The notes beneath the pieces are model-generated. The model worked only from the letters and a program-made list of their open reading frames with translations. It made no database searches and was not told the origin of the DNA. From Thermodesulfobacteriota bacterium (lineage in GTDB: Bacteria; Desulfobacterota_D; UBA1144; Nemesobacterales; UBA2774): a DNA stretch of 64,000 nt. Below are positions 1 to 64,000 of the stretch, piece by piece. A program made the position numbers and the translations under genes. Location of the stretch: assembly GCA_040754335.1 (NCBI GenBank), contig JBFMCV010000003.1, positions 47,356 to 111,355 on the forward strand. The letters run 5' to 3'. Numbering within the stretch: position 1 is the first letter of the stretch; each line of letters begins with the position of its first letter.

Positions 1-238
1 TTCCGAGCCACACGAGCGGCATCCCGTCGGGCACAACTATGTCAGCTGAGTTGAGAACCTTTTTATACTCGGGGTTGAGCCACGACTCGGTAACTACGTG
101 CGTATTCGTTACAGCTATGTAATGCCCGTGGTCTTTCTCTTCGATCCATCCGGTCATCATGCGCACCACATCGTCTATCTGAACCGCAGCGACCTCTACG
201 CCCAGTATTCCGTATCTATCAGGCTTCGTGCTATTCAT
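1..238 (-). CDS. Glycosyltransferase, WecB/TagA/CpsF (GT26) family, N-terminal part; C-terminus lies beyond the window start
   Basis: Manual reverse translation of 238..1 gives MNSTKPDRYGILGVEVAAVQIDDVVRMMTGWIEEKDHGHYIAVTNTHVVTESWLNPEYKKVLNSADIVVPDGMPLVWLG, which is typical of the WecB/TagA N-terminus (ILGV.V., V.T.N.H, ...DG.PLV). ATG at 236-238. Confidence 0.5.
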   Translation of the reverse strand, partial: MNSTKPDRYGILGVEVAAVQIDDVVRMMTGWIEEKDHGHYIAVTNTHVVTESWLNPEYKKVLNSADIVVPDGMPLVWLG

Positions 239-295
239 ACAAGGTTTTCCTTATGGCATTTATTTTTCGGACGCGAGATCTCTTACATTACAGGC

Positions 296-1492
296 TCAGT
301 GAGTTTTCGATCCCGATCCGTTCTTTTCTATCGCTCTCTCGTAGATGTCAACAAGAATCCGGTAGTTCCTGTCCGAAGTGTAATTGGCTTCGTATTCCAT
401 CCGGGCGGCTCTCCCCATCCGCGTCATCGCCTCGGGGTTATTCCATGCCCAGCGCACTTTGGCCGACAAATCCTCCGGACTGCCCGGAATAAAATGGAGT
501 CCCGTATATCCGTCCCTGATATTTTCAGACATGACACCCGCCCCCGACGCAATGACCGGCACGCCGCAAGCGAATGCCTCAACCGCCACCATGCCGAACG
601 TCTCGTAATATCCCTCGGACGGCCATACGAGGAACCGCGCATTTTTAATCAAATCGATCAATGTTTCCTTTTCCATTCGCTCCAGTATCTCGATCGAGCT
701 GAGATGGTTTGAAGAAATATAGTCGGCGACCTCGCCCGCAAGACGCCCTCCCCCCCTGATTTTAAGGGGGATATCGCTGTTGTGACGCCATGCCCGCAGC
801 AATGTATGGATTCCCTTCTCGTTATCGAGCCGGCCGATGAAGAGCGCATAATCGCCCATTCCATGCGCGCGGCAGCCGGGATCGGGATCGACGAAATGCG
901 GTTTGAGCGCAATCTTATGAGGCGGGAGTCCGCCCTTTATGAACATTCTTTTATAAAACTCGGTGAAGACGATATACGTATCAACGGCGCGATCCCAGGT
1001 CCCGAGCAGACGGTGAAGAGTAAGCATCGACGCCACTACAGCCGTCTGAGAGACCGACTCCCTATAGCAGCCATGCAAGACGCCGGGCCACGGCGGGGTC
1101 TTGCCGATGCAGTCCTCGCACACCTTCCCGTTCCTGTATAGATTGGCCGCCGGACACAGGAGCCTCGGATTGTGAAGGGACTGAACGACCGGCACATCCG
1201 CCTCTTTGCAAGCGTAGTAGGCAGACGGCGAGATGAGCACGAACGTATTGTGGAAGTGCGCGATATCGGGCTTGAATTTTTCTATCAGGCCGAGAATTTT
1301 TCTTTCGGAGCTCCGCGACCAGAGCGTATTGACGGCGAGCGCGAGGGGGGTCATGGAGCGTGCCATCTCATTGTTCTCGGTGTACTCCGCGACCTCATGA
1401 CCGTGTTTTCGCAGCAGCTCCGTCTCCGCCGCAAAGACCGTGTCTTCCCCCCCCGGCTGCTGATAGAAATTGTGCGCAACGAGTACTCTCAT
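296..1492 (-). CDS. Glycosyltransferase family 4 (GT-B, WcaL-like)
   Basis: ORF 296..1594. Start trimmed to the ATG at 1490-1492 (MRVLVAHNFYQQPGGED...), which overlaps the stop of the upstream methyltransferase gene (ATGA). GT4 N-terminal motif plus the C-terminal GT1 fold. Confidence 0.7.
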   Translation of the reverse strand: MRVLVAHNFYQQPGGEDTVFAAETELLRKHGHEVAEYTENNEMARSMTPLALAVNTLWSRSSERKILGLIEKFKPDIAHFHNTFVLISPSAYYACKEADVPVVQSLHNPRLLCPAANLYRNGKVCEDCIGKTPPWPGVLHGCYRESVSQTAVVASMLTLHRLLGTWDRAVDTYIVFTEFYKRMFIKGGLPPHKIALKPHFVDPDPGCRAHGMGDYALFIGRLDNEKGIHTLLRAWRHNSDIPLKIRGGGRLAGEVADYISSNHLSSIEILERMEKETLIDLIKNARFLVWPSEGYYETFGMVAVEAFACGVPVIASGAGVMSENIRDGYTGLHFIPGSPEDLSAKVRWAWNNPEAMTRMGRAARMEYEANYTSDRNYRILVDIYERAIEKNGSGSKTH

Positions 1493-2313
1493 GATTTCCT
1501 TATAAGGTAACGAAGCTCGCCGTCGATAAGGACCGATTGCAGTATATACCCGAGAACGTTCTGGACCATGCTCTTGTTGTACTGTATATACCACTTCAGT
1601 CTCTTCCGGTTCTTATAACCCGAGCGGTCGAGAATATTCTCAAGAGAATTTCCGGTGAAGAGCACGAAGTGCCCGGCCCTGAGCGCTTCCCGCCATCTCT
1701 CTCCCTGGATCCTGGCCCTGAGCGAGTCGGCGTTCGGCGTGGATATATAAACGAAACCGCCCTCATTCAGCAAGAGGTTGAATCTTCCGATCTCAAGCCA
1801 CGGAGACCCGAGGTGCTCTACGACATCCATGGTTACGATACCGTCGAATGTAAGCCCCGCAGGGATGTCATCGAGCGTTCTGAATGCCTTGAACCCCATA
1901 TTTAAAAGTCTCTGATAACCAAAAGGCTCGACCCCGTACACATCCGCGCCCAATTCCGAAAGCGCGATCAGAGCGTCTCCCCTTCCGGCCCCGAAATCGA
2001 GTATTTTAAGTCCGCGGAAATCGGTCACTCCGAGCGACTCGGCTATCTTCCTCGCGTATATGCGCGCGAGATTAATGGACGTCCCTCCCGTCTCGCTCCT
2101 GTTTTTATAGGGCGCTGTCCAGCTGTTGACGTACAGCTCGATGACGCTCTCCGTTTCCGGCAGCGGGTGCCGGAATATCAGCCTGCAGGAGGGACACCTC
2201 CAGAAGCTGAGGCTCCTCCAGTAAAGAATTGTCTTGCCGCTGCAATACCTGCACTCTATGTTTTCAACCGGCACATAAGTCTCGACTGCATTCGACATTC
2301 GGAATTTTTCCAT
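1489..2313 (-). CDS. Class I SAM-dependent methyltransferase with N-terminal Cys4 zinc ribbon
   Basis: CRYCSG...CPSCR zinc ribbon followed by the ILDFGAGRGD SAM-binding motif I and a VEP motif. Confidence 0.65.
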   Translation of the reverse strand: MEKFRMSNAVETYVPVENIECRYCSGKTILYWRSLSFWRCPSCRLIFRHPLPETESVIELYVNSWTAPYKNRSETGGTSINLARIYARKIAESLGVTDFRGLKILDFGAGRGDALIALSELGADVYGVEPFGYQRLLNMGFKAFRTLDDIPAGLTFDGIVTMDVVEHLGSPWLEIGRFNLLLNEGGFVYISTPNADSLRARIQGERWREALRAGHFVLFTGNSLENILDRSGYKNRKRLKWYIQYNKSMVQNVLGYILQSVLIDGELRYLIRKS

Positions 2314-2390
2314 CTTCTCAGTCCTCCTCGGAATCGTAATAGTTTGATTGTTTTATACGGAACACCATCGTTCCGGCCCTCCTTGCTTTC

Positions 2391-3881
2391 TCATACCGTC
2401 GGTAACGTCCTCGCCGCGAATACCGCTTCCCTGCGCCTTGAGCGCTTGTGAAGCCTGTATAAAAATTCCCCGTACCCCATTACGAGGAAAAAGGTTAAAG
2501 GCGGGTGCCAGAAGATTTCGGTCGTGAACATGGAACGCACCGATATGAGCGCGAGAACGCCTATGCTCTCAACAGCCAAACAGTGTGTAAGGGACGCGGT
2601 CGGACTCGAAAAAGCCGAAGATAACAGATTGACCCACGTCCTTATAAATGCCGCCGCTACGAAAACCAGCCCGAGGAGCCCGACTCCGATCATGATCTCG
2701 AGCCAGGTATTGAGGACCGATGACCACTCGCTCGCGCTAAAGTTCTTGCCCAGCTCGGTCAGCACCGCAAACCTGCCGCCCGCATACGCGCCGAACCCCA
2801 GGAGCGGGCTCCGCTTGAAGAGCTCCCATCCCAAAACCCATCCTTCCGTCCTCCCCGACAGGGAAGAAAACTGCACCTCGTTTTGCCCACGCAGAAAAAA
2901 TTCCCAGAAAATATCCGTAAAGCTCGTAAGTGTCGTCACGGAGAAAATCAGTATGGCAGTGAGGGCGATCGGACCGATTCTCCCTGCGGCAAATAACATG
3001 AGAGGGACAGCGATAAGAAAACCTGTAATCGGCGACCTGCTCTGAGCAAATACCAGTGTAATCATCGCAGCCATAAACAGAACGACGTAAAACGCCTTAT
3101 CCCTCATGAAGATCAAGCGGTTGAGCGCAACGATGCCAAGTATTGCGCCCAGCTCTCCCACATGGTTCGTTTCCATAGCCGGTATGGCTCCAGCGAGCTG
3201 GACGCCCAGCAACCCTACGTCACGACGGAGCCCGATGTCAGGCAATAATAAAGCCCCTACCCACGCGCTTGCAGTGAGCAAGGCCACTAAAACCCACGTC
3301 CAGTCGAAGAGTGACTTTATATCGCTCACCGACCGTACCGAAGCCAGGATAGCGGCGATGAGCGCTAAATCTATCAGATACTCAAGCGACTTGTAGAGAG
3401 TCCACGCGGGGTAGAGCGACCATAGAGACGAAACGATCGCGACTGCCGCGTACCCGGTCAGGAGACCTAACGAGCCCCCGAGGAGCGAGGAAAGCCAGTC
3501 CGTCTTCTTCATCGCGAGTCTGATGACCAGCACGGCCCCGATAACCGTCATAAGCCCCATCCTGTAGAGGGCCCAGGAGTCTATCGGGTTCTGCTGTATG
3601 GTCTCGGTGTCCCTTATACGGAAAACGAGTCCGCTCAGAAACATGAGCAGCCATAGCATATGCCACCAGCGGAGCTGAGAGATCAAGATCCGGAATCTGA
3701 AGCTCGAAATATATAACGCCCGCAGGACGAGCAGAGCCGCAGGCAGCCCCAGAGCGAACAAGATCAGAATATGCTCATCGCATCTCTCCGAAGTCACGAG
3801 AATTCCTATGCCGATGAGGGAGGCGACGACTATTACGACAATCAAAGGCGTTGCGTTCCCCTGCTTTGCTGCAGATCTCAT
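2391..3881 (-). CDS. Polytopic membrane protein, O-antigen ligase/Wzy-like polysaccharide polymerase family
   Basis: 496 aa with roughly 12 predicted TM helices and a central larger loop. Lies inside a Wzx/Wzy-type locus. Confidence 0.5.
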   Translation of the reverse strand: MRSAAKQGNATPLIVVIVVASLIGIGILVTSERCDEHILILFALGLPAALLVLRALYISSFRFRILISQLRWWHMLWLLMFLSGLVFRIRDTETIQQNPIDSWALYRMGLMTVIGAVLVIRLAMKKTDWLSSLLGGSLGLLTGYAAVAIVSSLWSLYPAWTLYKSLEYLIDLALIAAILASVRSVSDIKSLFDWTWVLVALLTASAWVGALLLPDIGLRRDVGLLGVQLAGAIPAMETNHVGELGAILGIVALNRLIFMRDKAFYVVLFMAAMITLVFAQSRSPITGFLIAVPLMLFAAGRIGPIALTAILIFSVTTLTSFTDIFWEFFLRGQNEVQFSSLSGRTEGWVLGWELFKRSPLLGFGAYAGGRFAVLTELGKNFSASEWSSVLNTWLEIMIGVGLLGLVFVAAAFIRTWVNLLSSAFSSPTASLTHCLAVESIGVLALISVRSMFTTEIFWHPPLTFFLVMGYGEFLYRLHKRSRRREAVFAARTLPTV

Positions 3882-5114
3882 CTATGCCACAATCTCCTGA
3901 TAGATCTCGTTTATCAATTCCCCTTTCTTGTCCCAATCGAATGATTCCGACACTCGCTTACGCGCCGCTTCGCCCATTTTCCGGCCGAGCTCCGAATCTT
4001 CCGCAAGCCGAATCATCGCGTCTCTTAAATCTTTAACGGTCTGCTTGGACGATTCTGCACGCAGCTTGAAGCCGGTCTCCTTCGTAACCTGCATTCCGGG
4101 ACCGCCGAGATCCAGACACAATACGGGTTTGCCCAGCGCCATAGCTTCGAGACATACCCATCCGCCCGAGTCATGGAGGCTCGGATGCACGAGCGTATCG
4201 GACTCGGCAAGCCTCTTTAGAGTCTCTCCCCGCGGGAGCTCCCCGAAGAACCTCACCTTATCCGCTATGGAGAGGCCCCGGGCGATAGTTTCGAGATTCC
4301 CCCTCTCCGGACCATCGCCGATGAACCAGTACTCACTCGAAGGATGTTCCCTCACGAACCCGGAAAAAGCCTTGAGTCCCATATGGAAACCCTTCCAGTG
4401 GAGGAGTCTTCCTATGCTTATCACTACGAACCGGTCCGATCTCCCTCTCCCTGACTCTTCGAGATCCTCGAGGTCTCTCACGCCTATCCCCGATTCAGGG
4501 AATACCCGAACCCTTTTGGCCCCGAGCGTGAACACCCGATTGCCGGTCTCCCCGACCTTGGCCAGAACGAGCACTGCCCTCCTGATACTCATGAGCACGA
4601 ACGGGTCATTCTCCCCCATCCGTCTCGCCGCATTCCTAATCCACTCGTGAACCTTGCCTCTCAGCGTGAAACACTTGTGATATGCGACGGGCGCGGACTC
4701 GGCGCCTCCCACGGGGCCGTGTATGAAGGGCATGGGCAGAAGTGACAGGAAGCTCGGCATCCAGTAAACGCCGAGAGTCAGGTGATGGGCGACGTCGAAC
4801 CTTATCTCATTATGCAGCCGCCTTGCCAGAAAATAGACCGCAATCTGCCAGAGATAATAATACAGATGAACACCCCTCTGCCCTCTCTTCCAGAACCTCA
4901 CCCAACCCGGATAATCGAAATATATCCAGTGTACGTTTGAAGGAGCACCTACGTTATCCCGCTCGATGGATTCCCGGTTGTTAGCCCTCGTTATCACCCA
5001 AACGTCGTGGAAACGCGCTATCTGTTTCACCCAGTTCCACCCCACACCGGGCTCGGAACCCTTGCCGGACTCGCACGCGTACGCTGACAGAAGCACTTTC
5101 AGTCTTTTCTGCAT
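3882..5114 (-). CDS. Glycosyltransferase family 4
   Basis: ORF 3882..5135. Preferred start is the ATG at 5112-5114 (MQKRLKVLLSAYACESG...), preceded by AAGGA. Gly-rich GT4 N-terminus and an E-x7-E-like C-terminal region. Confidence 0.65.
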   Translation of the reverse strand: MQKRLKVLLSAYACESGKGSEPGVGWNWVKQIARFHDVWVITRANNRESIERDNVGAPSNVHWIYFDYPGWVRFWKRGQRGVHLYYYLWQIAVYFLARRLHNEIRFDVAHHLTLGVYWMPSFLSLLPMPFIHGPVGGAESAPVAYHKCFTLRGKVHEWIRNAARRMGENDPFVLMSIRRAVLVLAKVGETGNRVFTLGAKRVRVFPESGIGVRDLEDLEESGRGRSDRFVVISIGRLLHWKGFHMGLKAFSGFVREHPSSEYWFIGDGPERGNLETIARGLSIADKVRFFGELPRGETLKRLAESDTLVHPSLHDSGGWVCLEAMALGKPVLCLDLGGPGMQVTKETGFKLRAESSKQTVKDLRDAMIRLAEDSELGRKMGEAARKRVSESFDWDKKGELINEIYQEIVA

Positions 5115-5124
5115 CTTAATTTCC

Positions 5125-7668
5125 TTATCGATCACCGCTTAAGAGGATAACCATCTTGGAGAGCTGACCCAGCTCTTTGAAACCTGCGCGTCCTTCAGAA
5201 GCCGCAAAAGAAAGCCTATCGATGACGTATAATAGAAAAAGAGCTTTCCGGACATTCTTGCCGACGCCGATTTTCTCCCAATATTCTTTAGTCAGATCGT
5301 TGTACGAATCCTTTAATACCGCGTCCGCCAGCTCGGCGGGATTTCTTTTATTCAGAAAAAAATTCGTTTGGAAGATAAAATGGAAGAGGTCCCACCCCGG
5401 GGGTCTGTCATCACGGGAATTCTCCCAATCATATAGAAAAAGTTTTCCGCCGGCCAAGTACGCATTCCAGGGGGCGAAATCTCCATGGGAAATATGGAAC
5501 GGGAGTAGGACACCGCCGAGCGCCTCTTCCGCACGCGGAATGCCGTTTCTCTCGAGCACAGCGCGGTAATAACCGTTCTCCACATCCTTTACCCTTTTTA
5601 AAATATCCCTCCAGTAGCCGCTCTCCCGAAGCCGCGCACAGGACACGTTCATGTCAGTTAACCCGCATACTGCCGCCACGTACTGCGGCGTCAATGTCCC
5701 GGGCGCAGGCTTTAGCTTGCCCTCCGGAGGGGACTCGATTACCAGATAGCGGCCATGCCACCACCCAGTGAATAACACAGTCGGCGTACGGAAAGAGCCG
5801 TCAGACACTGCCGACAGCTTTCTGATAGCACGTGCTTCGTTCATCACCAGAGAATTTGTAAGCTCGCTCCATCCGATCTTGACATAACCCAGAACATCAC
5901 CTTCACAGCTACTTATCTGGATGACCGGCTTCCTGCAGATCCCGGGCGTGCCGAATGAAAGAGAGAGATGAAGGTTATTCTGCTGAATTACTTCTTTCAG
6001 ATGGTCGGATAATAATATGTCGCTTCTGTCTTCTGTTTGGACGCCATTGTCCACAACAAGTTTTACCGTTTTCAATAATAATCTACTTGCGCCGGAAGTG
6101 AGGCCGTTTGCAAGGAGAGCTTTCACCGCTCTGGCTTTGCCGTTTTGAGCATTATAGAGATCGAGACCGTTTACGGCCGTCTCAGGCTGTGACGGTAATA
6201 AATATCCGCGGCCGTTCCCGACCGGAAGACATTTGAATTCATAGAGCGTTTCCCACTTAGATAAGCCGTCTCCATAGACCTCACCGTCCATTGAGAAACG
6301 CGCTTTTTCGGAGTCAGTAGAGAGAACTGAAGTAAGCCAGTCAAGAGTCCTCTGCATTTCACCGCCGCCGAACCAGACGTCCCTTCGTGACTTGTACCGG
6401 TCATGGAGGTAATCCATTATTATCTCTCCCGCTTCGACCGTGACTTCCTCGGGCGGCCTGTGAGCGTCAAGCATGTATGCGTTGGGCGTCCTTAGGGCCA
6501 TGTCTCTGTAACGCCCGCGCTGACGACGGAGTTCTTCCCCCTCGATCTCCTCCTTTCGTTTAAGGAGCTCGCCCTCCTTCGCATCAAGCACAAAAAGAAG
6601 GTCGGCGGGGGGGATGAAAGTGTGCGCAAGCGCCGCAAGCCGGGAGGGACCGCCGTATCTGTAGCGGAGAGGGTCGACCAGCAGGTCGTCGTAATACCTG
6701 TCGAATAGCACGAGGGTCGATCTTACGAACCTCGGATAGAGCTTATAGAAATACCCGAGGGTGTAATCTGCGGTGTAATATCCGAGCTTCAGAAATGACA
6801 TGAATAAATTCCGCGGCGGCTTTCCGTGGGGATCGGTCACCGGCTTGCCGCGAGACTTACCTCCTATCAGACCGGGACGGAGATGAAATTTTGCGGTGCG
6901 GCGGAATGCGCCGGAGAATCGCTTCTCGATATTGTCGATCAAGGTGCTCTTACCCGCCCCGTCAGGACCGAGCACAGCTACCGACATGCCTGTCGGGAAA
7001 CGCCACCTCACGAGAATCCGTTTTGCCTCGTCAAGCCAGTATTTGACGGGGTTGAGGGGATCCTTCTTCAAAACCTCCCAAACCAACGCCCTTCTGAGTC
7101 CGGGCGTGTCGTATTCAACCGCCTTCCAGTCATTCTTGGAGATCCGGGTAACCACATAGGGACCGGATTTCTTCCCGAAGAGACGCGTTGAGATGAGCAT
7201 CGCTTTGTCTTGCCCGATCTTATCGATCAGATGCATGAGTCTTTCCTGCTGGTGTACGGGCGTAGAGCCCTTGAGTGTTTTTTTTACGAGCAGATACGCC
7301 AGCTCCGTCTCGGGCGAGGCCACCCGGAAGCCGTTCCACCTCGCCCTGTCCTTGCTCAGCTCGTCTGCCCGGAAATAAATTATCCCGTTCCTCCTGTAAT
7401 CCGTCGCCGCATCAACCTGAAGGAAATCGATCCCCTTCCCGTCCCTCAACGCCATTATGAAATAAAAACACGAAGACTCATGCTGTATCATCTGCACGAG
7501 TCTCCCGCCACGATAATTAAGCAGGGACTCTTCGAGCGTCCCAAGATGGCGGGGGTTGAGAGCTATATCAAGATCGGACCGGAGACGATGTGGCAGTGAG
7601 TCCCATCCGTGGAGGACAGCATATTCCATGGCGTCTAAAATTTTCTCTACCTCGCTATAGATATTCAT
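5125..7668 (-). CDS. 847-aa multidomain protein with a possible Pol-beta-like nucleotidyltransferase N-terminus, a thymidylate-kinase-like P-loop domain (GPDGAGKST...DRYYDD) and a C-terminal APH/choline-kinase-like phosphotransferase (HGDFAPWN...D)
   Basis: Walker A GPDGAGKST with a downstream DRY motif. C-terminal HGD.....N and FLYDWE motifs typical of the APH/ChoK fold. N-terminal G-x11-SDLD is reminiscent of minimal NTases. Confidence 0.45.
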   Translation of the reverse strand: MNIYSEVEKILDAMEYAVLHGWDSLPHRLRSDLDIALNPRHLGTLEESLLNYRGGRLVQMIQHESSCFYFIMALRDGKGIDFLQVDAATDYRRNGIIYFRADELSKDRARWNGFRVASPETELAYLLVKKTLKGSTPVHQQERLMHLIDKIGQDKAMLISTRLFGKKSGPYVVTRISKNDWKAVEYDTPGLRRALVWEVLKKDPLNPVKYWLDEAKRILVRWRFPTGMSVAVLGPDGAGKSTLIDNIEKRFSGAFRRTAKFHLRPGLIGGKSRGKPVTDPHGKPPRNLFMSFLKLGYYTADYTLGYFYKLYPRFVRSTLVLFDRYYDDLLVDPLRYRYGGPSRLAALAHTFIPPADLLFVLDAKEGELLKRKEEIEGEELRRQRGRYRDMALRTPNAYMLDAHRPPEEVTVEAGEIIMDYLHDRYKSRRDVWFGGGEMQRTLDWLTSVLSTDSEKARFSMDGEVYGDGLSKWETLYEFKCLPVGNGRGYLLPSQPETAVNGLDLYNAQNGKARAVKALLANGLTSGASRLLLKTVKLVVDNGVQTEDRSDILLSDHLKEVIQQNNLHLSLSFGTPGICRKPVIQISSCEGDVLGYVKIGWSELTNSLVMNEARAIRKLSAVSDGSFRTPTVLFTGWWHGRYLVIESPPEGKLKPAPGTLTPQYVAAVCGLTDMNVSCARLRESGYWRDILKRVKDVENGYYRAVLERNGIPRAEEALGGVLLPFHISHGDFAPWNAYLAGGKLFLYDWENSRDDRPPGWDLFHFIFQTNFFLNKRNPAELADAVLKDSYNDLTKEYWEKIGVGKNVRKALFLLYVIDRLSFAASEGRAGFKELGQLSKMVILLSGDR

Positions 7669-7777
7669 CTTATTTAGGGATCAGAAAATATTCGTGAAGT
7701 AATATAAGCGCGGGAGACACGAAGCCACTCTTCCATAGCATGCTTCCCGCACGTCGTGGAAAAGCGAGGGAGGGGAC

Positions 7778-7975
7778 CTAATATATCGCCTTGAGCTCGA
7801 GGTTTCTTATCACAACCCCCAGCATCGCCTTCTCACACTGCATGCATATCCAGAGACCCGACATCGTCTTATTCCTGACGTCGTCAAGGTATTGGTCTCT
7901 CACCTCGAAGATCAAAAACCCTCCGCACCTCTCGCACTTGTCGTTTGTCCTGATAGTTACCGGATTCACTCTCAT
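7778..7975 (-). CDS. Small zinc-ribbon protein (65 aa), hypothetical
   Basis: CERCGG...CMQCEK: two CxxC pairs about 27 aa apart. Confidence 0.3.
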   Translation of the reverse strand: MRVNPVTIRTNDKCERCGGFLIFEVRDQYLDDVRNKTMSGLWICMQCEKAMLGVVIRNLELKAIY

Positions 7976-8077
7976 GTTCCAGCCTCACTTTTGTTTAATT
8001 CATGATAAACGTTCGAATTTGAAAGCACGGTCCCTAACCTCCTCGATACTTCCAACATGTGTATGATGAAACCGATC

Positions 8078-9424
8078 TCAGCCCGATTTCACGGTACTTT
8101 GCGGGGCACTCCCTGATACTTTATGGTGAAAGGGCGTCAGCCCCCAGTGCCGGAGGCAGGAAAAGGTAAGGGCCAGTATAAAGACCTGACTCATGACAAA
8201 GACAAACGCCATGCCGGCCTCTTTAAACCGGGGAACTATCAAAATTGCAAGCAAGAGGTGTATTGACGCGGTCAATATTCGGATGACGGCATATAACCTG
8301 TCCTTGCCGAACGGGAGCATGATCTGTATGCCCAGAACATCGGAAAGAGCCATCAGAATAGGCAGGACGGCCATAATCTGAAGCACCGCTATCGACGGAT
8401 CAAACCCTTTCCCCAGGACAATCTTCACTATGAGCGGCGCACCGAAGAAGAGCGCGAAAGACGTAATGATCCCGAGACCGCCGACTGCGTAGACAAGCCT
8501 CTTCCCCCAGAGAAGCACCGTCTCCCTTGACGAAGACGCGAGCTGACTGAACCTGGGATAGACCGCCTGAGCAAGGGGCCTGAACATACCCATCAGCGAA
8601 AGGGTTATCTTTTCGGCGGCGCTGTAATATCCCACCGCCGAGTAATTCGTCAGCAGCCCAAGAATGAAACTGTTGCCGCCTATATAGAGACTCTGCGCTA
8701 TGTTCGATACAAACAAAGTCAGACCTCCCGACAAAACGCTCAATACTTCGCCTGCGCCCGGCATCCGGATACGGATCCGAAGTCTTCTGACGGCGAACAA
8801 CACTCCGGCCAGTCCAGCGAATACCCACTGGAAGGATAGTAGTCCCGCATATACCAAATAATCATCCGGGTTCCTGACGAAAATAAACACACCCGCTGTC
8901 GCTACGGAACGCATAATCAGATTTATCGCGGATATTGCTTTCATCCTCTCGAGTCCCAGAAAAAGCCAGGACGGAAAAAGCATATTACCTACGACGAGAC
9001 CGTACAAAATCAGCAGCAGTGGCGCGATCTGATTCATCTTACGCACGGCTGCTATCATCGCCAGCAATACAAGAAATCCCGCGAGACTAAGGAGGAATTT
9101 TGCAAGCCACACGCTTGATGAAAGACGACTTACCGCTCGGTTGTCGTCGCGTTTGATCGAAATCTCTCTCGTTGCCGTGAGGTCGAACCCGTAATTGATG
9201 AAGAAAACAAAAAAATTAATAAGACTCTGCCCGAAAGATACGAGTCCGAACTTCTCAGCTCCCAATACACGAACCAGATAAGGGACCGTGATCAGGGGAA
9301 GTACGTAGAATGAAATTTGCAGCACGTATAGAGAAATAATATTCGCGCATATAGTACTTTTAAGCCCTCTCCGGATCGTATTTGATATAACTCTTCGCAC
9401 TGGTTTCAGGTCTTCCCGGAACAA
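8078..9424 (-). CDS. wzx: Polysaccharide biosynthesis flippase (Wzx-like, MOP superfamily)
   Basis: 448 aa with about 12-14 TM helices and a typical Wzx N-terminus (YVLPLITVPYLVRVLGAEKFGL). Confidence 0.65.
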   Translation of the reverse strand: MFREDLKPVRRVISNTIRRGLKSTICANIISLYVLQISFYVLPLITVPYLVRVLGAEKFGLVSFGQSLINFFVFFINYGFDLTATREISIKRDDNRAVSRLSSSVWLAKFLLSLAGFLVLLAMIAAVRKMNQIAPLLLILYGLVVGNMLFPSWLFLGLERMKAISAINLIMRSVATAGVFIFVRNPDDYLVYAGLLSFQWVFAGLAGVLFAVRRLRIRIRMPGAGEVLSVLSGGLTLFVSNIAQSLYIGGNSFILGLLTNYSAVGYYSAAEKITLSLMGMFRPLAQAVYPRFSQLASSSRETVLLWGKRLVYAVGGLGIITSFALFFGAPLIVKIVLGKGFDPSIAVLQIMAVLPILMALSDVLGIQIMLPFGKDRLYAVIRILTASIHLLLAILIVPRFKEAGMAFVFVMSQVFILALTFSCLRHWGLTPFHHKVSGSAPQSTVKSG

Positions 9425-9498
9425 TTTTAAATGCCGATTCTGCTCCGTTTTTGAAAGTGAGGAATTAGGGCCCGGACGTCATGGTCCGGACTCAGGCT

Positions 9499-11067
9499 CT
9501 AACTACCGGAGCCTTTCAGAACCACAGGAATGGTCTTCAGTATTATCTTCACATCGAGCCATATATTCCAGTTCTCGATATAGTACAGGTCAAGCTCCAT
9601 ATTACGATCGAAAGAAGGGTCGCTCCTCGCCTCCACCGCCCATAGACTCGTAATACCCGGCTTCACATCCAGCCTGCGGTAATCCTCGAGCTCGTACAAC
9701 TCGAAATCGTCCAAGGGGTGCGGTCTGGGGCCGACAAGACTCATATCTCCTTTCAAGAGGTTGAAAACCTGAGGCAGCTCATCGATACTGTATTTCCTTA
9801 AAAACCGGCCTACCCTCGTTATACGCGGGTCGTCCTTTATCTTGAAGAAAGGCCCGCTGCGTTCATTCAGCTCCCTGAGCTTGCCTTTAAGCTCGTCAGC
9901 ATTCGTCAGCATCGTGCGAAACTTCAGGCAGTCAAAGAATTTCCCTTTCTTGCCTACACGTCTGGAGCGGTATATGACAGGGCCGTCCGGGGAATCGAGC
10001 TTTATTGCAATAGCAGCCACCGTCAGTATCGGGAATGCAATGAGGAGCATCGCAATCCCGAATACGATATCTATTGTCCTTTTGATGAAGAGGCCGAGCT
10101 CCGGTATTGGCTTTCTGTAAACCTCCACCACAGGCAGATCGCCCAGGAATCCGAGTGAGAGAGGACGGTTCTGAGGAACGATCCCGTCCAGGAGATCGGG
10201 GATAACCTTTACGTCTGCTCTATAGTTGAGCGCCTCCGCTGTAACCTGCTTGACCAGCTCCCTCTCCGAAGGAATTGTGACTATCACCTCGTCTATAAAC
10301 TCACTCTGGAGAATCCGAGGGAGGTCCCCCGTCCTCCCCAGTACCCCTTTACCCTTTTTATAGTCGTCCACGAAACCGTTAACCTGGAAACCCCAGAGAT
10401 AATTGTCTTCCAGGGTCCGAGCGAGCTTCCGGCCCACCCTCCCGGCGCCGACGATGAGGACCCTCCTGAGCCCGTTTCCCTGCTTTATACGCTTTTCAAT
10501 GACTTTGTATTTCGTATACCTCCATCCTGCAACTGCGATTATGTTGAGACCCCAGCTCGATAACACAACAAAGCGGGATATCTGCTGCTTCGACAAATAC
10601 ATAACCACCATGATCATTAACGTCGCTATCGATACACCCTTAAAAACCAAGATCGCTTCGTCGAGCCATGTCCTCCCTAAACGAGTATGATAAAGCTCGT
10701 AGTTTTTAAAGAGGAGGACTATAAGCGCAATGTACAGAACTAGGAATCCCGTGTAATGGGGGAAATATTTATAACCGGTTATCGAAGTCAAGCCTCCTTT
10801 CAGGAGTCCCATGTCGTACAGTTCCGAGCCAAAACGTATGGTAAAAACGAGCGACGTGCTAATCAATATGCAAATTACATCGATGAAGAGACAGGCGGTC
10901 TCAGCCCACCTCCACTTTTCCTCAGCAGGACCGTAAAAGACCAACTTCGAATATTGCTCATTCGCTTTCAAGTTCAGCAAATTCATGATGCACCATGGGA
11001 CCGTTTCGACGTCCGGCATAACCGTCCACAATGAACTGCCGGAATGGAGAACAGAACGCGTGAACAC
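9499..11067 (-). CDS. Exopolysaccharide polyprenyl glycosylphosphotransferase (WbaP/EpsB-like priming sugar transferase)
   Basis: C-terminal Bac_transf domain (VGPRPHPLDDFELYE...KPGITSLWAVEARSD...). N-terminal TM helices plus a CoA-binding-like middle region. Confidence 0.8.
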   Translation of the reverse strand: MFTRSVLHSGSSLWTVMPDVETVPWCIMNLLNLKANEQYSKLVFYGPAEEKWRWAETACLFIDVICILISTSLVFTIRFGSELYDMGLLKGGLTSITGYKYFPHYTGFLVLYIALIVLLFKNYELYHTRLGRTWLDEAILVFKGVSIATLMIMVVMYLSKQQISRFVVLSSWGLNIIAVAGWRYTKYKVIEKRIKQGNGLRRVLIVGAGRVGRKLARTLEDNYLWGFQVNGFVDDYKKGKGVLGRTGDLPRILQSEFIDEVIVTIPSERELVKQVTAEALNYRADVKVIPDLLDGIVPQNRPLSLGFLGDLPVVEVYRKPIPELGLFIKRTIDIVFGIAMLLIAFPILTVAAIAIKLDSPDGPVIYRSRRVGKKGKFFDCLKFRTMLTNADELKGKLRELNERSGPFFKIKDDPRITRVGRFLRKYSIDELPQVFNLLKGDMSLVGPRPHPLDDFELYELEDYRRLDVKPGITSLWAVEARSDPSFDRNMELDLYYIENWNIWLDVKIILKTIPVVLKGSGS

Positions 11068-11188
11068 CGCCTTTTCGGGAATTCAGACCGCCTGTCCAGG
11101 GGTTCCGTTGACGCATTCGGCACAAACATTACTCACTGGCTTCCGACCACGATCGATATACTGATAAAATCGATTTTTAAGAGAGACA

Positions 11189-13555
11189 TCAGGACTGGGC
11201 GAATTTGAAACTTCCCTTTCCGCTGTCCTCCGATACATCATAATAGTCATAGACGCTCCCGCTCTTCTTCCCGAATTCGAGCCTGTTTACAACCACGCCT
11301 ATGATTCTGGCCCCGACTTTGATGAGGTCTTCCATGCTGTTTCTGAGCCCTTCCCTGTCCACTATCCCGACGCTTGCGACAAGGAGGACGCTGTCAACCT
11401 GCCGGGACAGGAGCCGTGCGTCTGCAAGCTCCATGACAGGAATACCGTCGAGGATGACATTGTCATACTTCTTCACAAGATGGTCTATCAACTCCTTCAT
11501 CCTCTTCGAATCAATCAGGTCCGCTGGGTTCGGCATGATCGGTCCCGCCGGGATGATATCGAGGCCGTTTATGCCCGCGTTATAAATAATACTATCCATT
11601 CCCGAGCTGCCGTTCAGATATGAGCTTAATCCCGGTCCGCCGTTTAAGTCCTTGAGGAAGACTTTATGAATGCTTGGTCTCCTCAAGTCCGCGTCTACGA
11701 GTATTACCTTGAGTCCCGACTGGACCATTGTAAGCGCCAGGTTGGAGGATATGGTCGTTTTGCCCTCAAGAGGTTGAGTGCTCGTCACCATCAATGCTTT
11801 TGGCGGCCTGTGGTCGCGGAGGGAGTAAAGCACGGACGTTTTGAGAACTCTGAAGGCCTCCGATATTTTGGACTGGGGACTCGTATAAACTATCATTTCG
11901 AGCTGATCGAGATCACTCCGCCTCGCTCTTGGTATTTTGCCCATGAACGGTATGGACAGTCTCTTTTTGAGATCTTCCTCATCACGAATTGTCCTGTCGA
12001 AGTGCTCGAACCCGAATGCTACAAGAACACCCCCTACGAATCCCAAAATAGCGGCGACCAGTATGTTCAACAAAATGTTTGGCTTATACGGCTTGAGAGG
12101 GGGGAAAGCATAATCGATCACATGGACGTTGGTCGCCCTTATGCCAGAGGTGACTTCGGTTTCCTTCTGCCTCTGGAGGAGGTTCTGATAGATGGTCTTG
12201 TTGGTTTCGACTTCCTTCTCAAGCGCCTGATACTTGGCCCCTATCTCGTTCAATTCAGCTGCGCGCGTTTTCTGGATATCGGCTCTCTGCCTCAGCAGGT
12301 CTTCCTTCTTCTTCGCAGAGTCGTAGCCCCTCTCTATACTCCGCACGATTCCGCTGAGGAGCGCTCCCATTTCGTGCCGGAGACTCGCGACCTGAGCGCC
12401 CGCCTGCTTCATTTCAGGGTAGTTCGCCCCATACCTCGCATCCAGATTGTCATACTGCGTCTTTACCCTCACATAATCCTCCTTCATCTGCTGATACGCC
12501 GGATCTTTAACCACTTCGGGCAGGTACTCGGAATTTCCCCTCTTGGTCTCTTCGTATAATGCTTCCTGCGCGAGACGGTCGGTTTCCGCCTTTGCAAGTG
12601 CATCGTTCAGCTCGGCAAGCTGTTTGTAAGTCAGGTTAAGGTCTTTATCCAGGGAAACTATATCGTGCTCTTTTGCAAACCGGTTGAGCTCATCCTGGGT
12701 CTTTTCGAGCTTTTCCTTGACCTTCGCAAGCTGCGTGTTGAGAGATTCTCCGGCCGATTTCGTCAGGCTGAGTTTCTTTTCAAGCACCCATTCGATATAT
12801 GCGTCCGCAAGGGTATTTACGGCTTTGGCGGAAAGCCCAGGATCGTTGCTGTTGAAACTCACCTCGACCAGTCTGGATTCCCTGTCGGGCGTGACGTTCA
12901 CACGAGACAAAAATGCGTCCACTAATTTCTCCTGACGGGTAATGGCATTGCCATCACTTTGAAAATCTTGAGAGCCTTTCTCAGAACCGTTCCCCATGTG
13001 AATGTAATTCCCAATGTGAATATACTTTTCCGCCAGAACCTCTAATCTCTCTTTTAATGCAGTCGTATACTGCGCCGCATAGCTGATCAAAAAACCCGGC
13101 TTATCATAGTCCTGAGAAAATTCCGGATATGACTCCAGGTTCAATTTTTTGATAACGTCCGCGGCAAGGGATCTGCTTTGCAACAATTTATATTGCGTCT
13201 CATAAAACTCATCCTGCTGCTGGACGCTAACCTCATTGAGCTCCTCGAATCCGGTAACCTTGGGGTCTTCCGGCGCTATTTCGACCGTAGCCTTTGCTCT
13301 ATACACTTTGTCCATCGCCAGGGACGTTATACCGACGATGAGCACCGCGATAATCAGACACGCCAGTACGATTTTTTTTCTCCTCCCGATGACGTTCAGA
13401 TATTCGTTAAGAGTCGACCCTTCCTCCACATAGACTTCGTAATCGGCGTATTCCCCCTGTAACACGGAAGGGGATTGACCCCTCTTGACGTCCTCCAATT
13501 CGGCGCCCTCGTGTCTCGTTATTTGCCTGCCCCTTTTATCATGTAGCTGTTCCAT
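11189..13555 (-). CDS. wzc: Polysaccharide copolymerase / BY-tyrosine kinase (Wzc/GumC family)
   Basis: N-terminal Wzz-like region with 2 TM helices and coiled coils. C-terminal P-loop (TSTQPLEGKTTISSNLA), a VILVDADLRRP Walker A' motif and a C-terminal YDYYD tyrosine cluster. Confidence 0.8.
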   Translation of the reverse strand: MEQLHDKRGRQITRHEGAELEDVKRGQSPSVLQGEYADYEVYVEEGSTLNEYLNVIGRRKKIVLACLIIAVLIVGITSLAMDKVYRAKATVEIAPEDPKVTGFEELNEVSVQQQDEFYETQYKLLQSRSLAADVIKKLNLESYPEFSQDYDKPGFLISYAAQYTTALKERLEVLAEKYIHIGNYIHMGNGSEKGSQDFQSDGNAITRQEKLVDAFLSRVNVTPDRESRLVEVSFNSNDPGLSAKAVNTLADAYIEWVLEKKLSLTKSAGESLNTQLAKVKEKLEKTQDELNRFAKEHDIVSLDKDLNLTYKQLAELNDALAKAETDRLAQEALYEETKRGNSEYLPEVVKDPAYQQMKEDYVRVKTQYDNLDARYGANYPEMKQAGAQVASLRHEMGALLSGIVRSIERGYDSAKKKEDLLRQRADIQKTRAAELNEIGAKYQALEKEVETNKTIYQNLLQRQKETEVTSGIRATNVHVIDYAFPPLKPYKPNILLNILVAAILGFVGGVLVAFGFEHFDRTIRDEEDLKKRLSIPFMGKIPRARRSDLDQLEMIVYTSPQSKISEAFRVLKTSVLYSLRDHRPPKALMVTSTQPLEGKTTISSNLALTMVQSGLKVILVDADLRRPSIHKVFLKDLNGGPGLSSYLNGSSGMDSIIYNAGINGLDIIPAGPIMPNPADLIDSKRMKELIDHLVKKYDNVILDGIPVMELADARLLSRQVDSVLLVASVGIVDREGLRNSMEDLIKVGARIIGVVVNRLEFGKKSGSVYDYYDVSEDSGKGSFKFAQS

Positions 13556-13578
13556 GTTAAACCTCCTCTCCGATATCT

Positions 13579-14586
13579 CTAATTTCTCGGAGGGTTATAT
13601 CCCACGCCCCCGAGTCCCCATATATTGAACTGAAGACCGTAAAAGAATTTCTTTATCCCGCTCGCCCCTACAATGACTGCGTCTTTTTCGTTAAGAAGCG
13701 GGTCCTCCGCTCCACCCTCGTGAATGCTGTTTAAATCGACTTCCACGATCTCTTTTCGACCGCTATCCGTATGATGAATCAGCTTAATGTCGCTCTTGTC
13801 GGCATAGCTTGCAACTCCGCCTGCCATAACGATCGCTTCGCTAAGCGTTGTTTTTCCCTGATTGATAGGGTACGCTCCGGGTTTCGTCACAGCGCCCTCC
13901 ACAAAGACATTAGCCGCTTCGGGAACATAAACTAAATCACCGGGCTGGATATCGAGATCCATGTCGGCCCCGTTTCCCGACACCACTTTGTCGAGGTCCA
14001 CGAGATAAGAGCTCTTCCCGCCGTTATTATCCGCTCTCGTTACGAGAACAGTCGTACCTGCCTTATCGCTCAATCCCTCAGCCGACGCAAGTACGTCCAA
14101 GAGACTCTGCTTACCTAACAACTCGTAATTTCCTGGCTTGTTTACATAACCCATGACAGCCACAACCTTACTCTTGTGCTCCTTCACGAACACGCTGACA
14201 TGAGGATTGTCGATGTAGTCACCCGACCTCAAAAGGTTCTCGATCTTTACCTCTGCATCCCTCGCTGTGAGTCCGTCGACGTTGACGTTATTGAGAAGAG
14301 GGACCGTTATATCACCCCTCGAGCTCACCCGCACGGTGGTAGTCAGCTCCTTTGACTCGAACACATTGATCTCGAGTAGGTCCGCAGGACCGATAAGATA
14401 GTCGTCCGGTGACGTCGCTGCGGCAGGAAGCCCCTTGGATAGAAGCTTTGAGTTTACGTTTCCGATTTCTTCAGGAGGTCCTGCTTCTTCTTCGGATATA
14501 CTCGTGCTTCTGACGCTGCTCCCGCCCCCGCAACCTGCAGCAAAACTCGTGAGAAGAAATAAAATAAAGAGATATCTTTTAACCAT
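13579..14586 (-). CDS. wza: Polysaccharide export outer-membrane lipoprotein (Wza-like, Poly_export + SLBB)
   Basis: Lipoprotein signal (LLTSFAAGC). Poly_export motif (YLIGPADLLEINVF...GDITVPLL..V.V.GLT), followed by SLBB-like repeats. Confidence 0.75.
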   Translation of the reverse strand: MVKRYLFILFLLTSFAAGCGGGSSVRSTSISEEEAGPPEEIGNVNSKLLSKGLPAAATSPDDYLIGPADLLEINVFESKELTTTVRVSSRGDITVPLLNNVNVDGLTARDAEVKIENLLRSGDYIDNPHVSVFVKEHKSKVVAVMGYVNKPGNYELLGKQSLLDVLASAEGLSDKAGTTVLVTRADNNGGKSSYLVDLDKVVSGNGADMDLDIQPGDLVYVPEAANVFVEGAVTKPGAYPINQGKTTLSEAIVMAGGVASYADKSDIKLIHHTDSGRKEIVEVDLNSIHEGGAEDPLLNEKDAVIVGASGIKKFFYGLQFNIWGLGGVGYNPPRN

Positions 14587-14759
14587 GTTACCCTCCCCAT
14601 GGGCACGAAAGAACGATAATTCACCTTGGGATTAACTGCTTTTACGGCTGTCCGGAACGCGCGAACACGGGATTTGACACAGCTTCGCCACCTGACTCAC
14701 ATCCCTAAACTCACTACGCCGTTATCCGGGAACCGGTTTATTACAAAGCCGGCAAACAA

Positions 14760-15350
14760 TCAAACTAATTCAATATCAGCCGTGTTTATATCAACAGCCA
14801 CGGACCGCTTAATGATATCGATCGAAATAACGAGTCTTTTGTTCCCTTTCCCGGAAAGTACCTTTCCCGTAATTCCCGCGAGCGGGCCGTTTATGACTCT
14901 TACTTCTTTCCCCTCCTCAAAATACGGGTACGGATCGCTCTCCATTTTCGCTTCCAAGAATTTTCTGACAGAATCTATCTGATCATTCGGGACAGGCTGG
15001 AGCCTGCCGTTTGCGCTCAGTATTCTGACCACCCCTCGAGTGTTCAGAACTTGAAAAATCGCGAGTGAATCAAGCGGGTGGATTCGCACAAAAAGGTAGC
15101 CGGGGAAAAGCGGGAGCTGAATCCGTTTCTTCCTGTCTATCCACTGACTGACGACATCCCTCAGAGGGAGAAAAGTCTCGATCCCCCTTTTCTCAATAGA
15201 GCGGTTGACCGCCTTTTCATGCCTGACGTTGGTGTAAACCGCATACCATTCTTTGTGCTCATTGTGCGCGCCGATGTCGAAGTTACCGGACGAGAGGGTT
15301 CTCTCCTTGTGCACAGATTGCGTGATGTCAGTTTCGACGATTTTATTCAT
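14760..15350 (-). CDS. NusG-family transcription antiterminator paralog (RfaH/UpxY-like)
   Basis: NGN domain (WYAVYTNVRHEK...GIETFLPL) and a KOW-like C-terminus. The ATG overlaps the stop of the upstream receiver gene by 8 nt. Sits immediately upstream of the EPS operon. Confidence 0.65.
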   Translation of the reverse strand: MNKIVETDITQSVHKERTLSSGNFDIGAHNEHKEWYAVYTNVRHEKAVNRSIEKRGIETFLPLRDVVSQWIDRKKRIQLPLFPGYLFVRIHPLDSLAIFQVLNTRGVVRILSANGRLQPVPNDQIDSVRKFLEAKMESDPYPYFEEGKEVRVINGPLAGITGKVLSGKGNKRLVISIDIIKRSVAVDINTADIELV

Positions 15351-15774
15351 AATATTTCCGTCCCGATGCCGGTCTCAGAGCCCCAGGCGGGCCCTCTTGC
15401 GCCGATGAACCATGCTTCTTTGCCAGCCTGTTTATAATTCTTGCAACCTCATCGAATTCCGTGGATTTATCCAGGAAATAATCCGCTCCCTCATCTAAAC
15501 ATTTTTTTCTATACTGAGGGTATGGAAAGTTCGTGAGCATTATTATTTTCTGATCGGAACGACTATTCTTAAACTTTTTAAGAAGTTGTATTCCATTCCA
15601 CTCATCCATGCGTATGTCGAGTATTATGACGTTCGGTTTGAGGTTATTGTTTGCCAGAATCGCGCTTCGTCCGTCTTCAGCCTGCTCCACGATATCCACT
15701 CCGTCAATCGAATCAAGTAAACTTACCAACCTGTCACGCACAATCTTGGAATCATCCACTACTAAAACCTTCAT
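15343..15774 (-). CDS. Single-domain response regulator (CheY-like receiver)
   Basis: MKVLVVDDS...ILDIRMDEWNG...MLT receiver motifs. Confidence 0.75.
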   Translation of the reverse strand: MKVLVVDDSKIVRDRLVSLLDSIDGVDIVEQAEDGRSAILANNNLKPNVIILDIRMDEWNGIQLLKKFKNSRSDQKIIMLTNFPYPQYRKKCLDEGADYFLDKSTEFDEVARIINRLAKKHGSSAQEGPPGALRPASGRKYYE

Positions 15775-16050
15775 GATATTGTTATCCGAACAGTTTTGTA
15801 CTGAGCATAACGTATAGGCGTTAAATTAGAAATCAGGAAACTTCCCTAATTTATATAGGACTCTGGATAATAGTTTTGTAGGGATTTTCCTACAATTGCA
15901 TCAAGCAGAAAGACTGCAAAGGTTGAGCAGAGGAATTCTGCTAATTGATCATTTACTCTGACAAGAAGCGTATTAATTGAATTACATGCCGCAAATGTTT
16001 CAGAATGTCGGAGTAAATGCCGGAAGGTTACATTGCAAAATACGCCTGAG

Positions 16051-16680
16051 CTAAACGAGGGCGTGCCTGATGGAATAATTTATGAGCTCGGCGTTCGTTT
16101 TCATGTTCATTTTCTGTAGTATGCGCGTGCGGTATGTGCTCACAGTCTTTTCGCTTAAAAATAGCTCATTCGATATCTCTTTTATCGTCTTACCCATCGC
16201 AATCATGCACAACACCTGGAACTCGCGGTTCGAGAGGGCCTCATCTGGCGTCGAAGAGGAATTATCATCCAAATCTTGAGCCAACTTTTCAGCGAGAGAC
16301 GGACTCACGTACTTGCCCCCGGCGACAACCTTCCTCACAGCTCTCACGAGCTCTTCGGGGGCGCTGTCTTTGGTCATATAACCTGCAGCACCGGCTTTAA
16401 GAACTCTTACGGCATACAAGCTTTCCGGGTAAATGCTTATTATAAGCACGTTCATTCCGGCATGTTCCCTCTTTAACTGCTCCAGAAGATCGAGCCCGTT
16501 CCTATCGGGAAGCGATATATCGAGCAGTATCACATCAAACTTCGTATTGCGGATTAACTCCAGGGCCTCTCTCGCTGTTCTCGCTTCGTCATAAACAGAG
16601 ATATCGGATTCGTTCTCAAGAATAAATTTCAGCCCCATCCTTACTACAGGGTGGTCATCAGCAATAAGCACCTTAATCAT
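16051..16680 (-). CDS. NarL/FixJ-family response regulator (receiver + LuxR HTH)
   Basis: IADDHPVVR...LLDISLPDRNG receiver, plus a LuxR-type HTH (LSNREFQVL...KTVSTYRTRILQKM). Confidence 0.85.
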   Translation of the reverse strand: MIKVLIADDHPVVRMGLKFILENESDISVYDEARTAREALELIRNTKFDVILLDISLPDRNGLDLLEQLKREHAGMNVLIISIYPESLYAVRVLKAGAAGYMTKDSAPEELVRAVRKVVAGGKYVSPSLAEKLAQDLDDNSSSTPDEALSNREFQVLCMIAMGKTIKEISNELFLSEKTVSTYRTRILQKMNMKTNAELINYSIRHALV

Positions 16681-17482
16681 TCGTTTTCCTCCTACTCGGA
16701 ATGAAGATTGACACCTTGGTCCCCTTCCCGCTCTTGCCTACTATATCTACGTCTCCTCCGAATAAAAGAGCCCTTTCCCTGATACCTAGAAGTCCCAAGG
16801 ACTGGGGAGCGGAAATATCCACCGTTGAAATACCCTTTCCGTTATCTATGACTTCAAGCTTGTACTTGTTACGGTATTGTTTTAACTTAACCTTGACCGT
16901 CGTCGCCCCAGAATGTCGCGCTACATTCGTCAGAGTTTCCTGAAAAATCCGGAATACGGCGGTAGCGTACTCCCTTTCGAGCTCCATGCATTCAAGCTCG
17001 GAGACGAAAATACACTTAATTCCCGTCAGCTTCTCGAAGTCCTGCGCCTGCCATTCGATGGCTCCGATTGTCCCGAGGTCATCGAGTATGCCGGGCCTCA
17101 GCTCCATCGCAATCCTGCGGACCGATTGAATGTTCGAGTCTATAAGCGCTGACATTTTCCTGATTATTTCGTTCAGCGGCTCCGTCAGGGTCTTGTCAAA
17201 TTTCTCATCGAGCCGAGCTTTCAACAAACCCAGGTCTATTTTAAGCGCCGTTAGCGACTGGCCGAGCTCATCATGAACCTCACGCGATATTTTTGTCCTC
17301 TCTTCTTCGCGTACGGACTCAAGGTGCTTAGTCAGAGCACGTAGCTGTTTATAAGAATTTTTGAGCTCTCTTTCTTTGAACCTTCTCTTGGTGATCTCTT
17401 TTCTCAGAGTTTCGTTAGTCTCTTCGAGCTCCGCATTCCTATTATCGACATGCGTGTCAGACTTTGAATTTATCCCTTTCAC
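16673..17482 (-). CDS. Cytoplasmic sensor histidine kinase (HisKA_3 + HATPase_c, NarX/DegS-like), no TM segment
   Basis: N-terminal coiled coil. H-box REVHDELGQSLTALK. C-terminal ATPase motifs (NVARHS..., DNGKGI, GLLGIRERA). Overlaps the RR gene start by 8 nt. Confidence 0.8.
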   Translation of the reverse strand: MKGINSKSDTHVDNRNAELEETNETLRKEITKRRFKERELKNSYKQLRALTKHLESVREEERTKISREVHDELGQSLTALKIDLGLLKARLDEKFDKTLTEPLNEIIRKMSALIDSNIQSVRRIAMELRPGILDDLGTIGAIEWQAQDFEKLTGIKCIFVSELECMELEREYATAVFRIFQETLTNVARHSGATTVKVKLKQYRNKYKLEVIDNGKGISTVDISAPQSLGLLGIRERALLFGGDVDIVGKSGKGTKVSIFIPSRRKTND

Positions 17483-17959
17483 CTTGCGGACTCCGCACTT
17501 CTATCGGATGGTATCCAATACCGTTCGTTTATTTAGACATATAAATATCCGTGCCACCCTGCAATAATCTCGGATATATATATCTAGAAGTTCTGCGGGT
17601 TAACAATCCCTGGCATCGTTCCGCATGTTTCCACATCTCGAAGTGTGGAAAACGAGATTTCAATCCAGGATCCATTTAGTAAAGCGACGGGAGCAAATAT
17701 CGAGTCTTCTTTCTCCGAAACATTCATTCTTGTAAGCCTAACTTATAAAAAATCACAATCAAGCAAAATTTAAATGAAGGTATAGAAGGTATGAACAATC
17801 TTTGCAGTTCATAGCCCTAGGTAAAATTCATGGCAGTGATTCCGGTATGATACGATTGAAATTACCGATCAAAAACTAATTAATTAGAACAGCCATGTCG
17901 TAAAAACAGGGACACCAAGAATGTGAAATACAACTCACTGTTGTTGGAAGATAATGAGG

Positions 17960-18014
17960 TGGCGGAGGGCGAGGGATTCGAACCCCCAAGTCCTTGCGGA
18001 CGCCGGTTTTCAAG
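17960..18014 (-). repeat. 55-bp exact copy of the 3' half of tRNA-Ser (anticodon loop to CCA). It is a tRNA-derived fragment and not a functional tRNA.
   Basis: Identical to 28453..28507. The upstream sequence cannot form acceptor, D or anticodon stems (TAGGA cannot pair with ACCGG). Confidence 0.7.
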
Positions 18015-18326
18015 TCCTATTCAGTGCGTATTCATAACTCTCCGGAGTCACCGAAATAATTGTAAACACACTTAAAAAAACGATTTCCATCTATTACATC
18101 TGGTTCAATTGGTTCTATATGGTGGCAAGAATTATGGATGGTTCTTAGAAAATGCCTAGAAAGAATTGAGCGCTATAGAATGACACCTATTACTATTGTT
18201 CGGAATTAAAAATCTTCGGAGAAATGCGCCATTAAATATTATCTAGTTCGCCACACGGCACATTGAATTGCCCGTGAGTACATTCTCTACTTCAAGTTTA
18301 AAACAGGCTTTTATAAAATTAGAACC

Positions 18327-19076
18327 TCAAATATCAATTTCCATCAAATCTTCAGCTAGAATAACATCCACATCCACATACTTCCTGACCTGGCTGATAA
18401 TATCTATTTCATCACAATCGGAATAAAGGTGTGTCAGAATAATTTTTTTGGCGCCTGAAGCTCTTCCTATCTTTCCGACTTCAGTAGGGGTAAGATGGGC
18501 ATGAAATTTAAGTTCGTCCGGAAAAGAACATTCGATAACTAACAAATCCGCTTCCCTAGCGAGCTCAATTAATTTTTCTGTATATCCAGTATCCCCGGAA
18601 TATACTAATGATTTCCCATTGGACTCTATTCTGTACGCAATGCTGTTCTCGGTATGAAATGTATCGCTCGCTACAAGAACAAAATCTTCGAGCGTTACCG
18701 GTTCCTCATTTATTTCTTTTACGGTTAGCAAGTCCGGAGCAATCCAGTCGTGGTAAGCTGACTTTAGAGATGTGTATAAATCAATGAAACCTCTTGGGCC
18801 CCATATTTCAAGTGGTTTTTCGCGGAATTTTTTTGGGTGAGGATATTTTGTAGCAAATAAAAATGGGATTAAATCCGCAGTATGATCGGGATGAAAGTGG
18901 GTTATGAATATATGGTCCACTTTCAGATAATCCACGCCGACCATGCCTAATTTCCATGTAGTGCCATTTCCGCAATCAAGTAAAACAGTTGATTTTGCAA
19001 GCTCCAGTGCGTAGCCTGATGAGCCTCTTCTAATGTTGGGGACACAAGTTCCGGAACCTAATATATGTAGTTTCAT
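18327..19076 (-). CDS. MBL-fold metallo-hydrolase (RNase Z/ElaC-like short form)
   Basis: HFHPDH metal-binding motif (HxHxDH) with a later D and H. The gene is conspicuously AT-rich compared with its neighbours. Confidence 0.6.
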   Translation of the reverse strand: MKLHILGSGTCVPNIRRGSSGYALELAKSTVLLDCGNGTTWKLGMVGVDYLKVDHIFITHFHPDHTADLIPFLFATKYPHPKKFREKPLEIWGPRGFIDLYTSLKSAYHDWIAPDLLTVKEINEEPVTLEDFVLVASDTFHTENSIAYRIESNGKSLVYSGDTGYTEKLIELAREADLLVIECSFPDELKFHAHLTPTEVGKIGRASGAKKIILTHLYSDCDEIDIISQVRKYVDVDVILAEDLMEIDI

Positions 19077-19674
19077 CTTACAAATTAAAGGGGTTATGAA
19101 CTAAATCCAGCTATCGGTATCTGAAGCTAAACACCGCCCAATCCTAGATTACTGCAATTTCTATACCTGTCTAAAAGTCGGGCCGAGGATAACATATATG
19201 AATAGAGTTCTATATCAAGGGCATTAGTCTCCAAGACAGCCTCTTTGCAATTAACCTTTGATAAGCCGACAATTACATGCTTCATAAGTATCTACAGATA
19301 CATCATATTAATCACTACTCCGTCCATGCATATTAAATATCCATACTCTCTACAATGCCATTCATACAGAAGAAATCACATATATAATAATTCTCTGGCT
19401 ATTATAATTAACAGAAATCGTTAAGCATAAATATTAAGCAATGCTGCTTAGTTCATGTGCATTTCCCGCTACGCATTATTTAGAAAAATCATTATCATCA
19501 GACGTGTATTTGACAAGAATCTGTGTCTATGCCTTACAGACTGAATAATTATTCAATCTTAGCAGACACTAAGCGAAATTTCGTAATATTGCTTGTCACT
19601 CCTTAAAAGATTACATCTCTAATCCTTTTCAGTGGCATTCATCTTGCCACGATATTTTATAGAAAGGGGGATGT

Positions 19675-21564
19675 ATGCCGACAGAACATACGGCGCAAAG
19701 AAAAAGCGCCGAGGATTGTCAACGAGTTAAATCTCCGATACAGGCATATCTAGAGCGGCTTCACGCAAAGTGCTCAAAGCTGCAAGATGGACAGATCGCT
19801 ACCTATATCCCCGAGCTATCCAAGGCGGACCCGAACTGGTTCGGCATCTGCATTGCAACCACAGACGGTCGGGTCTATGAAGTCGGCGATACGCGTCAGC
19901 CATTTACGATACAGTCGATCTCCAAACCGTTCGTATACGGCATAGCTCTTGAGGACAGAGGCATCAATACGGTGCTCGGAAAGATAGGTGTTGAGCCTAC
20001 AGGCGACGCTTTTAACTCGATCAGCCTGGCTCCCGAATCCGGCTGTCCGTTCAACCCTATGATCAATGCCGGCGCAATCGCCGCGACATCCCTTGTGGTT
20101 GGCGATTCCAGCGATGACAAGATGCAGCGCATTTTGAGAGTTTTCTCGACCTACGCTGGACGCGAGCTTTCCATTGATACAACTGTCTACAAATCGGAAA
20201 AAGAGACGGGCCATCGCAATCGAGCGATTGGTCATATGCTGCGCAACTTTAATATACTGAACGAGGATCCCGATATAGCCCTCGACCTCTACTTTCAGCA
20301 GTGCTCAATTTCAGTCGATGCTCGGGATCTTAGCCTTATGGCGGCCACTCTGGCGAACGGCGGGGTTAATCCGCTGACGAAGGATCGAGCAATAAGTGAT
20401 GAGTTCCTCGAAAACCTTATGACCATCATGACAACTTGCGGAATGTACGACTACGCCGGCGAGTGGATGTATTGGATCGGCATACCCGCCAAGAGCGGTG
20501 TCGCAGGGGGAATTATGGCGGTTATGCCAGGTCAGGCCGGGATCGGAGTATTTTCGCCGCCTCTAGATGCACGGGGGAATAGTGTCCGCGGGATCGAGGT
20601 TTGCAAGAACCTTTCGAGGGATTTTAACCTCCACTGCCTTCGCGTTCCGCGCTCCTCACGATCTGCCATCCGGGCTCAGTACGATATCTCCAAGATTAGA
20701 TCCAAACGGCTCCGCGGTGAGCGTGATTCGGAGATTCTCGATAAATCGGGCACCCGGGCAAAAGTTTATGAGCTGCAGGGGGACCTTGTTTTTTCGACCG
20801 TCGAAGTAACTGTCCGCAGGATTGTCGATGCAAGCGATACCCTGGATATCGCCGTCATCGATTTCAAGCGAGTCACAAATATAGAGGACTCGTCCGCCCA
20901 GATACTGCTCGAATTAATCAGGACTTTGGGAGTTAACGGAAAATTCCTTTTATTAGCGAGCTTACAGCAGAGACACTCGAAGTTCATAAGATTCCTGCAA
21001 GAACAGCTTACGAACGACGATCAAGAGAGAACCTGGCTACGCATATTTCCCGATATGGATATCGCAATAGAATGGTGCGAAAACCGTTTGATTGCAGGTC
21101 AACGCCTCGATGACGGCTCTCATGAGGTGAAGCTGGCGGAGCATGACCTCTGCCGCGGACTTACGACGGAAGCCGTAGCGTTCTTGGAAACTATACTTAA
21201 GAGAAGGCGTTATGAACCCGGAGAGCTCATAGTTCGAAAGGACGATCCGGCTGATGAAATCTACTTGCTCATGAGCGGTGAAGTGAGCGTCAGGATCGAC
21301 CTTCCCAACGGCCAAATCAAACGGCTTTCGACCCTTTCTCCCGGTATGGCGTTCGGCGAAATTGCCGTCATAAACCGCTCCGTGCGATCAGCAGACGTCC
21401 ACGCTGATAAACACGTAGAGTGCTATCTACTGTCAACGGCCGCATTCGAGGAGCTTGGCGAGACAAATCCCATGATCAAAATGACGCTTCTCCAAAATCT
21501 GTTACGCAATTTCTCTCGGATGCTTACTATGGTTGAGCGGGAAGTCACTACGCTCGCTTGGTGA
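19675..21564 (+). CDS. glsA: Glutaminase A fused to STAS and cyclic-nucleotide-binding (CAP-family) domains
   Basis: Glutaminase motifs (KPFVYGIALE, NPMINAGAI, SGVAGGI). STAS-like region (YELQGDLVFSTVE...). C-terminal cNMP domain with FGEIAV...RSADV (the PBC RSA motif). RBS AAAGGGGG upstream. Confidence 0.75.
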   Translation: MPTEHTAQRKSAEDCQRVKSPIQAYLERLHAKCSKLQDGQIATYIPELSKADPNWFGICIATTDGRVYEVGDTRQPFTIQSISKPFVYGIALEDRGINTVLGKIGVEPTGDAFNSISLAPESGCPFNPMINAGAIAATSLVVGDSSDDKMQRILRVFSTYAGRELSIDTTVYKSEKETGHRNRAIGHMLRNFNILNEDPDIALDLYFQQCSISVDARDLSLMAATLANGGVNPLTKDRAISDEFLENLMTIMTTCGMYDYAGEWMYWIGIPAKSGVAGGIMAVMPGQAGIGVFSPPLDARGNSVRGIEVCKNLSRDFNLHCLRVPRSSRSAIRAQYDISKIRSKRLRGERDSEILDKSGTRAKVYELQGDLVFSTVEVTVRRIVDASDTLDIAVIDFKRVTNIEDSSAQILLELIRTLGVNGKFLLLASLQQRHSKFIRFLQEQLTNDDQERTWLRIFPDMDIAIEWCENRLIAGQRLDDGSHEVKLAEHDLCRGLTTEAVAFLETILKRRRYEPGELIVRKDDPADEIYLLMSGEVSVRIDLPNGQIKRLSTLSPGMAFGEIAVINRSVRSADVHADKHVECYLLSTAAFEELGETNPMIKMTLLQNLLRNFSRMLTMVEREVTTLAW

Positions 21565-21645
21565 GTCACGAGTTTGTACCAGAACAATCATTAGGTTTTA
21601 TCCGTACAGGTCAGTCGCGGTAAAAATAAGAGAGAGGGGTGGAGA

Positions 21646-24600
21646 ATGAAGAGTAGGCGTTCCCATATCCTGTGTTTTGTTATGGGTACAAGTTTTTTGT
21701 ACGCATATTTGTATTCCCATGCCACTTTCGCGGAAACATGTGAAAAACCGGTTGCAAAAGTGGTCTCAGTTCAAGGAACCGTAGAGGCACAAAGGGCGGG
21801 CGAAACGCAGTGGCAAGAAGTAAAATTAAACGACACATACTGCCCGGGAGACAAGATCCGGGTGCAGGAGAAAAGCCGTGCCGACGTAACGCTCCTCGAG
21901 AAGTCGGTAATCCGTCTAAATCAAAATACCACGATAACGCTCGAAAATGTGAAGGAAGAACGGACGAGTGTTATAGACATGATCAAGGGAGCCGCTCATT
22001 TCTTCAGCAGTGGTCCAGACAGCCTTGAGGTACATACACCGTATACGACTGCAGGTGTCAGGGGAACGGAATTTCTCGTAAGCATTGAAGACGATAAGAC
22101 CTTGTTGTCGACATTCGAAGGTACAGTCGTGGCATCGAACGATGCCGGCAGCCTGACGCTTACCGGCGGCCAGTCAGCAATTGCCGAGGCGGGGAAGCCC
22201 CCGGTGCTCAGTATCGTGGCGCGTCCTCGAGATGCCGTACAATGGACACTCTACTATCCGCCCGTCCTTTATCTCAGTCCCGATGAATTTCAATCCGGGC
22301 CGGGCTGGGAAGGCATGGTTCGTAAATCCATCGAGCTTTACATAAGCGGGGATATTCAGGGAGCCTTCGACAGTATTAAGGATGTGCCTGAGGATGTCCG
22401 CGATCCGCGTTTTTTTACCTATCGGGCCTCACTGCTCTTGGCGGTGGGCCAGGTTAATGAAGCAGATGCCGATATCGAGCGCGCGCTGAGGCTCGACCCC
22501 AAATATAGCGACGCCTTCGCGCTTGAAACAATTATCTATATTGTAGAGAACGAAAAAGACAAAGCCCTTGATGCCGCAGAAAAAGCCGTGGAAACGAATC
22601 CCGACTCCGCCACGGCAGAGATCGCCCTTTCTTATGCACAGCAGGCAATGTTTGACCTGAAAGGCGCTCGAACAAGCCTTGAAAAGGCGGTGCAGCTTGA
22701 TCCTCAAAACGCGCTTGCGTGGGCACGGTTAGCAGAGATCTGGGCGTCATTCGGCGATCTAGGCAAAGCGCTCAATGCGGCACAGGAGGCCGTAGTCCTT
22801 GAGCCGAATCTCTCGAGGACGCAGACAGTTCTCGGCTTCGCATATCTGACCCAGGTCGATACAAAACAGGCAAAGGATGCATTTGAAAAAGCGATCGCCC
22901 TTGACCAGGCCGATTATCTCCCGAGGTTGGGCCTTGGTCTGGCGAAGATCCGGGATGGCGATCTGCACGGCGGCGGGAGGGAGATTGAGATTGCAGCAAG
23001 CCTGGATCCAAACAACTCAATTGTCCGCAGCTATCTGGGCAAGACCTACTTTGAAGAGAAACGCACCAAGCTGGATGTGCGCGAGTACGAAACCGCTAAA
23101 CAACTGGACCCCCTGGACCCGACACCATGGTTCTATGACGCGATAGCGAAACAAACGACGAATAGGCCGGTTGAGGCTCTCCAAAACATGCAAAAATCCA
23201 TTGAGTTAAACAACAACAGAGCTGTTTACAGATCGCGTCTGCTGCTCGACTCGGACCTGGCCGCACGCAGTGCCGGCCTGGCACGTATCTATACAGATCT
23301 CAGCTTCCAGCAGCTTGCCCTCGTTGAGGGATGGAAATCCGTTAACATTGACCCCTCGAGCTTTTCCGCACACCGGTTCCTGGCTGACTCATATGCTGTT
23401 TTACCCCGACACGAAATCGCCAGGGTGAGCGAGCTGCTGCAGTCACAGCTGCTTCAGCCCATCAACATCACGCCGATTCAGCCCCGGCTCGCGGAGAGTA
23501 ATCTATTTCTGATCTCCTCCCAAGGACCAGGCTCTGTCTCCTTCGATGAGTTCAACCCGCTTTTCAACCGCAACCAGGTAACCCTTCTGACGAGCGGCCT
23601 GGTTGCCGAAAATGAGACATGGGCCGGAGAAGGCGTTGTCTCGGCCATATATAATAAGGCCAGCTTCAGCGGGGGTTACTCATACTTCGGCACGGACGGG
23701 TTTAGAGAAAACGACGATCAGAAGGATCAGATCGCAACCGCCTATCTCCAATTGGAGCTCACTTACAAAACAAGCATTCAGGCTGAGTACCGCTATAGAA
23801 ACACAGAACTGGGAGACCTGGCACTCAGATTCTTTCCGGATGACTTCCTCCCAGGCTTGAGAAACAAGCAGGAAAGAAACTACTTCAGGGTCGGTGGACG
23901 GCACGCATTTTCCCCGGGTTCGGTCCTCATCGGCAACTTTACATATCAAAATGCAGATTTTAATTTGACGGACAAGCTTAGTTCCTTTGACGCGAAAAGA
24001 CCGGAAGACGCCTATAGCGCCGAGGCCCAACACCTGTTCCGTTCTCAATACATAAATCTCGTTAGCGGCGCGGGCTACTTCGATGTAAACGGAAGGATCG
24101 ATACGACTATAACGATTGATATTCCCCCGCCCGACGGGCCAATAATTGCTCAATCCACAACAAGTACGGACCTCCAGCACCTTAATATGTACATATACTC
24201 ATACTTGAACCCCATGAACAATGTGACGTTCACCCTTGGGGCAAGTGCCGACTTCCTGAGCGGCGACAGTCCCGATGTCGGGGATAAAGACAAGTTCAAT
24301 CCGAAATTCGGTATAACCTGGAATCCGATCCCGTCTACGACTTTACGCGCTGCGGCGTTCAGGGTGTTAAAGAGAACGCTGATTACGGACCAGACCCTGG
24401 AGCCGACCCAGGTCGCCGGCTTCAACCAATTTTTCGATGACGTCAACGGAACTGAATCATGGGTATTCGGCGGGGCTATCGATCAGAAATTCCCGAAGGA
24501 TTTCTTCGGTGGCGTACAATTTACAAAGAGGGATCTGGAAGTTCCGTTCCTGGATTTTACAGCCGATCCAGAAAATCCTCCGGTCCGGAATGAGGACGTC

Positions 24601-25035
24601 GACGAATATCTGGGTCTAGCCTACCTCTTCTGGGCTCCGCATCCATGGCTCGCGTTAAGAGCACAGTATTTATTCGAACGATTTGAGACTCAGGGTTTGA
24701 CCGACCAGCCGAAAGAGCTGACTACAAATCGTGTCCCCCTCGGGGTCAACTTCTTCCACCCTTCCGGATTGGGCTCTAATGTGACAGTGACTTACCTTAA
24801 TCAGGACGGGGATTTTCTGTCGCCGGACGGTGACGGATTTGTGTCAGGCGAAGATAACTTCTGGATCGTCGATGCAGCGGTCTATTACCGTCTGCCGAAA
24901 CGGTACGGTTTCATCACGGTAGGAGCGACGAATCTCTTTGACCAAGAGTTCAATTATTTTGAGGTAGACGTCGATAATCCGCGCATACAGCCTGGAAGGG
25001 TGTTCTATGCACGGGTTACACTGGCGCTTCCATAA
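21646..25035 (+). CDS. Large secreted protein with N-terminal FecR domain, TPR repeats and a C-terminal region resembling an outer-membrane beta-barrel
   Basis: Signal peptide. FecR-like segment (TVEAQRAGETQWQEV...AGVRGTEFLV). At least 6 TPR-like repeats (AFALETIIY..., ALSYAQQAM..., AWARLAEIW...). The C-terminal ~600 aa has alternating hydrophobic/polar beta-strand character with aromatic-rich ends. Confidence 0.55.
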   Translation: MKSRRSHILCFVMGTSFLYAYLYSHATFAETCEKPVAKVVSVQGTVEAQRAGETQWQEVKLNDTYCPGDKIRVQEKSRADVTLLEKSVIRLNQNTTITLENVKEERTSVIDMIKGAAHFFSSGPDSLEVHTPYTTAGVRGTEFLVSIEDDKTLLSTFEGTVVASNDAGSLTLTGGQSAIAEAGKPPVLSIVARPRDAVQWTLYYPPVLYLSPDEFQSGPGWEGMVRKSIELYISGDIQGAFDSIKDVPEDVRDPRFFTYRASLLLAVGQVNEADADIERALRLDPKYSDAFALETIIYIVENEKDKALDAAEKAVETNPDSATAEIALSYAQQAMFDLKGARTSLEKAVQLDPQNALAWARLAEIWASFGDLGKALNAAQEAVVLEPNLSRTQTVLGFAYLTQVDTKQAKDAFEKAIALDQADYLPRLGLGLAKIRDGDLHGGGREIEIAASLDPNNSIVRSYLGKTYFEEKRTKLDVREYETAKQLDPLDPTPWFYDAIAKQTTNRPVEALQNMQKSIELNNNRAVYRSRLLLDSDLAARSAGLARIYTDLSFQQLALVEGWKSVNIDPSSFSAHRFLADSYAVLPRHEIARVSELLQSQLLQPINITPIQPRLAESNLFLISSQGPGSVSFDEFNPLFNRNQVTLLTSGLVAENETWAGEGVVSAIYNKASFSGGYSYFGTDGFRENDDQKDQIATAYLQLELTYKTSIQAEYRYRNTELGDLALRFFPDDFLPGLRNKQERNYFRVGGRHAFSPGSVLIGNFTYQNADFNLTDKLSSFDAKRPEDAYSAEAQHLFRSQYINLVSGAGYFDVNGRIDTTITIDIPPPDGPIIAQSTTSTDLQHLNMYIYSYLNPMNNVTFTLGASADFLSGDSPDVGDKDKFNPKFGITWNPIPSTTLRAAAFRVLKRTLITDQTLEPTQVAGFNQFFDDVNGTESWVFGGAIDQKFPKDFFGGVQFTKRDLEVPFLDFTADPENPPVRNEDVDEYLGLAYLFWAPHPWLALRAQYLFERFETQGLTDQPKELTTNRVPLGVNFFHPSGLGSNVTVTYLNQDGDFLSPDGDGFVSGEDNFWIVDAAVYYRLPKRYGFITVGATNLFDQEFNYFEVDVDNPRIQPGRVFYARVTLALP

Positions 25036-25112
25036 TCGGAACAAATGAGCAAAGGCGGGGCGATTTTGTCAATGAGATGCAGAAAGGTAAAACACATAAG
25101 GAGGTTGTAATC

Positions 25113-25832
25113 ATGTTGGAGAGATTAACGCTGATTTGCCTGTTAGGTATGGTTCTCTTCCCGGTATTTGGGACTGTAGCCAGTGCGGCGACATGTCCTT
25201 CAGGTTATACGTATAAATGTCCGATCATTGGGGGGACAAAATGCTGCGCGTGCTGGAAGACGGGGAGCGAAATTTGTGACGCTGAAGTCACCGGATTGGG
25301 CAACATTAAAAACTGCGTCCCCGGTGTGAATTGCCCGGTCGTGACATGTTCTGTCTACGGTACAGTAGATTTAGGAGACGGATCGTGCGACCCCAATACA
25401 TTAGACCCTGACTGTGGCATCCAGGGCATCGCATATTGTGTAAACCCGGCAGGTAATTCTTCACAATCCCAGGGAAATCCATTTACTCTAGAGACGGTAC
25501 TTACTGGTGTAGCTGATATCGAGAAATGCGACAAGAATGGCAAATGTCAGAGGTCAGTCGAGGTCAATCCGGAGGATTGCCCGGACTGCTGCATAAATCC
25601 AAATTGGCAATTCAAAACTTTTACGGCCACACAATTCAACGGAGAGGTTTGCGTATGCCCCGGCGGGTACTCAACTGGAGGAGTTTGTTGCGCAGATATT
25701 GCACGACAACTTGACGGCAGTTGTGCGACAGCGGGCGATGAAGTCTGCCTCGCACAGCAATGTACTGCTGATTTGACAGGATACAAACCTGGGAGGAGCA
25801 TACCGTATAATTGCACCGACCTGCCGCAATAA
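25113..25832 (+). CDS. Secreted cysteine-rich protein (about 34 Cys in about 215 mature residues), hypothetical
   Basis: ATG at 25113 preceded by a perfect AAGGAGG. Signal peptide LICLLGMVLFPVFGTVASAA. Many CC, CxC and CxxC motifs. Confidence 0.6.
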   Translation: MLERLTLICLLGMVLFPVFGTVASAATCPSGYTYKCPIIGGTKCCACWKTGSEICDAEVTGLGNIKNCVPGVNCPVVTCSVYGTVDLGDGSCDPNTLDPDCGIQGIAYCVNPAGNSSQSQGNPFTLETVLTGVADIEKCDKNGKCQRSVEVNPEDCPDCCINPNWQFKTFTATQFNGEVCVCPGGYSTGGVCCADIARQLDGSCATAGDEVCLAQQCTADLTGYKPGRSIPYNCTDLPQ

Positions 25833-25948
25833 GTCGTGGCAGCGTGACACTGTGAGTCGATGCAGTTTGAGCATATACGGATTCCGTCGAGTATAGTCCG
25901 CGTAACAGATTCAGACCGCGGGTAACTTCTCTATCGACGGGTGTGCCT

Positions 25949-28219
25949 ATGAGATTATCTCTTAAACCCCTTTTCTCGATCAATCCTGTTTCTCTGACTC
26001 TAGGCACAATCCTGGTTGTTATAGTGCTCTTCCTGGCAAGAATAACGATCCTCGACCTTATCGAATTGAAAACTTACGACCTCCGATTTCTAACTCGCGG
26101 GCAGTTACCATCCTCCCCGGCGGTCGTTATAGCAGCCATAGACGAAAAAAGCCTAGATAGCGAAGGGCGCTGGCCCTGGCCCAGGTCCAAGATCGCCGCT
26201 CTCGTGGATATCCTTTCTCAAGACGGAGCCAAAGTGATCGGTTTTGACATCGGTTTCCTGGAGGCGGATGAGAACTCACAGCTTGCGTTGATCAATCAAT
26301 TTAGTCAGAAAGTAGATGCTCAATATGGTAAAAACTCACGGCTGGCCAGCTTCATACAAGAAAGCAAAAAGCGAGCCGACAACGACACGGCCCTGGCCGA
26401 AGCCATAAAAAAATCGTCCGCGGAAGTAGTTCTTGGATACTTCTTTCATATGAGTGAAGCCGACCTTGATTATAGTATCGAACAGAGCGAGATGGACAAA
26501 CAGCTTGAACGCATCAGTGATTCAAAATACCCTTTCGTACTTTACGAAGAACAGGGAACAGATTCCGTGCCCTTTATTAAAGCCTATGCGCCCGAGAGCA
26601 ATCTCGAAATTATCACCGAAGCGGCAGCCTCTTCGGGCTACTTCACCATGCGAAGTGATCAGGACGGTGTCCTCCGCTGGATGCCGCTCACTATACAGTA
26701 TGGCGAGGATTTGTTTCCTCCTCTGGCGGTCTTGTGTGCCTGGCAGTACCTGGGCAAACCTCAACTGATGGTTAAGGTCGGGCGATACGGAGTGGAAGAG
26801 ATACAGATGGGAGATCGTTTCATACCGACTGATGAAAGCGGTCAACTGCTCATTAATTACCTAGGCCCTCCAAAAACCTTTCCTCATCACTCTGCCAGCG
26901 ATATTCTGAGCGGCAAGTTCACTAAGGGAACTTTTAAAGATAAAATCGTGCTTGTTGGGGCCACAGCCACTGGCATCTATGATCTGAGGAACACACCCTT
27001 CAGCCCCTCATATCCCGGTGTGGAGGTTCATGCCAGTGTCATCGACAACATATTGACACAAAATTTCATCTCGAAGCCCAGATGGTCGAGGATTTACGAC
27101 CTGCTCGCCATAATTATTCTGGGAGTTCTCATCGGGATCGCCATACCGCGTATGAGTGCACTTAAAGGGTTTTTGTTTGTCGCCGGACTGATCATCTTAT
27201 ACATCTCCGTGGTACTGTGGCTCTTCGTCAGAGCCGGAGTGTGGCTCAATATCGTCTATCCCCTGCTGACGCTATCAATGAGTTATATGGTCCTTACCGT
27301 TTATTATTATGCTACGGAAGAGCGGGAACGTAAGAAAATAAAAAAGGCATTCACTCATTATGTAGCACCCGTGGTAATCGAAGCCATGCTGAAGGACCCG
27401 TCCCAGTTAAAACTGGGGGGAGATGAGAAGGTTCTGACAGTCTTGTTCAGCGACCTTCAGGGATTTACTTCCGCATCTGAGCGTTATGCCCCTCATGAGA
27501 TGATCGTGATTCTGAGCGAATACTATGCCCGGATGACAGAACAGGTATTCGCACATCAGGGGATGCTGAAAGAATACGTGGGTGACGAGATGATGGCTAT
27601 TTTTGGCGCCCCTATTGATCAGAACGACCATGCGGAAAGAGCGTGCGCCGCAGCCCTGGCCATGCGGGATAATCGAAATACGCTGAACGAAGAGTGGGCC
27701 GAGATTGGACGCCCGCCCCTGATCGCCAGGACAGGGATCAACTCGGGCCGCATGCTTGTAGGGAATCTGGGATCCAAATATCGTTTTGCTTACGGCGTTC
27801 TAGGGGACCATGTGAACCTGGGCTCCCGTCTTGAGGGTCTAAACAAGGGTTACGGTACTGAAATCCTCATCGGTGAGAACACAGCACAGCTTGTCGGCGA
27901 TAAGTTTCTCCTGCGGGAAGTCGACATGGTGCAGGTGGTCGGCAGGGTACAGCCCGTGCGTATATATGAGCTCCTGGCCGCACACGGCACGCCACTGCAT
28001 CATGAGCAGGAGAAAGCATTCGGTTTCTATGCTGCAGGGCTGGAAGCGTATCGAGAACGGCAATGGAACGAAGCTCTTGGTATATTCAACAAATGCCTGG
28101 GGCTATGTCCCGATGACGGTCCATCACGAACAATGGCGGAGCGTTGTCAAATCTACCGGAAGACACCGCCCCCTGAAGAGTGGGACGGTGTTTTTGAAGC
28201 GATCCACAAATTCAAGTGA
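25949..28219 (+). CDS. CHASE2-sensor class III adenylate/guanylate cyclase with C-terminal TPR-like region
   Basis: N-terminal TM helix, a periplasmic CHASE2-like domain (about 330 aa), 3 TM helices, then a CYCc domain (VLFSDLQGFTSASE...VGDEMMAIFGAP...GINSGRMLVGNLGS...YGVLGDHVNLGSRLE). Confidence 0.8.
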   Translation: MRLSLKPLFSINPVSLTLGTILVVIVLFLARITILDLIELKTYDLRFLTRGQLPSSPAVVIAAIDEKSLDSEGRWPWPRSKIAALVDILSQDGAKVIGFDIGFLEADENSQLALINQFSQKVDAQYGKNSRLASFIQESKKRADNDTALAEAIKKSSAEVVLGYFFHMSEADLDYSIEQSEMDKQLERISDSKYPFVLYEEQGTDSVPFIKAYAPESNLEIITEAAASSGYFTMRSDQDGVLRWMPLTIQYGEDLFPPLAVLCAWQYLGKPQLMVKVGRYGVEEIQMGDRFIPTDESGQLLINYLGPPKTFPHHSASDILSGKFTKGTFKDKIVLVGATATGIYDLRNTPFSPSYPGVEVHASVIDNILTQNFISKPRWSRIYDLLAIIILGVLIGIAIPRMSALKGFLFVAGLIILYISVVLWLFVRAGVWLNIVYPLLTLSMSYMVLTVYYYATEERERKKIKKAFTHYVAPVVIEAMLKDPSQLKLGGDEKVLTVLFSDLQGFTSASERYAPHEMIVILSEYYARMTEQVFAHQGMLKEYVGDEMMAIFGAPIDQNDHAERACAAALAMRDNRNTLNEEWAEIGRPPLIARTGINSGRMLVGNLGSKYRFAYGVLGDHVNLGSRLEGLNKGYGTEILIGENTAQLVGDKFLLREVDMVQVVGRVQPVRIYELLAAHGTPLHHEQEKAFGFYAAGLEAYRERQWNEALGIFNKCLGLCPDDGPSRTMAERCQIYRKTPPPEEWDGVFEAIHKFK

Positions 28220-28452
28220 TATCGTTCCCGTTAGGACACCGGACTATTATCCGGGAATTCTAAAAGTTTTTATATTTGCGAGAATTCCGAAACTTATAAC
28301 TTAGAGCATCCTCTATATATTATTATCTTCTTAAGCGCCAGATCTCCCGAAGCTCTAATTCGAACTTAGAAAATACTTAGAAAGGCAAATTTGACGTGAC
28401 ATTTATCCTGTTTGTAAAGCAATTGCTATCGGCTATGATCATTCAACAAATC

Positions 28453-28538
28453 TGGCGGAGGGCGAGGGATTCGAACCCCCAAGTCCTTGCGGACGCCGGT
28501 TTTCAAGACCGGTGCATTAGCCGTTCTGCCAGCCCTCC
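28453..28538 (-). tRNA. tRNA-Ser (anticodon UGA), type II with long variable arm, CCA encoded
   Basis: Reverse complement: GGAGGGCTGGCAGAACGGCTAATGCACCGGTCTTGAAAACCGGCGTCCGCAAGGACTTGGGGGTTCGAATCCCTCGCCCTCCGCCA. 7-bp acceptor stem, G73 discriminator, anticodon stem CCGGT/ACCGG with loop CTTGAAA, T-loop GGTTCGAATCC. Confidence 0.85.
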
Positions 28539-28646
28539 GGGGGAATGAACGCTACTGGATATTAATATATGGTCTGGACGCCAGAAATACTACCGCGACG
28601 AAGCCGCTCAGGCAAGGAATGCGGACCATAGCATGAGACAATCGCG

Positions 28647-28856
28647 TTAAAACCCGGGGCTATCGAGGTCCTCAAACTTTCCGGGGCGGTAGAGATCAAG
28701 GGCTTTGGGATTGTAAGGACCGCCGTATCCATCACTCCTGCAATCACACGTGTTCTTGTCACACGGACTGCAGCCGCTCCCGGCCGGGCCGCTGACGGCA
28801 GCCCCGCATGCAGTTATGAACAGGAGAAGCAAACAAGGTATGACTAACCTTAACAT
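28647..28856 (-). CDS. Small Cys-containing lipoprotein, hypothetical
   Basis: ATG at 28854-28856 with AGAAGG 5 nt upstream. Lipobox LLFITAC. CSPCDKNTCDC motif. Confidence 0.4.
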   Translation of the reverse strand: MLRLVIPCLLLLFITACGAAVSGPAGSGCSPCDKNTCDCRSDGYGGPYNPKALDLYRPGKFEDLDSPGF

Positions 28857-28961
28857 GGTCACCTTCTGTTATTGTAAAGGTGCCTGAGATCGATCCGGTT
28901 GTCGACGGGATATGGACGAATTCGGGGCAAACAGTCCAGGGATATGACCGAACTGACAGGT

Positions 28962-29321
28962 TTAAGCCTTCTTTGCATATTCCGACATGCCGCTGATGTC
29001 GATCACCACCACAGGCTCGCTGCCGACAACCCATGCGTCGTGCCCCGGCGGGAGGTATGATACGTCACCAGGCCCGAATACCGCCTCCGAGCCGTCGTCC
29101 ATTTTAACAGCCAGGCGCCCGGAGACATGGTACTGCGTATGCGGAGCCTCGCAGCTTTTCGTATTGGCCAAAGGCTTCACGCTGTCGGACCACTTCCACC
29201 CCGGCTCTAGGGTCGCACGGCCGAACGTTATGCCCGCGAGAGTAACGAGCTCGAGCTTACCCTTGGGGAAGGAGCGTAATTCGTCGGGAGCGTCCAGGTT
29301 CTTCTTTTCCATCTTCGCCAT
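28962..29321 (-). CDS. Cupin-domain protein (cupin_2-like)
   Basis: 119 aa; the pattern GxxHxH...G...PPGHDAW is partially present (HTQYH, PPGHDAWVV). Confidence 0.5.
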   Translation of the reverse strand: MAKMEKKNLDAPDELRSFPKGKLELVTLAGITFGRATLEPGWKWSDSVKPLANTKSCEAPHTQYHVSGRLAVKMDDGSEAVFGPGDVSYLPPGHDAWVVGSEPVVVIDISGMSEYAKKA

Positions 29322-29903
29322 TTTCGGTCATCTCCTTTAATAAAGAGCGCGATTTAATGACTCTTTGTCAGATTCTCTCATATACGATAAAAATTTGCAA
29401 GGGATGCGCTTGCTTGAGGTTTGATGTCTTTCGACAGGCTTCCGGCATCGCGTTGCTACGCCGTGACAAGCAGGACGAAAGGGAATAAAACCCTGCCCCT
29501 CCCCTTCATGAAGCTGGAAGGAATTGGAAACGAATCGCGGCTGGAAGCCGCTCCTACCGGTGGTTGAGGGCGTAGCTCGATCCTTCAACTCCGCTCAGAA
29601 TAGGCTTAAACTCAGGGTGGATGTGTTTATGACAATGCACCCCCTCACCCTCTCCCACGCTGGGGAGAGGGAATCAATGAAATCGCAGCTGGCCTGTCCT
29701 GAATACTGAATCAAGTTCAGCACAAGCTTGTTTCAGGAAAGCCGCTCCTAAGGACATGATTCAAGATATACGATGAAGGATTCACGAAACAGGAGAAAAT
29801 GAGATTCCGAATAGATTCCGGTTTAGGGGCCAGAACGGGTTTTCTCCCCCCTTTATATGAGGAAGGAATTAATGGTTCAAAAAAATTCCATACGATATAT
29901 TAA

Positions 29904-29932
29904 GCCGCGCCAGGATATTATCCGGGCGCGGC
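29904..29932 (-). terminator. Putative intrinsic terminator hairpin downstream of the Tyr/Asp-rich gene pair
   Basis: GCCGCGCCCGG-ATAATAT-CCTGGCGCGGC on the minus strand (one mismatch), followed by an A/T-rich tract (TTAATATATCG...TTTTTTT). Confidence 0.4.
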
Positions 29933-29967
29933 TGTGAGATCAAGCGGCTTTACTTCCAAACGTAAAT

Positions 29968-30246
29968 TTAAAAGAGATCGAACTCGAACTCTATTAAATC
30001 ATCGTCGTAATCGTCATCATAGTAGTAGTATCTGACGTCATCGTCGGGATCGACATAATAGTAGTATTTGTCTTCATCATAATCGGCGCGATCAACAAAA
30101 TTAACGCTGGTATCCGGCTGCTCGTAAACATAACGGTGCTCCACTACGCGTCCGGACTGTATAATATAATAATCGTCAGCAAAACTATTAACAGCGGCGC
30201 CAAAAATTAACGAACCCAATAATGTCAATGTCACAATGAGTTTTTT
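29968..30246 (-). CDS. Small secreted Tyr/Asp-rich protein (paralog 1)
   Basis: Start at MKKLIV with AGGAGGTG upstream, then a signal peptide. C-terminal DKYYYYVDPDDDVRYYYYDDDYDDD. Confidence 0.6.
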   Translation of the reverse strand, partial: KKLIVTLTLLGSLIFGAAVNSFADDYYIIQSGRVVEHRYVYEQPDTSVNFVDRADYDEDKYYYYVDPDDDVRYYYYDDDYDDDLIEFEFDLF

Positions 30247-30320
30247 CATTTCATTCACCTCCTGGTAAAAATCGACAACAGCCTCATTCATTCGAGTTCA
30301 ATCAAACGGGCGTCGCCGGT

Positions 30321-30611
30321 TTAATCGTCATAATAGTAAAAGTATCTGACATCGCCATCAGGCTCGACGATGTAGCGGTATTCGATGTCGTCGTCAGGGG
30401 CAACGTAACGGTAGTATTTGACCTCATAATCATCGGGATCTATATAATAAACGTTCCGCTCCCGTTCTATATATACGGGCGGGTCATTTACGTAACGATG
30501 CTGCACGTATCCCGGCGGCACGATGTAATAATAGTCGTCGGCCAAGCTAATGGACGCAGCGCCTATAATAAAAACGCTTAACATCATTAAAGTTACTATG
30601 AATTTTCTCAT
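30321..30611 (-). CDS. Small secreted Tyr/Asp-rich protein (paralog 2)
   Basis: Start at MRKFIV with the identical upstream context GGAGGTGAATGAAATGA. Signal peptide; DDYYYIVPPGY...RYFYYYDD. Confidence 0.6.
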   Translation of the reverse strand: MRKFIVTLMMLSVFIIGAASISLADDYYYIVPPGYVQHRYVNDPPVYIERERNVYYIDPDDYEVKYYRYVAPDDDIEYRYIVEPDGDVRYFYYYDD

Positions 30612-30919
30612 TTCATTCACCTCCTGTGAAAATTCAACGATTTAATGTCAAACAACACATATAGGGGGGCAAAGACCATGCCATGCAGCTAAAAATATTC
30701 ACAATATGCAGTGATTCCGGGGAATTTGTAATCCTATCGGCTTTACATCAGGATTACGAATGCAGGTTCATTGTCCGATCTCATACACAATTTATTGTAG
30801 GCGAAGGTACTGAATGATTTATTTATTTCTCCAACAAAGAGATGAGAAAATTTGCCATTTCCCATCCGCCTTACACCCTATAATGGAAGGCGTAATAATC
30901 CTCACGAGACCGAAGCGCA

Positions 30920-32290
30920 CTACTTTAATAACTCCCCGACTTCGAGGAGTATGAATTCGTTGTCGTCGTTTTTCCCTAATGTACGCCCGGACGAGAAGCC
31001 GTAGTTGTTATCGTTCAATACCACTATGTGCGTCTCATCGTATACGTCGACGCCTTCGGCCGTTTCAAAAGGGAATGTGAACACGGGCCCCTGAGTTACG
31101 AGGCGCGAGACGCCGTTAGGGTCTTTTATGTCGAGCAAATCGACGTAGGCGACCTTCTCGACGAATCCGTATTCATCCACATCATCCATGTCGATCTTGT
31201 AGACCCGCTTGAATATTGCAGGGTCGTCGAAGCAGTCCCCCGCCGCGGCTTTAGCCTTGTCTCCGTTACACGCGAGCGCAGCATCGCCCTCTCCGGGGTC
31301 ACGCTCAATGACGAGCCCCGTCGACACGTTTATGAGATTGAAATCGGTTACGGAATGATTCTTGTCTTCGAGCGCGTATTTGAACGACCGCCCCGTAAAA
31401 GCGCCTTTCCCCATATCGAACTCATAGATGCGTACGAAATACTTCCCGCCCAGGTTCTCGAAGGATTTCGTCTCCTCGATCCACAAGGGCGCTTCCACTA
31501 TCGGGTAGAGATATTTCCCGTCGGGCGAAACCGCCATGCTCTCGAAGCCGCGCGACTTCTTCACGTCGAACGTCACCGGTCCCGGCACGGGAAGTGACTG
31601 GAACGTGTAGTGGTCGGGGGACCTGAGCACCCGGCCGTTGACGTCGAGCTCTCGGAAACCGGTCAACTTTCCGTCCATATCCGTGCGTATAACGTAAGGC
31701 CCGAACTCGTCTCCGATATATACGGAGCCGCCTGCGACCTGTATCGACTCGGGGTCGATGTCGGCCCCAGTCACATAACGCTTATCGGTCGCTTCGTTCG
31801 TAATGCGGAAAGGCAGGATACGGTCAGGGTCGTGGAGATATATCGTTTTTATAAGCTTTACCTCGCCCTTGTCCCAGTCGAACTCGACAATGTGGAACAT
31901 GAGGACCGCGTCGGGGGAGTTTTTGGCGGTGCCGAAACCGTTGTCGGTGATTATGACCGCAGTCCCGTCTTTCAACATCTTGATGCCGGAGAAACCCTGA
32001 AAGGGCTGCCCTTTGACAGGGAGAAGAACGTCTTTCACGCGGGGTTTATTCCGATCCCTCCCCGATATTGACCCGAGATCGTCCCTCCTTTTCGAATCTG
32101 GGTGAGTGTATTTCCCACTCGTTTGCAAATGTGCCGGAACGTCATCAGGCGTGGTCAGGATAGAATTTAAGGGAACGATCGCGTGGCCGGAAAGGACAGC
32201 TTCGACTTTTTCCTGTCCCGATGCGAAAGGAGCAAGATAGAGAGCGACGATAAATAGAATAAACGAGCAGGCGGATGACCGGTCTTTCAT
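30920..32290 (-). CDS. Secreted beta-propeller protein, phytase-like (esterase-like activity of phytase) family
   Basis: Signal peptide. Motifs FESMAVSPDGKYLY and a C-terminal NDNNYGF, recalled as characteristic of the phytase-like family. Unverified. Confidence 0.4.
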   Translation of the reverse strand: MKDRSSACSFILFIVALYLAPFASGQEKVEAVLSGHAIVPLNSILTTPDDVPAHLQTSGKYTHPDSKRRDDLGSISGRDRNKPRVKDVLLPVKGQPFQGFSGIKMLKDGTAVIITDNGFGTAKNSPDAVLMFHIVEFDWDKGEVKLIKTIYLHDPDRILPFRITNEATDKRYVTGADIDPESIQVAGGSVYIGDEFGPYVIRTDMDGKLTGFRELDVNGRVLRSPDHYTFQSLPVPGPVTFDVKKSRGFESMAVSPDGKYLYPIVEAPLWIEETKSFENLGGKYFVRIYEFDMGKGAFTGRSFKYALEDKNHSVTDFNLINVSTGLVIERDPGEGDAALACNGDKAKAAAGDCFDDPAIFKRVYKIDMDDVDEYGFVEKVAYVDLLDIKDPNGVSRLVTQGPVFTFPFETAEGVDVYDETHIVVLNDNNYGFSSGRTLGKNDDNEFILLEVGELLK

Positions 32291-32392
32291 TCCCGGTAAA
32301 AATACTTCAATTGGAGTTATTTTTCCAGAATTTCCTGAATCTCGGATTTCGCTTCTAGTAAATTATCAGAAGGCCTTGCAGCTTTGAGGGTC

Positions 32393-32992
32393 TCAAAGAA
32401 GTTTTTTCAAATCCTCGTCCGAAAGCTCGATCGGCTCGACGGCTTCATTGATGTTCTTTTTGAAATTGGAGAGGCTCTCCCCGAGGAGATAGCACGTCAG
32501 CAGCGACCGAATGTGCTTGTGCATTATCACGAGCACCTTCTCGCCCGGGTATTTAAGCGCGATCTCGCGTATCGTCCTCTTGATGCGCGCCTGAACCTGC
32601 TCAAGAGTCTCCGGCCCGCCTGGTATCGGTATGCTCGTATCCCCGCCTATGAACCACCGGCTGAACTCCCCGTCAGGGTCTCGCAACAAGTCTTCGTATT
32701 TCTGTCCGTTCCAGTCCCCGTGGTCGAGCTCTCGCAGGTCCTGGTTGACCTCGAGCGGTATCCCCAGATTGTCCGCATAGTACTTCGAGGTCTCAAGCGC
32801 GCGCTTGAGGGGGCTGGATACTATCCTGTCGAATCCGTACCTCTCCACGACCGGAAGCGTGTCCTTCGCCTCCTTCCAGCCGACCTCGCACAGAGGCAGG
32901 TCGGTCGTGCCTATGAGTCTCCCCTCGAGATTCCACGCGGTCTTGCAGTGGCGTCCGAGGTATATCTTCGCTGTTTTCACGTCTCCGCTCAT
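32393..32992 (-). CDS. Histidine phosphatase family protein (phosphoglycerate mutase-like)
   Basis: LGRHCKTAWN (RHG motif), LKRALET, HG later. About 200 aa. Confidence 0.7.
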   Translation of the reverse strand: MSGDVKTAKIYLGRHCKTAWNLEGRLIGTTDLPLCEVGWKEAKDTLPVVERYGFDRIVSSPLKRALETSKYYADNLGIPLEVNQDLRELDHGDWNGQKYEDLLRDPDGEFSRWFIGGDTSIPIPGGPETLEQVQARIKRTIREIALKYPGEKVLVIMHKHIRSLLTCYLLGESLSNFKKNINEAVEPIELSDEDLKKLL

Positions 32993-33092
32993 GATGAATT
33001 TACCGGGTTGCTTTTAAAACGCAGCCTATGGCAAAGGCTCCTTTAAGCAAGGCAACAATATACCAAAGAGAGAGAAATTGGCAATATCGGAA

Positions 33093-34856
33093 TTAATGGG
33101 CTGAGCCCGCAGCTTTATCCAGGTCGTGTTCTCTCGCATCCGCTCTCAGGTCGCTTTTCCTGAGATAGGGCAGGTACTTGCCCCCGAGCGATATGTGCCC
33201 CTGCCCCACGCCTTCGCTGAGCCTCTTAACGAGATAGTCCCTGTCGAGACCGAGTATATTGACGCCGTGGTCGGATTCCACGAGGCAGAGCATCTTGATG
33301 CCTTCCCCGTTCTGGTTAGCGACTTCGTAGATAGCGGAGTAATTAAGGAGAGCCGCTTCGACAGTGCCGCATGGGAGCGACGGGTTCCTCGCGCCCGCGA
33401 AGTATTCGCTCTCCGCGAACCACGTCGGATCAGGATAGCCGTGGAAGTGAAGGATCGGAAGCCCGTTCTTTATAAGCTCGGGCATATATAGCGCGGCCGC
33501 TATGGCCTGAGCGAGTATCACGTACGTGTCGAAAGACGGCCTTATGTCCCGCCTGTGGAGGTCGACTCCCCTCGGCGTCTCGAGGTTGAGCTTGCCCTTG
33601 ATGAGGCCTATCCTCACGACGTCGGTGTTGGGATCGAGGTCGGTCTTGTTGCTGCCCGAGCGGGAGGTCACTATCCATATATCGGGCACCTGCTGGTATA
33701 TCTCCTTCCCCCTTATTACAGTTTTAACGTACCATCTGCCTGCGCTGTTCTCCCTTACCTTGTCGTCGTTAATGCTTTCGACGTTTGTGAACGAGTCCCA
33801 CTCCTCTTTCGTTACCGTGACCGGGCCTTCGTATCTGGGCGCTTCTGCGATGGCGATAAAGCCGTAGGAAACGCCCGTCCTGCCTTCGAGTATCTTTTCG
33901 ACGACGTCCCTGTGCGAGAGCCTCGTGATCTTTTCGCTGAACTTCGAGCCCTGCGGGAAGAGCGACGTCGGCTCGACGAGCCTGCCCAGGTCAGCGAGCT
34001 GCTTCGCGAATACGGAATGCGAAGGGTCGTACTCCCCCTTTTTAAACCTGTTAAGCACGGGGGGCTTGATGGGGGCGTATATCTTCGGTATGAGCGAATT
34101 GAGGACGAACTCGTCGAGCTCCTCGTTCCTGTATATGGAATCCGAAAGGTTCATGTTGACGAGCGAGAACCTGTCGGGCGCTATGCCCATGACTATCTCC
34201 GACATAGTGGTTATCAGGTTCTTGAGCCCTAGCGCAATCTTCCTGTCGTACGTCGTGCTGCCGTCCGCGAACTCGGGCTCGAGCGGCATGAGAGTGATTA
34301 TCTGTGTATTGAACGGGTCCTGCACGTACCTCGCCGTAAAGTCGTCGGCCCAGCCGCTTATCTTGAGAATTTCCATTACCGATCGCTCGGGTTTCCTGGT
34401 GCGGATATAAATTTTCTCGGCGAGCGCGCTCAGCAGGTTACGGGTCAGCGAATACTCCCTCTTAACGTCAACCACGGCGTGGATACTGCTCTTGACCTTC
34501 CTCGTCCGCAATATCTTTGATACGATCCCCGGCGGAACTTCCGCGGCTTCGTCCCAGGGTATAAGCTGCACGCCGTTCTCTCTCAACTTCTGCTCGAGCT
34601 TCTCCCTGAAGCGTATGATGATCTGGTTCCCGAAATCCTTCGGCAGGGGTCTGAACGTCACCCTCACTCTCTTCGCCATCTCTGAGGGCATCCTGGGGTT
34701 GACGAGCTCCTTCTGAGGGGGCATTCCCGCAAGACTGATTATAGTGCTGAGCTCAAGGTCAGCTAATTTATGGATATCCATTTTTTCTCCTGCTTCCGAT
34801 ACTCCACTACCCGCGGCATCCCTTTCCATGCGCCTGTCCCCATCTACATCCATCAT
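33093..34856 (-). CDS. Hypothetical protein (587 aa), no recognised domain
   Basis: Long ORF with coding-like composition on the same strand as its neighbours. Start codon uncertain. Confidence 0.45.
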   Translation of the reverse strand: MMDVDGDRRMERDAAGSGVSEAGEKMDIHKLADLELSTIISLAGMPPQKELVNPRMPSEMAKRVRVTFRPLPKDFGNQIIIRFREKLEQKLRENGVQLIPWDEAAEVPPGIVSKILRTRKVKSSIHAVVDVKREYSLTRNLLSALAEKIYIRTRKPERSVMEILKISGWADDFTARYVQDPFNTQIITLMPLEPEFADGSTTYDRKIALGLKNLITTMSEIVMGIAPDRFSLVNMNLSDSIYRNEELDEFVLNSLIPKIYAPIKPPVLNRFKKGEYDPSHSVFAKQLADLGRLVEPTSLFPQGSKFSEKITRLSHRDVVEKILEGRTGVSYGFIAIAEAPRYEGPVTVTKEEWDSFTNVESINDDKVRENSAGRWYVKTVIRGKEIYQQVPDIWIVTSRSGSNKTDLDPNTDVVRIGLIKGKLNLETPRGVDLHRRDIRPSFDTYVILAQAIAAALYMPELIKNGLPILHFHGYPDPTWFAESEYFAGARNPSLPCGTVEAALLNYSAIYEVANQNGEGIKMLCLVESDHGVNILGLDRDYLVKRLSEGVGQGHISLGGKYLPYLRKSDLRADAREHDLDKAAGSAH

Positions 34857-35042
34857 AAAGTCGCAGATTCAAACCGAGTATTGTATCTTTCTTTTTTATT
34901 ATTTTAATGAACCCCGCCAGACAGCCCATCAATTATAGACTATCGTCCGTCGTTCCTCAATAAAGGGTACTGACAAGCTTAATTATAGACGAGAATACGC
35001 ATATGACAATCTTTCGAGGCCGTGAGAAAGCCGGAACAATTT

Positions 35043-35759
35043 TCACGCATGCTTCTCCTCGCTCTCGAGAACTTCCTCCATTTGCGATCTCACGATGCGC
35101 ATAAGCTCCTCCCTTCCCTCGCTTCCTGGAGGGAGATTCGCGACGTCTACGGGAGGGAGGATCCTTATCTTCATAGTGCCAGGCCTCAGCACCTTCGAGT
35201 CCTTGGGCATGATATCGAGACCGCCCGTGATAACCATCGGCACTACCGGGACTCCCGCGAGCATCGCGATGAAGAACCCCCCCTTCTGGAACGGGAGCAG
35301 CTTCCCCTCCTTGCCCCTCGTTCCTTCGGGGGCGATCAGGACAGAAGGCCCTTCTTTTATTCTGCCTGCGATCTTCTTGACTTCTCTCATATCCCTCACG
35401 GAGCCGTCCCTGGCCACGATATAATGACCGGCTATCTTGGAAACCCACCCGATGAAGGGCATATCACCCACTTCCTTTTTCATTACGGCTTTCCAGTCTA
35501 TGGGAAGGGCGGCCATGTAAGCGAATATATCGAATACGCTCTGGTGGTTGAACATTATTATGGAAGGCTCCTCCGGGATGTTCTCGAGACCCCGGACGTC
35601 GAGCTTCACTCCGGCGGTAAAGAGTATCATGCGCGCCCAGGGCCTTACGGCGTATTTGACCACGGCAGGGGGCGAGATCACGGCCAGAACGACACCGTAT
35701 AGCCCGAAGAACACAGTGTAAATTATAAAAGTAATCCAGCAGACAATTGTTCTTAACAT
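35043..35759 (-). CDS. plsC: 1-acyl-sn-glycerol-3-phosphate acyltransferase (PlsC/LPLAT family)
   Basis: N-terminal TM helix. NHQSVFD (HX4D) and PEGTR motifs. Confidence 0.8.
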   Translation of the reverse strand: MLRTIVCWITFIIYTVFFGLYGVVLAVISPPAVVKYAVRPWARMILFTAGVKLDVRGLENIPEEPSIIMFNHQSVFDIFAYMAALPIDWKAVMKKEVGDMPFIGWVSKIAGHYIVARDGSVRDMREVKKIAGRIKEGPSVLIAPEGTRGKEGKLLPFQKGGFFIAMLAGVPVVPMVITGGLDIMPKDSKVLRPGTMKIRILPPVDVANLPPGSEGREELMRIVRSQMEEVLESEEKHA

Positions 35760-35881
35760 AAATGCTCAAGCATTAATGCGGCACGAAGCGTCCCTCTCGA
35801 ATTATATTTATTCCCGTGCCGGTATCTGTCAAGGACCGGTGGCCGCATGAAGCCGGAATGAGATTTTTCAGAGAAGTCCGC

Positions 35882-36820
35882 TTACGGTCCCTGAGCCGAC
35901 ATTATCCTTAACGCCCCGGGAACGACTTCTATCCTGTGAGCGCCGGCTTCGAGATAAAAAGGCTCTCCGTCCATGTGGGCCGGCTGCGGGCGTTCGATCG
36001 CGATCTCCATAGCAGTCCCTGTCCTCAGCATAACCTCGGCCAGACTCGAGTGCGTCCCTTCCAAGACTTTAGGAATCTTGACGAGCCTCTCAAGCGAGCT
36101 CATATCCCTTATGATATGAAAGTCGAGGAGCCCGTCGTCCATCTTCGCGAGAGGCGCGAGCCTGAACTTCCCTCCCTGGTACATCCCGTTCGAGGCACCG
36201 GTCAGGAGAAGCTTGCCCGAGTACTTCCAGTCCCCTATCGCGATCTCCGTATGGAAGCCCTCGAATGAAAAAGCCTCCTGGACCGCCCCCAGCACATAGC
36301 CGAGCTGTCCGCGGAAGCGCTTTAACTTCTTGAACCGGTGAGAGACGGCCCCGTCGAGGCCTATGCCGAGGCCGTTGATGAAATATACGTCTCCGAGCTT
36401 GCCCAGATCGACCGTCCGCTCGCGTCCTGAAAACACCGTTTCTAGTGCGCGGGCGGTCTCGAGCGGGATGCCGGCTGACTTTGGGAAATCGTTGCCGCTG
36501 CCGGACGGTATCATGCCGAAAATCACCCGAGACCCGAGGATCCCGTTCACGACCTCGTGGGACGTCCCGTCCCCGCCAACGGCGACGATATGAGAAAAGC
36601 CCCCCGTGAGGGCGTCCCTCGCGAACGATTCCGCCTCCCCGGGACCTGAAGTGAGCCTGCATTCAAACGGCGTATTTCTTCTGTCTAGGAGAGGTTTTAT
36701 GGAATCGAACAGACCGGCTGTCCTGCCCTGTCCTGCAGCCGGGTTGATAATGAACAAGTATCGCGCGTCTTCCAAATTCAGGCCTTTCGAGTAAAATCTA
36801 AGAAGTATAAAACATAGCAC
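35882..36820 (-). CDS. Diacylglycerol-kinase catalytic-domain lipid kinase (YegS/BmrU-like)
   Basis: FIINPAAGQG...IVAVGGDGTSHEV motif of DAGK_cat. Confidence 0.8.
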   Translation of the reverse strand: MLCFILLRFYSKGLNLEDARYLFIINPAAGQGRTAGLFDSIKPLLDRRNTPFECRLTSGPGEAESFARDALTGGFSHIVAVGGDGTSHEVVNGILGSRVIFGMIPSGSGNDFPKSAGIPLETARALETVFSGRERTVDLGKLGDVYFINGLGIGLDGAVSHRFKKLKRFRGQLGYVLGAVQEAFSFEGFHTEIAIGDWKYSGKLLLTGASNGMYQGGKFRLAPLAKMDDGLLDFHIIRDMSSLERLVKIPKVLEGTHSSLAEVMLRTGTAMEIAIERPQPAHMDGEPFYLEAGAHRIEVVPGALRIMSAQGP

Positions 36821-36847
36821 TTTTCGATATCGTTTACAAAGCCGCCG

Positions 36848-36876
36848 TCATGTATACTTGAAATCGGCTACATTAT
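36848..36876 (+). promoter_or_regulatory. Candidate sigma-70-like promoter for the rpsB-tsf-pyrH-frr operon
   Basis: TTGAAA, 17-nt spacer, TAATAA, in an AT-rich tract about 60 nt upstream of the rpsB ATG. Confidence 0.3.
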
Positions 36877-36934
36877 ATGTTAATAAAATTCGTTTTATCC
36901 AAACAAAAATAGGTATAAATCAGGAGGCATTTTA

Positions 36935-37921
36935 ATGGCAGAGGAAATTCAGCCTACCGAACAGGTGAATGAGGTAATCAGCATGAAGCAGCTTCTCGAA
37001 GCGGGGGTCCATTTCGGCCATCAGATAAGCCACTGGAACCCGAAAATGAAGGAGTACATCTTCGGGAGCAGGAACGGCATACACATCATCGATCTCCAGC
37101 AGACAGTGGGTCTTTTCAGAAGGGCCTACAACTTCGTGAGAGACGTAGCCGCTGAAGGGGGGGAGGTTCTGTTCGTTGGGACGAAGAAGCAGGCCCAGGG
37201 CATAATCGCGGAGGAAACTTCGCGCTCGGGGATGCCTTACGTCAACACCAGATGGCTAGGGGGGACGCTTACGAACTTCAACACCATCAGGTCCCGCGTC
37301 GATTACCTGCTCGAATTGAAAAAGCTCGAAGAAGAAGGTCAGATGGAGATGCTCCCCAAGAAGGAAGCCAAGGGATTAAAGAGGGAGATCCAGAAACTGG
37401 AGCTGCTGCTGGGCGGCGTCGTGAATATGAAAAGAATCCCCCAGGCGCTCTACATAGTCGACACGAGGAAAGAGCACATCGCGGTGCATGAAGCGAGGAG
37501 GCTCGGCATACCGATCGTAGCGGTGGTGGACACGAATTCGGACCCGGCGGACGCCGATTTCGTAATCCCGAGCAACGACGACGCAATAAGGGCGATCAAG
37601 CTCTTCACGTCCAGGATCGCGGACGCCTGCGTCGAAGGAAGGCACGCGTACGAGCAGAAGCTCCAGGCGGGAGAAGTCGTGAGGAAGCCCGTGGAGGAGC
37701 AGGTCGTCGTCGAAAGAAAGGTATTCGTGTTCAAGGAATTCGGGGAAGAAGCGGAGAAAGCGGAAACAACTTCCGTTGCGGTATCCGAGAGCGCCCAGCC
37801 GGGCGAGCCTCAGCATACCGAATCGAGAGACAAGCAGCCCTCAAGACCCAAGGGGCCTTCCAAAAGCTCGGACGACGAGGAAGACACATACTCCTACAGT
37901 CATACCGAAAAATCCGAATAA
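36935..37921 (+). CDS. rpsB: 30S ribosomal protein S2 with a long acidic, low-complexity C-terminal tail
   Basis: [14 protein letters not shown]...; RBS CAGGAGG. 328 aa; the last ~70 aa are E/K/S/P-rich. Confidence 0.9.
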
Positions 37922-37982
37922 ATCAGGGCTCTATCCCAGAGACAGCGTTCAGGGAAGAAATCAAGGAGGTATCTAACAGGAA

Positions 37983-39911
<1,929 letters not shown>

Positions 39912-40054
39912 AGATTCCGCAGAAGCCGTTTTACCTCCTCTCTCAGCTTTATGACCCCGTCCGGGGGTTTCCGACCCGGCCGCGATTGTAGGTTTCCGGG
40001 AATTACTCTATAATTAAAGCAAAGAAAAAAGGATACGGAGAAGCGGGGAAGGCA

Positions 40055-40300
40055 ATGAGAGATTCACTATCCAGTGTTTTTTCTTATCTGTTCATGGCGT
40101 CTGTTTTCGTTTCCGTTATCTCACTATTCGCAGTTTTGATCATCTTTATGCGGTCATTCATGAAAGATATAGGCGGCATGGAGAAACAGGCCGGATATGC
40201 GTTCTTATACGTCTTTATCATATGCGCTGTCGCCGCTCCGGTCTTTCATTACTTGTCGAACAGGCTGGAAAAGCATTCGAGGGGTATGGATGAAATTTGA
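40055..40300 (+). CDS. Small membrane protein, hypothetical (81 aa)
   Basis: Two hydrophobic helices. GGAGAAG upstream. Confidence 0.3.
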   Translation: MRDSLSSVFSYLFMASVFVSVISLFAVLIIFMRSFMKDIGGMEKQAGYAFLYVFIICAVAAPVFHYLSNRLEKHSRGMDEI

Positions 40301-40539
40301 GGACGACGAGGTCCGTCAAGGCAGGTGTGATTATCAGTAACAGGTATAATTAGCTGCCCCGGATTCAGCATGCGAGCGGCGATAACGGATAGCGCGCATC
40401 AGGGGCCGGTTTAAGGCATCAACCTCAAAAGTCTTGGATGATGGGTTCATGATAAATTGCGGGGGATACATACGAGCTGCCGTATCCGGATTCATTTCCG
40501 TCCGGGGGCGGGGGTCTGCACTGTCCGTGAGGTCATGCG

Positions 40540-42459
40540 ATGGATAAAAAACACACGCAGAGCATAATCGCGGGGTTGAGCGAGAAATCGTTTTCCGATC
40601 TCGAGCGTATCCTGAGCAGCCGTGAAATTCAGGCGGAGAGGGCCCGGAACGCGGAGGATTTCCTCGGGCACCTGAGAGAGAAGACATACGATGCGGCCGT
40701 CCTCGACACAACGTATATCGAATGCTCGATCCCCGAAATAATAACGCGCGTAAAATCGATTTCTCAGAATACTGAAATAATAATGATCACCGAGCCGGGA
40801 CTCGACGGCGGGCCGGCTTCGTCGAACCCGCTCGACAGCCTCGTGTACGGATATCTGGAAACACCCGCGAACATCAAATACGTCGCGACACTCGCCTTGA
40901 AAGCCCTCGAAAAACAGAAGCTCGTGAGATCATCGGCGGCGCAGAAAAAATCCGGGCAGAAAAGCGTCATAGAGACCGCGAAAAGCGGCGACGAGTCCGC
41001 ACAGAACCTCCTCCTTTCCACTTCGGTCAACAGTCTTAACTCCGCCGTTACGATCACCGACATGAACCGCAGCGTCATCTACATCAACAACGCCCACACG
41101 AGGACGTTTGGGTACAAGCCCGGGGAGCTAATAGGGAAGAAGAGCGATATCCTGTACCCGCTCGACGACCCCTCCGGCGTGAGCAGCAAGATTTACGAGG
41201 CCCTGGTCATGGTCGGCTGGGAGGGTGAAAGGCTCGCGCTCAGAAAGAACGGGGACGCGTTCCCCGTTTACGAAAAGACTTCCGCAATAAAGGACAAGGA
41301 CGGTCACCAGATAGGCATCGTGTCGGTGACAGACGACATTACGGCGAGAAAAAGGCTCCAGCAGGCGCTCAAAGAATCGGAGGAGCGCTACAGGAGCTTC
41401 GTGGAGACAGCCAAGAGCGCAATTATCGCGGTCGACGGAGAGGGAAAGATAATCCTCTTCAATCCAGCCGCGGAGAAAATATTCGGATATCCCAAAGAGG
41501 AGATTGTTAACAAGGACTTCAGGCGTCTCTTCCCGGAGCGGTACAAGGATGTAATACGGGCCGATCTCGGCAAGGGCGGAAGCGGCGGGTTCACGAACCT
41601 CAAACAATCCACGTCCGAGATTACGGGCCTAAATAAAAGCGGCGATGAGTTTCCGGCCGAGATCTCTCTGTCGGCGTGCAGGGTCGAAGGGAGACCGATC
41701 CTGACTGCGATCATATTCGATATTACGGAGAGGAAAAATTTACAGGAGCAGTTACTCCAGTCAGCGAAGCTCGCTGCGCTCGGCGAGCTGATATCGGGCG
41801 TGACCCACGAGGTGAACAACCCGCTTGCGGTCGTGATCGGATACTCCGAAATGCTCCTCTCGGAGCCCGACCTCGGCAGCGAATCGAGGGAAGCCATCAA
41901 AGCCGTACACGCCGAGGCGGAAAGGGCCAAGAAAGTGATACAGAATATGCTTTCCTTCGCCCGGAAGCACAATCCCGAAAAAGAGGTCATACAGGTAAAC
42001 GACGTTCTGGAGAAGACGCTCGGCCTTACGGACTATGAACTTAGAAAACACGCCGTGACGGTGGTAAAGGACCTCGACCCGGACCTCCCCGAAACGGTCG
42101 GCGACCCGAACCAGCTTCAGCAGGTGTTCCTCAACCTTATAATTAATTCACAGCAGGCCATGTCGGAGGTAAACGATGCGAGACAGCTCACGATAAGGAG
42201 CAGGCTCAAGGAAAACGAGGGCGCCGGGAACGGCACGAGGAACGTCATAGAGATCGCATTCGAGGACAACGGCCCCGGAATATCGGCCGCGAGCATCAAT
42301 AAGATCTTCGACCCTTTCTATACGACAAAACCGAAGGGCAAAGGCACGGGCCTCGGGCTCTCGGTGTCTTTCGGCATAATTAAAGAGCACGGCGGGGAAA
42401 TCTTCGTCAGGCCGAACGAGGGGAAAGGGGTCACGTTCTTCGTCGAGCTGCCGGCCTGA
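40540..42459 (+). CDS. PAS-PAS sensor histidine kinase with degenerate N-terminal receiver-like region
   Basis: Two PAS-like segments. H-box (ISGVTHEVNNPLAV), then N, G1 and G2 boxes (NLIINSQQAM, DNGPGI, GTGLGLS). Confidence 0.8.
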   Translation: MDKKHTQSIIAGLSEKSFSDLERILSSREIQAERARNAEDFLGHLREKTYDAAVLDTTYIECSIPEIITRVKSISQNTEIIMITEPGLDGGPASSNPLDSLVYGYLETPANIKYVATLALKALEKQKLVRSSAAQKKSGQKSVIETAKSGDESAQNLLLSTSVNSLNSAVTITDMNRSVIYINNAHTRTFGYKPGELIGKKSDILYPLDDPSGVSSKIYEALVMVGWEGERLALRKNGDAFPVYEKTSAIKDKDGHQIGIVSVTDDITARKRLQQALKESEERYRSFVETAKSAIIAVDGEGKIILFNPAAEKIFGYPKEEIVNKDFRRLFPERYKDVIRADLGKGGSGGFTNLKQSTSEITGLNKSGDEFPAEISLSACRVEGRPILTAIIFDITERKNLQEQLLQSAKLAALGELISGVTHEVNNPLAVVIGYSEMLLSEPDLGSESREAIKAVHAEAERAKKVIQNMLSFARKHNPEKEVIQVNDVLEKTLGLTDYELRKHAVTVVKDLDPDLPETVGDPNQLQQVFLNLIINSQQAMSEVNDARQLTIRSRLKENEGAGNGTRNVIEIAFEDNGPGISAASINKIFDPFYTTKPKGKGTGLGLSVSFGIIKEHGGEIFVRPNEGKGVTFFVELPA

Positions 42460-42508
42460 CCGTTATTCCCGGATCTCTTACAAAATATCTATTTTATAAA
42501 CCAGACTT

Positions 42509-43795
42509 TTAGGGAGTAATTCTCTCGACGCCGCCCATGTATGGTATGAGCTCTCTCGGTATCGTCACGGAGCCGTCCTCATCCTGGAAATTCTCGAGTA
42601 TGGCGATGACCGTCCTTCCGACCGCAAGGCCTGAGCCGTTTAAGGTATGTACGAGTCTCGGTTTGCCCCCTCCCGCCTGACGGTACCTGATGGACGCCCT
42701 CCTCGCCTGAAAGTCCTCGAAGTTGCTGCATGAGGAAATCTCCCTGTACGTGTTCTCGCTCGGCACCCATACCTCGATGTCGTAAGTCTTCGCAGAAGAG
42801 AACCCCGTGTCCCCCGTGCAGAGCACGACCACGCGGTAAGGCAGCCCGAGGAGCTCGAGTATGCGGCACGCGTTCGCTGTGAGAGACTCGAGCTCGTCGT
42901 ATGAGCTCCCGGGTTCAGCGAACTTCACGAGCTCGACCTTGTTGAACTGGTGCTGCCTGATTATGCCCCTTACGTCCTTTCCGTATGAGCCCGCCTCGCT
43001 CCTGAAGCACGGAGTATAGGCGACGTATTTTACAGGCAGCAGGTCCCCGTCCAGTATCTCGTCCCTGTGTATGTTGGTCACGGGGACTTCGGCGGTAGGC
43101 ACGAGGTAATAATCCGTACCTTCGACCTTGAAGAGGTCGGCTGCGAACTTGGGGAGGTTCCCGGTGCCGATGAAGCTGTCGCTGTTCGCCATGAAAGGCG
43201 GGAGCACTTCTTTATATCCGTGCTCCTTCGTATGTATATCGAGCATGAAATTTATTAGAGCCCTTTCGAGCCTCGCCCCCAGGCCCTTATAAAGCGCGAA
43301 CCGGGCGCCCGTGATCTTTGCCGCCCTGTCGAGGTCGATTATATCGAGAACCTTGCCGATCTCCACATGGTCCCTGGGCTCAAAGCCGAATACCCTGGGT
43401 TCCCCCCACCTTCTCACTTCCCTGTTATCGGACGAGTCCCTGCCTACAGGCACCGATTCGTGGGGCAAGTTAGGTACGCCTAGGAGGAAGTCCCTGAGAC
43501 CGTTATCCGCCTTCGTCCTCTCGGCTCCGAGCTCCTTTATCCTGTCCGAGAGCGCTTTGAGCTCCGCCTGGAGCTTGTTCGCCGCACCCTGATCCCCCTC
43601 ACGCTTCAGCTCCGCCACCCTCTTCGAGCCCACGTTCCTTTGATGCTCGAGCTCCTCTACTTTTTTTATTACATTCCGCCGTTCCTGATCGAGAGCCCCG
43701 AATCTCGCGGAATCGAAATCGAAGCCGCGGTCTTTCAGCCTGGCCGCTACTTTTTCGAGATTTTCTTCTACGTATTTGGAATCGATCATTATCAC
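42509..43795 (-). CDS. serS: Seryl-tRNA synthetase
   Basis: N-terminal coiled-coil arm plus class II core motifs (…[25 protein letters not shown]…). Confidence 0.9.
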
Positions 43796-43969
43796 TATGT
43801 CCTTCAGCTTTGTATTTATTATTAAACCCGCCCTTCCGATAAAACCTCAGTCACACCGGGCAAGGCAACTTATTCTCACCGCACTCTTATGCGGGAAGCC
43901 CCTCTTATCTCCATCTCTTCGTTATCAAGGCCGGAACATAACTACTTGCGATTCCGCGGGAATTTCATG

Positions 43970-44389
43970 CTAAATATCGAATATTATTTCGGCCATAAAT
44001 CTATCATTCACTCTTTGTATTTTCAAATTGTGATAGGTGGCCGCTTTGATGTCGAGCTGGAGCTCGTGCCTTCCGGGGTCGATCTTCTCTCCCTTGAGCT
44101 TCGCTTTCAGCCTGTAACCGTCCGCAAGCTTAATATCCGCTTCGCAGAAAACCATCTTCCGGACCTTGTGGAGATAAAGTATCTCGCTCAGCATTTTTAT
44201 AAGAAGCTCCTCCCCGGTCTCCGCCTCCGCCTCAAACACCGCCTCCTCGGCGGGTCTTACCGACTCCGGCACAGTAATGAGAGACATGAGGGCGAGAGCG
44301 GCATTCTTTAATAGTTCCGCCATATCCCCTCCGGAGACCCGGACCCCGATATCGGCCGTATGCTCGAAAACTTCAAAGCTCATTCTCAA
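43970..44389 (-). CDS. Archease
   Basis: N-terminal FEVFEHTADIGVRV, characteristic of the archease family. About 139 aa. Confidence 0.65.
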   Translation of the reverse strand: MRMSFEVFEHTADIGVRVSGGDMAELLKNAALALMSLITVPESVRPAEEAVFEAEAETGEELLIKMLSEILYLHKVRKMVFCEADIKLADGYRLKAKLKGEKIDPGRHELQLDIKAATYHNLKIQRVNDRFMAEIIFDI

Positions 44390-44493
44390 CTATTCTATCA
44401 CGGTTTAACGACCCTGATTAACCCTGTTTGCCATCGGAACCCGGTTGCGGTTACTATTATCTGGAGACATCATAAGGAGGTCGGAGGAAAAAC

Positions 44494-45213
44494 ATGGCAA
44501 AGCTCAACAAAGGCTTCGAACTTACGTACATGGGTCACTCGACATTCACGCTTAAGACCCCTGGGGGGAAGTCGATACTCATGGACCCGTGGGTGGCGAA
44601 CAACCCCGCCTGCCCGGAGGGGCTCAAGAAAGTGACTAAACTCGACATCATGGCCGTAACGCATGCCCATTTCGATCATATAGGCGACGGGGCCGCAATA
44701 GGAAGGGAGCTTCAGCCGAAGGTAGTGGGAATATACGAGACCTGCGCGTGGCTCAATTCCAAGGGCGTGGAAAGAATAATGCCCATGAACAAAGGCGGCA
44801 CCCAGGAAGTCGACGGTATCAAATTCACGATGGTTCACGCAGACCACAGCTGCGGCATTCAGGACGAGGACGGCTCCATAATCTACGGCGGCGAAGCTGT
44901 CGGATACATAATAGAGCTCGAAAACGGGTTCAGGATATATAACGCGGGTGACACGGCCGTGTTCGGCGACATGAAGCTGATCGCGGAGATATACAAGCCG
45001 GACCTGGCGATGCTCCCCATAGGGGATCTTTTCACGATGTCTCCGGTCGAAGCCTCCTATGCGTGCAGGTTCTTATCCGCCAAATACGTCGTGCCGATGC
45101 ACCACGGGACGTTCCCGGCGCTTACAGGCACGCCCGCCATGCTTAAAGAGCTCACTAAAGACATAAAGGGTATGGAGATCATCGCCCCGAAGCCGGGAGA
45201 GACGGTAAGTTAG
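44494..45213 (+). CDS. MBL-fold metal-dependent hydrolase (UPF0173-like)
   Basis: HSTF...DPW...THAHFDHIGD motif. 239 aa. Confidence 0.65.
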   Translation: MAKLNKGFELTYMGHSTFTLKTPGGKSILMDPWVANNPACPEGLKKVTKLDIMAVTHAHFDHIGDGAAIGRELQPKVVGIYETCAWLNSKGVERIMPMNKGGTQEVDGIKFTMVHADHSCGIQDEDGSIIYGGEAVGYIIELENGFRIYNAGDTAVFGDMKLIAEIYKPDLAMLPIGDLFTMSPVEASYACRFLSAKYVVPMHHGTFPALTGTPAMLKELTKDIKGMEIIAPKPGETVS

Positions 45214-45269
45214 GTTATTTTCGGGTTATTGCTTCTTAAACTTGTCGGATGGATTGATGGGGAGGGGTT

Positions 45270-46505
45270 ATGCGCAGATTACATCGAATTATTCTCCTGG
45301 GTTTTTTCATTCCGGTGCTCATCGCATCGTGCGATTCGGCGGGCACGGGAGACGATGACGGGGGAGGAGGAGGCGGTGGCGGCGGCAGGGACGCGACGTT
45401 CGTTCTCGCAGATGCGTTCCCGGGCGTGACGTTCGAGAGCCCCGTCGATCTCCAGAACGCGGGCGACGGGACAGGACGGCTGTTCGTCGTCGAGCAGAGG
45501 GGGGTCATAATGGCTGTTACTCCGCTGTCAGCAGCATCTGCTGCCGAATTTCCCGAGGAGAACGGCACGAGGCAGGAAGAGGTCAATGTCTTCCTCGACA
45601 TACGGAACAGGGTCTTGTTCGACGAAGGGGAAAGGGGTCTCCTGGGTCTGGCCTTCCACCCCGACTTTGAAAGCAACGGATTCTTCTACGTAAACTACAA
45701 CGCAGACAGCCCGAACAGGACCGTAATATCCCGATTCAGCGTGAGGGAGGACGATCCCGGAAGCGCCGATCCCGACAGCGAGCTGATAATACTCGAATTC
45801 AATCAGCCTTCCGCAAACCATAAGGGGGGGCAGCTCGCTTTCGGGCCTGAGGACGGGTTTCTCTACATAGCTGTCGGGGACGGCGGCGCCGGGGGGGAGC
45901 CGGCGCAGGACCTGACCAGCCTTCTGGGCTCCATTCTCCGTATAGACGTCGACAACCCCAGTGACGGAAAGAATTACGGCATACCGCCCGGAAACCCGTT
46001 CGCGGGAAACGGCTCCGGGTTTAGGGAAGAGATTTTCGCCTATGGTTTCCGCAATCCCTGGAGGTTCGGTTTCGACGAATCGAACGGCAGGCTCTTTGTA
46101 GGGGACGTGGGACAGGACAGCCGCGAGGAAATCGACGTGGTCGAGAACGGAAAGAATTACGGTTGGGATATTATGGAAGGGAGTCTCTGTTTCAACCCCC
46201 CGTTGGGCTGCGATACGTCCGGGCTCGAGCTTCCGATCCACGAATACGGAAGGGACGAGGGCGGCACGATAATAGGGGGGCCGGTTTACAGGGGCGGCAT
46301 ACCCGAGCTCTTCGGGAAGCTGATATACGGCGACTTCCTCTCGGGCACAATCTGGGCCCTCGTATATAACGGCACGAGCGTAACCGAGAACAGGGAGATA
46401 GTCGATACCGATGATTTCACGCTATCCGCATTCGGGCGCGACGAGGAGGGGGAGATATACGCCTGCTCACTCGACGGGATAATTTACAGGCTCGTCAAGG
46501 AATGA
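45270..46505 (+). CDS. Lipoprotein, PQQ-dependent sugar (glucose/sorbosone) dehydrogenase-like beta-propeller
   Basis: Lipobox LIASC and a Gly-rich linker. HKGGQLAFGPEDGFLYIAVGDGG and GDVGQD motifs of the soluble quinoprotein sugar dehydrogenase family. Confidence 0.7.
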   Translation: MRRLHRIILLGFFIPVLIASCDSAGTGDDDGGGGGGGGGRDATFVLADAFPGVTFESPVDLQNAGDGTGRLFVVEQRGVIMAVTPLSAASAAEFPEENGTRQEEVNVFLDIRNRVLFDEGERGLLGLAFHPDFESNGFFYVNYNADSPNRTVISRFSVREDDPGSADPDSELIILEFNQPSANHKGGQLAFGPEDGFLYIAVGDGGAGGEPAQDLTSLLGSILRIDVDNPSDGKNYGIPPGNPFAGNGSGFREEIFAYGFRNPWRFGFDESNGRLFVGDVGQDSREEIDVVENGKNYGWDIMEGSLCFNPPLGCDTSGLELPIHEYGRDEGGTIIGGPVYRGGIPELFGKLIYGDFLSGTIWALVYNGTSVTENREIVDTDDFTLSAFGRDEEGEIYACSLDGIIYRLVKE

Positions 46506-46753
46506 GTCCGGGCCCGAAGGGCGGTCACCGAATTAATTAATAATTATCCTTCAGACCTGATTTACAGCCTGCGCCTTTCCGCTCCATGCGCCGTAGCCCG
46601 TTGTCAAATTGTCCGATACACCAAATATTCAAGTAACTAGGTAAGTTACGAAGACGATAAATTGACAAGGACTCCTAAATATGCTATTAATAATGGCTTC
46701 CCCTTTTTAACAGCGGAATTGCGTCTTCCGAAAGGTCAAGTTTGTGAAAGGTC

Positions 46754-48088
46754 ATGTTTGAAGGAATATCTGAAAAATTAAATTCCACTCTTAAGCGGGT
46801 AAGGGGCTACGGGAAGCTGAGCGAGAGTAATGTTCAGGACGCTCTCCGGGAGGTGCGTCTCAGCCTCCTCGAAGCCGATGTGAATTTCAAGGTGGTAAGG
46901 GAATTCGTCGAGTCCGTCAAGAGCCGCTCCTTGGGCCAGGAAGTGATGGGGAGCCTTTCGCCGGGCCAGCAGTTCGTAAAGATCGTGCACGAGGAGCTTA
47001 TAAAAGTTCTCGGCGATGAGAGCTCGGAGCTCGATCTCAAGTCATCGCCCCCCGTCGCGATAATGCTCGTGGGGCTTCAGGGGTCGGGAAAAACCACCTC
47101 CGCTTCGAAGCTCGCCAAGTACCTCAAGGAAACGCTGAAAAGGAACCCCTATCTCGTACCCGCAGACGTTTACAGGCCTGCGGCCATAGACCAGCTGAAG
47201 GTGCTCGCAAAGCAGGTAGGAGCGGGCATATACGATACGAAACCGGGCGAGGAGCCTTTGGAAATTTGCAAAAACGCACTGGGGGAAGCCAAGCTCGGAG
47301 GCTACGATACATTAATAATCGACACGGCGGGCAGGCTCCACATCGACGAAGAGCTCATGGATGAGCTCAAGACAATAAAACAAGAGCTTAACCCGCACCA
47401 GGTGCTCCTCGTCGCCGACGCGATGACGGGGCAGGATGCGGTGAACGTTTCATCGAGCTTCAACGAGGCGCTCGACATCGACGGCGTCGTGCTCACGAAG
47501 ATGGACGGTGACGCCAGGGGCGGCGCCGCGCTCTCGATAAAGTCGGTAACCGGAAAGCCCATCAAGTTCTTCGGCACGGGCGAGAAGCTGGAAGCGCTCG
47601 AGGTATTCCATCCGGACAGGATAGCGTCGCGCATACTGGGGATGGGTGACGTCCTTACTCTTATAGAAAAAGCCCAGGCTGCATTCGAAGACAAGCAAGC
47701 CGAAGAAATGGCGAGAAAGCTGCTGAAAAAACAGTTTTCCCTGGCCGATTTCAGGGACGCCATGCTCGCGATGCGAAAGCTCGGCTCTCTCGACAGCATG
47801 ACTCAGATGATCCCGGGCATGAAACAGATCGCGAATAACCCACGCGCACTGGACATGGCCGAAAAAGAGATAAAAAAAACGATCGCGATAGTAAACTCGA
47901 TGACCGAATCGGAAAGGTCCGATCATACCCTTTTAAACAGCAGCAGGCGGAAGAGGATCGCGCTCGGGAGCGGAACCAAGGTCGAAGATATTAACCGGAT
48001 GATAAAGAATTATATGCAGATGAAAAATATGATGAAGAATATGGGGAAAATGGGCAAAATTGCAAAAAGAATGATGAAATTTACGTAG
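46754..48088 (+). CDS. ffh: Signal recognition particle protein Ffh
   Basis: MFEGISEKLNSTLKR...; GLQGSGKTT; a C-terminal Met-rich M domain. Confidence 0.9.
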   Translation: MFEGISEKLNSTLKRVRGYGKLSESNVQDALREVRLSLLEADVNFKVVREFVESVKSRSLGQEVMGSLSPGQQFVKIVHEELIKVLGDESSELDLKSSPPVAIMLVGLQGSGKTTSASKLAKYLKETLKRNPYLVPADVYRPAAIDQLKVLAKQVGAGIYDTKPGEEPLEICKNALGEAKLGGYDTLIIDTAGRLHIDEELMDELKTIKQELNPHQVLLVADAMTGQDAVNVSSSFNEALDIDGVVLTKMDGDARGGAALSIKSVTGKPIKFFGTGEKLEALEVFHPDRIASRILGMGDVLTLIEKAQAAFEDKQAEEMARKLLKKQFSLADFRDAMLAMRKLGSLDSMTQMIPGMKQIANNPRALDMAEKEIKKTIAIVNSMTESERSDHTLLNSSRRKRIALGSGTKVEDINRMIKNYMQMKNMMKNMGKMGKIAKRMMKFT

Positions 48089-48147
48089 CTACTTAATATT
48101 TTGAGTGAATTTTATTACAATAGAGTATATAAGGAGGTAACAGTATT

Positions 48148-48381
48148 TTGGTTAAGATCAGGCTTATGAGGATCGGGTCGAAGAAAAACCCTTTCTACAG
48201 GATCGTGGCGACGGATTCGCGCTCACCTCGTGATGGTAAATTCCTTGAGATACTGGGTCATTACGATCCGCGAAAGAAACCCCATCATGTAGAGATAAAC
48301 ACGGACAGGGTCAGAGACTGGATAAGTAAAGGGGCGAAGCCGACCGTGAGGGTAGAAAAACTAATATCTGAGCTGAACTAG
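48148..48381 (+). CDS. rpsP: 30S ribosomal protein S16 (TTG start)
   Basis: VKIRLMRIGSKKNPFYRIVATDSR...; AAGGAGG upstream. Confidence 0.85.
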   Translation: MVKIRLMRIGSKKNPFYRIVATDSRSPRDGKFLEILGHYDPRKKPHHVEINTDRVRDWISKGAKPTVRVEKLISELN

Positions 48382-48447
48382 ATTGGAGACGGGAATGATA
48401 TCGGGATAGAAATCGCTTAACGGGTATCGTCATACAACGCAGGGGAG

Positions 48448-48696
48448 GTGCATGTTATGGAGAAGCTTAATGAGCTTGTGGCTTTCATTGCGAAATCTCT
48501 GGTTGATAGTCCTGAAAGGGTTGAGGTTCGTGAAGTAGCCGGGGAACAGACAGCTGTTCTCGAATTGAAGGTGGCGCCTGAAGATCTCGGGAAAATTATA
48601 GGGAAACAGGGCAAGACAGCTAAAGCTATAAGGACGATCCTCGGCGCCGCCGCTGCCAAAATGAAAAAAAGGGCGGTACTGGAAATCCTGGAATAA
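48448..48696 (+). CDS. KH-domain RNA-binding protein (YlqC-like)
   Basis: [21 protein letters not shown] motif. Conserved position between rpsP and rimM. Confidence 0.8.
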
Positions 48697-48715
48697 TTTT
48701 CACCCGTCAGTAGAT

Positions 48716-49231
48716 ATGGGGCTTATCTTATATGGCAAGATTACCAAAGCTCACGGTTTATCAGGGCGATTAAAGCTCTTGCCGTTCAGCCGTCAGATCG
48801 AAAGTCTCAATTCGATTGAGAGAATCTTCATAGAGACCGCCGGGGGTGAGGAGCCGGCCGGGTTCGGGCTCAAGGACTGGAGGTTCGACAAAGGCTCCGC
48901 GATCATCAGGCTCGAGGGTATAGACACGATCGATGATGCGGAGAAGCTTGCGGGGCGGAGCGTATACATCGACAGGTCGGAGCTGCCGGGGCTCGAGGAA
49001 GGCGAGTTCTACTGGTTCGAGCTCATAGGGCTCGAAACCTATACCGAAGACGGACGATATGTGGGAAGGGTCGAGAATTTGATAGACAGGGCCCTCCAGA
49101 GCGTCCTCGTCGTCAAAGACGGCCGGAAAGAAGCGCTCATACCGCTTTCTGAACCCATAATCAAGGAAATAAACCTGAAGGAATCGAAAATAATAATCTC
49201 CCCTGTAGAAGGATTACTCGCGGGGGAGTGA
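48716..49231 (+). CDS. rimM: Ribosome maturation factor RimM
   Basis: GKITKAHGLSGRLKL...PRC barrel. Conserved gene order. Confidence 0.85.
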   Translation: MGLILYGKITKAHGLSGRLKLLPFSRQIESLNSIERIFIETAGGEEPAGFGLKDWRFDKGSAIIRLEGIDTIDDAEKLAGRSVYIDRSELPGLEEGEFYWFELIGLETYTEDGRYVGRVENLIDRALQSVLVVKDGRKEALIPLSEPIIKEINLKESKIIISPVEGLLAGE

Positions 49232-49261
49232 CCGGAACACATCACCCGAGAGTCATAAATC

Positions 49262-50560
49262 ATGAAATTCGACATTCTTACAATATTCCCGGAATTCTTC
49301 GAATCCCCTTTTTCCCTGGGACTTTTTCAAAAGGCGAGGGAGAGGAATATAGTCGAGCTCAATGCGCACGACATCAGGGATTATACGGAGGACAAGCACA
49401 GGACCGTCGACGACGCGCCATACGGAGGCGGAGGCGGAATGCTCATGAAACCCGGACCTATAGGCCGTGCGATAGAGCGCATAAAGAACGCGGACTCGAA
49501 TTCTCTCGTTATAATGACGACGCCAGGCGGCGAGATATTCTCCGACGAGACCGCGCGCGAGCTCTCGGGCTACGATCAGCTCGTCATCGTTTGCGGGAGA
49601 TACGAGGGTATCGATGAAAGGGTAAGGGAGCTGTACGTCGACAGGGAGATTTCGATAGGAGATTACGTCCTTTCAGGCGGGGAGCATGCGGCGGCCGTGA
49701 TCGTGGACAGCGTTTCGAGATTCATTCCCGGGTTCCTCGGGAACGTACAGTCGCCGGAAAGCGACTCGTTTAAGGAATGGCTCCTTGAATACCCCCAGTA
49801 CACGAGGCCCGAGGATTATATGGGCCGCAAGGTTCCTGACGTGCTCCTCTCGGGCAACCACCAGGAAATCGGGGAGTGGAGGAGAAAGGAAAGCATAAAG
49901 AGGACTTACCTCGGGAGACCCGAGCTCCTCGACAGGGCGAGGCTGACACTCCACGATATAAGTACCATCAACGATTTGAAAAAGACCGAACGCCCCAATT
50001 TTAAAGCGTATATTGCATTAGTGCATTATCCCGTATACAATAATCGGCTCGCGATCATAACCACGGCGTTCACGAACCTGGACGTCCACGACATTTCCAG
50101 GGCAGGTAAAACTTACGGGATCGAGAAATTTTATCTCGTTCAGCCCAACAGCGAGCAGCAGAAGCTGGTCGAGCGGGTGATCAGGCACTGGACAGAGGGC
50201 GAGGGGCCCGGGCTCAACAGGTCGAGGACGGAAGCGCTCGAATTCGTGGCAGTGATGGACACGCTCGCGGACGCGGTAAAGGACATAGAGAAAGTCGAGG
50301 GCAGGATGCCTAAACTGGTCGTCACGGACGCACGCCCCCGGGACAATATGATTGGTTACGGCGAGCTCAGGGAAATTATGACTGAAAGCAACGATCCGTT
50401 TTTGCTTATATTCGGGACCGGCTGGGGACTCTCGGAGGAGATAATGGAAGCAGCCGATTACACGCTCAAGCCCGTCAGCGGATATACCGGGTATAACCAC
50501 CTTTCCGTGAGATCGGCCGCGGCAATCATCCTCGACAGGCTATTTTCATGTACAATATGA
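49262..50560 (+). CDS. trmD: tRNA (guanine37-N1)-methyltransferase TrmD fused to a ~190-aa C-terminal domain with SpoU/TrmH-like SPOUT motifs
   Basis: First ~240 aa are canonical TrmD (MKFDILTIFPEFF..., GGGGM, VIVCGRYEGIDER). The C-terminal extension has LIFGTGWGLSEE and LSVRSAAAIILDRL, which resemble SPOUT motifs II and III. Confidence 0.75.
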   Translation: MKFDILTIFPEFFESPFSLGLFQKARERNIVELNAHDIRDYTEDKHRTVDDAPYGGGGGMLMKPGPIGRAIERIKNADSNSLVIMTTPGGEIFSDETARELSGYDQLVIVCGRYEGIDERVRELYVDREISIGDYVLSGGEHAAAVIVDSVSRFIPGFLGNVQSPESDSFKEWLLEYPQYTRPEDYMGRKVPDVLLSGNHQEIGEWRRKESIKRTYLGRPELLDRARLTLHDISTINDLKKTERPNFKAYIALVHYPVYNNRLAIITTAFTNLDVHDISRAGKTYGIEKFYLVQPNSEQQKLVERVIRHWTEGEGPGLNRSRTEALEFVAVMDTLADAVKDIEKVEGRMPKLVVTDARPRDNMIGYGELREIMTESNDPFLLIFGTGWGLSEEIMEAADYTLKPVSGYTGYNHLSVRSAAAIILDRLFSCTI

Positions 50561-50575
50561 GACAGGAGAAGTAAG

Positions 50576-51025
50576 ATGAACGTAATAATTGAACTCGAAA
50601 AATCCATGATGAGGTCGAACCTCCCGGACTTCCGCTCAGGCGACACAATCGCTGTACACTATAAAATCAAAGAGGGCGACAGAGAAAGGATACAGATATT
50701 CGAAGGCGTCGTCATAGCCAAAAAGGGCGGAGGCGTCCGCGAGACCTTCATAGTGAGAAAGGTTTCATACGGGGTCGGAGTAGAGAGGATATTCCCGCTT
50801 CATTCGCCGCTCATCGACAAGATAGAGGTCAAGAAGAAGGGCAAGGTAAGGAAGGCCAAGCTCTACTACCTGAGGGGGCGCTCCAAGAAAGCGAGCAGGA
50901 TCAAGGAAAGATCGAGATACGAGCAGATGATTCAGGGGAACGGCGAGGCGCAGCCGCCTGCCGAAACCGGAGTCATGACCGAGTCCGAAACGGCCGCCGC
51001 TGAAAACAATACCCCAGCCGAGTAA
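50576..51025 (+). CDS. rplS: 50S ribosomal protein L19 with ~35-aa C-terminal extension
   Basis: [33 protein letters not shown]... Confidence 0.9.
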
Positions 51026-51118
51026 TTACAAGGCCGAGCGAATACAAAAAAGGGCAGGTCCCGAAAAAGGAAGCGAGTCCGGCCGAGGCTCGAGCCCGGC
51101 CGGTCATTCAAAGCTTGT

Positions 51119-52225
51119 TCACTCAAGGTCTCTGAACTTAACCACTATACCGTCCTTAAAATCGAGCGTGAAGCACGTGTGCCAGTAACCGTCCTCGTCG
51201 AAGCAGTCGTAAGACCACCTCTCGACGCCCTTGACGTTTTCTTCCTTGTCCGGCTCGCCCATTGCCTGGAGCGCCTCGTCTTTGGTCATCCCGTAGGCGG
51301 GGTAATTATTCTTTATTCCCCACCTTATCCTCTTTAAAGCTTTCTCGTCCCTCACGACCTCGACGGTCTTCTCTTCGGTCACTTCGACTTCGTCCTTGAC
51401 GGAAGCCGTACCGCCGCTGTCGTCTATCGCGATCTTCTCCGTGACGTTCTCGGACTCGCAGCTCCATACCAACACGCCGTTGGCGATGGTCTCGGGGTTA
51501 TCGGGCATCACGGGCGTTATGTCTTTCACCGTTTCCTTTATATACACCCCCGCCCTTTCGTCCTTCGCGCTGATATATTGGAGCTTCCTGTCCTCGCATT
51601 GAGCGGGCGTCCAGTGCTGGAGCACGGTCGCCACGCCGGGGGTTTTTTCGCTGACGCGCTCAGCAAGCAGCTTTCCCGTCTCCTCACCTCCCGTATCCTT
51701 AACCGCCCTGACGTTGCCGACGAGAAGTACAACGGGCGTATCGCCGATCATGCCCGCGACCTGCTTTTCCATCCACGCGTCCCTCGTGACAGGCACCGAA
51801 GCCGGCGCATCGATAGCACGGACCGACAGACACTTTCCCGCCCTTATCTGTCCGCTCAGGTCGGCAAGCATCTGCCTGTAGGCAGCGCTGTCCACTATGT
51901 CGTTGATTTGAATTTGGGAAACTGGCGCCTGCCCCTTCATAATGCCGTCGAGCATCTCCTGCTGATCGGAAGTTATTTCGAGCCCCACTTTGAGGCACCC
52001 TCCCCCGTTCAAATATTCGGTTACGGTCCCGGCAAAAAACCGGGCGGATTCGGCCCGCCCGTAGGATTCCCCGATTATAAGCACCTGCTTGCTCCCCATG
52101 AGCAAAGGCAGCGAAATGTTATCCTGCTGCGCCTGAGAAGAGATAAGTGACCCGAAGTAAAGCAGCACAGCCGGAATCAAACCGTAAGTTACACGCATAA
52201 CGTCACCCGTATAAATATATTTCAC
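51119..52225 (-). CDS. Secreted hypothetical protein with C-terminal BamE/SmpA-OmlA-like domain
   Basis: Signal peptide. C-terminal YGMTKDEALQAMGEPD resembles the BamE-like fold motif. Confidence 0.4.
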   Translation of the reverse strand: MKYIYTGDVMRVTYGLIPAVLLYFGSLISSQAQQDNISLPLLMGSKQVLIIGESYGRAESARFFAGTVTEYLNGGGCLKVGLEITSDQQEMLDGIMKGQAPVSQIQINDIVDSAAYRQMLADLSGQIRAGKCLSVRAIDAPASVPVTRDAWMEKQVAGMIGDTPVVLLVGNVRAVKDTGGEETGKLLAERVSEKTPGVATVLQHWTPAQCEDRKLQYISAKDERAGVYIKETVKDITPVMPDNPETIANGVLVWSCESENVTEKIAIDDSGGTASVKDEVEVTEEKTVEVVRDEKALKRIRWGIKNNYPAYGMTKDEALQAMGEPDKEENVKGVERWSYDCFDEDGYWHTCFTLDFKDGIVVKFRDLE

Positions 52226-52425
52226 CGGCTGAGCGCATTAATACCGCCGATGAGGCAGTTTCACTACAATTATATAATCAAAAGAGACTCGAATATAAAA
52301 GGATACGACGCCACCGACGCCTTTACCGATCTCAACGACTTTCTTTTCACGAACGCCTTCGCAGCCGGCCCCCCCGAGCTGATAGATTGTACAGGCGGAA
52401 TGTTAAGGAAATATTAAGAAGGCCC

Positions 52426-53223
52426 TCAGACGCCCTTCCAGCTGGGCTCCCGCTTCTCCAAAAACGCGTCTATCCCCTCTTCCGCGTCTCTCGCCATCAT
52501 ATTCTCGACCATCACGCGGCTGCAGTATTCATAAGCGGAGCGGAGGTCCTTATCCGCCTGCTCGTAAAAAGCCCTCTTCCCTATCTTGAGCGTGAGGGGC
52601 GACTTCGATGAAATCTTCTCCGCGAACGCCATGGCAGCACGGTCAAGGTCTTCAGCCCGCACGACCCGGTTGACGAGCCCGATCTCATAGGCCCTTTGGG
52701 CAGATATGAAGTCCCCGGTAAGCAGCATCTCCATAGCGTGCTTTCTCGATACGTTCCGCGATAGGGCGACCATAGGGGTCGAGCAGAAAAGCCCTATATT
52801 CACGCCCGGGGTGGCGAACCTCGCGTCCTCGTCGGCGACTGCGAGGTCGCACGTGGCGACGAGCTGGCACCCTGCCGCAGTGGCAACGCCGTGCACCTTG
52901 GCGATCACAGGTTTTGTACAATTAACTATCGAGAGCATCATCTTCGCACAGGCATCGAAGGTCTTCTCGTAAAACTCCCTTCCGGGGTTACGTCTAATTT
53001 CCTTCAAGTCGTGCCCGGCGCAAAACCCCTTGCCGGCACCCGACAGGATAACGACGCTGACGTCGTTGTCCCGCGATAGGGACTCGAATTCCGAGGTCAG
53101 TGCCTCCATGCAATCGATAGAGAGGGAGTTATACGAGGCGGGCCTGTTAATGACAAGCTCGGATACGGCTCCCCTGTCGTTCCTCAAGACGTAGGCTTCG
53201 GAACTTTTCTCCGCAATTTCCAT
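52426..53223 (-). CDS. Enoyl-CoA hydratase/isomerase (crotonase) family protein
   Basis: ILSGAGKGFCAGHDLKE oxyanion-hole region. 265 aa. Confidence 0.8.
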   Translation of the reverse strand: MEIAEKSSEAYVLRNDRGAVSELVINRPASYNSLSIDCMEALTSEFESLSRDNDVSVVILSGAGKGFCAGHDLKEIRRNPGREFYEKTFDACAKMMLSIVNCTKPVIAKVHGVATAAGCQLVATCDLAVADEDARFATPGVNIGLFCSTPMVALSRNVSRKHAMEMLLTGDFISAQRAYEIGLVNRVVRAEDLDRAAMAFAEKISSKSPLTLKIGKRAFYEQADKDLRSAYEYCSRVMVENMMARDAEEGIDAFLEKREPSWKGV

Positions 53224-53342
53224 AGAGCGGTTTCTCCTAATGAGAGGGTATTAATATCTGTTTTTAGTATATATGGAAAAAAGACGGGAGTTCAAACAGG
53301 GGGGGTGATTACGTATTGCTATTTCGCGGGCAGCCGAGCCTC

Positions 53343-53600
53343 TCAGTCCATCCTGACGCGGTCTGTAAGAACGGTTACTTTATCGTCCCTTACCTCGGCG
53401 ATCCCGCCCTCGACTATCATCTTCCTCTCGTGAGAACCCTTCTTGTATCGGAGCTCCCCTTCGGTGAGTATGGTGATGAAGGGCACGTGGCCCGGAAGGA
53501 CGCCGAATTCACCGACCTCGCCGGGGGCGACGACCTCGTCGACCCTCTCGTCGACCACGAGATTCATGGGTGTGATAACTTGAAGAAGAATGTCCGCCAA
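53343..53600 (-). CDS. atpC: F-type ATP synthase epsilon subunit, short form (85 aa, beta-sandwich domain only)
   Basis: LQVITPMNLVVDERVDEVVAPGEVGEFGVLPGHVP... Position is directly downstream of atpD. Confidence 0.75.
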   Translation of the reverse strand: MADILLQVITPMNLVVDERVDEVVAPGEVGEFGVLPGHVPFITILTEGELRYKKGSHERKMIVEGGIAEVRDDKVTVLTDRVRMD

Positions 53601-53700
53601 TTTTGTATCTCCTCGGAGTCCCGGACGCTTTCATTATTTACAGGAACCCTAATTATACGGAGGCAGGCCCGGACCTGCCCCGTCCGTCGTATTCACAAGA

Positions 53701-56011
<2,311 letters not shown>

Positions 56012-56045
56012 TTATTTTCGTCTCTGTATTGAGGATTGTAATAGT

Positions 56046-57584
<1,539 letters not shown>

Positions 57585-57594
57585 TTAGGGGGTT

Positions 57595-58137
57595 TCAGGA
57601 CCGCGTGAGGACGTTTCTCATTCTCTCAAGCTGGGTCTTTATACTACCATCGAACACCTTATCTTCAACCTTCGTGATTATTCCGCCTATAATCGACGGG
57701 TCGACCTTGGACGTAACCTCTACGTCCTGTCCGACCGCCTTTATCAATGCGCTCTTTATCCGCGCGAGATCGAACTCGGAGGGCTCGGCCGCCATGATTA
57801 CCTCGGCCCTGAGCCTGCCCGAGGCTTTCCTCAGCTTCTCCACGACAATCTGCTCGGATTTTACGAGCGATTTAAACTTGTCGAGCTCTATCACGACCGT
57901 AAGGAAGTTGACCGTCAATCTGTCGTAGCCTTTCTTCTGTCCTATATCCTCGATTATCCCCTTCCTTTCCTGAAAATCGAAAGTGGAGCTCCAGAGTATG
58001 TTCCTCACATCTTCAGCACCCGAGAGCAGCTTGAAAAAGTCCTCGATGTCGGAAGTCACGCGGTCGAGCTTGCTCTCCTCTCTCGCGCTCTCGATAAGCG
58101 CTTCGGTGAGGTCTCTCAGTGTTGCGATTGATGCCAT
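57595..58137 (-). CDS. atpH: F-type ATP synthase delta subunit (OSCP)
   Basis: 180-aa OSCP-like protein, positioned between the b and alpha genes. Confidence 0.8.
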   Translation of the reverse strand: MASIATLRDLTEALIESAREESKLDRVTSDIEDFFKLLSGAEDVRNILWSSTFDFQERKGIIEDIGQKKGYDRLTVNFLTVVIELDKFKSLVKSEQIVVEKLRKASGRLRAEVIMAAEPSEFDLARIKSALIKAVGQDVEVTSKVDPSIIGGIITKVEDKVFDGSIKTQLERMRNVLTRS

Positions 58138-58670
58138 TTTTCATCCTCGATATTTTTGGTAAATTCCTGTATGAACCTTTCCTTGTCCGCGTCCCGCAGG
58201 CCCTCTTTTATGAGCGCCTCCGCGTTCCCGAGGGCAAGATTTACGACCTCTGTCTGTATCTCGCGCCTCGCACGCTCTGTCTGGAGCGCTATGGTCTCCC
58301 TTGCTTCCTTCCTTATAGTTTCCGAAGCAGACTCGGCCTGCCTGAGCAACTCCGCCCTCTCCGTCTCTCCCTGCTTGCGGAGGGTTTCCTTGAGCGCATT
58401 GATTTCGGATTCTATCGCCTGGAGCTTCTTTGCGTATTCCTCATATTTCGATTTGGCTTCCCCGATGGTCTTCTGCGCAGTGTCGATCTCGTGGCTTATA
58501 GACCCGCGCCTTTCCACGAGGAAATTCTTTACAGGGGTCTTGAGGAAGTAGACGAGCACGCCGAGCAGTATTACGAGGTTGACGGCATGCTCCAGAACGA
58601 ACTGCCAGTTAAAGCCGCCGTTTTCCGAAGCCCCGGCGAGGATCATGTTTATTATTCCGTATCCGGTCAT
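58116..58670 (-). CDS. atpF: F-type ATP synthase F0 subunit b
   Basis: N-terminal TM helix plus a long charged coiled coil. Confidence 0.75.
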   Translation of the reverse strand: MTGYGIINMILAGASENGGFNWQFVLEHAVNLVILLGVLVYFLKTPVKNFLVERRGSISHEIDTAQKTIGEAKSKYEEYAKKLQAIESEINALKETLRKQGETERAELLRQAESASETIRKEARETIALQTERARREIQTEVVNLALGNAEALIKEGLRDADKERFIQEFTKNIEDEKWHQSQH

Positions 58671-59188
58671 ACGCCCGCCTCCCTGCCCAATACCTTGGAG
58701 GCGATTTCCCTGGACAGCACCTGAACGTCTCCCTTGAGCTTGTCTTTTATCGCCTCTGTATCCGATTCGAGCTTCTTTTTCGCCTCGTCGAGTAGCGAAG
58801 CCGTTTCCTCCCTCGTCTTCGCGATAACCCCGTTCGCCGCCGCCTCCCCTTCGCGTACTATCTTGTTCCGCTCCTCCTGGGCCTGGGCCCTCGCTTCATT
58901 GAGCTTGGCTTCGTATTCGAGGATTATCTCCTTCACCTTCTCTTCGAGCTCCCTCGCTTCCTTTATAGCGCCTTTCGTAAGCCTGTCGCGCCTGTCGATT
59001 AGCTCGAGAAACGGCTTGAAGACGAGTGCGTTGAGGATTAATATCGCCGCTATGAAAATCACTATCTGTATGAATACGGTTTTGTTAACGCTGAGCAGGT
59101 CTTCCGCGGCTGACGCCTGAGAAGCGGCTGTGACGATTAATAGGAAGGAAACCGCTTGAACCAACTTTAATTGTTTCATTGTATCCAT
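58667..59188 (-). CDS. F-type ATP synthase F0 subunit b' (second b-type subunit)
   Basis: Signal/TM helix plus a charged coiled coil. 4-nt overlap with the atpF start. Confidence 0.7.
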   Translation of the reverse strand: MDTMKQLKLVQAVSFLLIVTAASQASAAEDLLSVNKTVFIQIVIFIAAILILNALVFKPFLELIDRRDRLTKGAIKEARELEEKVKEIILEYEAKLNEARAQAQEERNKIVREGEAAANGVIAKTREETASLLDEAKKKLESDTEAIKDKLKGDVQVLSREIASKVLGREAGV

Positions 59189-59751
59189 ATCTCCTGTACA
59201 GAATACGGAACCGGCTATGCCCGTACCGCCCTAAGCAGCCGTTTGAGCGGCGGAGACGCGAAAAAGAGCTTATCGAAGGGGCTGTAAAACGCTTCTTCCA
59301 GACTCATTTGCGGGCTTAATTCCCTAAGGGCAGAACATTGAAAAAACGAAAGTATTTAACATGAAATGAGGGGAGTGTCAAACAAATTCACCGTATATAC
59401 ACAATAGAAGGGCGAATTCCCGCCCCTCTGATCGTCGAGTGCGTGTGCCATGCAATTCGGGGACAAAAGATGATGCAGAGGACGGGACTAAAAGCTGCGA
59501 CAGCCACGGATCGTTGCCTGAGCTTTCTTAAGGACTTGAAATGCATAAAGAAAGCTAAAAAACCTCCCGACAGTGCAGAAATGGCTTAAAATCCCTAGTT
59601 AACGCTAAAATCTATCAATTCCTCACGCATGCCTAAGGGAATAATACCCGTTCAACCCTTCGATCCTTCGACTTCGCTAAGGACAGGCGTGCAGATTAGG
59701 GCTTGCTCCAACATTTGGCCGTAGTTGAAATGCGACATAAGGATCATATAC

Positions 59752-59954
59752 GAGCGCAGGTTCCACGCCTCAGGACGAACGGGTTGGGTTGGATATATGA
59801 GTGAAAGGTGACACCCCCACCCAAACCCTCCCCCCTCAAGGGGGAGGGGAATAATATATAAGGCGAACGGGGTGAGTCTCGTGTGTTGGTTTGGGCGGAA
59901 GAGGTACAGATGTATCTGCTATGAGCGCAGATTCTGCGCCTCAGGACGAACGGG
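59752..59954. repeat. Two 32-nt direct repeats (59752-59783 and 59923-59954, 29/32 identical) flanking a 9-bp GC hairpin (59826-59848), in a 0.9-kb non-coding region upstream of the atp operon
   Basis: Repeat unit GAGCGCAG[G/A]TTC[CA/TG]CGCCTCAGGACGAACGGG. Hairpin CCCTCCCCC-CTCAA-GGGGGAGGG. Confidence 0.5.
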
Positions 59955-60092
59955 CGGGGGCACTTGCGAGTCGGACGGAGGAATTTGGAAAGAATCGCGC
60001 ATGAGGGCACGTTGTGTGCCGCTGGCCGCAGCCGGGAAATGAAAAATAGACGCTGAAGTTTCGGGAGCGGGACGCCGAATAGAACCTCCCGT

Positions 60093-61052
60093 TCAAGCTA
60101 TCCCTTTTTCCTTATTGAATTTATCAAGCTCTATGTCGTATTCGGTATAGATACCCAGCGCATGGAGGCATTCGTTCGCCTCCTCGAGACTCCCTGCCTT
60201 CGATACGGCTCGGGACATTGCCGATAATTTCTCGTAAAGCACGCCGGGGGTGAAGTAATAAGTGACAGTCGAAGACATGGAAAGGCTTAACTGCCGCCTC
60301 CCGCTCCTTATGGCCGTATCCGGATTCTCCCCTTTCGCATATAACGCGGGGGCGCGGCTCGCTTCGGTCGGGACTACGGCGATCAGTTTCTCGAGGAGCG
60401 CGAGCGCCTCCCGCGTAATCCCCCAGCTTCCGAGGAGCCCCCCTTCCCTCGCAAGTATGGACATAGACCTCTCGAGCTCGTCCTGGGTGAGCTCCCCGTC
60501 GCTGCCGTACCCGAAGAGACCCATCACGGTCGGAATTCTCTTTTCAAGGGTCGCGAAAGCGGCGGTCATTATGGAATCCGCGAGAGGGCTCATTAGTCCG
60601 GGCTCGTTCCCGAAGGCGAGGAGGTCCCCTCCTACGTCTATGCCGATTATCAGATCAGCCCCAAGCCCGTCCGCCGCGTTGAGTATGCCCTCGGCGACGG
60701 CCCTCGGCCCAGGATGAATGTCTATCAAAAGGGTCTCTTTCCCGAGGACCTCCGCAACGCCCGATTCCGCGAACCTCACCCCGGTGCTCGTGACTGTGTC
60801 TTTATTCGCGAACCATACGACGTCATTTAATTTTCGCGCGTTTCTGACTTCTTCGAATTTCCGGGGTCCCGGAACAGGGTCGATGACAGACCTTTCCCAG
60901 GAAAGACCTCCAAGCTCGCACTCTATCCCGAACATGCTCAGGAGGTCGGCTGTCGGGATAGTGCCTACGATGTCCCCCCCGCCGCCTATGCCTATGAGTA
61001 TGGCCTTCCTGGTATTCGCGATAACTTCTCTCAGTGATCTCCTTTCCTGCAA
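60093..61052 (-). CDS. DUF1152-like protein (GGGGD motif), function unknown
   Basis: ILIGIGGGGDIVGTIP...GIDVGGDLLA motifs, recalled as typical of DUF1152. Confidence 0.5.
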   Translation of the reverse strand: MQERRSLREVIANTRKAILIGIGGGGDIVGTIPTADLLSMFGIECELGGLSWERSVIDPVPGPRKFEEVRNARKLNDVVWFANKDTVTSTGVRFAESGVAEVLGKETLLIDIHPGPRAVAEGILNAADGLGADLIIGIDVGGDLLAFGNEPGLMSPLADSIMTAAFATLEKRIPTVMGLFGYGSDGELTQDELERSMSILAREGGLLGSWGITREALALLEKLIAVVPTEASRAPALYAKGENPDTAIRSGRRQLSLSMSSTVTYYFTPGVLYEKLSAMSRAVSKAGSLEEANECLHALGIYTEYDIELDKFNKEKGIA

Positions 61053-61167
61053 GCGCGGTCTCCCTCAAGGGCGAAATAGTGCAATATGCCCTGAATACTC
61101 TACTTTAAGGGACGCAACTTTCAATCAGATTGTTATGTAGGGAGCCGTATAGTCAGTAGTGAAAAAT

Positions 61168-62589
61168 TCAGGACCTGGGTTCTTCAAGAAGGACGAAGAG
61201 GACGTTGTCGCTGAAGGCGGGGGATTTGGTAAGCCCCAGGTGGTCGGTGAATAGGAACGTGACGCTCGACCATTCAATCGGCGATACGAGAGCCGGAGTC
61301 CAGTAGCCACCCACTCTCTCGTCCATGAGAGCGCTCGCGCGCGTTACCGTCCCGTCGCCGGGGGCGTACGCGGACACCTCTATTTTGCCCGTCGCCCTGT
61401 CGACCTTGAGGGCCGAGCCCGTGAGCACCGCGTCCCCGGCTATGAGGTAGAGCTTGAGACTCTGAGGGGGTTCTGCGGGGGTATCTATCGCTTCCTGAAA
61501 CGCGGCGCCCCGCTTAAGGGATTTTCTCAAATGATCTATGGCTATTTCACGTCTTTTTGCTGGGTCGGAAACGTCGGGGAGCAGCCATCCGAGCACCTCC
61601 TCCTGCCCGGGGTCGGTGAGGCCCCAGCCGAGCTCTATCCAGACCTCGGGATCCATGAGGTCGAGCCATTCGCCATTCTCGTCCGCGACGGCCCCGTGCC
61701 TGGTCCTCGGGAGCTGCTGATATAGTGAAGGAAAGGTCCCGATGATCGCGGGCTCGTATTTAGGCAGAAATGGCCCTATGTCCCGCCCCATGACGAGAGT
61801 CTCGACGGCCCCGATAGCACCCGCGTTGGGTGTACCGACGATTATCACCTTTTCGACGTACTCGGCGCCGGCCCATGTGACTTCAGGCTTGGTGCCGTCC
61901 CCGGGCAGGTCTTTGCCGCCGTACATCAGAAAATAACGCGTCAGCAGGCCGCCCATCGAATGGGCGACTATGTCGAACTTGACGTCGTCCTTCTTTATTC
62001 CGCGCTTCCTGTACTCACCGAGAATGTATTCCTTTTTCTCTTCGATGAATTTTTTGAGCCTCTTCGCGTTCTCGACGTTATCGAGCCTCCAGTCGTAGTC
62101 GAACTGAAAGCAGGTGAAGTGGTCGTCCCCGTAGTCGATCTCGTTTAATTTATTTGAGGCGAGGGACTGGTCGAGGTAGCCGCCCGCGCCGAGCGTGCTC
62201 AGTATGTTTATATAAGCGTTCAGCTGTATAGGCAGCCCGAAGAGCTTCACCTTTACCCTGTCGAGAGCGCCGTCCGAACGTACGCTGTCCGTGAGCTCGT
62301 CTATGGGGACGCCTTCTTTCATGGGTAAAGCGATGAGTCGCGCCCCCTCAGGGGTTTCGGGATCGGCTTCGCCCCCGTCGAATGCCCCCCACACGAGCTG
62401 CCCGGTCTCGCCGTCCCTCAGCTTCGAGCCGAGAATGCCGGGAATGACGATGACAGGATTGCCCTCTTCGTGCGAGCGCATCGCCGCCTGCGTGTATATG
62501 CCCCCGAGGTCGGGCGGGTCGTACTCTGCCCTGGCACAGGCAAACATCAGAGCAATCGGCAATAATATAACAAAAAGAATATATCTCAT
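61168..62589 (-). CDS. Secreted alpha/beta-hydrolase lipase/acyltransferase (LCAT/PGAP1-like)
   Basis: Start at MRYILFV (ATG 62587-62589). Lipobox-like LMFACARA. AHSMGG nucleophile elbow. Confidence 0.65.
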   Translation of the reverse strand: MRYILFVILLPIALMFACARAEYDPPDLGGIYTQAAMRSHEEGNPVIVIPGILGSKLRDGETGQLVWGAFDGGEADPETPEGARLIALPMKEGVPIDELTDSVRSDGALDRVKVKLFGLPIQLNAYINILSTLGAGGYLDQSLASNKLNEIDYGDDHFTCFQFDYDWRLDNVENAKRLKKFIEEKKEYILGEYRKRGIKKDDVKFDIVAHSMGGLLTRYFLMYGGKDLPGDGTKPEVTWAGAEYVEKVIIVGTPNAGAIGAVETLVMGRDIGPFLPKYEPAIIGTFPSLYQQLPRTRHGAVADENGEWLDLMDPEVWIELGWGLTDPGQEEVLGWLLPDVSDPAKRREIAIDHLRKSLKRGAAFQEAIDTPAEPPQSLKLYLIAGDAVLTGSALKVDRATGKIEVSAYAPGDGTVTRASALMDERVGGYWTPALVSPIEWSSVTFLFTDHLGLTKSPAFSDNVLFVLLEEPRS

Positions 62590-62801
62590 AGCCCCCCAAG
62601 CAATAAATACGCGCACTTATCTCTTAGGTCCTGTAAACCTTTGACGACAGACACACCTGATGAGATCCATTTCGGCGTGAAAAACAGGAAGCACTTTACA
62701 GATGTGCTTGCTTACATGCGCGGGGATGCCCGAGCTAGCTCATAATGAGACCCTGGACCTGCGATTTAATTTGACTCTATTTTTAAAGGGGCGGAGCCGG
62801 A

Positions 62802-63068
62802 TCACTCGGCGAACTGTATGCCGAGCCTCACCTGCACTATCGCCTGGTTGACGAGCTCGAGCGCCCTGACCCTGTGCCCGCCTTTATCCGGCGACGAGAC
62901 TTCGAGACTGATCCGGGCCTCGTGGAGACTGCCTAGGGCCTGCTCCATGTTCGGCTGATAACCGGGCTGAGCCTGGGCTTCCCTGAAGATATTGAACGTC
63001 CCCATCAGAACCGCTGTGAAAAGAACTCCCGCTAAAAACGGCAGTGAAAATTTTAAGATCCTCGACAT
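62802..63068 (-). CDS. Small secreted hypothetical protein (88 aa)
   Basis: Signal peptide LPFLAGVLFTAVLMGTFNIF...AQA. Confidence 0.35.
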   Translation of the reverse strand: MSRILKFSLPFLAGVLFTAVLMGTFNIFREAQAQPGYQPNMEQALGSLHEARISLEVSSPDKGGHRVRALELVNQAIVQVRLGIQFAE

Positions 63069-63163
63069 AACGAGCCTCCTTAGGGATTAGGAATTTAGAA
63101 CACTATAAAACACCTGATACGCCGCAGCAAACCGAATTCGAAATCCCGCACATCATGCAGCAG

Positions 63164-64000
63164 TCAGCGCTTCACCTTGTATCCCGATTTTTCCCTGTCC
63201 CAGGTGTCCTTCGTTATGCCCGCTTCCCTGAGCTTGTTCTTCTGCACCCTCTCCGTGCCCGTCTTCGGCAGAGAGGTCTCGAACCTCACGAACCTCGGGA
63301 GCATGAAGTGGGGCATCCTGGGCTCGAGGTATTCCATAAGACTGTGCGGGTCGATTTTCTTCCCTTTCTTGGAAACGACCACGATCATGACCTCGTCCTC
63401 GGCGTACCTTCCGCCTTCCGATTTAATGCCGATCACGCCGCACTCCTCGACTTCGGGATGCGAATTAACGATTTTCTCGACCTCGAACGAGCTTATGTTC
63501 TCACCCCTCCTCCTTATATAGTCTTTGACCCTGTCGACGAAATAGATGTATCCGTCCTTGTCCATCATCCCCGCGTCCCCGGTGTGGAACCAGAAGTTCC
63601 TGAAATCCTGCACGGTCTTCTCGGGCATCTTGTTGTAGTAGTGGAGCATGATGTTAGGGGTCCTCGGGCGCACGATTATTTCGCCCACGCGGCCCCTCGG
63701 CACTTCCTCGTCCGTCTCCGGGTCTCCGATCTTTATCTCGTAGCCGGGAGCTTCCTTTCCGCACGAGCCGACCCTGAAAGGCTCTCCCGGCCTCATCCAC
63801 GTGCACTGCCCTATCTCGGTGAGCCCGTAGCCCTCCATGAACTTTATATTGAACCTGTCCATGAACTCCTCGATTATGTCGTGGGGCGCGGGGGATCCGA
63901 GGACGAGCTTCACCTTGTGCTGCTTTTCCTCGGGCACGGGCGGCGTGTTCCACATGAAGTAGGCCATCGTGCCGACTATGTTGAACTTGGTCACGCCATG
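63164..64000 (-). CDS. AMP-dependent synthetase/ligase (acyl-CoA synthetase) C-terminal part; N-terminus lies beyond the window end
   Basis: YGLTE, TGDAG...DGYIYFVDRVKDYIRRRGENIS and MLPRFVRFETSLPKTGTERVQK motifs of the adenylate-forming enzyme C-terminal domain. Confidence 0.8.
   Translation of the reverse strand, partial: HGVTKFNIVGTMAYFMWNTPPVPEEKQHKVKLVLGSPAPHDIIEEFMDRFNIKFMEGYGLTEIGQCTWMRPGEPFRVGSCGKEAPGYEIKIGDPETDEEVPRGRVGEIIVRPRTPNIMLHYYNKMPEKTVQDFRNFWFHTGDAGMMDKDGYIYFVDRVKDYIRRRGENISSFEVEKIVNSHPEVEECGVIGIKSEGGRYAEDEVMIVVVSKKGKKIDPHSLMEYLEPRMPHFMLPRFVRFETSLPKTGTERVQKNKLREAGITKDTWDREKSGYKVKR

Follow-up and report, generated by a model that had tools for sequence, protein, structure and literature searches.

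The 64,000-nt stretch of Thermodesulfobacteriota DNA analyzed here (the window) contains, at positions 17483–19674, an AT-rich patch that the initial annotation took to be either horizontally acquired DNA or the scar of a mobile-element insertion. The question raised by this locus is whether these 2.2 kb are one unit with one origin. It is likely, in our judgment, that the patch marks the downstream (attR) end of a 10.4-kb segment (18018–28452) lodged in the 3′ half of a tRNA-Ser(UGA) gene, and that it includes the last gene of this segment and two AT-rich spacers. The insertion-scar part of the earlier claim is upheld by the attR-like anatomy of a tRNA fragment, by an arm common to different cargoes and by an exact end of homology between relatives, while the view of the 2.2 kb as a single acquired unit is not.

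Composition of the AT-rich patch

With a GC of 0.382, the patch is the lowest of all the 2192-nt intervals of the 64 kb (mean 0.521, sd 0.036, z about −3.9), the second-lowest value being 0.454. The low GC perceived by eye was thus confirmed by the sliding calculation, but the background of 58–60% GC proposed with it was too high: the window has 0.52, and single 1-kb bins vary between 0.42 and 0.61. Long non-coding stretches had been described as well, and three of them, of 477, 309 and 598 nt, are without a large ORF (GC 0.386, 0.353 and 0.348, respectively). Non-coding DNA amounts to 63% of the patch, which accounts for part of its low GC, and these spacers (0.35–0.39) are more AT-rich than the average non-ORF DNA of the window (0.453). 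The codon bias attributed to the gene of an MBL-fold hydrolase is also real: with a GC of 0.400, the gene has the lowest GC3 (0.348) among 49 ORFs, the mean of the other 48 being 0.654 (sd 0.079, z = −3.9). The sources of the low GC are an AT-rich att arm, the spacers and the MBL gene.

Far from being a homogeneous block, the patch straddles a recombination junction. Positions 17483–17959 belong to a kinase/polysaccharide module, whose kinase flank is syntenic in the related loci L030–L036, including 17483–17792; positions 18018–19674 belong to the tRNA-flanked segment and are syntenic with a block of cAMP-related genes in L001, L007, L008, L014, L028 and L037. With this junction inside it, and with most of the island lying beyond it, where GC is near normal (0.49–0.52), the patch does not behave as one recently acquired piece.

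The first large gene of the flanking two-component/NusG-like/polysaccharide-export cluster encodes a sensor-less HisKA_3 histidine kinase identified by Pfam (16673..17482, minus strand, 269 aa). A fresh truncation of this gene by an insertion at 17482 was considered and rejected, as the nearest homologs of the kinase likewise have 269 aa. Upstream of it, a conserved small ORF of 47 aa (17584..17727, minus strand) has called genes as counterparts in L034 (49 aa, 69% amino acid identity) and L030 (41%); it is part of the neighbouring module and lies outside the island. No integrase domain was found in this left flank. Concerning a wider range, GC3 was 0.544 in the 13 ORFs located between 8078 and 28219, versus 0.691 in the 31 ORFs beyond the tRNA (p = 1e-5). 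This lower GC3 downstream of the tRNA, the polysaccharide cluster included, fits a stack of modules accreted at a tRNA hot spot.

The tRNA-Ser gene, its 3′ fragment and the proposed att arm

An intact tRNA-Ser(UGA) gene with encoded CCA occupies 28453..28538 on the minus strand (ARAGORN; Rfam tRNA 55.8 bits, E 6e-10). It is the regenerated target, the attL core and the upstream end of the island. The attR core is the tRNA-Ser remnant that had been noticed in the patch, a displaced 3′ fragment at 17960..18017 (minus strand) which corresponds to tRNA positions 29–86. Both copies are in direct orientation, 10,493 bp apart, and they are identical in 57/58 positions; identity begins at G29, in the anticodon stem, and is exact from C32, the first loop base, over the 55 nt of positions 32–86.

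The same fragment is present in L001, L002, L026 and L062, with an identical boundary in L001, L026 and L062. Between loci, 54–58 of its 58 positions are conserved, versus 40–70% identity in the adjacent spacer. When the window, L001 and L026 were aligned, the homology they share runs from the MBL gene to the fragment and ends at the final CCA, after which there are three unrelated sequences. L041, L064 and L056 retain no more of the tRNA than a degenerate 5′ half, which ends after the anticodon loop, i.e., at the same breakpoint. A second, weaker tRNA-Ser fragment was not found in the window, where the next best matches had 10–19 nt and E ≥ 0.24; a 14-nt match at 17482–17495 was treated as due to chance, and an Rfam E-value scan of 15–30 kb returned the intact tRNA as its sole match.

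The 5′ side of the tRNA (28965–42456) is syntenic in L041, L042, L062 and L066 (83–97% amino acid identity), and the tRNA is preceded by the same cupin-like and phytase-like genes in L042 and L062. Beyond this conserved 5′ flank, the DNA located 3′ of the tRNA differs in each of the four loci, and it is unrelated in L041, L042 and L062. That of L062 is a 6.8-kb cassette (RmlD, GT2, methyltransferase, YfhO, GT2) placed between an intact tRNA and an identical 58-nt fragment, and it is likewise without an integrase.

A conserved att arm of ~87 nt (18078..18164, minus strand) precedes the tRNA fragment by about 60 nt. In the corresponding alignment (A2), arm identity between loci is 70–91%, compared to 7–70% in the spacer and 18–79% in the DNA further upstream (18–47% where the cargo differs). 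The arm was found in L062, next to the glycosylation cassette, in L005 and L010, which have another island between the tRNA and the cyclase, and in L001, L002, L026 and L007; it is common to islands whatever their cargo. Inside the island, 69–91 nt downstream of the 3′ end of the tRNA, there is an arm-like 23-mer, CTTTCTAAGTATTTTCTAAGTTC (28362..28384, minus strand), with two TTTCTAAG words spaced 11 nt apart, which coincides with the 23-mer of the attR arm in 20/23 positions. A search for the arm 23-mer with up to 4 mismatches in ~0.97 Mb (window plus loci) matched six attR arms and 28362..28384 only; on the attL side, such a 23-mer was seen in the window alone. IMG/VR contained neither the arm nor the 55-nt core. 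The 28-nt end of the tRNA matched eight viral contigs there, six with a full tRNA-Ser gene, most of them located in tRNA clusters, and two with the 28-nt end only, and the arm was in none of the eight.

Gene content of the candidate island and the MBL-fold enzyme

Four cargo genes are on the plus strand. The one nearest to the tRNA encodes a CHASE2-domain adenylate/guanylate cyclase (25943..28219, 758 aa; Pfam CHASE2 E 3e-66, Guanylate_cyc E 1e-21), 100% identical to P0241 of an NCBI Thermodesulfobacteriota MAG. It is followed by an ORF for a Cys-rich secreted protein (25077..25832, 251 aa), conserved in relatives and without Pfam, NCBIfam or PHROG matches, by a FecR-domain/TPR protein (21646..25035, 1129 aa; Pfam FecR E 5e-18 and TPR families), 83–92% identical in relatives, and by a glutaminase–STAS–cyclic-nucleotide-binding fusion (19675..21564, 629 aa) recognized by Pfam (Glutaminase E 1e-119, cNMP_binding E 3e-19, STAS E 4e-5) and by the NCBIfam glutaminase model. 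The last gene, on the minus strand, is that of the MBL-fold hydrolase (18327..19076, 249 aa, YhfI-like; Pfam Lactamase_B_2, PF12706, E 2e-19).

The spacer between the divergent MBL and glutaminase genes (19077..19674, GC 0.348) is probably regulatory: 600–700 nt are alignable in six relatives with a mean column identity of 64% and conserved blocks, and a conserved palindrome, TAAGCA-N4-TGCTTA, is located at 19435–19450. It matched no Rfam family. Consensus scans gave promoter counts no better than those of shuffled sequences (9 versus 7.1) and terminator counts weakly above them (5 versus 1.7 ± 1.6).

A Pfam scan of the five large ORFs that the repeats enclose revealed no integrase, the small ORFs had no PHROG match, and the gaps left over are of 598 nt or less. 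No integrase, excisionase or transfer gene was found in the segment or elsewhere in the 64-kb window, and the analysis recovered no integrase-bearing cognate element. A 10.4-kb segment without integrase resembles a decayed, CIME-like island, which is either fixed in place or dependent on an integrase acting in trans for its movement. As to related loci, L003 has one integrase ORF 5′ of its tRNA, and the gene beside the tRNA-Ser of L011, considered as a candidate integrase, was rejected because it encodes a methyltransferase.

The comparison of the MBL gene with its relatives had a divided outcome with respect to the acquisition proposed initially: the gene occupies the same place, beside the same neighbours, yet it is low-GC there too, with a GC3 0.05–0.24 under that of its neighbours in 7/7 loci. 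At this position, the values of dN/dS versus relatives (0.05–0.14) indicate purifying selection, and those of dS (0.5 to >1) correspond to saturated or nearly saturated synonymous sites, so that an acquisition of the gene, if there was any, took place long ago, before the clade diversified. Low-GC already before that diversification, the gene is probably an old xenolog or an old paralog and not a recent import. The genome appears to hold a second MBL paralog (P0091) of a different clade, the copy in the window being divergent.

Concerning its function, the MBL protein is most likely an enzyme of the predicted YhfI-like phosphodiesterase type that hydrolyzes cyclic nucleotides. YhfI-type enzymes are cAMP/cGMP phosphodiesterases (PMC9117128, PMC9293780), and the motif [T/S]HxHxDH defines the atypical class II (PMC9293780). 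The protein has an MBL fold, about 250 aa, this motif as THFHPDH (residues 59–65) and no RNase Z exosite, in keeping with the structural description of that class, and it resembles YhfI, Rv1339 and CpdA in size, fold, motif and absence of the exosite arm (PDB 6KNS; PMC9293780, PMC9117128). Its AlphaFold model (pLDDT 95.6) superposed by Foldseek on YhfI 6KNS/6KNT with TM 0.87/0.88–0.90 and rmsd 2.0–2.4 Å, and YhfI was both the best PDB sequence match (6kns, E 2e-22) and the best structural match by both-way coverage. The gene is also placed near a cyclase and a cNMP-binding effector. On the other hand, identity to YhfI is only about 25%, and NCBIfam NF041851, although aligned over the full length (1–248 / 1–252 of 253, E 2e-33), scored 115.6 bits, under its cut-off of 400; in more distant Dadabacteria, the orthologous MBL family occurs in an unrelated housekeeping context.

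Two other families share the superfamily branch and the metal motif of this protein. Compared to ribonuclease Z/BN (TIGR02651), it lacks the flexible arm, aligns in two pieces located on either side of the missing arm, is shorter (249 versus about 300 aa), scores 137 bits versus a cut-off of 293 and gives a target-normalized TM of 0.73. Compared to Apyc1 (PF23023), it scores 23.5 bits versus a cut-off of 50, over residues 30–79 only, with a PDB E-value of 1e-5 and a TM of 0.75. PADLOC gave no match for the MBL protein, and its matches to Pycsar components were judged to be at domain level only.

Origin of the segment and relation to known systems

The mechanism that we propose combines the anatomy of the locus with what is established about tDNA-integrating elements. 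A tyrosine-recombinase element, with an attP carrying a copy of tRNA positions 29–86, would have recombined at the anticodon stem-loop of the tRNA. The copy brought by the element would have restored the tRNA gene (28453–28538), and the original 3′ part of the host gene would have been pushed to the far end (17960–18017). The ~87-nt arm by the fragment and the 23-mer by the tRNA would be remains of the arms that bound the recombinase or accessory proteins. Today the segment has no integrase, and its content is the MBL gene plus the four genes of a cAMP signalling module (CHASE2 cyclase, FecR/TPR protein, Cys-rich protein and cNMP-binding glutaminase). An extension of this scheme, which we consider rather unlikely, is that a Dadabacteria-like family of small integrase-less cassettes (~87-nt arm, 58-nt core and swapped cargo) is moved in trans by an unlinked integrase, with the cAMP module and its own phosphodiesterase as the example in the window and the glycosylation cassette as that of L062. 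Movement of this kind would explain a near-perfect fragment beside a diverged spacer, and an outer flank different in every genome.

The alternative nearest to this scheme accepts the att scar as real and takes the 10.4 kb as resident chromosome, the arm and the fragment having been placed by accretion, deletion or att recombination, and the true mobile DNA being lost or elsewhere. The cAMP block plus MBL gene occurs without the fragment after the MBL gene in L003, L004, L008, L009, L014 and L028, and in L003 and L004, where the block follows the tRNA, this speaks for residence; against it, the MBL–arm–fragment junction is common to four lineages with different outer flanks. In L005 and L010 the block is outside (downstream of) an attR, with the same-arm island upstream of it, so that there it looks like resident DNA, a native downstream flank, and not like cargo; however, the displaced 3′ fragment always lies downstream of inserted DNA, and no simple deletion or inversion shifts the arm and the fragment past the MBL gene while keeping the direct orientation. 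L011 has tRNA-Ser, methyltransferase and MBL genes, no cAMP genes, and the same downstream synteny as L009; that the two differ in the four cAMP genes while the MBL gene stays with the downstream synteny also favours residence. In L037–L040 the block adjoins a different tRNA. The contigs of L034 and L037–L040 break off within the tRNA. The present arrangements may stem from one old integration, from repeated moves or from accretion and deletion. The absence of an integrase from the segment counts for the resident reading too, but the integrase-less cassette of L062 is bracketed in the same way with other cargo, and the arm-like 23-mer is found also on the tRNA side of the window. Altogether, residence of the whole segment seems doubtful, and its insertion in the tRNA gene is the interpretation that we prefer.

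Two further explanations were weighed, both of them very improbable. That the patch is one recently acquired foreign piece, e.g., a phage or ICE remnant, would suit the lowest-GC 2.2 kb of the window, the GC3 outlier that it contains and the tRNA fragment within it, but this reading is already contradicted. The patch spans a junction whose two sides are syntenic with different relatives, and the dS and dN/dS values of the MBL gene do not correspond to a recent arrival. A phage or plasmid origin found no support in blastn (distant mode) of the patch, which had no match in 50,697 phage (INPHARED) and 72,556 plasmid (PLSDB) records, and the only PHROG match of the MBL protein was a generic metal-dependent hydrolase family. 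It is also hard to believe that the fragment is unrelated to integration, being either a decaying duplicate tRNA or a chance or functional tRNA-like element, such as a cis-element for an RNase Z-like MBL. Several sources annotate the MBL protein as ribonuclease Z/BN, RNase Z models score it, and the fragment, which lies on the strand of the MBL gene and 309 nt downstream of it, is much more conserved than the DNA around it; against this, every copy of the fragment starts at the anticodon stem-loop, L062 has fragment and arm but no MBL gene, most MBL orthologs are without the fragment, and the protein lacks the flexible arm that binds tRNA, its score staying far below the RNase Z cut-off as given above.

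For annotation, what is gained is the exact placing of an island boundary (17960/17959) and of a tRNA-Ser integration hot spot in an uncultured lineage that has been little studied, with the low-GC MBL gene being an old resident rather than fresh foreign DNA. Of modest interest is the recurrence at this tRNA-Ser site of integrase-less cassettes with intact att ends and exchangeable cargo. The consistent linkage of the YhfI-like enzyme to the CHASE2 cyclase and the cNMP-binding glutaminase suggests a putative cAMP circuit. Were the cassettes indeed moved in trans, a complete second-messenger circuit (sensor cyclase, effector and degrading enzyme) would constitute a mobile unit.

An island end with a tRNA scar is an ordinary feature of a known kind, and the current understanding is not challenged by it. 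The locus differs from phage- or plasmid-derived DNA in that PHROG matches are to generic enzymes only and nucleotide matches are absent from INPHARED and PLSDB. It is closer to the tDNA-integrated genomic islands of Islander (Hudson, Lau and Williams 2015; PMC4383910), as both island ends are marked by a regenerated tRNA and a displaced 3′ fragment in direct orientation, and the DNA that fills the site varies from one relative to another. Its identity block begins at the anticodon stem-loop and reaches the CCA end, like that of the anticodon-centred 'A' attP class, to which 2083/3919 Islander islands belong (PMC4383910). Unlike those islands, the present one has no integrase (PF00589), and so it fails the integrase filter of Islander; it is also small (10.4 kb), with signalling cargo and no phage or conjugation genes. 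The other related systems are the CIMEs and the tandem att accretion described by Pavlovic et al. 2004 and Bellanger et al. 2011, as summarized in PMC5704250. CIMEs have been described in Firmicutes and Actinobacteria, and the candidate presented here is known from the sequence of an uncultured Dadabacteria-like MAG. It is like them in that the attL and attR cores are kept (with the arm at attR and the 23-mer at attL) while recombination and transfer genes are absent, in that the modules of its neighbourhood look stacked at a single att site, and in that L005 and L010 carry a further island with the same arm at the same tRNA.

Composition and layout of the AT-rich patch

The patch at 17483-19674 has a GC content of 38.2%, against a whole-window average of 52.2%, and is the lowest among all 2192-nt windows (mean 0.521, sd 0.036; next minimum 0.454). 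The initial annotation gave the GC of the patch correctly, but its background of 58-60% was wrong; the anomaly stands once that baseline is corrected. The patch consists of a 477-nt spacer between a histidine-kinase gene and a tRNA fragment (GC 0.386), the fragment itself (17960-18017, minus strand, 58 nt, GC 0.638), a 309-nt spacer (GC 0.353), the gene of a YhfI-like MBL-fold hydrolase, or MBL gene (18327-19076, minus strand, GC 0.400, GC3 0.348), and a 598-nt spacer up to a glutaminase gene (GC 0.348). Its non-coding parts are AT-richer than the average non-ORF DNA of the window (GC 0.453). A 47-aa ORF at 17584-17727 (minus strand), 5′ of the kinase, is conserved, with amino-acid identities of 69% and 41% to called genes of relatives L034 and L030, respectively. 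This is probably a genuine small gene, and the "non-coding" stretch upstream of the kinase would then not be empty.

Two other AT-rich stretches were observed. One (29968-30620, GC 0.42) encodes two paralogous small secreted proteins, Tyr- and Asp-rich, in internally repetitive DNA. The other, the second-lowest 2.2-kb window of the whole stretch (14699-16890, GC 0.454), includes a stand-alone receiver-domain gene (15343-16050, GC3 0.45) with a 276-nt spacer (GC 0.37) after it.

The tRNA-Ser gene, its displaced fragment and the conserved arm

The only tRNA gene detected by ARAGORN and Rfam in the scanned region is tRNA-Ser(UGA), at 28453-28538 (minus strand). Its positions 29-86 recur at 17960-18017 (minus strand) with 57/58 identities and an exact match over 55 nt, from the start of the anticodon loop through the encoded CCA. 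Gene and fragment are direct repeats spaced by 10,493 bp, and there are no further tRNA-Ser fragments elsewhere in the window. The tRNA-Ser 3′ remnant noticed initially in the patch is thus confirmed, with a length of 58 nt.

Between the repeats lie five genes, for a CHASE2 adenylate/guanylate cyclase, a Cys-rich secreted protein, a FecR/TPR protein, a glutaminase fused to STAS and cNMP-binding domains, and the MBL protein. An integrase domain is absent from all five and from the polysaccharide-cluster genes left of the fragment. Searching the patch against phage collections, as had been proposed, and against plasmid collections, gave no nucleotide similarity. The patch is the end of a decayed, integrase-less tRNA-Ser island. 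The cyclase protein is 100% identical to an NCBI entry (P0241); for the MBL (18327-19076) and kinase (16673-17482) genes, by contrast, there is no record of an identical protein, and the source annotation may omit them or flag them as pseudogenes.

The fragment also follows the MBL gene in relatives L001, L002 and L026. When the window, L001 and L026 are aligned, homology spans from the MBL gene through the fragment and breaks off precisely with the final tRNA base, beyond which the three sequences are unrelated. The outer flank of the window (the small ORF, kinase, LuxR-type regulator, receiver protein, NusG-like protein and Wza) is common to L030-L036; the contig of L034 begins at this junction too, within the 3′ end of the tRNA.

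About 60 nt upstream of the fragment there is a block of some 87 nt (18078-18164), the arm, which is conserved in the window, L001, L002, L026, L007 and L062; in L005/L010 a more diverged copy is followed directly by a 36-nt fragment and then by the cyclase. Between loci, identity is 70-91% in the arm, 54-58/58 in the fragment and 40-70% in the spacer separating them. Loci with different cargo have unrelated DNA upstream of the arm. A 23-mer of the arm consists of two TTTCTAAG words, 11 nt apart. Allowing up to 4 mismatches, it was found in about 0.97 Mb only on six attR sides (fragment ends) and as one 20/23 copy inside the island of the window, 69-91 nt from the intact tRNA. Arm and 23-mer are putative arm-type protein-binding sites of one element family. 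The proposal of an insertion scar was right for the fragment and its arm.

In L007 the MBL gene and the arm recur, but an Arg(UCU)-like tRNA piece takes the place of the Ser fragment (6700-6760), a hint that the target tRNA has changed within the family. An apparent Thr(CGT) tRNA end adjoins the kinase/polysaccharide cluster in the first 30 nt of L030-L032, and a tRNA-Thr(CGT) lies about 5 kb past the MBL gene in L008 and L014.

Family and age of the MBL gene

As noted initially, the MBL gene is of low GC; its GC3 is the lowest of 49 ORFs (z = -3.9 against the other 48). The protein carries the THFHPDH motif and aligns over its full length, with a score under the cut-off, to the cyclic-nucleotide-degrading phosphodiesterase family NF041851 of NCBIfam. 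Its best PDB sequence match is 6KNS, B. subtilis YhfI (PMC9293780), on which the predicted model (pLDDT 95.6) superposes with TM 0.87/0.88-0.90. Apyc1 is a poorer structural match (TM 0.75), while RNase Z has longer chains (TMt 0.73) and aligns in two pieces only. Enzymes of the YhfI type prefer cAMP/cGMP (PMC9117128). Because of this match and of the adjacent cyclase and cNMP-binding effector, its most likely function is predicted to lie in cAMP turnover. PADLOC Pycsar models match the cyclase domain (PycC, E 5e-19; gene 25943-28219), and its PycTIR model the cNMP-binding domain of the glutaminase (E 2e-12; gene 19675-21564); a Pycsar defence system was rejected, the matches being judged domain-level similarity.

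Concerning the age of the gene, MBL orthologs (75-90% identity) adjoin the same four cAMP genes in L001, L003-L010, L014, L028 and L037, from a lineage (Candidatus Dadabacteria / Thermodesulfobacteriota) known from MAGs. In 7/7 relatives tested, MBL GC3 is 0.05-0.24 under that of its neighbours; dN/dS is 0.05-0.14, with dS from 0.5 to >1. A 253-aa paralog apparently from the same genome (P0091), with 57% identity to the window copy and 79% to that of L019, groups in the family tree with another clade, whose members have a conserved housekeeping context and native GC. These data together indicate that the window gene is an old extra copy and not a recent import. Comparison with relatives gave a mixed outcome for the acquisition idea: the gene has the same neighbours there, but its GC is low there as well. 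The idea of a single acquired patch proved wrong. The MBL-glutaminase spacer (600-700 nt) is alignable over six loci and contains a perfect palindrome, TAAGCA-ATGC-TGCTTA (19435-19450), kept in L007, L008, L014 and partly in L001, which is likely an operator for divergent promoters.

Probable accretion next to the tRNA

Metagenome contigs were searched with the phytase-like protein (30920-32290) for relatives that share the 5′ side of the tRNA. This side (28965-42456) is syntenic in L041, L042, L062 and L066 (83-97% amino-acid identity), while the DNA downstream of the tRNA differs in each locus; the tRNA thus stays linked to its 5′ flank, and a hot spot lies on its 3′ side. L042 carries there DUF4384, SH3 and caspase genes, and L062 a 6.8-kb glycosylation cassette (1580-8515), without integrase, flanked by the intact tRNA-Ser and an identical copy of the 58-nt fragment. 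L062 has another tRNA-like 3′ end as well, of different sequence (GGGTCCGAATCCCGTCGGGCGCGCCA), at 8670-8695, 155 nt past that fragment. In L041 (8560-8606), L064 and L056, the tRNA-Ser is reduced to a degenerate 5′ half stopping after the anticodon loop, and these genomes must carry a functional tRNA-Ser gene elsewhere. In L003, an ORF with a Phage_integrase domain (1-234) stops 20 nt short of the tRNA-Ser 5′ end, the wrong side for a tRNA-3′-half island.

The reading as an island has limits. The cAMP genes and MBL occur with no fragment after MBL in six relatives (L003, L004, L008, L009, L014, L028). In L005/L010 they lie downstream of an attR, so the block looks resident there. L011 has tRNA-Ser, a methyltransferase and MBL, the cAMP genes being absent, and in L037-40 the block abuts a different tRNA, inside which four independent contigs break. 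In L037 the MBL gene (1348-1965), next to a KdpD-like gene, is shortened to 205 aa. Tandem accretion followed by att-site loss fits the data best. GC3 is 0.544 on the 3′ side (13 ORFs of the polysaccharide cluster and island, 8078-28219) vs 0.691 on the 5′ side (31 ORFs, 28962-63994; p = 1e-5); this step at the tRNA-Ser supports a stack of accreted modules and suggests accretion of no less than 20 kb of the DNA downstream of the tRNA.

The island end is a new instance of a well-known type, from a little-studied phylum. Islander delimits tDNA-integrated islands by a regenerated target gene at one end and a displaced 3′ fragment at the other (PMC4383910), the same arrangement as that of tRNA-Ser(UGA) and its fragment, and the crossover position belongs to its common anticodon-centred class (PMC4383910). 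The locus as a whole can be likened to CIMEs, for which tandem accretion and att-site loss have been described (PMC5704250).

Follow-up and report, generated by a model that had tools for sequence, protein, structure and literature searches.

A probable CIME-like, integrase-less genomic island carrying a cyclic-nucleotide signalling module at tRNA-Ser(UGA) of a Dadabacteria-like bacterium

Islands at small-RNA genes and the repeat at tRNA-Ser(UGA)

Classical tRNA-integrating prophages and islands with a crossover in the anticodon loop were reportedly described by Williams in 2002. Cis-mobilizable elements (CIMEs) and tandem accretion at att sites were defined for the ICESt1-related islands of Streptococcus (PMC5704250). 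The tycheposon islands of Prochlorococcus consist of cargo elements placed at particular tRNA genes, tRNA-Ser(tga) among them, where partial tRNAs are left behind; several may stand in a row with partial tRNAs between them, fragmented integrases and degenerate remnants occur, and most of the island DNA has no element hallmark genes (10.1101/2020.12.28.424599). In Dehalococcoides, the ssrA islands lie in tandem behind a single-copy small-RNA gene and are bounded by direct repeats of its 3' end; the sequence adjacent to the repeats is conserved, and some of the islands are without an integration module, cis-mobilization having been suggested for these (PMC3146451).

The locus described here matches the published pattern of CIMEs and accretion, of tycheposons and of ssrA islands. 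An integrase-less island at a tRNA gene is a familiar kind of object; what is new is its documentation in an uncultivated Dadabacteria-like lineage. Since the mechanism itself is textbook, the value of the locus lies chiefly in cataloguing and in ecology. We analysed a 64-kb stretch of DNA (the window, W) together with contigs of metagenomic relatives (given numbers beginning with L). Only one tRNA gene was called in the window, tRNA-Ser(UGA), on which ARAGORN and Rfam agreed, and it is the source of the following features:

28453-28538, minus strand: intact tRNA-Ser(UGA) (ARAGORN; Rfam RF00005, 55.8 bits), with CCA encoded
28453-28507, minus strand: proposed attL core, the 3' 55 nt of the tRNA, part of the intact tRNA-Ser(UGA)
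17960-18014, minus strand: proposed attR core, a displaced copy of the 3' half of tRNA-Ser(UGA), anticodon loop through CCA, 55/55 identical to 28453-28507

The first-pass annotation had claimed a 55-bp identical repeat of the 3' half of tRNA-Ser(UGA), and indeed the fragment matches at 55 of 55 positions in the same orientation as the intact tRNA, with 10,493 bp from start to start and 10,438 bp (~10.4 kb) enclosed. In a repeat search of the window the two copies appeared as a 58-nt direct repeat of 98% identity (17960-18017 and 28453-28510), made up of the 55 identical positions, a single mismatch (T versus A) and then CC. The 55-bp identity is limited on one side exactly by the encoded CCA, that is, the 3' end of the tRNA, and on the other by C32 of the anticodon loop CTTGAAA. 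No tRNA was called by ARAGORN at the 17960-18014 fragment, and a 31-nt core pattern, with up to three mismatches allowed, matched only the two repeat copies in the window (0.00 matches expected from shuffles). The same fragment boundaries are seen in W, L085, L086, L087 (two copies), L090, L092 and L100. The repeats enclose five genes:

18327-19076, minus strand: cargo gene 1, MBL-fold hydrolase, RNase Z-like (Pfam Lactamase_B_2)
19675-21564, plus strand: cargo gene 2, glutaminase A with STAS and cNMP-binding domains (Pfam; NCBIfam TIGR03814 above cut-off)
21646-25035, plus strand: cargo gene 3, FecR-domain/TPR protein of 1129 aa (Pfam)
25077-25832, plus strand: cargo gene 4, 251-aa protein without a family match in Pfam, PHROGs or NCBIfam
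25943-28219, plus strand: cargo gene 5, CHASE2 sensor with class III adenylate/guanylate cyclase (Pfam)

We consider it likely that 17960-28538 is a genomic island that arose when a circular element integrated site-specifically into tRNA-Ser(UGA), and that it is now CIME-like and without an integrase. The attachment site of the circular element would have contained its own copy of the part of the tRNA that extends from the anticodon loop through CCA, and a tyrosine integrase would have exchanged strands at the anticodon stem-loop. Integration would have restored a complete tRNA at one end (attL, the tRNA plus a P' arm) and displaced the 3'-half copy to the far end (attR, the fragment plus a P arm). 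As in prophages and islands that use the anticodon loop, the block of identity runs from that loop to the tRNA 3' end, the anticodon stem is symmetrical around a 7-nt loop, and the intact tRNA and the 3' fragment occupy opposite ends; unlike them, the locus has no integrase adjoining an att site and no phage genes.

Like a CIME, the window island keeps attL and attR and has no integration or transfer genes, and the tandem arrays of relatives, with att copies between, are the expected product of accretion (PMC5704250). The host here, however, is an uncultivated Dadabacteria-like bacterium for which neither a parental ICE or IME nor conjugation genes are known, and the target is the anticodon loop of a tRNA, whereas that of ICESt1 is the 3' end of fda. 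With tycheposons the locus shares integration at a tRNA, a partial tRNA left behind and, in relatives, stacking at one site, but the window has neither the hallmark tyrosine recombinase clade (or a serine recombinase) nor the primase/helicase replication module, and both phylum and cargo are different. The likeness to ssrA islands extends to repeats of the 3' end of an RNA gene, conserved adjoining sequence, tandem islands and members without an integration module; those islands, however, rely on DsiB, a serine recombinase, and their repeat is 20 bp long and lies at the T-loop of the tmRNA (PMC3146451), while the repeat here is 55-58 bp long and starts from the tRNA anticodon loop, and the remnants found in relatives are tyrosine recombinases.

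Arms of the island and occupancy of the tRNA site in relatives

Between the cores and the cargo lie two non-coding arms:

18015-18326, no strand: P arm, non-coding, adjoining the fragment; no ORF of at least 60 aa, ~190 bp conserved in relatives
18144-18163, plus strand: arm motif copy 1, CTTAGAAAATGCCTAGAAAG, 129 nt inside the left core
28220-28452, no strand: P' arm, non-coding, adjoining the intact tRNA; shared with L100 and L081, and in part with L085
28365-28384, plus strand: arm motif copy 2, CTTAGAAAATACTTAGAAAG, 68 nt from the tRNA 3' end

The P arm contains a conserved block, ACGATTTCCATCTATTACAT (18080-18099), and also ATTATGGATGGTT, followed by the arm motif. About 190 bp of it are kept beside seven fragments (W, L100, L090, L092, L086, L087 and L085) whatever the cargo, with nucleotide conservation of 74-86%. 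The motif CTTAGAAAATGCCTAGAAAG is composed of two TTAGAAA half-sites 11 bp apart; it has two matches in the 64 kb (0.01 expected), one inside each end of the island and both in the same, direct orientation, and none in 1.14 Mb of unrelated loci. Its distance from the fragment in the P arm is equal in L085, L090, L092 and L100, as is its distance from the tRNA in the P' arm of L081 and L100. We take these repeated TTAGAAA-type motifs for putative arm-type binding sites.

We noted that the site itself is occupied differently among relatives. The first-pass annotation had proposed to look for an empty site and for further att-like repeats, and relatives provide both. In L084 the site is empty, with tRNA-Ser directly adjoining the RTX/RsmI flank, and other relatives are differently filled. 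The contigs L087 and L085 (overlap 99.7%) together show, on the way from the RsmI-RTX flank to the tRNA, a fragment, 1.85 kb of DNA, a second fragment and glycosylation genes over 6.8 kb, so that in L085 the same repeat and arms enclose a cargo unrelated to that of the window; the right flank of this array is ~80% identical to the window's. The distance from the RsmI-RTX flank to the tRNA is ~8.9 kb in L087+L085 and ~16.4 kb, module included, in L095. Tandem arrays of att-like repeats, consistent with accretion, are present in L087+L085 and in L092. L100, an independent assembly, contains the fragment, the P arm, the same five genes, the P' arm and the start of the tRNA, at ~80% nucleotide identity. 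The earlier proposal that the repeats are the attL/attR pair of a tRNA-targeting integrative element thus gains support from the arms, from the variable occupancy of the site and from the independence of the repeats from the cargo.

Partial duplication of the tRNA in place, by slippage or segmental duplication and without any recombinase, would be in keeping with the lack of an integrase. All copies, however, share their end points (the tRNA 3' end and the anticodon loop), the sites of relatives are empty or multiply filled, and the same architecture occurs at tRNA-Thr, there with integrase remnants. Relatives that have no repeat and yet have identical content between the same positions, which would point to such a duplication, were not seen; L095 and L096, in which the module adjoins the tRNA and a left repeat is lacking, have other DNA as their left flank. 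Because the arms are common to islands with unrelated cargo, a local duplication is inadequate as an explanation and can be regarded as effectively refuted.

The DNA to the left of the fragment is unlike among W, L090 and L100, although the fragment, the P arm and the MBL gene are common to them; this would reflect older islands at that place or else breaks and chimeras formed in metagenome assembly at the repeat, which is a likely breakpoint or chimera point in such assemblies. If the junction between the left flank (the histidine kinase side) and the fragment were itself an assembly chimera formed through the 55-58-bp repeat, the island would be real and its left neighbour would not. The repeat is present several times per population, the contigs L083, L086, L088 and L100 end at or in it, and GC3 is 0.60 in the left flank versus 0.71 in the right core, all of which would suit a chimera. 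The nearest relative of the left flank, however, is also from Dadabacteria (L001; histidine kinase 64% at the amino acid level, synteny over window positions 14863-17449), and tandem accretion of older islands predicts variable left flanks equally well, and we judge a chimera at this junction to be quite improbable.

Search for an integrase and possible mobility of the island

No integrase, excisionase or remnant of either was found with Pfam among the five ORFs between the repeats, and no recombinase family was found in ORFs of at least 90 aa scanned over the whole 64-kb window. Two of the three intergenic stretches, 17483-18326 (which also takes in DNA beyond the left end of the island) and 19077-19674, were translated in six frames and had no Pfam match at E<=1. 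The first-pass annotation had stated that no integrase or excisionase lies between the repeats, which is borne out for the ORFs and the two intergenic stretches scanned, and the search of the flanks for a tyrosine integrase, which it had suggested, found none within 64 kb. Since an integrase gene is absent from both the island and the window, we describe the island as a CIME-like, integrase-less element. We also found no integrase with tRNA-Ser att specificity, no transfer genes in the island and no intact element joining these arms to an integrase in the contigs, IMG/VR, or the phage or plasmid collections. A prophage or phage satellite was rejected: PHROGs gave no phage structural, packaging or replication gene for 25077-25832 or for the relatives' unannotated ORFs at the locus, the other four island genes have non-viral Pfam domains, and the island has no match in the phage collection or in IMG/VR.

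In relatives, the short integrase-family 'proteins' are fragments or frameshifted genes, and the remnants are C-terminal pieces of ordinary tyrosine recombinases with HxxR...H...Y. Those near tRNA-Ser in L081, L095 and L096, C-terminal pieces only, lie 5' of the tRNA and outside the islands and, for this reason, are not assignable to the att system described here. At tRNA-Thr, in L091 and L094, integrase remnants adjoin the same module as in the window. An integron-like platform, with a resident intact integrase at the primary att site, was rejected too: nothing of the kind lies beside the window tRNA, and relatives have only the C-terminal remnants.

Of the earlier view that this is a decayed or immobilised island, or else an ancient capture, the integrase-less island stands; the word ancient is uncertain, because the window fragment is still identical at 55 of 55 positions, whereas the homologous L100 island shows 4 mismatches in 53 nt. 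The island may now be fixed in place, or may be movable only by an integrase acting in trans. A tentative extension, which we regard as possible but doubtful, is that such islands are live cassettes, that is, integrase-less units made of a tRNA-Ser core, a ~190-bp P arm and a ~100-bp P' arm, shuffled into and out of the tRNA-Ser site by an integrase whose gene lies at another place in the genome or on a transient helper. The arms of the window island differ by 22-27% from those of the L100 island; descent of both from a single integration predicts ~6-7 neutral changes in the fragment, and 55/55 was seen (Poisson P ~0.001). Furthermore, arms of islands with different cargo are about as similar as those of islands with the same cargo. 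The intact fragment despite diverged arms, and this cargo-independent similarity, are what hint at live cassettes. Should arm-bearing, integrase-less cassettes be mobilised in trans, the value of the locus would be higher, and Dadabacteria would have tycheposon- or integron-like swapping of operon-sized cargo (signalling, glycosylation and other).

The enclosed module and its other contexts

The mobile unit appears to be a complete cyclic-nucleotide module, composed of a CHASE2 cyclase, a cNMP-binding glutaminase, a putative phosphodiesterase and FecR/TPR partners. The product of cargo gene 1 is possibly a cyclic-nucleotide phosphodiesterase. Its whole length can be aligned to NCBIfam NF041851 (cyclic nucleotide-degrading phosphodiesterase), but the score of 115.6 bits is below the family's cut-off of 400; its closest solved structures are metal-dependent hydrolases and RNase Z. 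The protein of cargo gene 2 has a match of 100% identity in an NCBI MAG protein that bears the label Thermodesulfobacteriota. The composition of the island is atypical when compared directly with core genes: GC3 of its genes is 0.35-0.58 (0.35 in the MBL-fold gene) versus 0.71 +/- 0.04 in 20 core genes (Mann-Whitney p = 6e-4).

The five genes are kept as a block in relatives (74-85% at the nucleotide level), the edges of which are the stop codons of the MBL and cyclase genes and the neighbours of which differ everywhere. In L094 the module has tRNA-Thr(CGU) and an integrase remnant on one side and a diverged 3' half of tRNA-Thr on the other; in L091 it is preceded by a perfect 3' fragment of tRNA-Thr and by an integrase remnant of 102 aa, and in L098 and L099 it adjoins tRNA-Arg(CCU). 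The module would thus travel as a unit among tRNA-linked islands of Dadabacteria-like bacteria. At tRNA-Ser, 92 bp separate the module from the tRNA in L095 and L096, where both the arms and a left fragment are lacking; the module of L092 is located on the outer, B' side of a fragment and has no P' motif. These placements mean that the module could be resident DNA in some lineages. They also favour, together with a cargo GC of ~0.50 near the window average of 0.52, the idea that the module is chromosomal DNA which always lay downstream of tRNA-Ser, the fragment and P arm being derived from another, lost element or from a rearrangement, so that the two repeats would not be the limits of a single integrated unit. 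We find this unlikely: W and L100 have both motif-bearing arms flanking the module, as a single attP predicts; simple integration at the tRNA could not place a fragment beyond resident DNA; in L084 and in L087+L085 the site is without the module; other relatives carry it at tRNA-Thr and tRNA-Arg; and its GC3 is well below that of core genes.

With the island taken, as we prefer, as integrated DNA, the locus shows gain and exchange of operon-sized functions in an uncultivated, genome-streamlined Dadabacteria/UBA2774-like lineage, for which tRNA-Ser(UGA) and apparently also tRNA-Thr(CGU) and tRNA-Arg(CCU) serve as docking sites. In annotation, the module belongs to the flexible rather than the core genome. 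Within it, cargo gene 4 is present as tandem duplicates in the relatives L091, L092, L098 and L099.

Repeat, arms and cargo of the island

The window has a single tRNA gene, tRNA-Ser(UGA), which is on the minus strand and encodes its own CCA. A perfect 55-bp repeat of its 3' half around an island (17960-28538) had been reported in the first-pass annotation, and this holds: 55 of 55 positions are identical, with the intact tRNA at one end. The full direct repeat covers 58 nt (17960-18017 and 28453-28510; 55 identical nucleotides, one mismatch, then CC), and a 31-nt core pattern, searched with up to three mismatches, matched the window only at the two repeat copies, none being expected by chance. 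On the tRNA strand, the displaced copy (the fragment) opens at C32 in the anticodon loop (CTTGAAA) and takes in the long variable arm, the T arm and the closing CCA. The two limits of identity therefore coincide exactly with the tRNA 3' end and with the junction of anticodon stem and loop. The fragment is downstream of the tRNA and in the same orientation, and 10,438 bp separate the copies.

Features of the island (window coordinates)
17960-18014, same orientation as the tRNA: fragment
18144-18163: arm motif, left copy, 129 nt inside the fragment
18327-19076, minus: MBL-fold hydrolase
19675-21564, inside the repeats: glutaminase-STAS-cNMP-binding protein
21646-25035, inside the repeats: FecR/TPR protein
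25077-25832, inside the repeats: 251-aa protein without family match
25943-28219, inside the repeats: CHASE2-class III cyclase
28365-28384: arm motif, right copy, 68 nt from the tRNA 3' end
28453-28538, minus: tRNA-Ser(UGA)

The non-coding DNA on the element side of the fragment (P arm, 18015-18326) and of the intact tRNA (P' arm, 28220-28452) each carries one copy of the arm motif CTTAGAAAATRCYTAGAAAG, two TTAGAAA half-sites 11 bp apart, both copies in the same orientation. They are the only matches in 64 kb (0.01 expected), and the motif was absent from 1.14 Mb of unrelated loci. If the element were circularised, one core would have a copy on either side, as arm-type integrase sites are arranged, and we infer from this that the motif probably represents such sites.

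GC3 was 0.35-0.58 in the island genes versus 0.71±0.04 in 20 core genes (p = 6e-4). The label 'cAMP module' given earlier to the five cargo genes (the module) is reasonable but unproven, as the MBL protein, otherwise RNase Z-like, aligned end to end with the NCBIfam 'cyclic nucleotide-degrading phosphodiesterase' at 115.6 bits, far below the cut-off of 400. A second MBL-fold hydrolase (Lactamase_B_3/B_2, 239 aa, 44494-45213) lies in the core region; with a GC3 of 0.73 it is compositionally native, unlike the island MBL gene (GC3 0.35).

Occupancy of the tRNA-Ser site in relatives

The closest named relatives are Dadabacteria/UBA2774. A metagenome scan with the exact 55-mer returned ten contigs (these and the other related contigs are labelled L081-L102). 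In L085 a fragment and the intact tRNA enclose 6.8 kb of unrelated cargo, glycosylation genes (GT2, YfhO, methyltransferase, GT2, RmlD), and the right flank is ~80% identical to that of the window. L087 overlaps L085 (99.7%) and lengthens it, giving the order RsmI-RTX flank, fragment, 1.85 kb, fragment, 6.8 kb, tRNA; here were the further att-like repeats that the first-pass annotation had suggested looking for, as tandem fragments. The empty site it had proposed seeking in relatives was found in L084, where the tRNA directly abuts the RTX/RsmI flank. L090 and L086 have a fragment with a window-type P arm, after which L090 shows the MBL gene's 3' end, and in L081 the tRNA is followed by a window-type P' arm with the motif. 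Altogether, seven fragment copies share ~190 bp of homologous DNA on their right side regardless of the cargo that follows. The arms, the fixed boundary, the variable occupancy and the tandem arrays support the proposed reading of the repeats as an att pair of a tRNA-targeting element.

The flanking histidine kinase had its best match in the genome collection in Dadabacteria UBA2774 (64% aa). Synteny with that locus is confined to the two-component genes and the NusG-like gene beside them, so this match cannot serve as an empty site for the flank seen in the window.

Module homologues at tRNA-Ser and other tRNA genes

Glutaminase homologues (76-93% aa) led to further contigs, in which the five-gene block is conserved at 74-85% nucleotide identity. 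The stop codons of the MBL and cyclase genes bound the homologous block, which has other neighbours in each context. The 251-aa gene, present once in the window between the FecR/TPR and CHASE2 genes, is tandemly doubled (71-82% nucleotide identity) at L091:15447-17093, L092:15446-17080, L098:10234-11866 and L099:10131-11772.

L100, an independent Logan assembly, contains the whole island: fragment (49/53), P arm with motif, five genes, P' arm with motif and the tRNA's first 30 nt; here, too, the left flank differs. The L100 arms differ from those of the window by 22-27% and its fragment has four changes, while the window fragment is 55/55; one integration shared by both would predict ~6-7 neutral changes in the fragment (P ~0.001). 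The perfect identity hints that integration was recent, that the tRNA has corrected the fragment by gene conversion or that the site has stayed in use, and does not discriminate among the three.

In L095 and L096 the module lies 92 bp from the intact tRNA-Ser, with neither arms nor left fragment, within 16.4 kb between the tRNA and the RsmI-RTX flank. In L092 the module is followed by a fragment and P arm and then by more arm remnants, and in L097 the fragment is reduced to a 36-nt stump.

The same cargo is found at other tRNA genes. L094 has the order tRNA-Thr(CGU), integrase remnant, S8/PatG genes, module and a tRNA-Thr 3' half whose T stem differs; it is a second, independent tRNA bracket around this cargo. 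In L091, 5.3 kb separate tRNA-Thr from a perfect tRNA-Thr 3' fragment, which is followed by a 102-aa integrase C-terminus and then the MBL gene. In L098 and L099 ~460 bp separate the module and the 3' end of tRNA-Arg(CCU); a tRNA-Arg fragment sought on the far side of the module was not found, and downstream of the tRNA there are only short tandem repeats bearing its last 14 nt. These repeats (L098:14243-14800; L099:14300-14800) comprise 3-4 units of ~46-90 nt just downstream of the tRNA, each opening with the 14 nt (TGCGTCCCCGAGAG) and continuing with a hairpin; a stack of mini att remnants or a small repeat element may account for them. Separately, the subtilisin-like S8 peptidase, PatG-domain protein and 184-232-nt tandem repeats (7281-8209) of the tRNA-Thr island at L094:5088-8209 suggest a locus for cyanobactin-like peptide maturation in which precursor cassettes are repeated.

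Recombinases, mechanism and flanking DNA

As the first-pass annotation had noted, no integrase or excisionase was found between the repeats, either in the five genes or in the two intergenic stretches scanned. No recombinase was detected in any scanned ORF of at least 90 aa across the window, and no integrase remnant in six-frame translations of two of the three intergenic stretches (17483-18326 and 19077-19674). The 55-mer and the arm motif had no matches in IMG/VR, and blastn of the fragment with the P arm had none among phages and plasmids; neither a cognate integrase nor an intact parent element was found in these collections or in the relatives' contigs.

Two candidates were rejected. Unannotated ORFs beside the relatives' att sites (L087, 300 aa; L088, 448 aa; L082, 667 aa; L090, 295 aa; L100, 164 aa) were considered as novel recombinases and had no recombinase match in Pfam or PHROGs; as judged from its sequence, the L081 ORF that follows the tRNA resembles an AraC-type HTH C-terminus. 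The other candidate was a conserved 'mini-integrase' on the 5' side of tRNA-Ser, considered as a resident platform integrase; its many homologues of 70-195 aa proved to be pieces of normal tyrosine integrases, truncated or frameshifted, and in L102 the N-terminal domain is in another frame. C-terminal remnants of this kind lie directly 5' of tRNA-Ser(UGA), co-oriented with it, at L081:3736-4032, L095:19115-19546 and L096:19106-19534. All three are outside the islands and belong to ordinary integrases, not to a special short family. They are on the host ('B') side, where an element entering the tRNA 3' half should leave no integrase; the window has no counterpart.

A circular element, with an attP containing the tRNA 3' half, would have been integrated by a tyrosine integrase whose gene was later lost, or was never carried. 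This one explanation would cover the boundary fixed in the anticodon loop, the arms at either end, a site occupied differently from contig to contig and in places by tandem arrays, and the remnants of tyrosine recombinases in the relatives. The armless forms (L095, L092) may be ancestral, an element having captured flanking DNA afterwards as in the tycheposon model, or may alternatively derive by deletion.

The island lacks an integrase and retains attL (intact tRNA with P' arm) and attR (fragment with P arm), and so falls under the published definition of a cis-mobilizable element (CIME), an integrase-less element keeping both sites (PMC5704250). The overall picture resembles the tycheposon-built islands of Prochlorococcus, which also target tRNA-Ser(tga) (10.1101/2020.12.28.424599), and the ssrA islands of Dehalococcoides (PMC3146451). 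The island is thus an integrase-less tRNA-associated genomic island of the CIME or tycheposon-remnant type. The kind is already known; the chief points of note are the host lineage, the well-preserved att arms and the mobile cyclic-nucleotide cargo.

The DNA left of the fragment differs among the window, L090 and L100. This fits older islands there, given the low left-flank GC3 (0.45-0.68) and the 30 nt left of the window fragment, which resemble a P'-arm end in L087; alternatively, the assemblies could be chimeric at this repeat, of which a population has several copies. The left flank contains two-component genes, a NusG paralogue (14760-15350) and a polysaccharide export and synthesis cluster (GT4s, Wzy, Wzx, sugar transferase, Wzz/tyrosine kinase, Wza), in which an 847-aa ORF (5125-7668) is blank in Pfam/NCBIfam. 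The whole flank (1-17482) has a GC3 below the core value and may itself belong to the flexible DNA, perhaps as an earlier island on the downstream side of this tRNA.

The right flank has small ORFs, a cupin and a phytase-like gene, and then core genes (rpsB-tsf, serS, ffh, rimM-trmD-rplS and the ATP synthase operon). L082 and L089 lack the 28.5-33 kb segment, so the 5' side of the tRNA is variable as well. Two neighbouring small ORFs there (29968-30638; 107 and 99 aa, minus, no Pfam match) sit in a low-GC stretch (0.42-0.45) and overlap a 111-nt direct repeat of 70% identity (30166-30276, 30528-30638). A 587-aa ORF right of the tRNA (33093-34856), also blank in Pfam/NCBIfam, is kept at ~68% nucleotide identity beside tRNA-Ser in L082 and L089. 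In the rimM-trmD-rplS cluster, trmD (tRNA m1G methyltransferase) and a C-terminal Methyltrn_RNA_4 SAM-dependent RNA methyltransferase domain form one 432-aa ORF (49262-50560).

Follow-up and report, generated by a model that had tools for sequence, protein, structure and literature searches.

A glutaminase fused to STAS and cyclic-nucleotide-binding domains, encoded in a conserved gene block with a CHASE2 cyclase, as a candidate second-messenger-controlled enzyme

The window analyzed here, a 64,000-nucleotide stretch of a Thermodesulfobacteriota genome, encodes a protein in which a glutaminase is followed by a STAS domain and a cyclic-nucleotide-binding (CNB) domain (Table 1). We consider it likely that this fusion is a catalytically competent glutaminase A, as predicted from its intact residues, and that its STAS–CNB portion would act as an allosteric sensor of a 3′,5′-cyclic mononucleotide, such that glutamine breakdown is probably under the direct control of a second messenger. 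To a similar degree we favor the view that the surrounding genes form a self-contained signaling cassette with the glutaminase as its output, for which we infer ligand binding, ligand identity and the direction of regulation. A search of the open-access literature returned no relevant paper that ties a glutaminase or a STAS domain to cyclic-nucleotide binding.

Table 1. Features of the fusion gene and its conserved neighborhood (positions refer to the window).
Feature	Position	Strand	Size, residues or placement	Basis
MBL-fold hydrolase, candidate cyclic-nucleotide phosphodiesterase (eraser)	18327..19076	-	divergent to fusion	HxHxDH; YhfI match
Sigma54-type -24/-12 element TGGCAT-N5-TTGC	19633..19647	+	28 nt 5′ of start codon	
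Glutaminase–STAS–CNB fusion	19675..21564	+	629 aa	ORF list and three Pfam domains
Catalytic glutaminase domain	19789..20637	+	residues 39-321	PF04960
STAS domain	20668..21102	+	residues ~332-476, between catalytic and sensor domains	PF01740
Cyclic-nucleotide-binding domain	21133..21561	+	residues ~487-629	PF00027
Phosphate-binding cassette FGEIAVINRSVRSADV	21352..21399	+	residues 560-575	ungapped alignment to PKG pockets
Secreted FecR + TPR protein with large C-terminal region	21646..25035	+	1129 aa	Pfam FecR (E=5e-18) and TPRs
Cys-rich secreted protein	25077..25832	+	251 aa, 26 Cys	positional conservation in relatives
CHASE2 + class III nucleotidyl cyclase, predicted guanylate cyclase (writer)	25943..28219	+	758 aa	Pfam

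The three-domain architecture that a sequence-only reading of this DNA had proposed is borne out by a Pfam search, which places Glutaminase, STAS and cNMP_binding in that order, all above their cut-offs. The matches are statistically strong and no chance resemblance. The open reading frame is uninterrupted and begins with an ATG preceded at 5–10 nt by a ribosome-binding site (GGGGGA); its product matches, at 100% identity, a Thermodesulfobacteriota MAG protein that NCBI lists as “glutaminase A”, and the AF2 model of the protein has a pLDDT of 85 and a pTM of 0.80, with low pLDDT in the gating loop (residues 109–128). The catalytic domain scores far above threshold against PF04960 (E = 1.4e-119; 398.9 bits vs a cut-off of 27) and also passes the NCBIfam model TIGR03814 (359.3 bits vs 255.4). 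It can be aligned with the salt-tolerant glutaminase Mglu and with human GLS, its Ser-x-x-Lys region falling on the QSCVK motif of mouse GAC (5w2j), and the active site is intact (S81-x-x-K84, N131, E175, N182, Y206, Y258 and S274), with catalytic residues retained in 85–86 of 86 fusion proteins. By profile and by residues the protein is a glutaminase A, with predicted conversion of L-glutamine to L-glutamate and ammonium.

The middle domain matches PF01740 over residues 361–433 marginally, although above threshold (E = 3.7e-5; 23.9 bits vs 22.6), and relatives of the window protein score better. Despite the marginal score it is, as modeled, a STAS domain: the AF2 model shows alternating beta and alpha elements across residues 332–476, Foldseek aligns the catalytic and C-terminal domains of Mglu with the fusion model over 420–460 columns, and the STAS–CNB module of ~300 residues is homologous end to end with SulP proteins (33–36% identity, E about 1e-35 to 1e-43). 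That homology implies one regulatory cassette placed on two kinds of output. The sequence-only reading had also raised partner switching, in which an anti-sigma-type kinase would phosphorylate or bind the STAS domain, on the pattern of SpoIIAA/RsbV, so that this domain controls the enzyme or sequesters a partner. A STAS domain is present, and the window protein has D-S-S at residues 405–407, where the SpoIIAA phospho-serine sits. Across the 86 fusion proteins, however, these positions vary (residue 406 is Ser in 26, Ala in 25 and Val in 17; residue 407 is Ala in 61 and Ser in 14), contrary to what a SpoIIAA/RsbV phospho-serine at the start of helix 2 would show, and neither an RsbW/SpoIIAB-type (HATPase) kinase nor a PP2C phosphatase occurs in the window neighborhood or at related loci. 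Moreover, the fusion STAS groups with the SulP-type domains, which are no phospho-switches. We therefore rejected partner switching on residue conservation and gene context, and regard it as very improbable.

The C-terminal region (PF00027 over residues 510–597; E = 2.9e-19; 69.2 bits vs 27.5) is modeled as a beta-barrel followed by a C-terminal helix of 30 residues (599–628). Its phosphate-binding cassette (PBC), FGEIAVINRSVRSA, conforms to G-E-x8-R-[ST]-A with canonical spacing, and F560-G561-E562 … R571-S572-A573 needs no gaps when aligned with functional PKG and PKA pockets. Conservation is high among the 86 fusion proteins (G561 in 85, E562 in 83, R571 in 77, Ser or Thr at 572 in 69); alignment A1 shows no variation at G561, E562, R571 and A573, which the wider set retains in 72–85 of the 86. 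The FGE...RSA cassette that the sequence-only reading had pointed out is thus retained, and its residues hold up on alignment, where their loss would have spoken against that reading. The idea of direct cyclic-nucleotide control gains comparative support from this canonical, conserved pocket and from the linked genes for predicted synthesis and degradation; the “cAMP/CAP-type” label once attached to it was too specific, as the fusion contains no DNA-binding domain, its nearest solved CNB domains are those of PKG, followed by PKA R subunits, and the neighboring cyclase carries a Glu/Gly pair.

The fusion gene lies in a block (18327..28219) with the order MBL protein, fusion, FecR/TPR protein, small secreted protein and CHASE2 cyclase. 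This block is retained at related loci (L081, L082/L083 and L084) whose fusions are 81–88% identical to that of the window and whose outer flanks have diverged. We infer an operon: the gaps between block genes contain no terminator-like sites, and intrinsic terminators within the cassette do not exceed chance. Upstream of the fusion lies a sigma54-type element, a pattern with two matches in the window vs 0.09 expected, which is conserved in the window and in L081, L082 and L084, and the operon appears to depend on sigma54 for its transcription if this sequence acts as a promoter. No gene for a sigma54 activator (GAFTGA motif) was found within the window. In the 600-bp AT-rich region upstream, no riboswitch (e.g., for glutamine) was detected; an Rfam scan of positions 18000–30000 at permissive E-values returned tRNA only.

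Three further products of the block suggest how the signal might be sensed and removed. The divergent MBL gene, in the same position in L081, L082 and L084, encodes a protein in which the HxHxDH motif is present as HFHPDH and whose best PDB match is YhfI (6KNS; E = 4e-22). It aligns nearly end to end with NF041851, “cyclic nucleotide-degrading phosphodiesterase” (residues 1–247 to 2–252 of 253; E = 1.7e-32), at 112.8 bits, far below the cut-off of 400, and RNase Z models also match half of it. YhfI prefers cAMP and cGMP (PMC9117128), and members of the YhfI/Rv1339/CpdA group hydrolyze both (PMC9117128, PMC9293780); the MBL protein is a candidate cyclic-nucleotide phosphodiesterase. The FecR/TPR protein, with an N-terminus resembling a signal peptide, is kept in the cassettes of relatives, and homologues (52 and 40% identical in L040 and L045, respectively) adjoin both the fusion and a CHASE2 cyclase, making it a candidate envelope co-sensor for the cyclase. 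The Cys-rich secreted protein has no match in Pfam, NCBIfam or PADLOC; counterparts with 57–81% identity occupy the same position in L081, L082 and L084, the last of which has two copies.

Beyond these close relatives, the fusion architecture is not rare and spans many phyla, including cultured Rhodococcus, Arthrobacter, Frankia, Streptomyces and Chthoniobacter as well as Kuenenia MAGs. Among neighbor families ranked over 83 loci, class III cyclases come first and stand-alone CNB proteins second. A cyclase lies near the fusion at 11 of 80 GTDB loci (species) and is its immediate neighbor at 8 of those 11 (binomial P about 1e-6 to 2e-4). Fusion, FecR-TPR protein and Glu-type CHASE2 cyclase occur together again, in another gene order, in two gammaproteobacterial MAGs, and in a clade of ~60% identity genes for a cyclase, a Metallophos protein and a CNB protein are found in 2 of 4 contexts. 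Since no cyclase lies within 10 kb of the fusion at about 85% of its loci, most family members must answer a cellular pool or something else.

That last figure also bears on the alternative that the STAS–CNB module senses no cyclic nucleotide at all, being instead a structural or oligomerization module or a receptor for another metabolite (e.g., a nitrogen-status signal, NtcA-like), with the cyclase linkage incidental. NtcA has a CNB-like domain that binds 2-oxoglutarate, and many CNB-like domains of the CRP/FNR family bind other ligands. The scarcity of nearby cyclases would be consistent with this alternative, as would the substitution of R571 in 9 of the 86 fusion proteins and the presence in Mglu of a STAS-like C-terminal domain with no CNB domain. 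However, ligand-divergent CNB-like domains usually lose the PBC signature, and here the full signature with canonical spacing persists in about 90% of members. The alternative also sits poorly with a neighborhood in which cyclase, stand-alone CNB and phosphodiesterase-like genes rank top across phyla, with cyclase adjacency far beyond chance. We judge it improbable, and retain cyclic-nucleotide sensing as the preferred reading of the module.

Which nucleotide would be sensed is a separate matter. The pocket itself does not reveal it, because Ser572 is of a type found in both cAMP and cGMP receptors, and when fusions with a linked Glu-type cyclase were compared with those linked to a Lys-type one, in a sample too small for the purpose, no pocket residue told them apart. 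The cyclase of the block is more informative. It combines CHASE2 (E = 3e-66), a transmembrane region and a class III domain (residues ~460–758; Guanylate_cyc, E = 1e-21) in which the two metal Asp residues and the transition-state Asn and Arg are all present, and its best solved matches are Cya2-derived (6fht and 2w01; E = 2e-36). The Glu/Gly pair of Cya2 is shared, LKEYVGD and AYGVLGD of the window cyclase aligning to IDEFMGD and KYGVVGA (2w01), and Glu also occupies the Lys site in every close-relative cassette; in adenylate cyclases (Lys/Asp-Thr type) and in the engineered E488K Cya2, the pair is Lys/Thr instead. The guanylate cyclase Cya2, which is regulated by CHASE2 and has the E-G pair, becomes an adenylate cyclase through E488K (PMC4215837, PMC5995499). 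Since the window cyclase carries the Cya2 pair, cGMP is the better guess in this lineage. We lean toward cGMP as its product, and consider cAMP possible yet distinctly less likely.

The sequence-only reading had instead labeled the sensor domain cAMP-binding; were cAMP the ligand of this allosteric enzyme, the CHASE2 cyclase would be an adenylate or dual-specificity enzyme. Bacteria use cAMP far more often than cGMP, and RSA is also the motif of CRP-type cAMP pockets. Cyclases that adjoin fusions in other phyla mostly carry Lys/Thr or Lys/Ser pairs. The window cyclase, moreover, has VNLGSR where Cya2 has VNLTYR, and so lacks the Tyr reported to boost guanylate cyclase activity, while Cya2 itself binds ATP and GTP equally (PMC4215837). 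Against this stand the Glu that the window and its close relatives share with Cya2, given that the reverse change, E488K, creates an adenylate cyclase (PMC5995499), and the PKG domains that head the solved CNB matches. On balance we think a cAMP-controlled version of the enzyme rather unlikely in this lineage. As linked cyclases in other phyla are mostly of the Lys/Thr (adenylate) type, the fusion family probably does not share a single ligand.

Taken together, these data suggest a conceptual model with cGMP as the favored messenger. The secreted FecR/TPR protein, possibly together with the Cys-rich secreted protein, would sense an envelope or extracellular cue and pass it to the membrane cyclase by way of its periplasmic CHASE2 domain; the cyclase, with its Cya2-type Glu/Gly pair, would produce cGMP. 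The nucleotide would then occupy the FGE...RSA pocket of the CNB domain, and the resulting change, which STAS would relay to the catalytic domain, would alter the hydrolysis of glutamine to glutamate and ammonium. The effect may be activation, whether auto-inhibition is relieved or the oligomeric state altered, a direction we favor only slightly and by analogy with other CNB-regulated enzymes. The candidate MBL phosphodiesterase, of the YhfI/Rv1339 type, would reset the signal, and the sigma54-type promoter would drive transcription of the operon. In its fullest and more tentative form, which we put forward as possible rather than probable, the block would constitute a complete and portable cGMP pathway, running from a FecR/TPR–CHASE2 sensor through a Cya2-type guanylate cyclase to an enzyme as direct effector, with an MBL phosphodiesterase but no transcription factor, and STAS–CNB would serve the fusion and SulP transporters alike as a general plug-in regulator.

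The same parts invite comparison with Pycsar antiphage systems, in which a cyclic nucleotide would be made on infection and the CNB-glutaminase would act as an abortive-infection effector that depletes glutamine. The CNB domain does have a PADLOC hit to PycTIR (E = 1.8e-12), as does the cyclase to PycC (E = 4.8e-19), and the MBL neighbor is weakly similar to the Apyc1 family. These PADLOC matches are, however, at the domain level only, and extend neither to the MBL protein, which is nearer YhfI than Apyc1, nor to the PDB results, where the matches of the cyclase include no PycC. Pycsar pairs a soluble PycC with a CNB-TM or CNB-TIR effector; here the cyclase is a membrane CHASE2 receptor nearest Cya2 and CyaB, and the effector is an ordinary metabolic enzyme that is widespread without a cyclase partner. 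Environmental sensing would likewise suit the sigma54 promoter and the FecR/TPR envelope sensor. Membership in Pycsar was rejected on these grounds (membrane cyclase, glutaminase effector, domain-level matches), and an antiphage role is the least credible of the explanations considered here.

A CNB-gated glutaminase, if real, would mean that a second messenger acts directly on central nitrogen metabolism. Few bacterial effectors of cGMP are known, and most bacterial cyclic-nucleotide outputs are transcription factors. Were the cGMP pathway to hold, the glutaminase would be the first bacterial metabolic enzyme described as gated by cGMP and would couple an extracellular cue to the flux of glutamine, glutamate and ammonium, with sensor, writer, eraser and effector under one sigma54-type promoter as a compact and defined system. 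Because the fusion is widespread and occurs in cultured genera, such a result would generalize and be testable in tractable organisms.

Several parts of the proposed cassette have known counterparts from which they also depart. To our knowledge, no CNB-glutaminase effector has been described for Synechocystis Cya2 (2W01), which shares the CHASE2–TM–class III architecture and the Glu/Gly pair with the window cyclase and differs in the VNLTYR Tyr, replaced here by Ser. Of the atypical class II MBL phosphodiesterases YhfI, Rv1339 and CpdA, YhfI is close in size to the MBL neighbor (250 aa for the 6KNS chain vs 249 aa), although the neighbor, a putative member of the group, scores below the NF041851 equivalog cut-off. 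In the Burkholderia BiofilmReg operon, a secreted FecR-domain protein is likewise encoded beside a CHASE2 membrane receptor (PMC5192318); there the pair is a CHASE2 histidine kinase and a LysM-FecR protein, here a CHASE2 cyclase and a FecR-TPR protein with a large C-terminal region.

For the sensor domain, the regulatory CNB domains of PKG and PKA have a PBC exactly as long as that of the fusion, with matching G-E...R-[ST]-A residues, but they belong to eukaryotic kinase regulators, and homology is confined to the CNB domain. Mycobacterial Pat (Rv0998/MSMEG_5458) is, like the fusion, a metabolic enzyme joined to a CNB domain, and the Pat family model NF058543 (NCBIfam) matches the fusion CNB region (E = 3.8e-12). 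Its CNB domain lies at the N-terminus, joined to a GNAT domain of other chemistry, it has no STAS domain, and homology is again restricted to the CNB domain. In Pat, cAMP relieves auto-inhibition, which serves as our working model for the fusion.

For the enzyme as a whole, Mglu of Micrococcus luteus K-3 (3IF5, 3IH8 and 3AGD) is the best solved sequence match (E = 1.5e-85), and both its catalytic and its STAS-like C-terminal domain align with the fusion in Foldseek. It ends after this second domain (456 aa), however, without the CNB domain of the fusion; the domains are oriented differently (rmsd about 11.5 Å against the fusion model) and the sequence similarity of the C-terminal domains is insignificant. 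The complete STAS–CNB module is instead common to the fusion and to SulP/SLC26 transporters in which it is C-terminal (P0168, P0183 and P0199, all uncharacterized), a sharing that predicts cyclic-nucleotide control of a class of SulP transporters. There the output is a membrane anion transporter, sometimes with an MCP signaling domain in addition, whereas in the fusion it is a soluble amidohydrolase.

The Pfam architecture scan gave matches far beyond chance and bore out the sequence-only reading that a glutaminase is here fused to STAS and cyclic-nucleotide-binding (CNB) domains; the fusion is real, chance resemblance being excluded by far. The protein exceeds the cut-off of NCBIfam TIGR03814 (“glutaminase A”), and among solved structures its catalytic part matches M. 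luteus Mglu (E=1.5e-85) and mammalian GLS (~1e-74), and its C-terminal part the CNB domains of PKG best and of PKA next. When aligned with 85 fusions from related loci (n=86), it shares the catalytic residues S81, K84, N131, E175, N182, Y206, Y258, and S274 (each kept in 85–86 of 86). Its phosphate-binding cassette (PBC) is FGEIAVINRSVRSA, and the earlier claim of a retained FGE...RSA motif stood up to this alignment (G561 in 85/86, E562 in 83/86, R571 in 77/86, S/T572 in 69/86, A573 in 72/86) and to a gapless comparison with functional PKG pockets (e.g., RSA in PfPKG CNB-A/B, RTA in CNB-D). By these residue comparisons, an intact glutaminase is joined via STAS to a canonical, conserved CNB pocket; a purely structural role for the STAS–CNB module, or one outside cyclic-nucleotide binding, appears improbable.

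Modeling with AF2 (54 homologues as input) gave a confident structure (pLDDT 85, pTM 0.80) comprising the glutaminase core, a beta/alpha STAS-like unit (332–476), and a CNB beta-barrel with a 30-residue C-terminal helix. In Foldseek, the alignment to Mglu spans 420–460 columns and takes in both the catalytic and the STAS-like C-terminal domain; Mglu likewise combines these two domains, but they are oriented differently from those in the fusion model.

Positions of the fusion, its domains and associated features (coordinates refer to the window unless a related fusion-bearing locus, L-number, is named; L081, L082, and L084 are close-relative cassettes)
Feature	Location	Strand	Remarks
Fusion ORF	19675..21564	+	629 aa, uninterrupted; ATG start; GGGGGA ribosome-binding site upstream
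Glutaminase domain	fusion residues 39-321		Pfam E=1.4e-119
STAS domain	fusion residues 361-433		Pfam E=3.7e-5; 23.9 bits vs cut-off 22.6
cNMP_binding domain	fusion residues 510-597		Pfam E=2.9e-19
MBL-fold hydrolase	18327..19076	divergent from fusion	249 aa; upstream
Secreted FecR + TPR protein	21646..25035	same as fusion	1129 aa; downstream
Cys-rich secreted protein	25077..25832	+	251 aa, 26 Cys; between FecR/TPR and cyclase genes
CHASE2 + class III cyclase	25943..28219	same as fusion	downstream
Sigma54-type -24/-12 element	19633..19647	+	TGGCAT-N5-TTGC; 28 nt before fusion ATG
tRNA-Ser(TGA)	28453..28538; L082 19009..19094	-	abuts cyclase gene 3' end in both
Tandem paralogous small ORFs	30321..30620; 29968..30291	-	99 and 107 aa
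Cys-rich protein homologues	L081 15529..16302; L082 15386..16474; L084 15446..16165 and 16316..17080		
Flanking cyclase/Metallophos genes, ~60% identity clade	L086 3134..7807 (-), 221..979 (-); L087 5680..6429 (+), 17516..17848 (+)		
Stand-alone CNB protein	L021 12587..13048 (-) and 7 other loci; L087 7330..7860 (-)		about 150-176 aa

The fusion is embedded in a conserved block that includes a cyclase and a phosphodiesterase-like (MBL) gene. This block recurs in identical order in three other genomes (fusions 81–88% identical to the window's) while the genes outside it are wholly different, and it therefore behaves as a unit; its short intergenic gaps hold no terminator-like sites. The Cys-rich protein, which has no database family, is conserved in close-relative cassettes only, is duplicated in L084, and might act in the periplasm as the sensor's partner or ligand.

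The intergenic region between the divergent MBL and fusion genes is 600 bp long and AT-rich (19077..19674; GC 0.40 in the 18001–20000 bin vs about 0.50–0.55 nearby). At its end lies a sigma54-type element (TGGCAY-N5-TTGC), which all four cassette loci conserve (the window, L081 at ~10026..10040, L082, and L084; alignment A2). This pattern is rare (two matches in the window vs 0.09 expected). It suggests activator-dependent transcription, which would fit a nitrogen- or stress-linked role; no sigma54 activator gene was found within the window. The only other match (30669..30683, minus strand) lies ~50 nt upstream of the two tandem small ORFs, whose products have signal-peptide-like N-termini and repetitive Tyr/Asp-rich C-termini (YYY, DDD runs). 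A phage-integrase fragment beyond the tRNA-Ser of L082 (19115..19426, minus strand) suggests an integration hotspot at the border of the cassette. Upstream of the cassette, 13579..17482 (minus strand) encodes a HisKA_3 histidine kinase, a LuxR-type response regulator, a NusG-like protein, and a polysaccharide export protein (Poly_export/SLBB), suggestive of an adjoining exopolysaccharide locus.

The catalytic domain of the window cyclase matches Cya2-derived structures best (6fht; 2w01 E=2e-36), with its metal-binding Asp residues and Asn/Arg pair intact. Cya2, a guanylate cyclase under CHASE2 control, has an E-G pair, and the E488K substitution turns the enzyme into an adenylate cyclase (PMC4215837, PMC5995499). 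The window enzyme carries exactly this Glu/Gly pair at the base-specifying positions, unlike the adenylate cyclases CyaB and CyaC and engineered E488K, which have Lys/Thr. We thus predict cGMP as its product, with moderate confidence only, since Ser (VNLGSR) replaces the Tyr of Cya2 (VNLTYR) that is reported to enhance guanylate cyclase activity; cAMP as the ligand instead is a less likely but credible reading. Linked cyclases elsewhere carry Lys/Thr or Lys/Ser (L058, L013, L059, L027), Lys at the first position (L006, L041), or Glu/Ser, Gln/Ala, Arg/Gly, and Gln/Thr pairs, and given this variation the ligand probably differs among fusion lineages.

The MBL protein, with an HxHxDH motif, is a plausible eraser for the cassette. 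Its best solved-structure match is B. subtilis YhfI (6KNS, E=4e-22), which prefers cAMP and cGMP (PMC9117128), and NCBIfam NF041851 (“cyclic nucleotide-degrading phosphodiesterase”) matches end-to-end (E=1.7e-32, under the equivalog cut-off); RNase Z models span just half of the protein. YhfI shares its atypical class II phosphodiesterase group with Rv1339 and CpdA (PMC9293780). In our conceptual model, FecR/TPR and CHASE2 would sense an envelope cue, the cyclase would produce cGMP, the CNB domain would bind it, STAS would pass the change on to the glutaminase, and the MBL phosphodiesterase would end the signal. Glutaminase activity would rise, a direction taken purely by analogy with the CNB-regulated enzymes Pat, PKA, and PKG. 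A Pycsar-like defence function is exceedingly improbable, as PADLOC matches are at domain level only.

Searching fusion residues 330–629 against 1.84 billion representative proteins yielded 22,397 matches at E≤1e-3 (227 at E≤1e-30). Full-length matches formed two classes, glutaminase fusions and 715–770-aa proteins in which, in every member scanned, a SulP transporter precedes STAS and CNB (33–36% identity to the fusion across the whole module). Because both classes share it, STAS–CNB reads as a transferable regulatory cassette, in which STAS, by analogy, would couple sensor to output domain. Two proteins (P0188, 1330 aa; P0196, 975 aa) have an unusual chemoreceptor–transporter–CNB architecture, with an MCP signaling domain, a SulP transporter, and C-terminal STAS–CNB. 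The suggested regulation through STAS partner switching did not hold up and is very unlikely: the SpoIIAA phospho-site position, D-S-S in the window fusion, varies across the 86 aligned fusions, and neither an anti-sigma kinase nor a PP2C phosphatase lies near the fusion.

All ORFs no more than 8 kb from the fusion on each side were clustered without prior assumptions (83 loci), and class III cyclases ranked top (11), followed by a stand-alone ~150-aa CNB protein (8), FecR-TPR (6), and the MBL gene (5). A cyclase is present in 11 of 80 GTDB loci (1.16 Mb of flanking sequence), immediately adjacent (gap <350 bp) in eight of these (binomial P ~1e-6 to 2e-4, given presence ≤10 kb either side); ~85% of fusion loci have none nearby. 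Two gammaproteobacterial MAGs (L040, L045) pair the fusion with a FecR-TPR homologue (52 and 40% identity, respectively) and a Glu/Ser CHASE2 cyclase, in a gene order and orientation unlike the window's. Of four long contigs from the ~60% identity clade, two have the fusion beside stand-alone CNB genes and genes for multi-domain cyclases and Metallophos phosphoesterases, a nucleotide-making and -degrading set other than the window's. The flanking proteins there include very large ones (~1560 aa) with two Guanylate_cyc domains and AAA_16, as well as the Metallophos phosphoesterases, which are members of the CpdA-type class III phosphodiesterase superfamily.

The same protein already has a database record (“MAG: glutaminase A [Thermodesulfobacteriota bacterium]”), and the best 120 protein clusters (58–93% identity) all contain PF04960 and PF00027, with PF01740 present or absent. 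The GTDB scan (one genome per species) found 80 near-full-length fusion loci, in Verrucomicrobiota (e.g., Chthoniobacter flavus), Actinomycetota (Rhodococcus, Arthrobacter castelli, Frankia, and Streptomyces durbertensis among them), Planctomycetota (Kuenenia MAGs), Chloroflexia, one cyanobacterium, Nitrospira, Acidobacteriota, and several proteobacterial classes. The architecture is thus common and can be seen in databases, where its only label is “glutaminase.” In the open-access literature searched, we found no publication characterising a CNB-fused glutaminase. While the sequence family and architecture are already in databases, and every domain and neighbour gene belongs to a known family, the linkage of the fusion to cyclases across phyla is new, as is its reading as the effector of a conserved, probably cGMP-specific cassette.

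Follow-up and report, generated by a model that had tools for sequence, protein, structure and literature searches.

In S. meliloti, CHASE2 cyclases depend on NsrA, an outer-membrane barrel, and signal through Clr (PMC13001267). This CyaD1/CyaD2/CyaK-NsrA-Clr system goes with SMc02177 (FecR), SMc02178 (periplasmic) and SMb20495 (TPR). [quoted passage not shown]

We analysed a window (the whole 64-kb stretch of DNA) in which positions 18327–28219 probably, at about 0.6, form a five-gene cyclic-nucleotide signalling cluster leading from the cell envelope to glutamine catabolism. The window and the S. meliloti pathway share CHASE2 class III cyclases, a barrel, two proteins encoded next to the cyclase (one with a FecR domain, one secreted and uncharacterised), a TPR protein, and a cyclic-nucleotide-binding (CNB) receptor encoded alongside (PMC13001267, PMC5498481). 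However, in the window FecR, TPR and barrel are fused in one 1129-aa protein, whose barrel is comparable with NsrA by class; the receptor is an enzyme (glutaminase), whereas that of S. meliloti is the Crp-type regulator Clr; the cyclase carries a Glu/Gly pair; and a metallo-beta-lactamase-fold phosphodiesterase candidate is added. The component list of the Campylobacterota cluster is the same as in the window, with the phosphodiesterases compared by name, and both are proposed to have been transferred horizontally. Its components are separate proteins, its cyclases are treated as adenylate cyclases, and neither a Cys-rich partner nor an adjacent CNB effector is described for it (PMC9239204).

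ORF and Pfam analyses bore out the four co-oriented plus-strand genes that the sequence-only reading had placed at exactly 19675–28219. They are a glutaminase-STAS-cNMP_binding gene (ORF1, 19675–21564, 629 aa), a gene for a FecR-TPR-barrel envelope protein (ORF2, 21646–25035, 1129 aa), a gene for a Cys-rich secreted protein (ORF3, 25077–25832, 251 aa) and a CHASE2 class III cyclase gene (ORF4, 25943–28219, 758-aa ORF), separated by 81, 41 and 110 nt. Probable starts are 25113 for the Cys-rich protein and 25949 for the cyclase, the latter because the annotated protein (P0001, 100% identical to ORF4) has 756 aa. The fifth gene, for a 249-aa metallo-beta-lactamase-fold protein, lies at 18327–19076 on the minus strand, divergent from the glutaminase gene.

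The cyclase matched CHASE2 (224 bits) and Guanylate_cyc (77.4 bits), and comprises a first transmembrane helix, a periplasmic CHASE2 domain (26012–27130), three transmembrane helices, a catalytic domain (27434–27961) and a TPR-like hairpin (about 28016–28117), all on the plus strand. Where a C-terminal TPR region had been proposed, we recovered one weak TPR_2 match, a single sub-threshold repeat (E = 0.003; 18 bits, where the cut-off is 27). The nearest PDB relatives are chains derived from Synechocystis Cya2 (6FHT, 1.8e-38; 2W01, 1.7e-36; 38% identity), which has the same CHASE2-TM-cyclase architecture. The catalytic motifs are intact, as had been claimed: by the published residue table (PMC6005667), both metal-binding Asp and the transition-state Asn and Arg are present, as in Cya2, and so is the canonical phosphate Arg (ARTGINSG), in place of which Cya2 uses Arg450. 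At the eighth canonical catalytic position, Lys608-Gly in Cya2, the window cyclase has Val, with an Arg two residues on (Val-Gly-Arg). The Glu of its LKEYVGD motif, which is found in 101 of 120 cyclase homologues, aligns with Glu488 of Cya2, and the Gly of YGVLGD, preceded by Tyr as in Cya2, aligns with Gly562. This Glu-Gly pair has been described as the determinant of GTP specificity (PMC6005667). Because the enzyme carries the pair of a proven guanylyl cyclase and lacks the adenylyl Lys/Asp(Thr), it is probably a guanylyl cyclase, with cGMP a likelier product than cAMP, a reading based on two residues and 38% identity to Cya2. The signalling module proposed earlier holds largely, though not in every point: its second-messenger source stands, and "cAMP" should probably read "cGMP".

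Pfam placed FecR (65.8 bits) and numerous TPR families in ORF2, with OMP_b-brl_3 matching weakly. On the plus strand, a signal peptide is followed by the FecR domain (21850–22128), a TPR array (about 22357–23265), a conserved linker of about 50 aa and a plug-less barrel (about 23575–25029). An AlphaFold2 model of residues 591–1129 (pLDDT 86, pTM 0.83) contained about 23 strands, and its top PDB matches by Foldseek were FptA, FpvA, FhuE, OprC, BtuB and FecA, with E-values down to 2.4e-19 and TM scores of 0.6–0.69; PF00593 was found in ORF2 homologues. The C-terminus is thus modelled as a TonB-dependent-transporter-like barrel with the 22-strand fold, and neither a plug domain nor a TonB box was detected in the barrel of ORF2. 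ORF3, the positional partner of the FecR-barrel gene, encodes 26 Cys behind a signal-peptide-like N-terminus and matched no Pfam family. The FecA-FecR-FecI system likewise combines a 22-strand barrel of the TonB-dependent-transporter fold (FecA, 1KMO, is among the matches) with a periplasmic FecR domain, and it too transmits information from one side of the envelope to the other. In the window, however, barrel and FecR domain share one polypeptide lacking plug and TonB box, there is no ECF sigma factor, and the output is a cyclase; by analogy, the resemblance may indicate how the window system works, not that it belongs to that family.

The glutaminase protein matched Glutaminase (398.9 bits; 19789–20637), STAS (23.9 bits; 20755–20973) and cNMP_binding (69.2 bits; 21202–21465), all on the plus strand, and scored 359 bits with TIGR03814 (cut-off 255). 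It keeps the catalytic motifs SxSK and AKSGVAGG, and its closest PDB match was 3AGD (3e-86). The phosphate-binding cassette of its CNB domain, FGEIAVINRSVRSA, is intact with the canonical Gly-Glu and Arg, and no other ORF in the window has a CNB domain. The protein is the putative effector of the cluster. Its CNB Arg-Ser-Ala sequence does not discriminate between cAMP and cGMP; PKG ranked ahead of PKA among the PDB matches of the domain, by a small margin inflated by multi-domain targets. A class III guanylyl cyclase beside an allosteric CNB enzyme controlled by the nucleotide is known from Xanthomonas campestris (XC_0250, guanylyl cyclase, and XC_0249, CNB-GGDEF). The effector in the window is instead a glutaminase, and CHASE2 or envelope partners of XC_0250 are not described in the available text of that report (PMC3770947).

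The 249-aa protein matched Lactamase_B_2 (70.4 bits) and, weakly, Apyc1; its closest PDB sequence match was B. subtilis YhfI (6KNS, E = 1.6e-22, residues 1–217). It resembles YhfI, Rv1339 and C. glutamicum CpdA (PF12706) in length and shares their HxHxDH motif (here HFHPDH), and this family hydrolyses cAMP and cGMP (PMC9117128, PMC9293780). The preference of YhfI is cAMP/cGMP (PMC9117128), and Rv1339, of the same PF12706 group, is a cAMP phosphodiesterase that lowers cAMP (PMC9293780). By this similarity the window protein is a candidate atypical class II 3',5'-cNMP phosphodiesterase of the YhfI/Rv1339 type and may degrade the cyclic nucleotide. The gene is kept beside the glutaminase gene in loci L001, L006–L008, L012 and L013. 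The module had been called self-contained with this fifth gene left out, and it is more so than supposed, because a putative phosphodiesterase is conserved with it.

The synteny suggested as a check was found, with the same five genes in L001/L078, L006–L008, L012 and L013. We compared 79 species-level cyclase loci, each flanked by 5 kb or more on either side. Among them only Glu/Gly-type cyclases had a FecR-barrel gene (15 of 20) and a CNB ORF (12 of 20) as neighbours, against 0 of 10 and 0 of 10 for the Lys/Thr type; the two groups are clades, so Fisher tests on these counts overstate independence. The neighbouring CNB ORFs are at most 1.4 kb from the cyclase, or have just the FecR and Cys-rich genes in between. 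Their architectures vary by locus: PilZ-CNB-Pkinase, MMPL-CNB-GGDEF, CNB-Na_sulph_symp, SulP-STAS-CNB and Crp. The pairing of a second-messenger source with a cNMP-binding effector, as had been proposed, recurs elsewhere in several gene orders, and the glutaminase-CNB fusion itself neighbours class III cyclases in four more (L051, L170, L173 and L171). Comparative genomics thus supports coupling of cyclase and effector.

In the circuit that we propose, the outer-membrane FecR-TPR-barrel protein and the secreted disulfide-rich protein would perceive an extracellular or periplasmic cue and hand it to the cyclase in the inner membrane through its periplasmic CHASE2 domain. The cyclase, with its Cya2-type Glu/Gly pair, would most likely convert GTP to cGMP. 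The cyclic nucleotide would bind the C-terminal CNB domain of the glutaminase and, via the STAS linker, alter its activity (Gln to Glu and NH4+), and the YhfI/Rv1339-like metallo-beta-lactamase-fold enzyme would reset the switch by hydrolysing the nucleotide. For this envelope-to-glutaminase circuit, with all five genes and cGMP as the messenger, we estimate a probability of about 0.6.

Crp/Fnr-superfamily CNB-fold domains can bind non-cNMP ligands. The glutaminase could accordingly respond to such a ligand or be served by other cyclases, its neighbours being there by shared descent in one clade, and in two of the seven glutaminase-fusion contexts outside the window clade (L009, L172) no cyclase lies within 10 kb. 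We consider such adjacency without coupling improbable: the linkage occurs in at least four gene orders whose glutaminases are only 60–63% identical, sister loci place other CNB proteins in the same position (MMPL-CNB-GGDEF in L043, L049, L050 and L085), CNB ORFs are scarce in the background (1 per 539 kb), and the phosphate-binding cassette has its canonical residues. If the circuit holds, its messenger might still be cAMP, the cyclase being an adenylyl cyclase. Sources label the cyclase family "adenylate cyclase", the S. meliloti CHASE2 cyclases increase cAMP (PMC13001267), and the YhfI/Rv1339 family breaks down cAMP as well as cGMP (PMC9117128, PMC9293780). Fusions of the same glutaminase-CNB family adjoin a Lys/Thr-type cyclase in L173 and other Lys-type cyclases in L171 and L010, so this effector family is not tied to one nucleotide, and residue swaps in a mycobacterial cyclase did not simply switch substrate preference, as far as the available text of the source goes (PMC4215837). 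Yet Glu stands here in place of the adenylyl-defining Lys, and Gly in place of the Asp/Thr. Cya2 has exactly this pair and becomes an adenylyl cyclase only through the mutation E488K (PMC5995499; PMC6005667). The pair is kept across the orthologous group, and the difference looks selected, since the sister clade retains the base-specifying Lys/Thr pair. We therefore regard a cAMP circuit as rather unlikely and keep cGMP as the preferred messenger.

Another reading concerns the input. The FecR-TPR-barrel and Cys-rich proteins could be an output or feedback arm, or an independent, co-inherited transport or surface-display system, with CHASE2 sensing something else. The barrel shares the fold of transporters, and the Cys-rich partner evolves fast, as surface-exposed or secreted products do. 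The FecR-domain and periplasmic proteins beside cyaD1 in S. meliloti are Clr targets dispensable for signal perception (PMC5498481), so those of the window may be outputs too. Against this, the CHASE2 cyclases of S. meliloti need the outer-membrane beta-barrel NsrA upstream (PMC13001267), FecR domains serve as modules for signal transfer in the periplasm, and the FecR-barrel/Cys-rich pair is confined to one cyclase clade and adjoins the cyclase in either orientation. FecR and CHASE2 are also found together with histidine kinases (PMC5192318), pointing to a partnership with CHASE2 irrespective of the output domain. This reading is therefore unlikely, and we retain the envelope proteins as the putative input.

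The origin of the block is a question separate from its function. An intact tRNA-Ser(UGA) at 28453–28538 on the minus strand (called as tRNA-Ser(tga) by ARAGORN; Rfam RF00005, 55.8 bits), its 3' end towards the cyclase gene, forms the right boundary, and a partial 58-nt copy at 17960–18017, also on the minus strand and called as a tRNA by neither ARAGORN nor Rfam, forms an att-like left boundary. This direct repeat (17960–18017 and 28453–28510) is identical at 57 of 58 positions, covers the tRNA from its 3' end as far as the anticodon loop, and encloses exactly the five genes; one 25-mer of the repeat is present twice in the window, where shuffled sequence gives an expectation of 0. Arrival as, or within, a tRNA-Ser-targeting integrative element has slightly less than an even chance in our judgement. 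The flanks of the homologous 9.9-kb block (18304–28219) are unrelated between the window, L001 and L006. Relatives show tRNA-Ser to be a hot spot: a truncated tRNA is followed by foreign DNA in L008, and an integrase fragment adjoins the tRNA in L006. The same tRNA follows the cyclase in L006 and L007. The core cyclase has a 74%-identical counterpart in an Entotheonellia MAG, and horizontal transfer is reported for similar clusters (PMC9239204). On the other side, no integrase or other mobility gene was found between the repeats, a search recovered no empty site, a second repeat is missing within 19 kb in L006 and L007, where the block lies beside tRNA-Ser, L001 has no tRNA, and low G+C continues beyond the repeats. 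The transferable cassette inferred earlier is thus supported in part: the tRNA-derived repeat and a block found in three genomic contexts are real, whereas the missing integrase and empty site and the relatives without a second repeat speak against it.

Similar clusters are found in many bacteria, where other CNB proteins stand in for the glutaminase. Taken as a family, CHASE2 cyclases of the Glu/Gly type are accompanied by the FecR-barrel/Cys-rich pair and by exchangeable CNB effectors, and the cluster in the window is a variation on the already known CHASE2-cyclase/FecR clusters within this wider family.

Four open reading frames follow one another on the plus strand at 19675-28219. ORF1 (19675-21564) encodes a 629-aa glutaminase (Pfam Glutaminase, 398.9 bits) that also carries a STAS domain (23.9 bits) and a cyclic-nucleotide-binding (CNB) domain. 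ORF2 (21646-25035) encodes an 1129-aa protein that matched FecR (65.8 bits) and many TPR families, and weakly an outer-membrane barrel family. It is followed by ORF3 (25077-25832), whose 251-aa product has 26 Cys, a signal-peptide-like N-terminus and no Pfam family match, and by ORF4 (25943-28219), a CHASE2 cyclase of 758 aa; this translation had no exact match among deposited proteins, and the deposited cyclase begins two codons downstream of its start. Identical entries for the cyclase and the glutaminase come from a 562-kb contig; the source is a Thermodesulfobacteriota MAG. The intergenic gaps are 81, 41 and 110 nt. The sequence-only reading had placed four such genes here, and its coordinates proved exact, with the domains confirmed by Pfam and, for the glutaminase, by NCBIfam. 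A fifth gene belongs to the cluster: a divergent minus-strand gene (18327-19076) for a 249-aa metallo-beta-lactamase-fold protein, located between the left tRNA-Ser repeat and the glutaminase. Predicted promoters and terminators in 17400-28700 were not in excess over shuffled sequences (13 versus 15.2 and 13 versus 10.3, respectively), and these counts are therefore uninformative on operon structure in either direction.

Among solved structures, ORF4 is closest to chains derived from Synechocystis Cya2, which is also linked to CHASE2 and has been shown to be a guanylyl cyclase. These chains are 2W01 (38% identity, E = 1.7e-36) and 6FHT, which is engineered. In ORF4, CHASE2 (PF05226; residues 24-396, 224 bits), with hydrophobic stretches on both sides, lies N-terminal to the output domain, which matched Guanylate_cyc (PF00211) at 77.4 bits (cut-off 21.9). 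We compared the protein with Cya2 at eight tabulated key positions (PMC6005667, Table 1). The results showed that the metal-binding Asp pair (Cya2 Asp448 and Asp492; FSDLQGF and YVGDEMM in ORF4), the transition-state Asn and Arg (Asn569 and Arg573; HVNLGSRLE) and the canonical phosphate Arg (ARTGINSG) are kept, so the catalytic motifs are intact, as had been noted from the sequence, and do not mark a dead enzyme. The phosphate-binding Lys (Cya2 Lys608) is absent, with a Val aligned at its place in VVGR and an Arg after the Gly; bar this residue, ORF4 fits a class III cyclase with Cya2-type residues. The base-specifying Glu-Gly pair (Cya2 Glu488 and Gly562) is also kept (LKEYVGD and AYGVLGD); adenylyl cyclases carry Lys and Asp/Thr at these positions. 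The LKEYVGD Glu motif was found in 101 of 120 cyclase homologues, and most of the 120 have the Glu-Gly pair, while a sister clade carries Lys/Thr. The E488K replacement alone makes Cya2 an adenylyl cyclase (PMC5995499). The messenger had earlier been named as cAMP; the substrate-specifying residues instead favour GTP over ATP, and by these residues ORF4 looks like a guanylyl cyclase. In several metagenome-assembled genomes (MAGs), the cyclase is present as two ORFs, a CHASE2 part and a catalytic part (comparison loci L007:16633-18904, L081, L083, L087 and L088), which could reflect a frameshift, a pseudogene or an assembly error.

The glutaminase was recognised by TIGR03814 (NCBIfam) at 359.3 bits (cut-off 255.4), and its catalytic Ser-x-x-Lys and Lys-Ser motifs (QSISKPF and PAKSGVAGG) are present and align with those of solved glutaminases. 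Its CNB domain (PF00027; 69.2 bits, cut-off 27.5) contains a canonical phosphate-binding cassette (FGE...RSA) of the pattern Gly-Glu ... Arg-(Ser/Thr)-Ala: FGEIAVINRSVRSA. Because Arg-Ser-Ala is found in both cAMP binders and cGMP binders, and the ranking of PDB neighbours was ambiguous, the predicted ligand was not told apart, and we rejected CNB sequence and PDB neighbours as uninformative for this distinction. The Glutaminase-STAS-CNB combination occurs widely: over 120 clusters at 58-100% identity have both domains without exception. Within the 64-kb window, the glutaminase is the sole CNB ORF. A built-in CNB sensor suggests second-messenger, post-translational control of glutamine breakdown. 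Our literature searches found nothing relevant on glutaminase-CNB fusions, and no paper describing control of glutamine breakdown by a CNB-equipped glutaminase. In a Binatia MAG, a 185-aa stand-alone CNB protein (L041:4880-5437), encoded directly upstream of a FecR-barrel gene, closely matches the C-terminal end of the glutaminase fusion (E = 9e-37) and could be what remains of the effector, or a split version of it.

The five-gene block was also present in close relatives (L001/L078, L006-L008, L012 and L013). Only the FecR-barrel gene, the small ORF and the cyclase are kept in L002 and L003, and a Crp-type regulator stands at the place of the glutaminase in Entotheonellia MAGs (L004 and L005). 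We then scanned one genome per species and obtained 79 cyclase loci from many phyla, which were annotated by profile searches built from the window proteins, with the cyclases sorted by their specificity residues. The CHASE2 cyclases at L011-L089, relatives of ORF4, fell into a Glu/Gly group and a Lys/Thr group, and FecR-barrel and CNB neighbours occurred only in the former. In loci with 5 kb or more on each side, the FecR-barrel gene accompanied 15 of 20 Glu/Gly cyclases and a CNB ORF 12 of 20, compared with 0/10 and 0/10 for the Lys/Thr cyclases. For loci flanked by 3 kb or more, Fisher tests gave p = 3e-5 for the FecR-barrel and p = 2e-3 for the CNB ORF, values that overstate independence because the two cyclase types are clades. 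The CNB ORFs lay at most 1.4 kb from the cyclase, or had only the FecR and Cys-rich genes in between; with the same profile, one CNB ORF was found in 539 kb of unrelated metagenome loci, a background sample retrieved with the left-flank histidine kinase.

The CNB proteins beside Glu/Gly cyclases differ in architecture. They include a PilZ-CNB-Ser/Thr kinase (L014:8175-9944), an MMPL-CNB-GGDEF protein (L043:5399-8665), a CNB-Na_sulph_symp transporter (L015:12213-14978) and a SulP-STAS-CNB protein (L017:6655-8955), which are candidate cGMP effectors in other phyla; further effector types across the loci were Crp regulators, stand-alone CNB proteins and the glutaminase fusion. So many architectures at one position argue for repeated, independent recruitment.

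Seven contexts of the glutaminase fusion were examined outside the clade of the window. In L051, a glutaminase-FecR-Cys operon is convergent with a Glu/Gly CHASE2 cyclase, and in L170, the glutaminase is divergent from a FecR-barrel gene, a small ORF and a Glu/Gly CHASE2 cyclase; an amino-acid permease gene (L170:12036-13367) lies directly 3' of this fusion. L173 has TPR and FecR as separate proteins, followed by a CHASE2 cyclase of the Lys/Thr type and the glutaminase. A cyclase-AAA_16 protein adjoins the glutaminase in L171 and lies 8 kb off in L010; both loci have a Metallophos gene close by, together with a CNB protein in L171 and more than one in L010. The remaining two (L009 and L172) have no cyclase within 10 kb. 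The glutaminase fusion is thus found near class III cyclases in other loci, and the synteny expected from the sequence-only reading is not confined to the window. Since the L173 cyclase is of the Lys/Thr type and the AAA_16-linked cyclases are also Lys-bearing, the effector family does not go with a single nucleotide.

The last 539 residues of ORF2 were modelled confidently by AlphaFold2 (pLDDT 86, pTM 0.83) as a barrel of about 23 strands, whose top PDB matches were the TonB-dependent transporters FptA, FpvA, FhuE, OprC, BtuB and FecA (E down to 2.4e-19, TM 0.6-0.69); homologues of ORF2 carry PF00593. No Plug family match was found in ORF2, and only about 50 residues precede the barrel. This segment (window 23416-23570, ORF2 residues ~591-640), SELLQSQLLQP.NITPIQPRLAESNLFLIS...NEFNPLFNRN, is nearly invariant, and the confidence of the model is low here; the segment may act as a short plug or as a docking element. 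The FecR-barrel gene is followed on the same strand, at nearly every locus that has it, by an ORF for a small secreted protein with 7-30 Cys, and this order is kept in either orientation of the pair towards the cyclase. The cluster shares a barrel fold and a FecR domain with FecA/FecR/FecI, but it has no plug, TonB box or sigma factor, and the resemblance is a functional analogy only. As in the CHASE2 clusters of S. meliloti and Campylobacterota, CHASE2 cyclase, FecR, TPR and barrel are all co-located, the last three here being one protein.

The 249-aa protein of the fifth gene matched Lactamase_B_2 (PF12706) at 70.4 bits (cut-off 27), and Apyc1 weakly. Its HxHxDH metal motif reads HFHPDH, and the RNase Z arm is absent at about 250 aa. 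The best PDB match was B. subtilis YhfI (6KNS; E = 1.6e-22, 217 residues), followed by RNase Z, chiefly over the N-terminal half. cAMP and cGMP are strongly preferred substrates of YhfI (PMC9117128), which together with Rv1339 and C. glutamicum CpdA represents the atypical class II cNMP phosphodiesterases of PF12706 (PMC9293780). By domain, motif and length, the window protein agrees with this class, and its gene is found with the glutaminase in all close relatives of the cluster; we infer that this putative phosphodiesterase degrades the messenger. Several cyclase or glutaminase loci without a metallo-beta-lactamase-fold gene have Metallophos (calcineurin-like, possibly CpdA-type) genes nearby (L002:14351-15214, L004:15463-16272, L171:2221-2979 and L010:7680-8429), which may encode alternative phosphodiesterases.

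The sequence-only reading had also called the region a transferable cassette. An intact tRNA-Ser(UGA) gene (28453-28538, minus strand) was the sole Rfam match, and a partial copy of it, 58 nt long and covering the 3' end as far as the anticodon loop, is found at 17960-18017 (57/58 identical); a 25-mer from this copy occurred twice in the window and in none of 100 shuffles. The form of the repeat is as expected from a crossover in the anticodon loop. The homologous block covers 18304-28219, and the flanks are unrelated among the window, L001 and L006. In L006 and L007, a tRNA-Ser comes right after the cyclase, with no second repeat within 19 kb, and L001 has no tRNA. A 3' tRNA fragment follows the cyclase in L008 (18986-19031; ~36 nt of tRNA in a 46-nt window match), and then unrelated DNA; in L006, a 103-aa phage-integrase fragment (19115-19426) lies just past the 5' end of the tRNA. 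These relatives suggest that tRNA-Ser(UGA) is a hot spot of integration. Between the repeats (18018-28452), no ORF for an integrase or other mobility gene was found, and tblastn with the L006 fragment gave no match inside the island; a weak match at 32036-32197 (E = 8e-4), within another ORF, was judged spurious. A search of metagenome contigs with the flanking kinase found neither orthologous context nor an empty tRNA-Ser site: the best relative (67% identical) was on a 4-kb contig without a tRNA, and the other matches were ~50% paralogues. Thus, the direct repeat bracketing the block and the differing flanks bear out part of the cassette claim, but neither an integrase between the repeats nor an empty site was found, and insertion of the block at tRNA-Ser is plausible but unproven.

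The left flank (296-17482) is a Wzx/Wzy-type exopolysaccharide cluster with glycosyltransferases, Wzy_C, a flippase, Bac_transf, a Wzz/GNVR tyrosine-kinase-like protein, Poly_export and a NusG paralogue, followed by a HisKA_3 kinase/LuxR response-regulator pair; it includes an 847-aa ORF (5125-7668) without a Pfam match. Just right of the tRNA, a low-G+C stretch (0.42) holds a 111-nt direct repeat (30166-30276 and 30528-30638, 70% identity) within a tandem pair of small ORFs on the minus strand (29968-30291 and 30321-30620) that both lack a Pfam match. A 587-aa minus-strand ORF (33093-34856) matched no Pfam family at E <= 1e-5.

The observed architecture, intact motifs, barrel fold and recurrent linkage led us to propose the following circuit. 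The FecR-TPR-barrel protein of the outer membrane, together with its Cys-rich partner, would receive an envelope cue, which would be relayed to the periplasmic CHASE2 domain, and the cyclase would produce cGMP. The nucleotide would bind the CNB domain and, via STAS, change glutaminase activity, and the metallo-beta-lactamase-fold enzyme would reset the signal. This logic is supported by precedents: S. meliloti CHASE2 cyclases need the outer-membrane barrel NsrA and act via the CNB regulator Clr (PMC13001267), a Burkholderia FecR protein is paired with a CHASE2 kinase (PMC5192318), and a Xanthomonas CNB-GGDEF enzyme is linked to a guanylyl cyclase (PMC3770947). Functional parallels of the cluster are the CHASE2 systems of S. 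meliloti and Campylobacterota and the cGMP pair of Xanthomonas. We keep as a rival that the envelope proteins do not serve as input to the cyclase, as the S. meliloti FecR-domain and periplasmic proteins beside cyaD1 are Clr targets and dispensable for signal perception (PMC5498481). What CHASE2 domains recognise is still described as unknown (PMC5192318), and the strict association with the FecR-TPR-barrel protein and the secreted Cys-rich partner makes this pair a concrete candidate for the CHASE2 input.

A bolder reading, to which we give a probability of about 0.3, is a widespread and possibly horizontally spread bacterial cGMP pathway. In it, a plug-less TonB-dependent-transporter-like barrel fused to FecR/TPR and a fast-evolving, disulfide-rich beta-sandwich partner would be the long-sought CHASE2 input of a guanylyl cyclase, and cGMP would directly switch interchangeable CNB-tagged outputs, here a glutaminase. 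Relative to the literature that we found, the new elements are the fusion of FecR, TPR and barrel in one protein, the Cys-rich protein as its obligate partner, the confinement of this pair to Glu/Gly-type cyclases, the swappable CNB effectors and the glutaminase as an effector. To our knowledge, cGMP signalling in bacteria is known from only a handful of cases. The Glu/Gly CHASE2 cyclase clade was found in MAGs labelled Desulfobacterota/Thermodesulfobacteriota, Methylomirabilota/Rokubacteria, Myxococcota, Burkholderiales, Binatia and Entotheonellia; with each cyclase having its own adjoining CNB effector, it would considerably lengthen that list, and every locus offers a ready cyclase/effector pair for experiments. 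If the reading is true, the glutaminase would be the first bacterial case of a central nitrogen-metabolism enzyme under direct control by a cyclic nucleotide.
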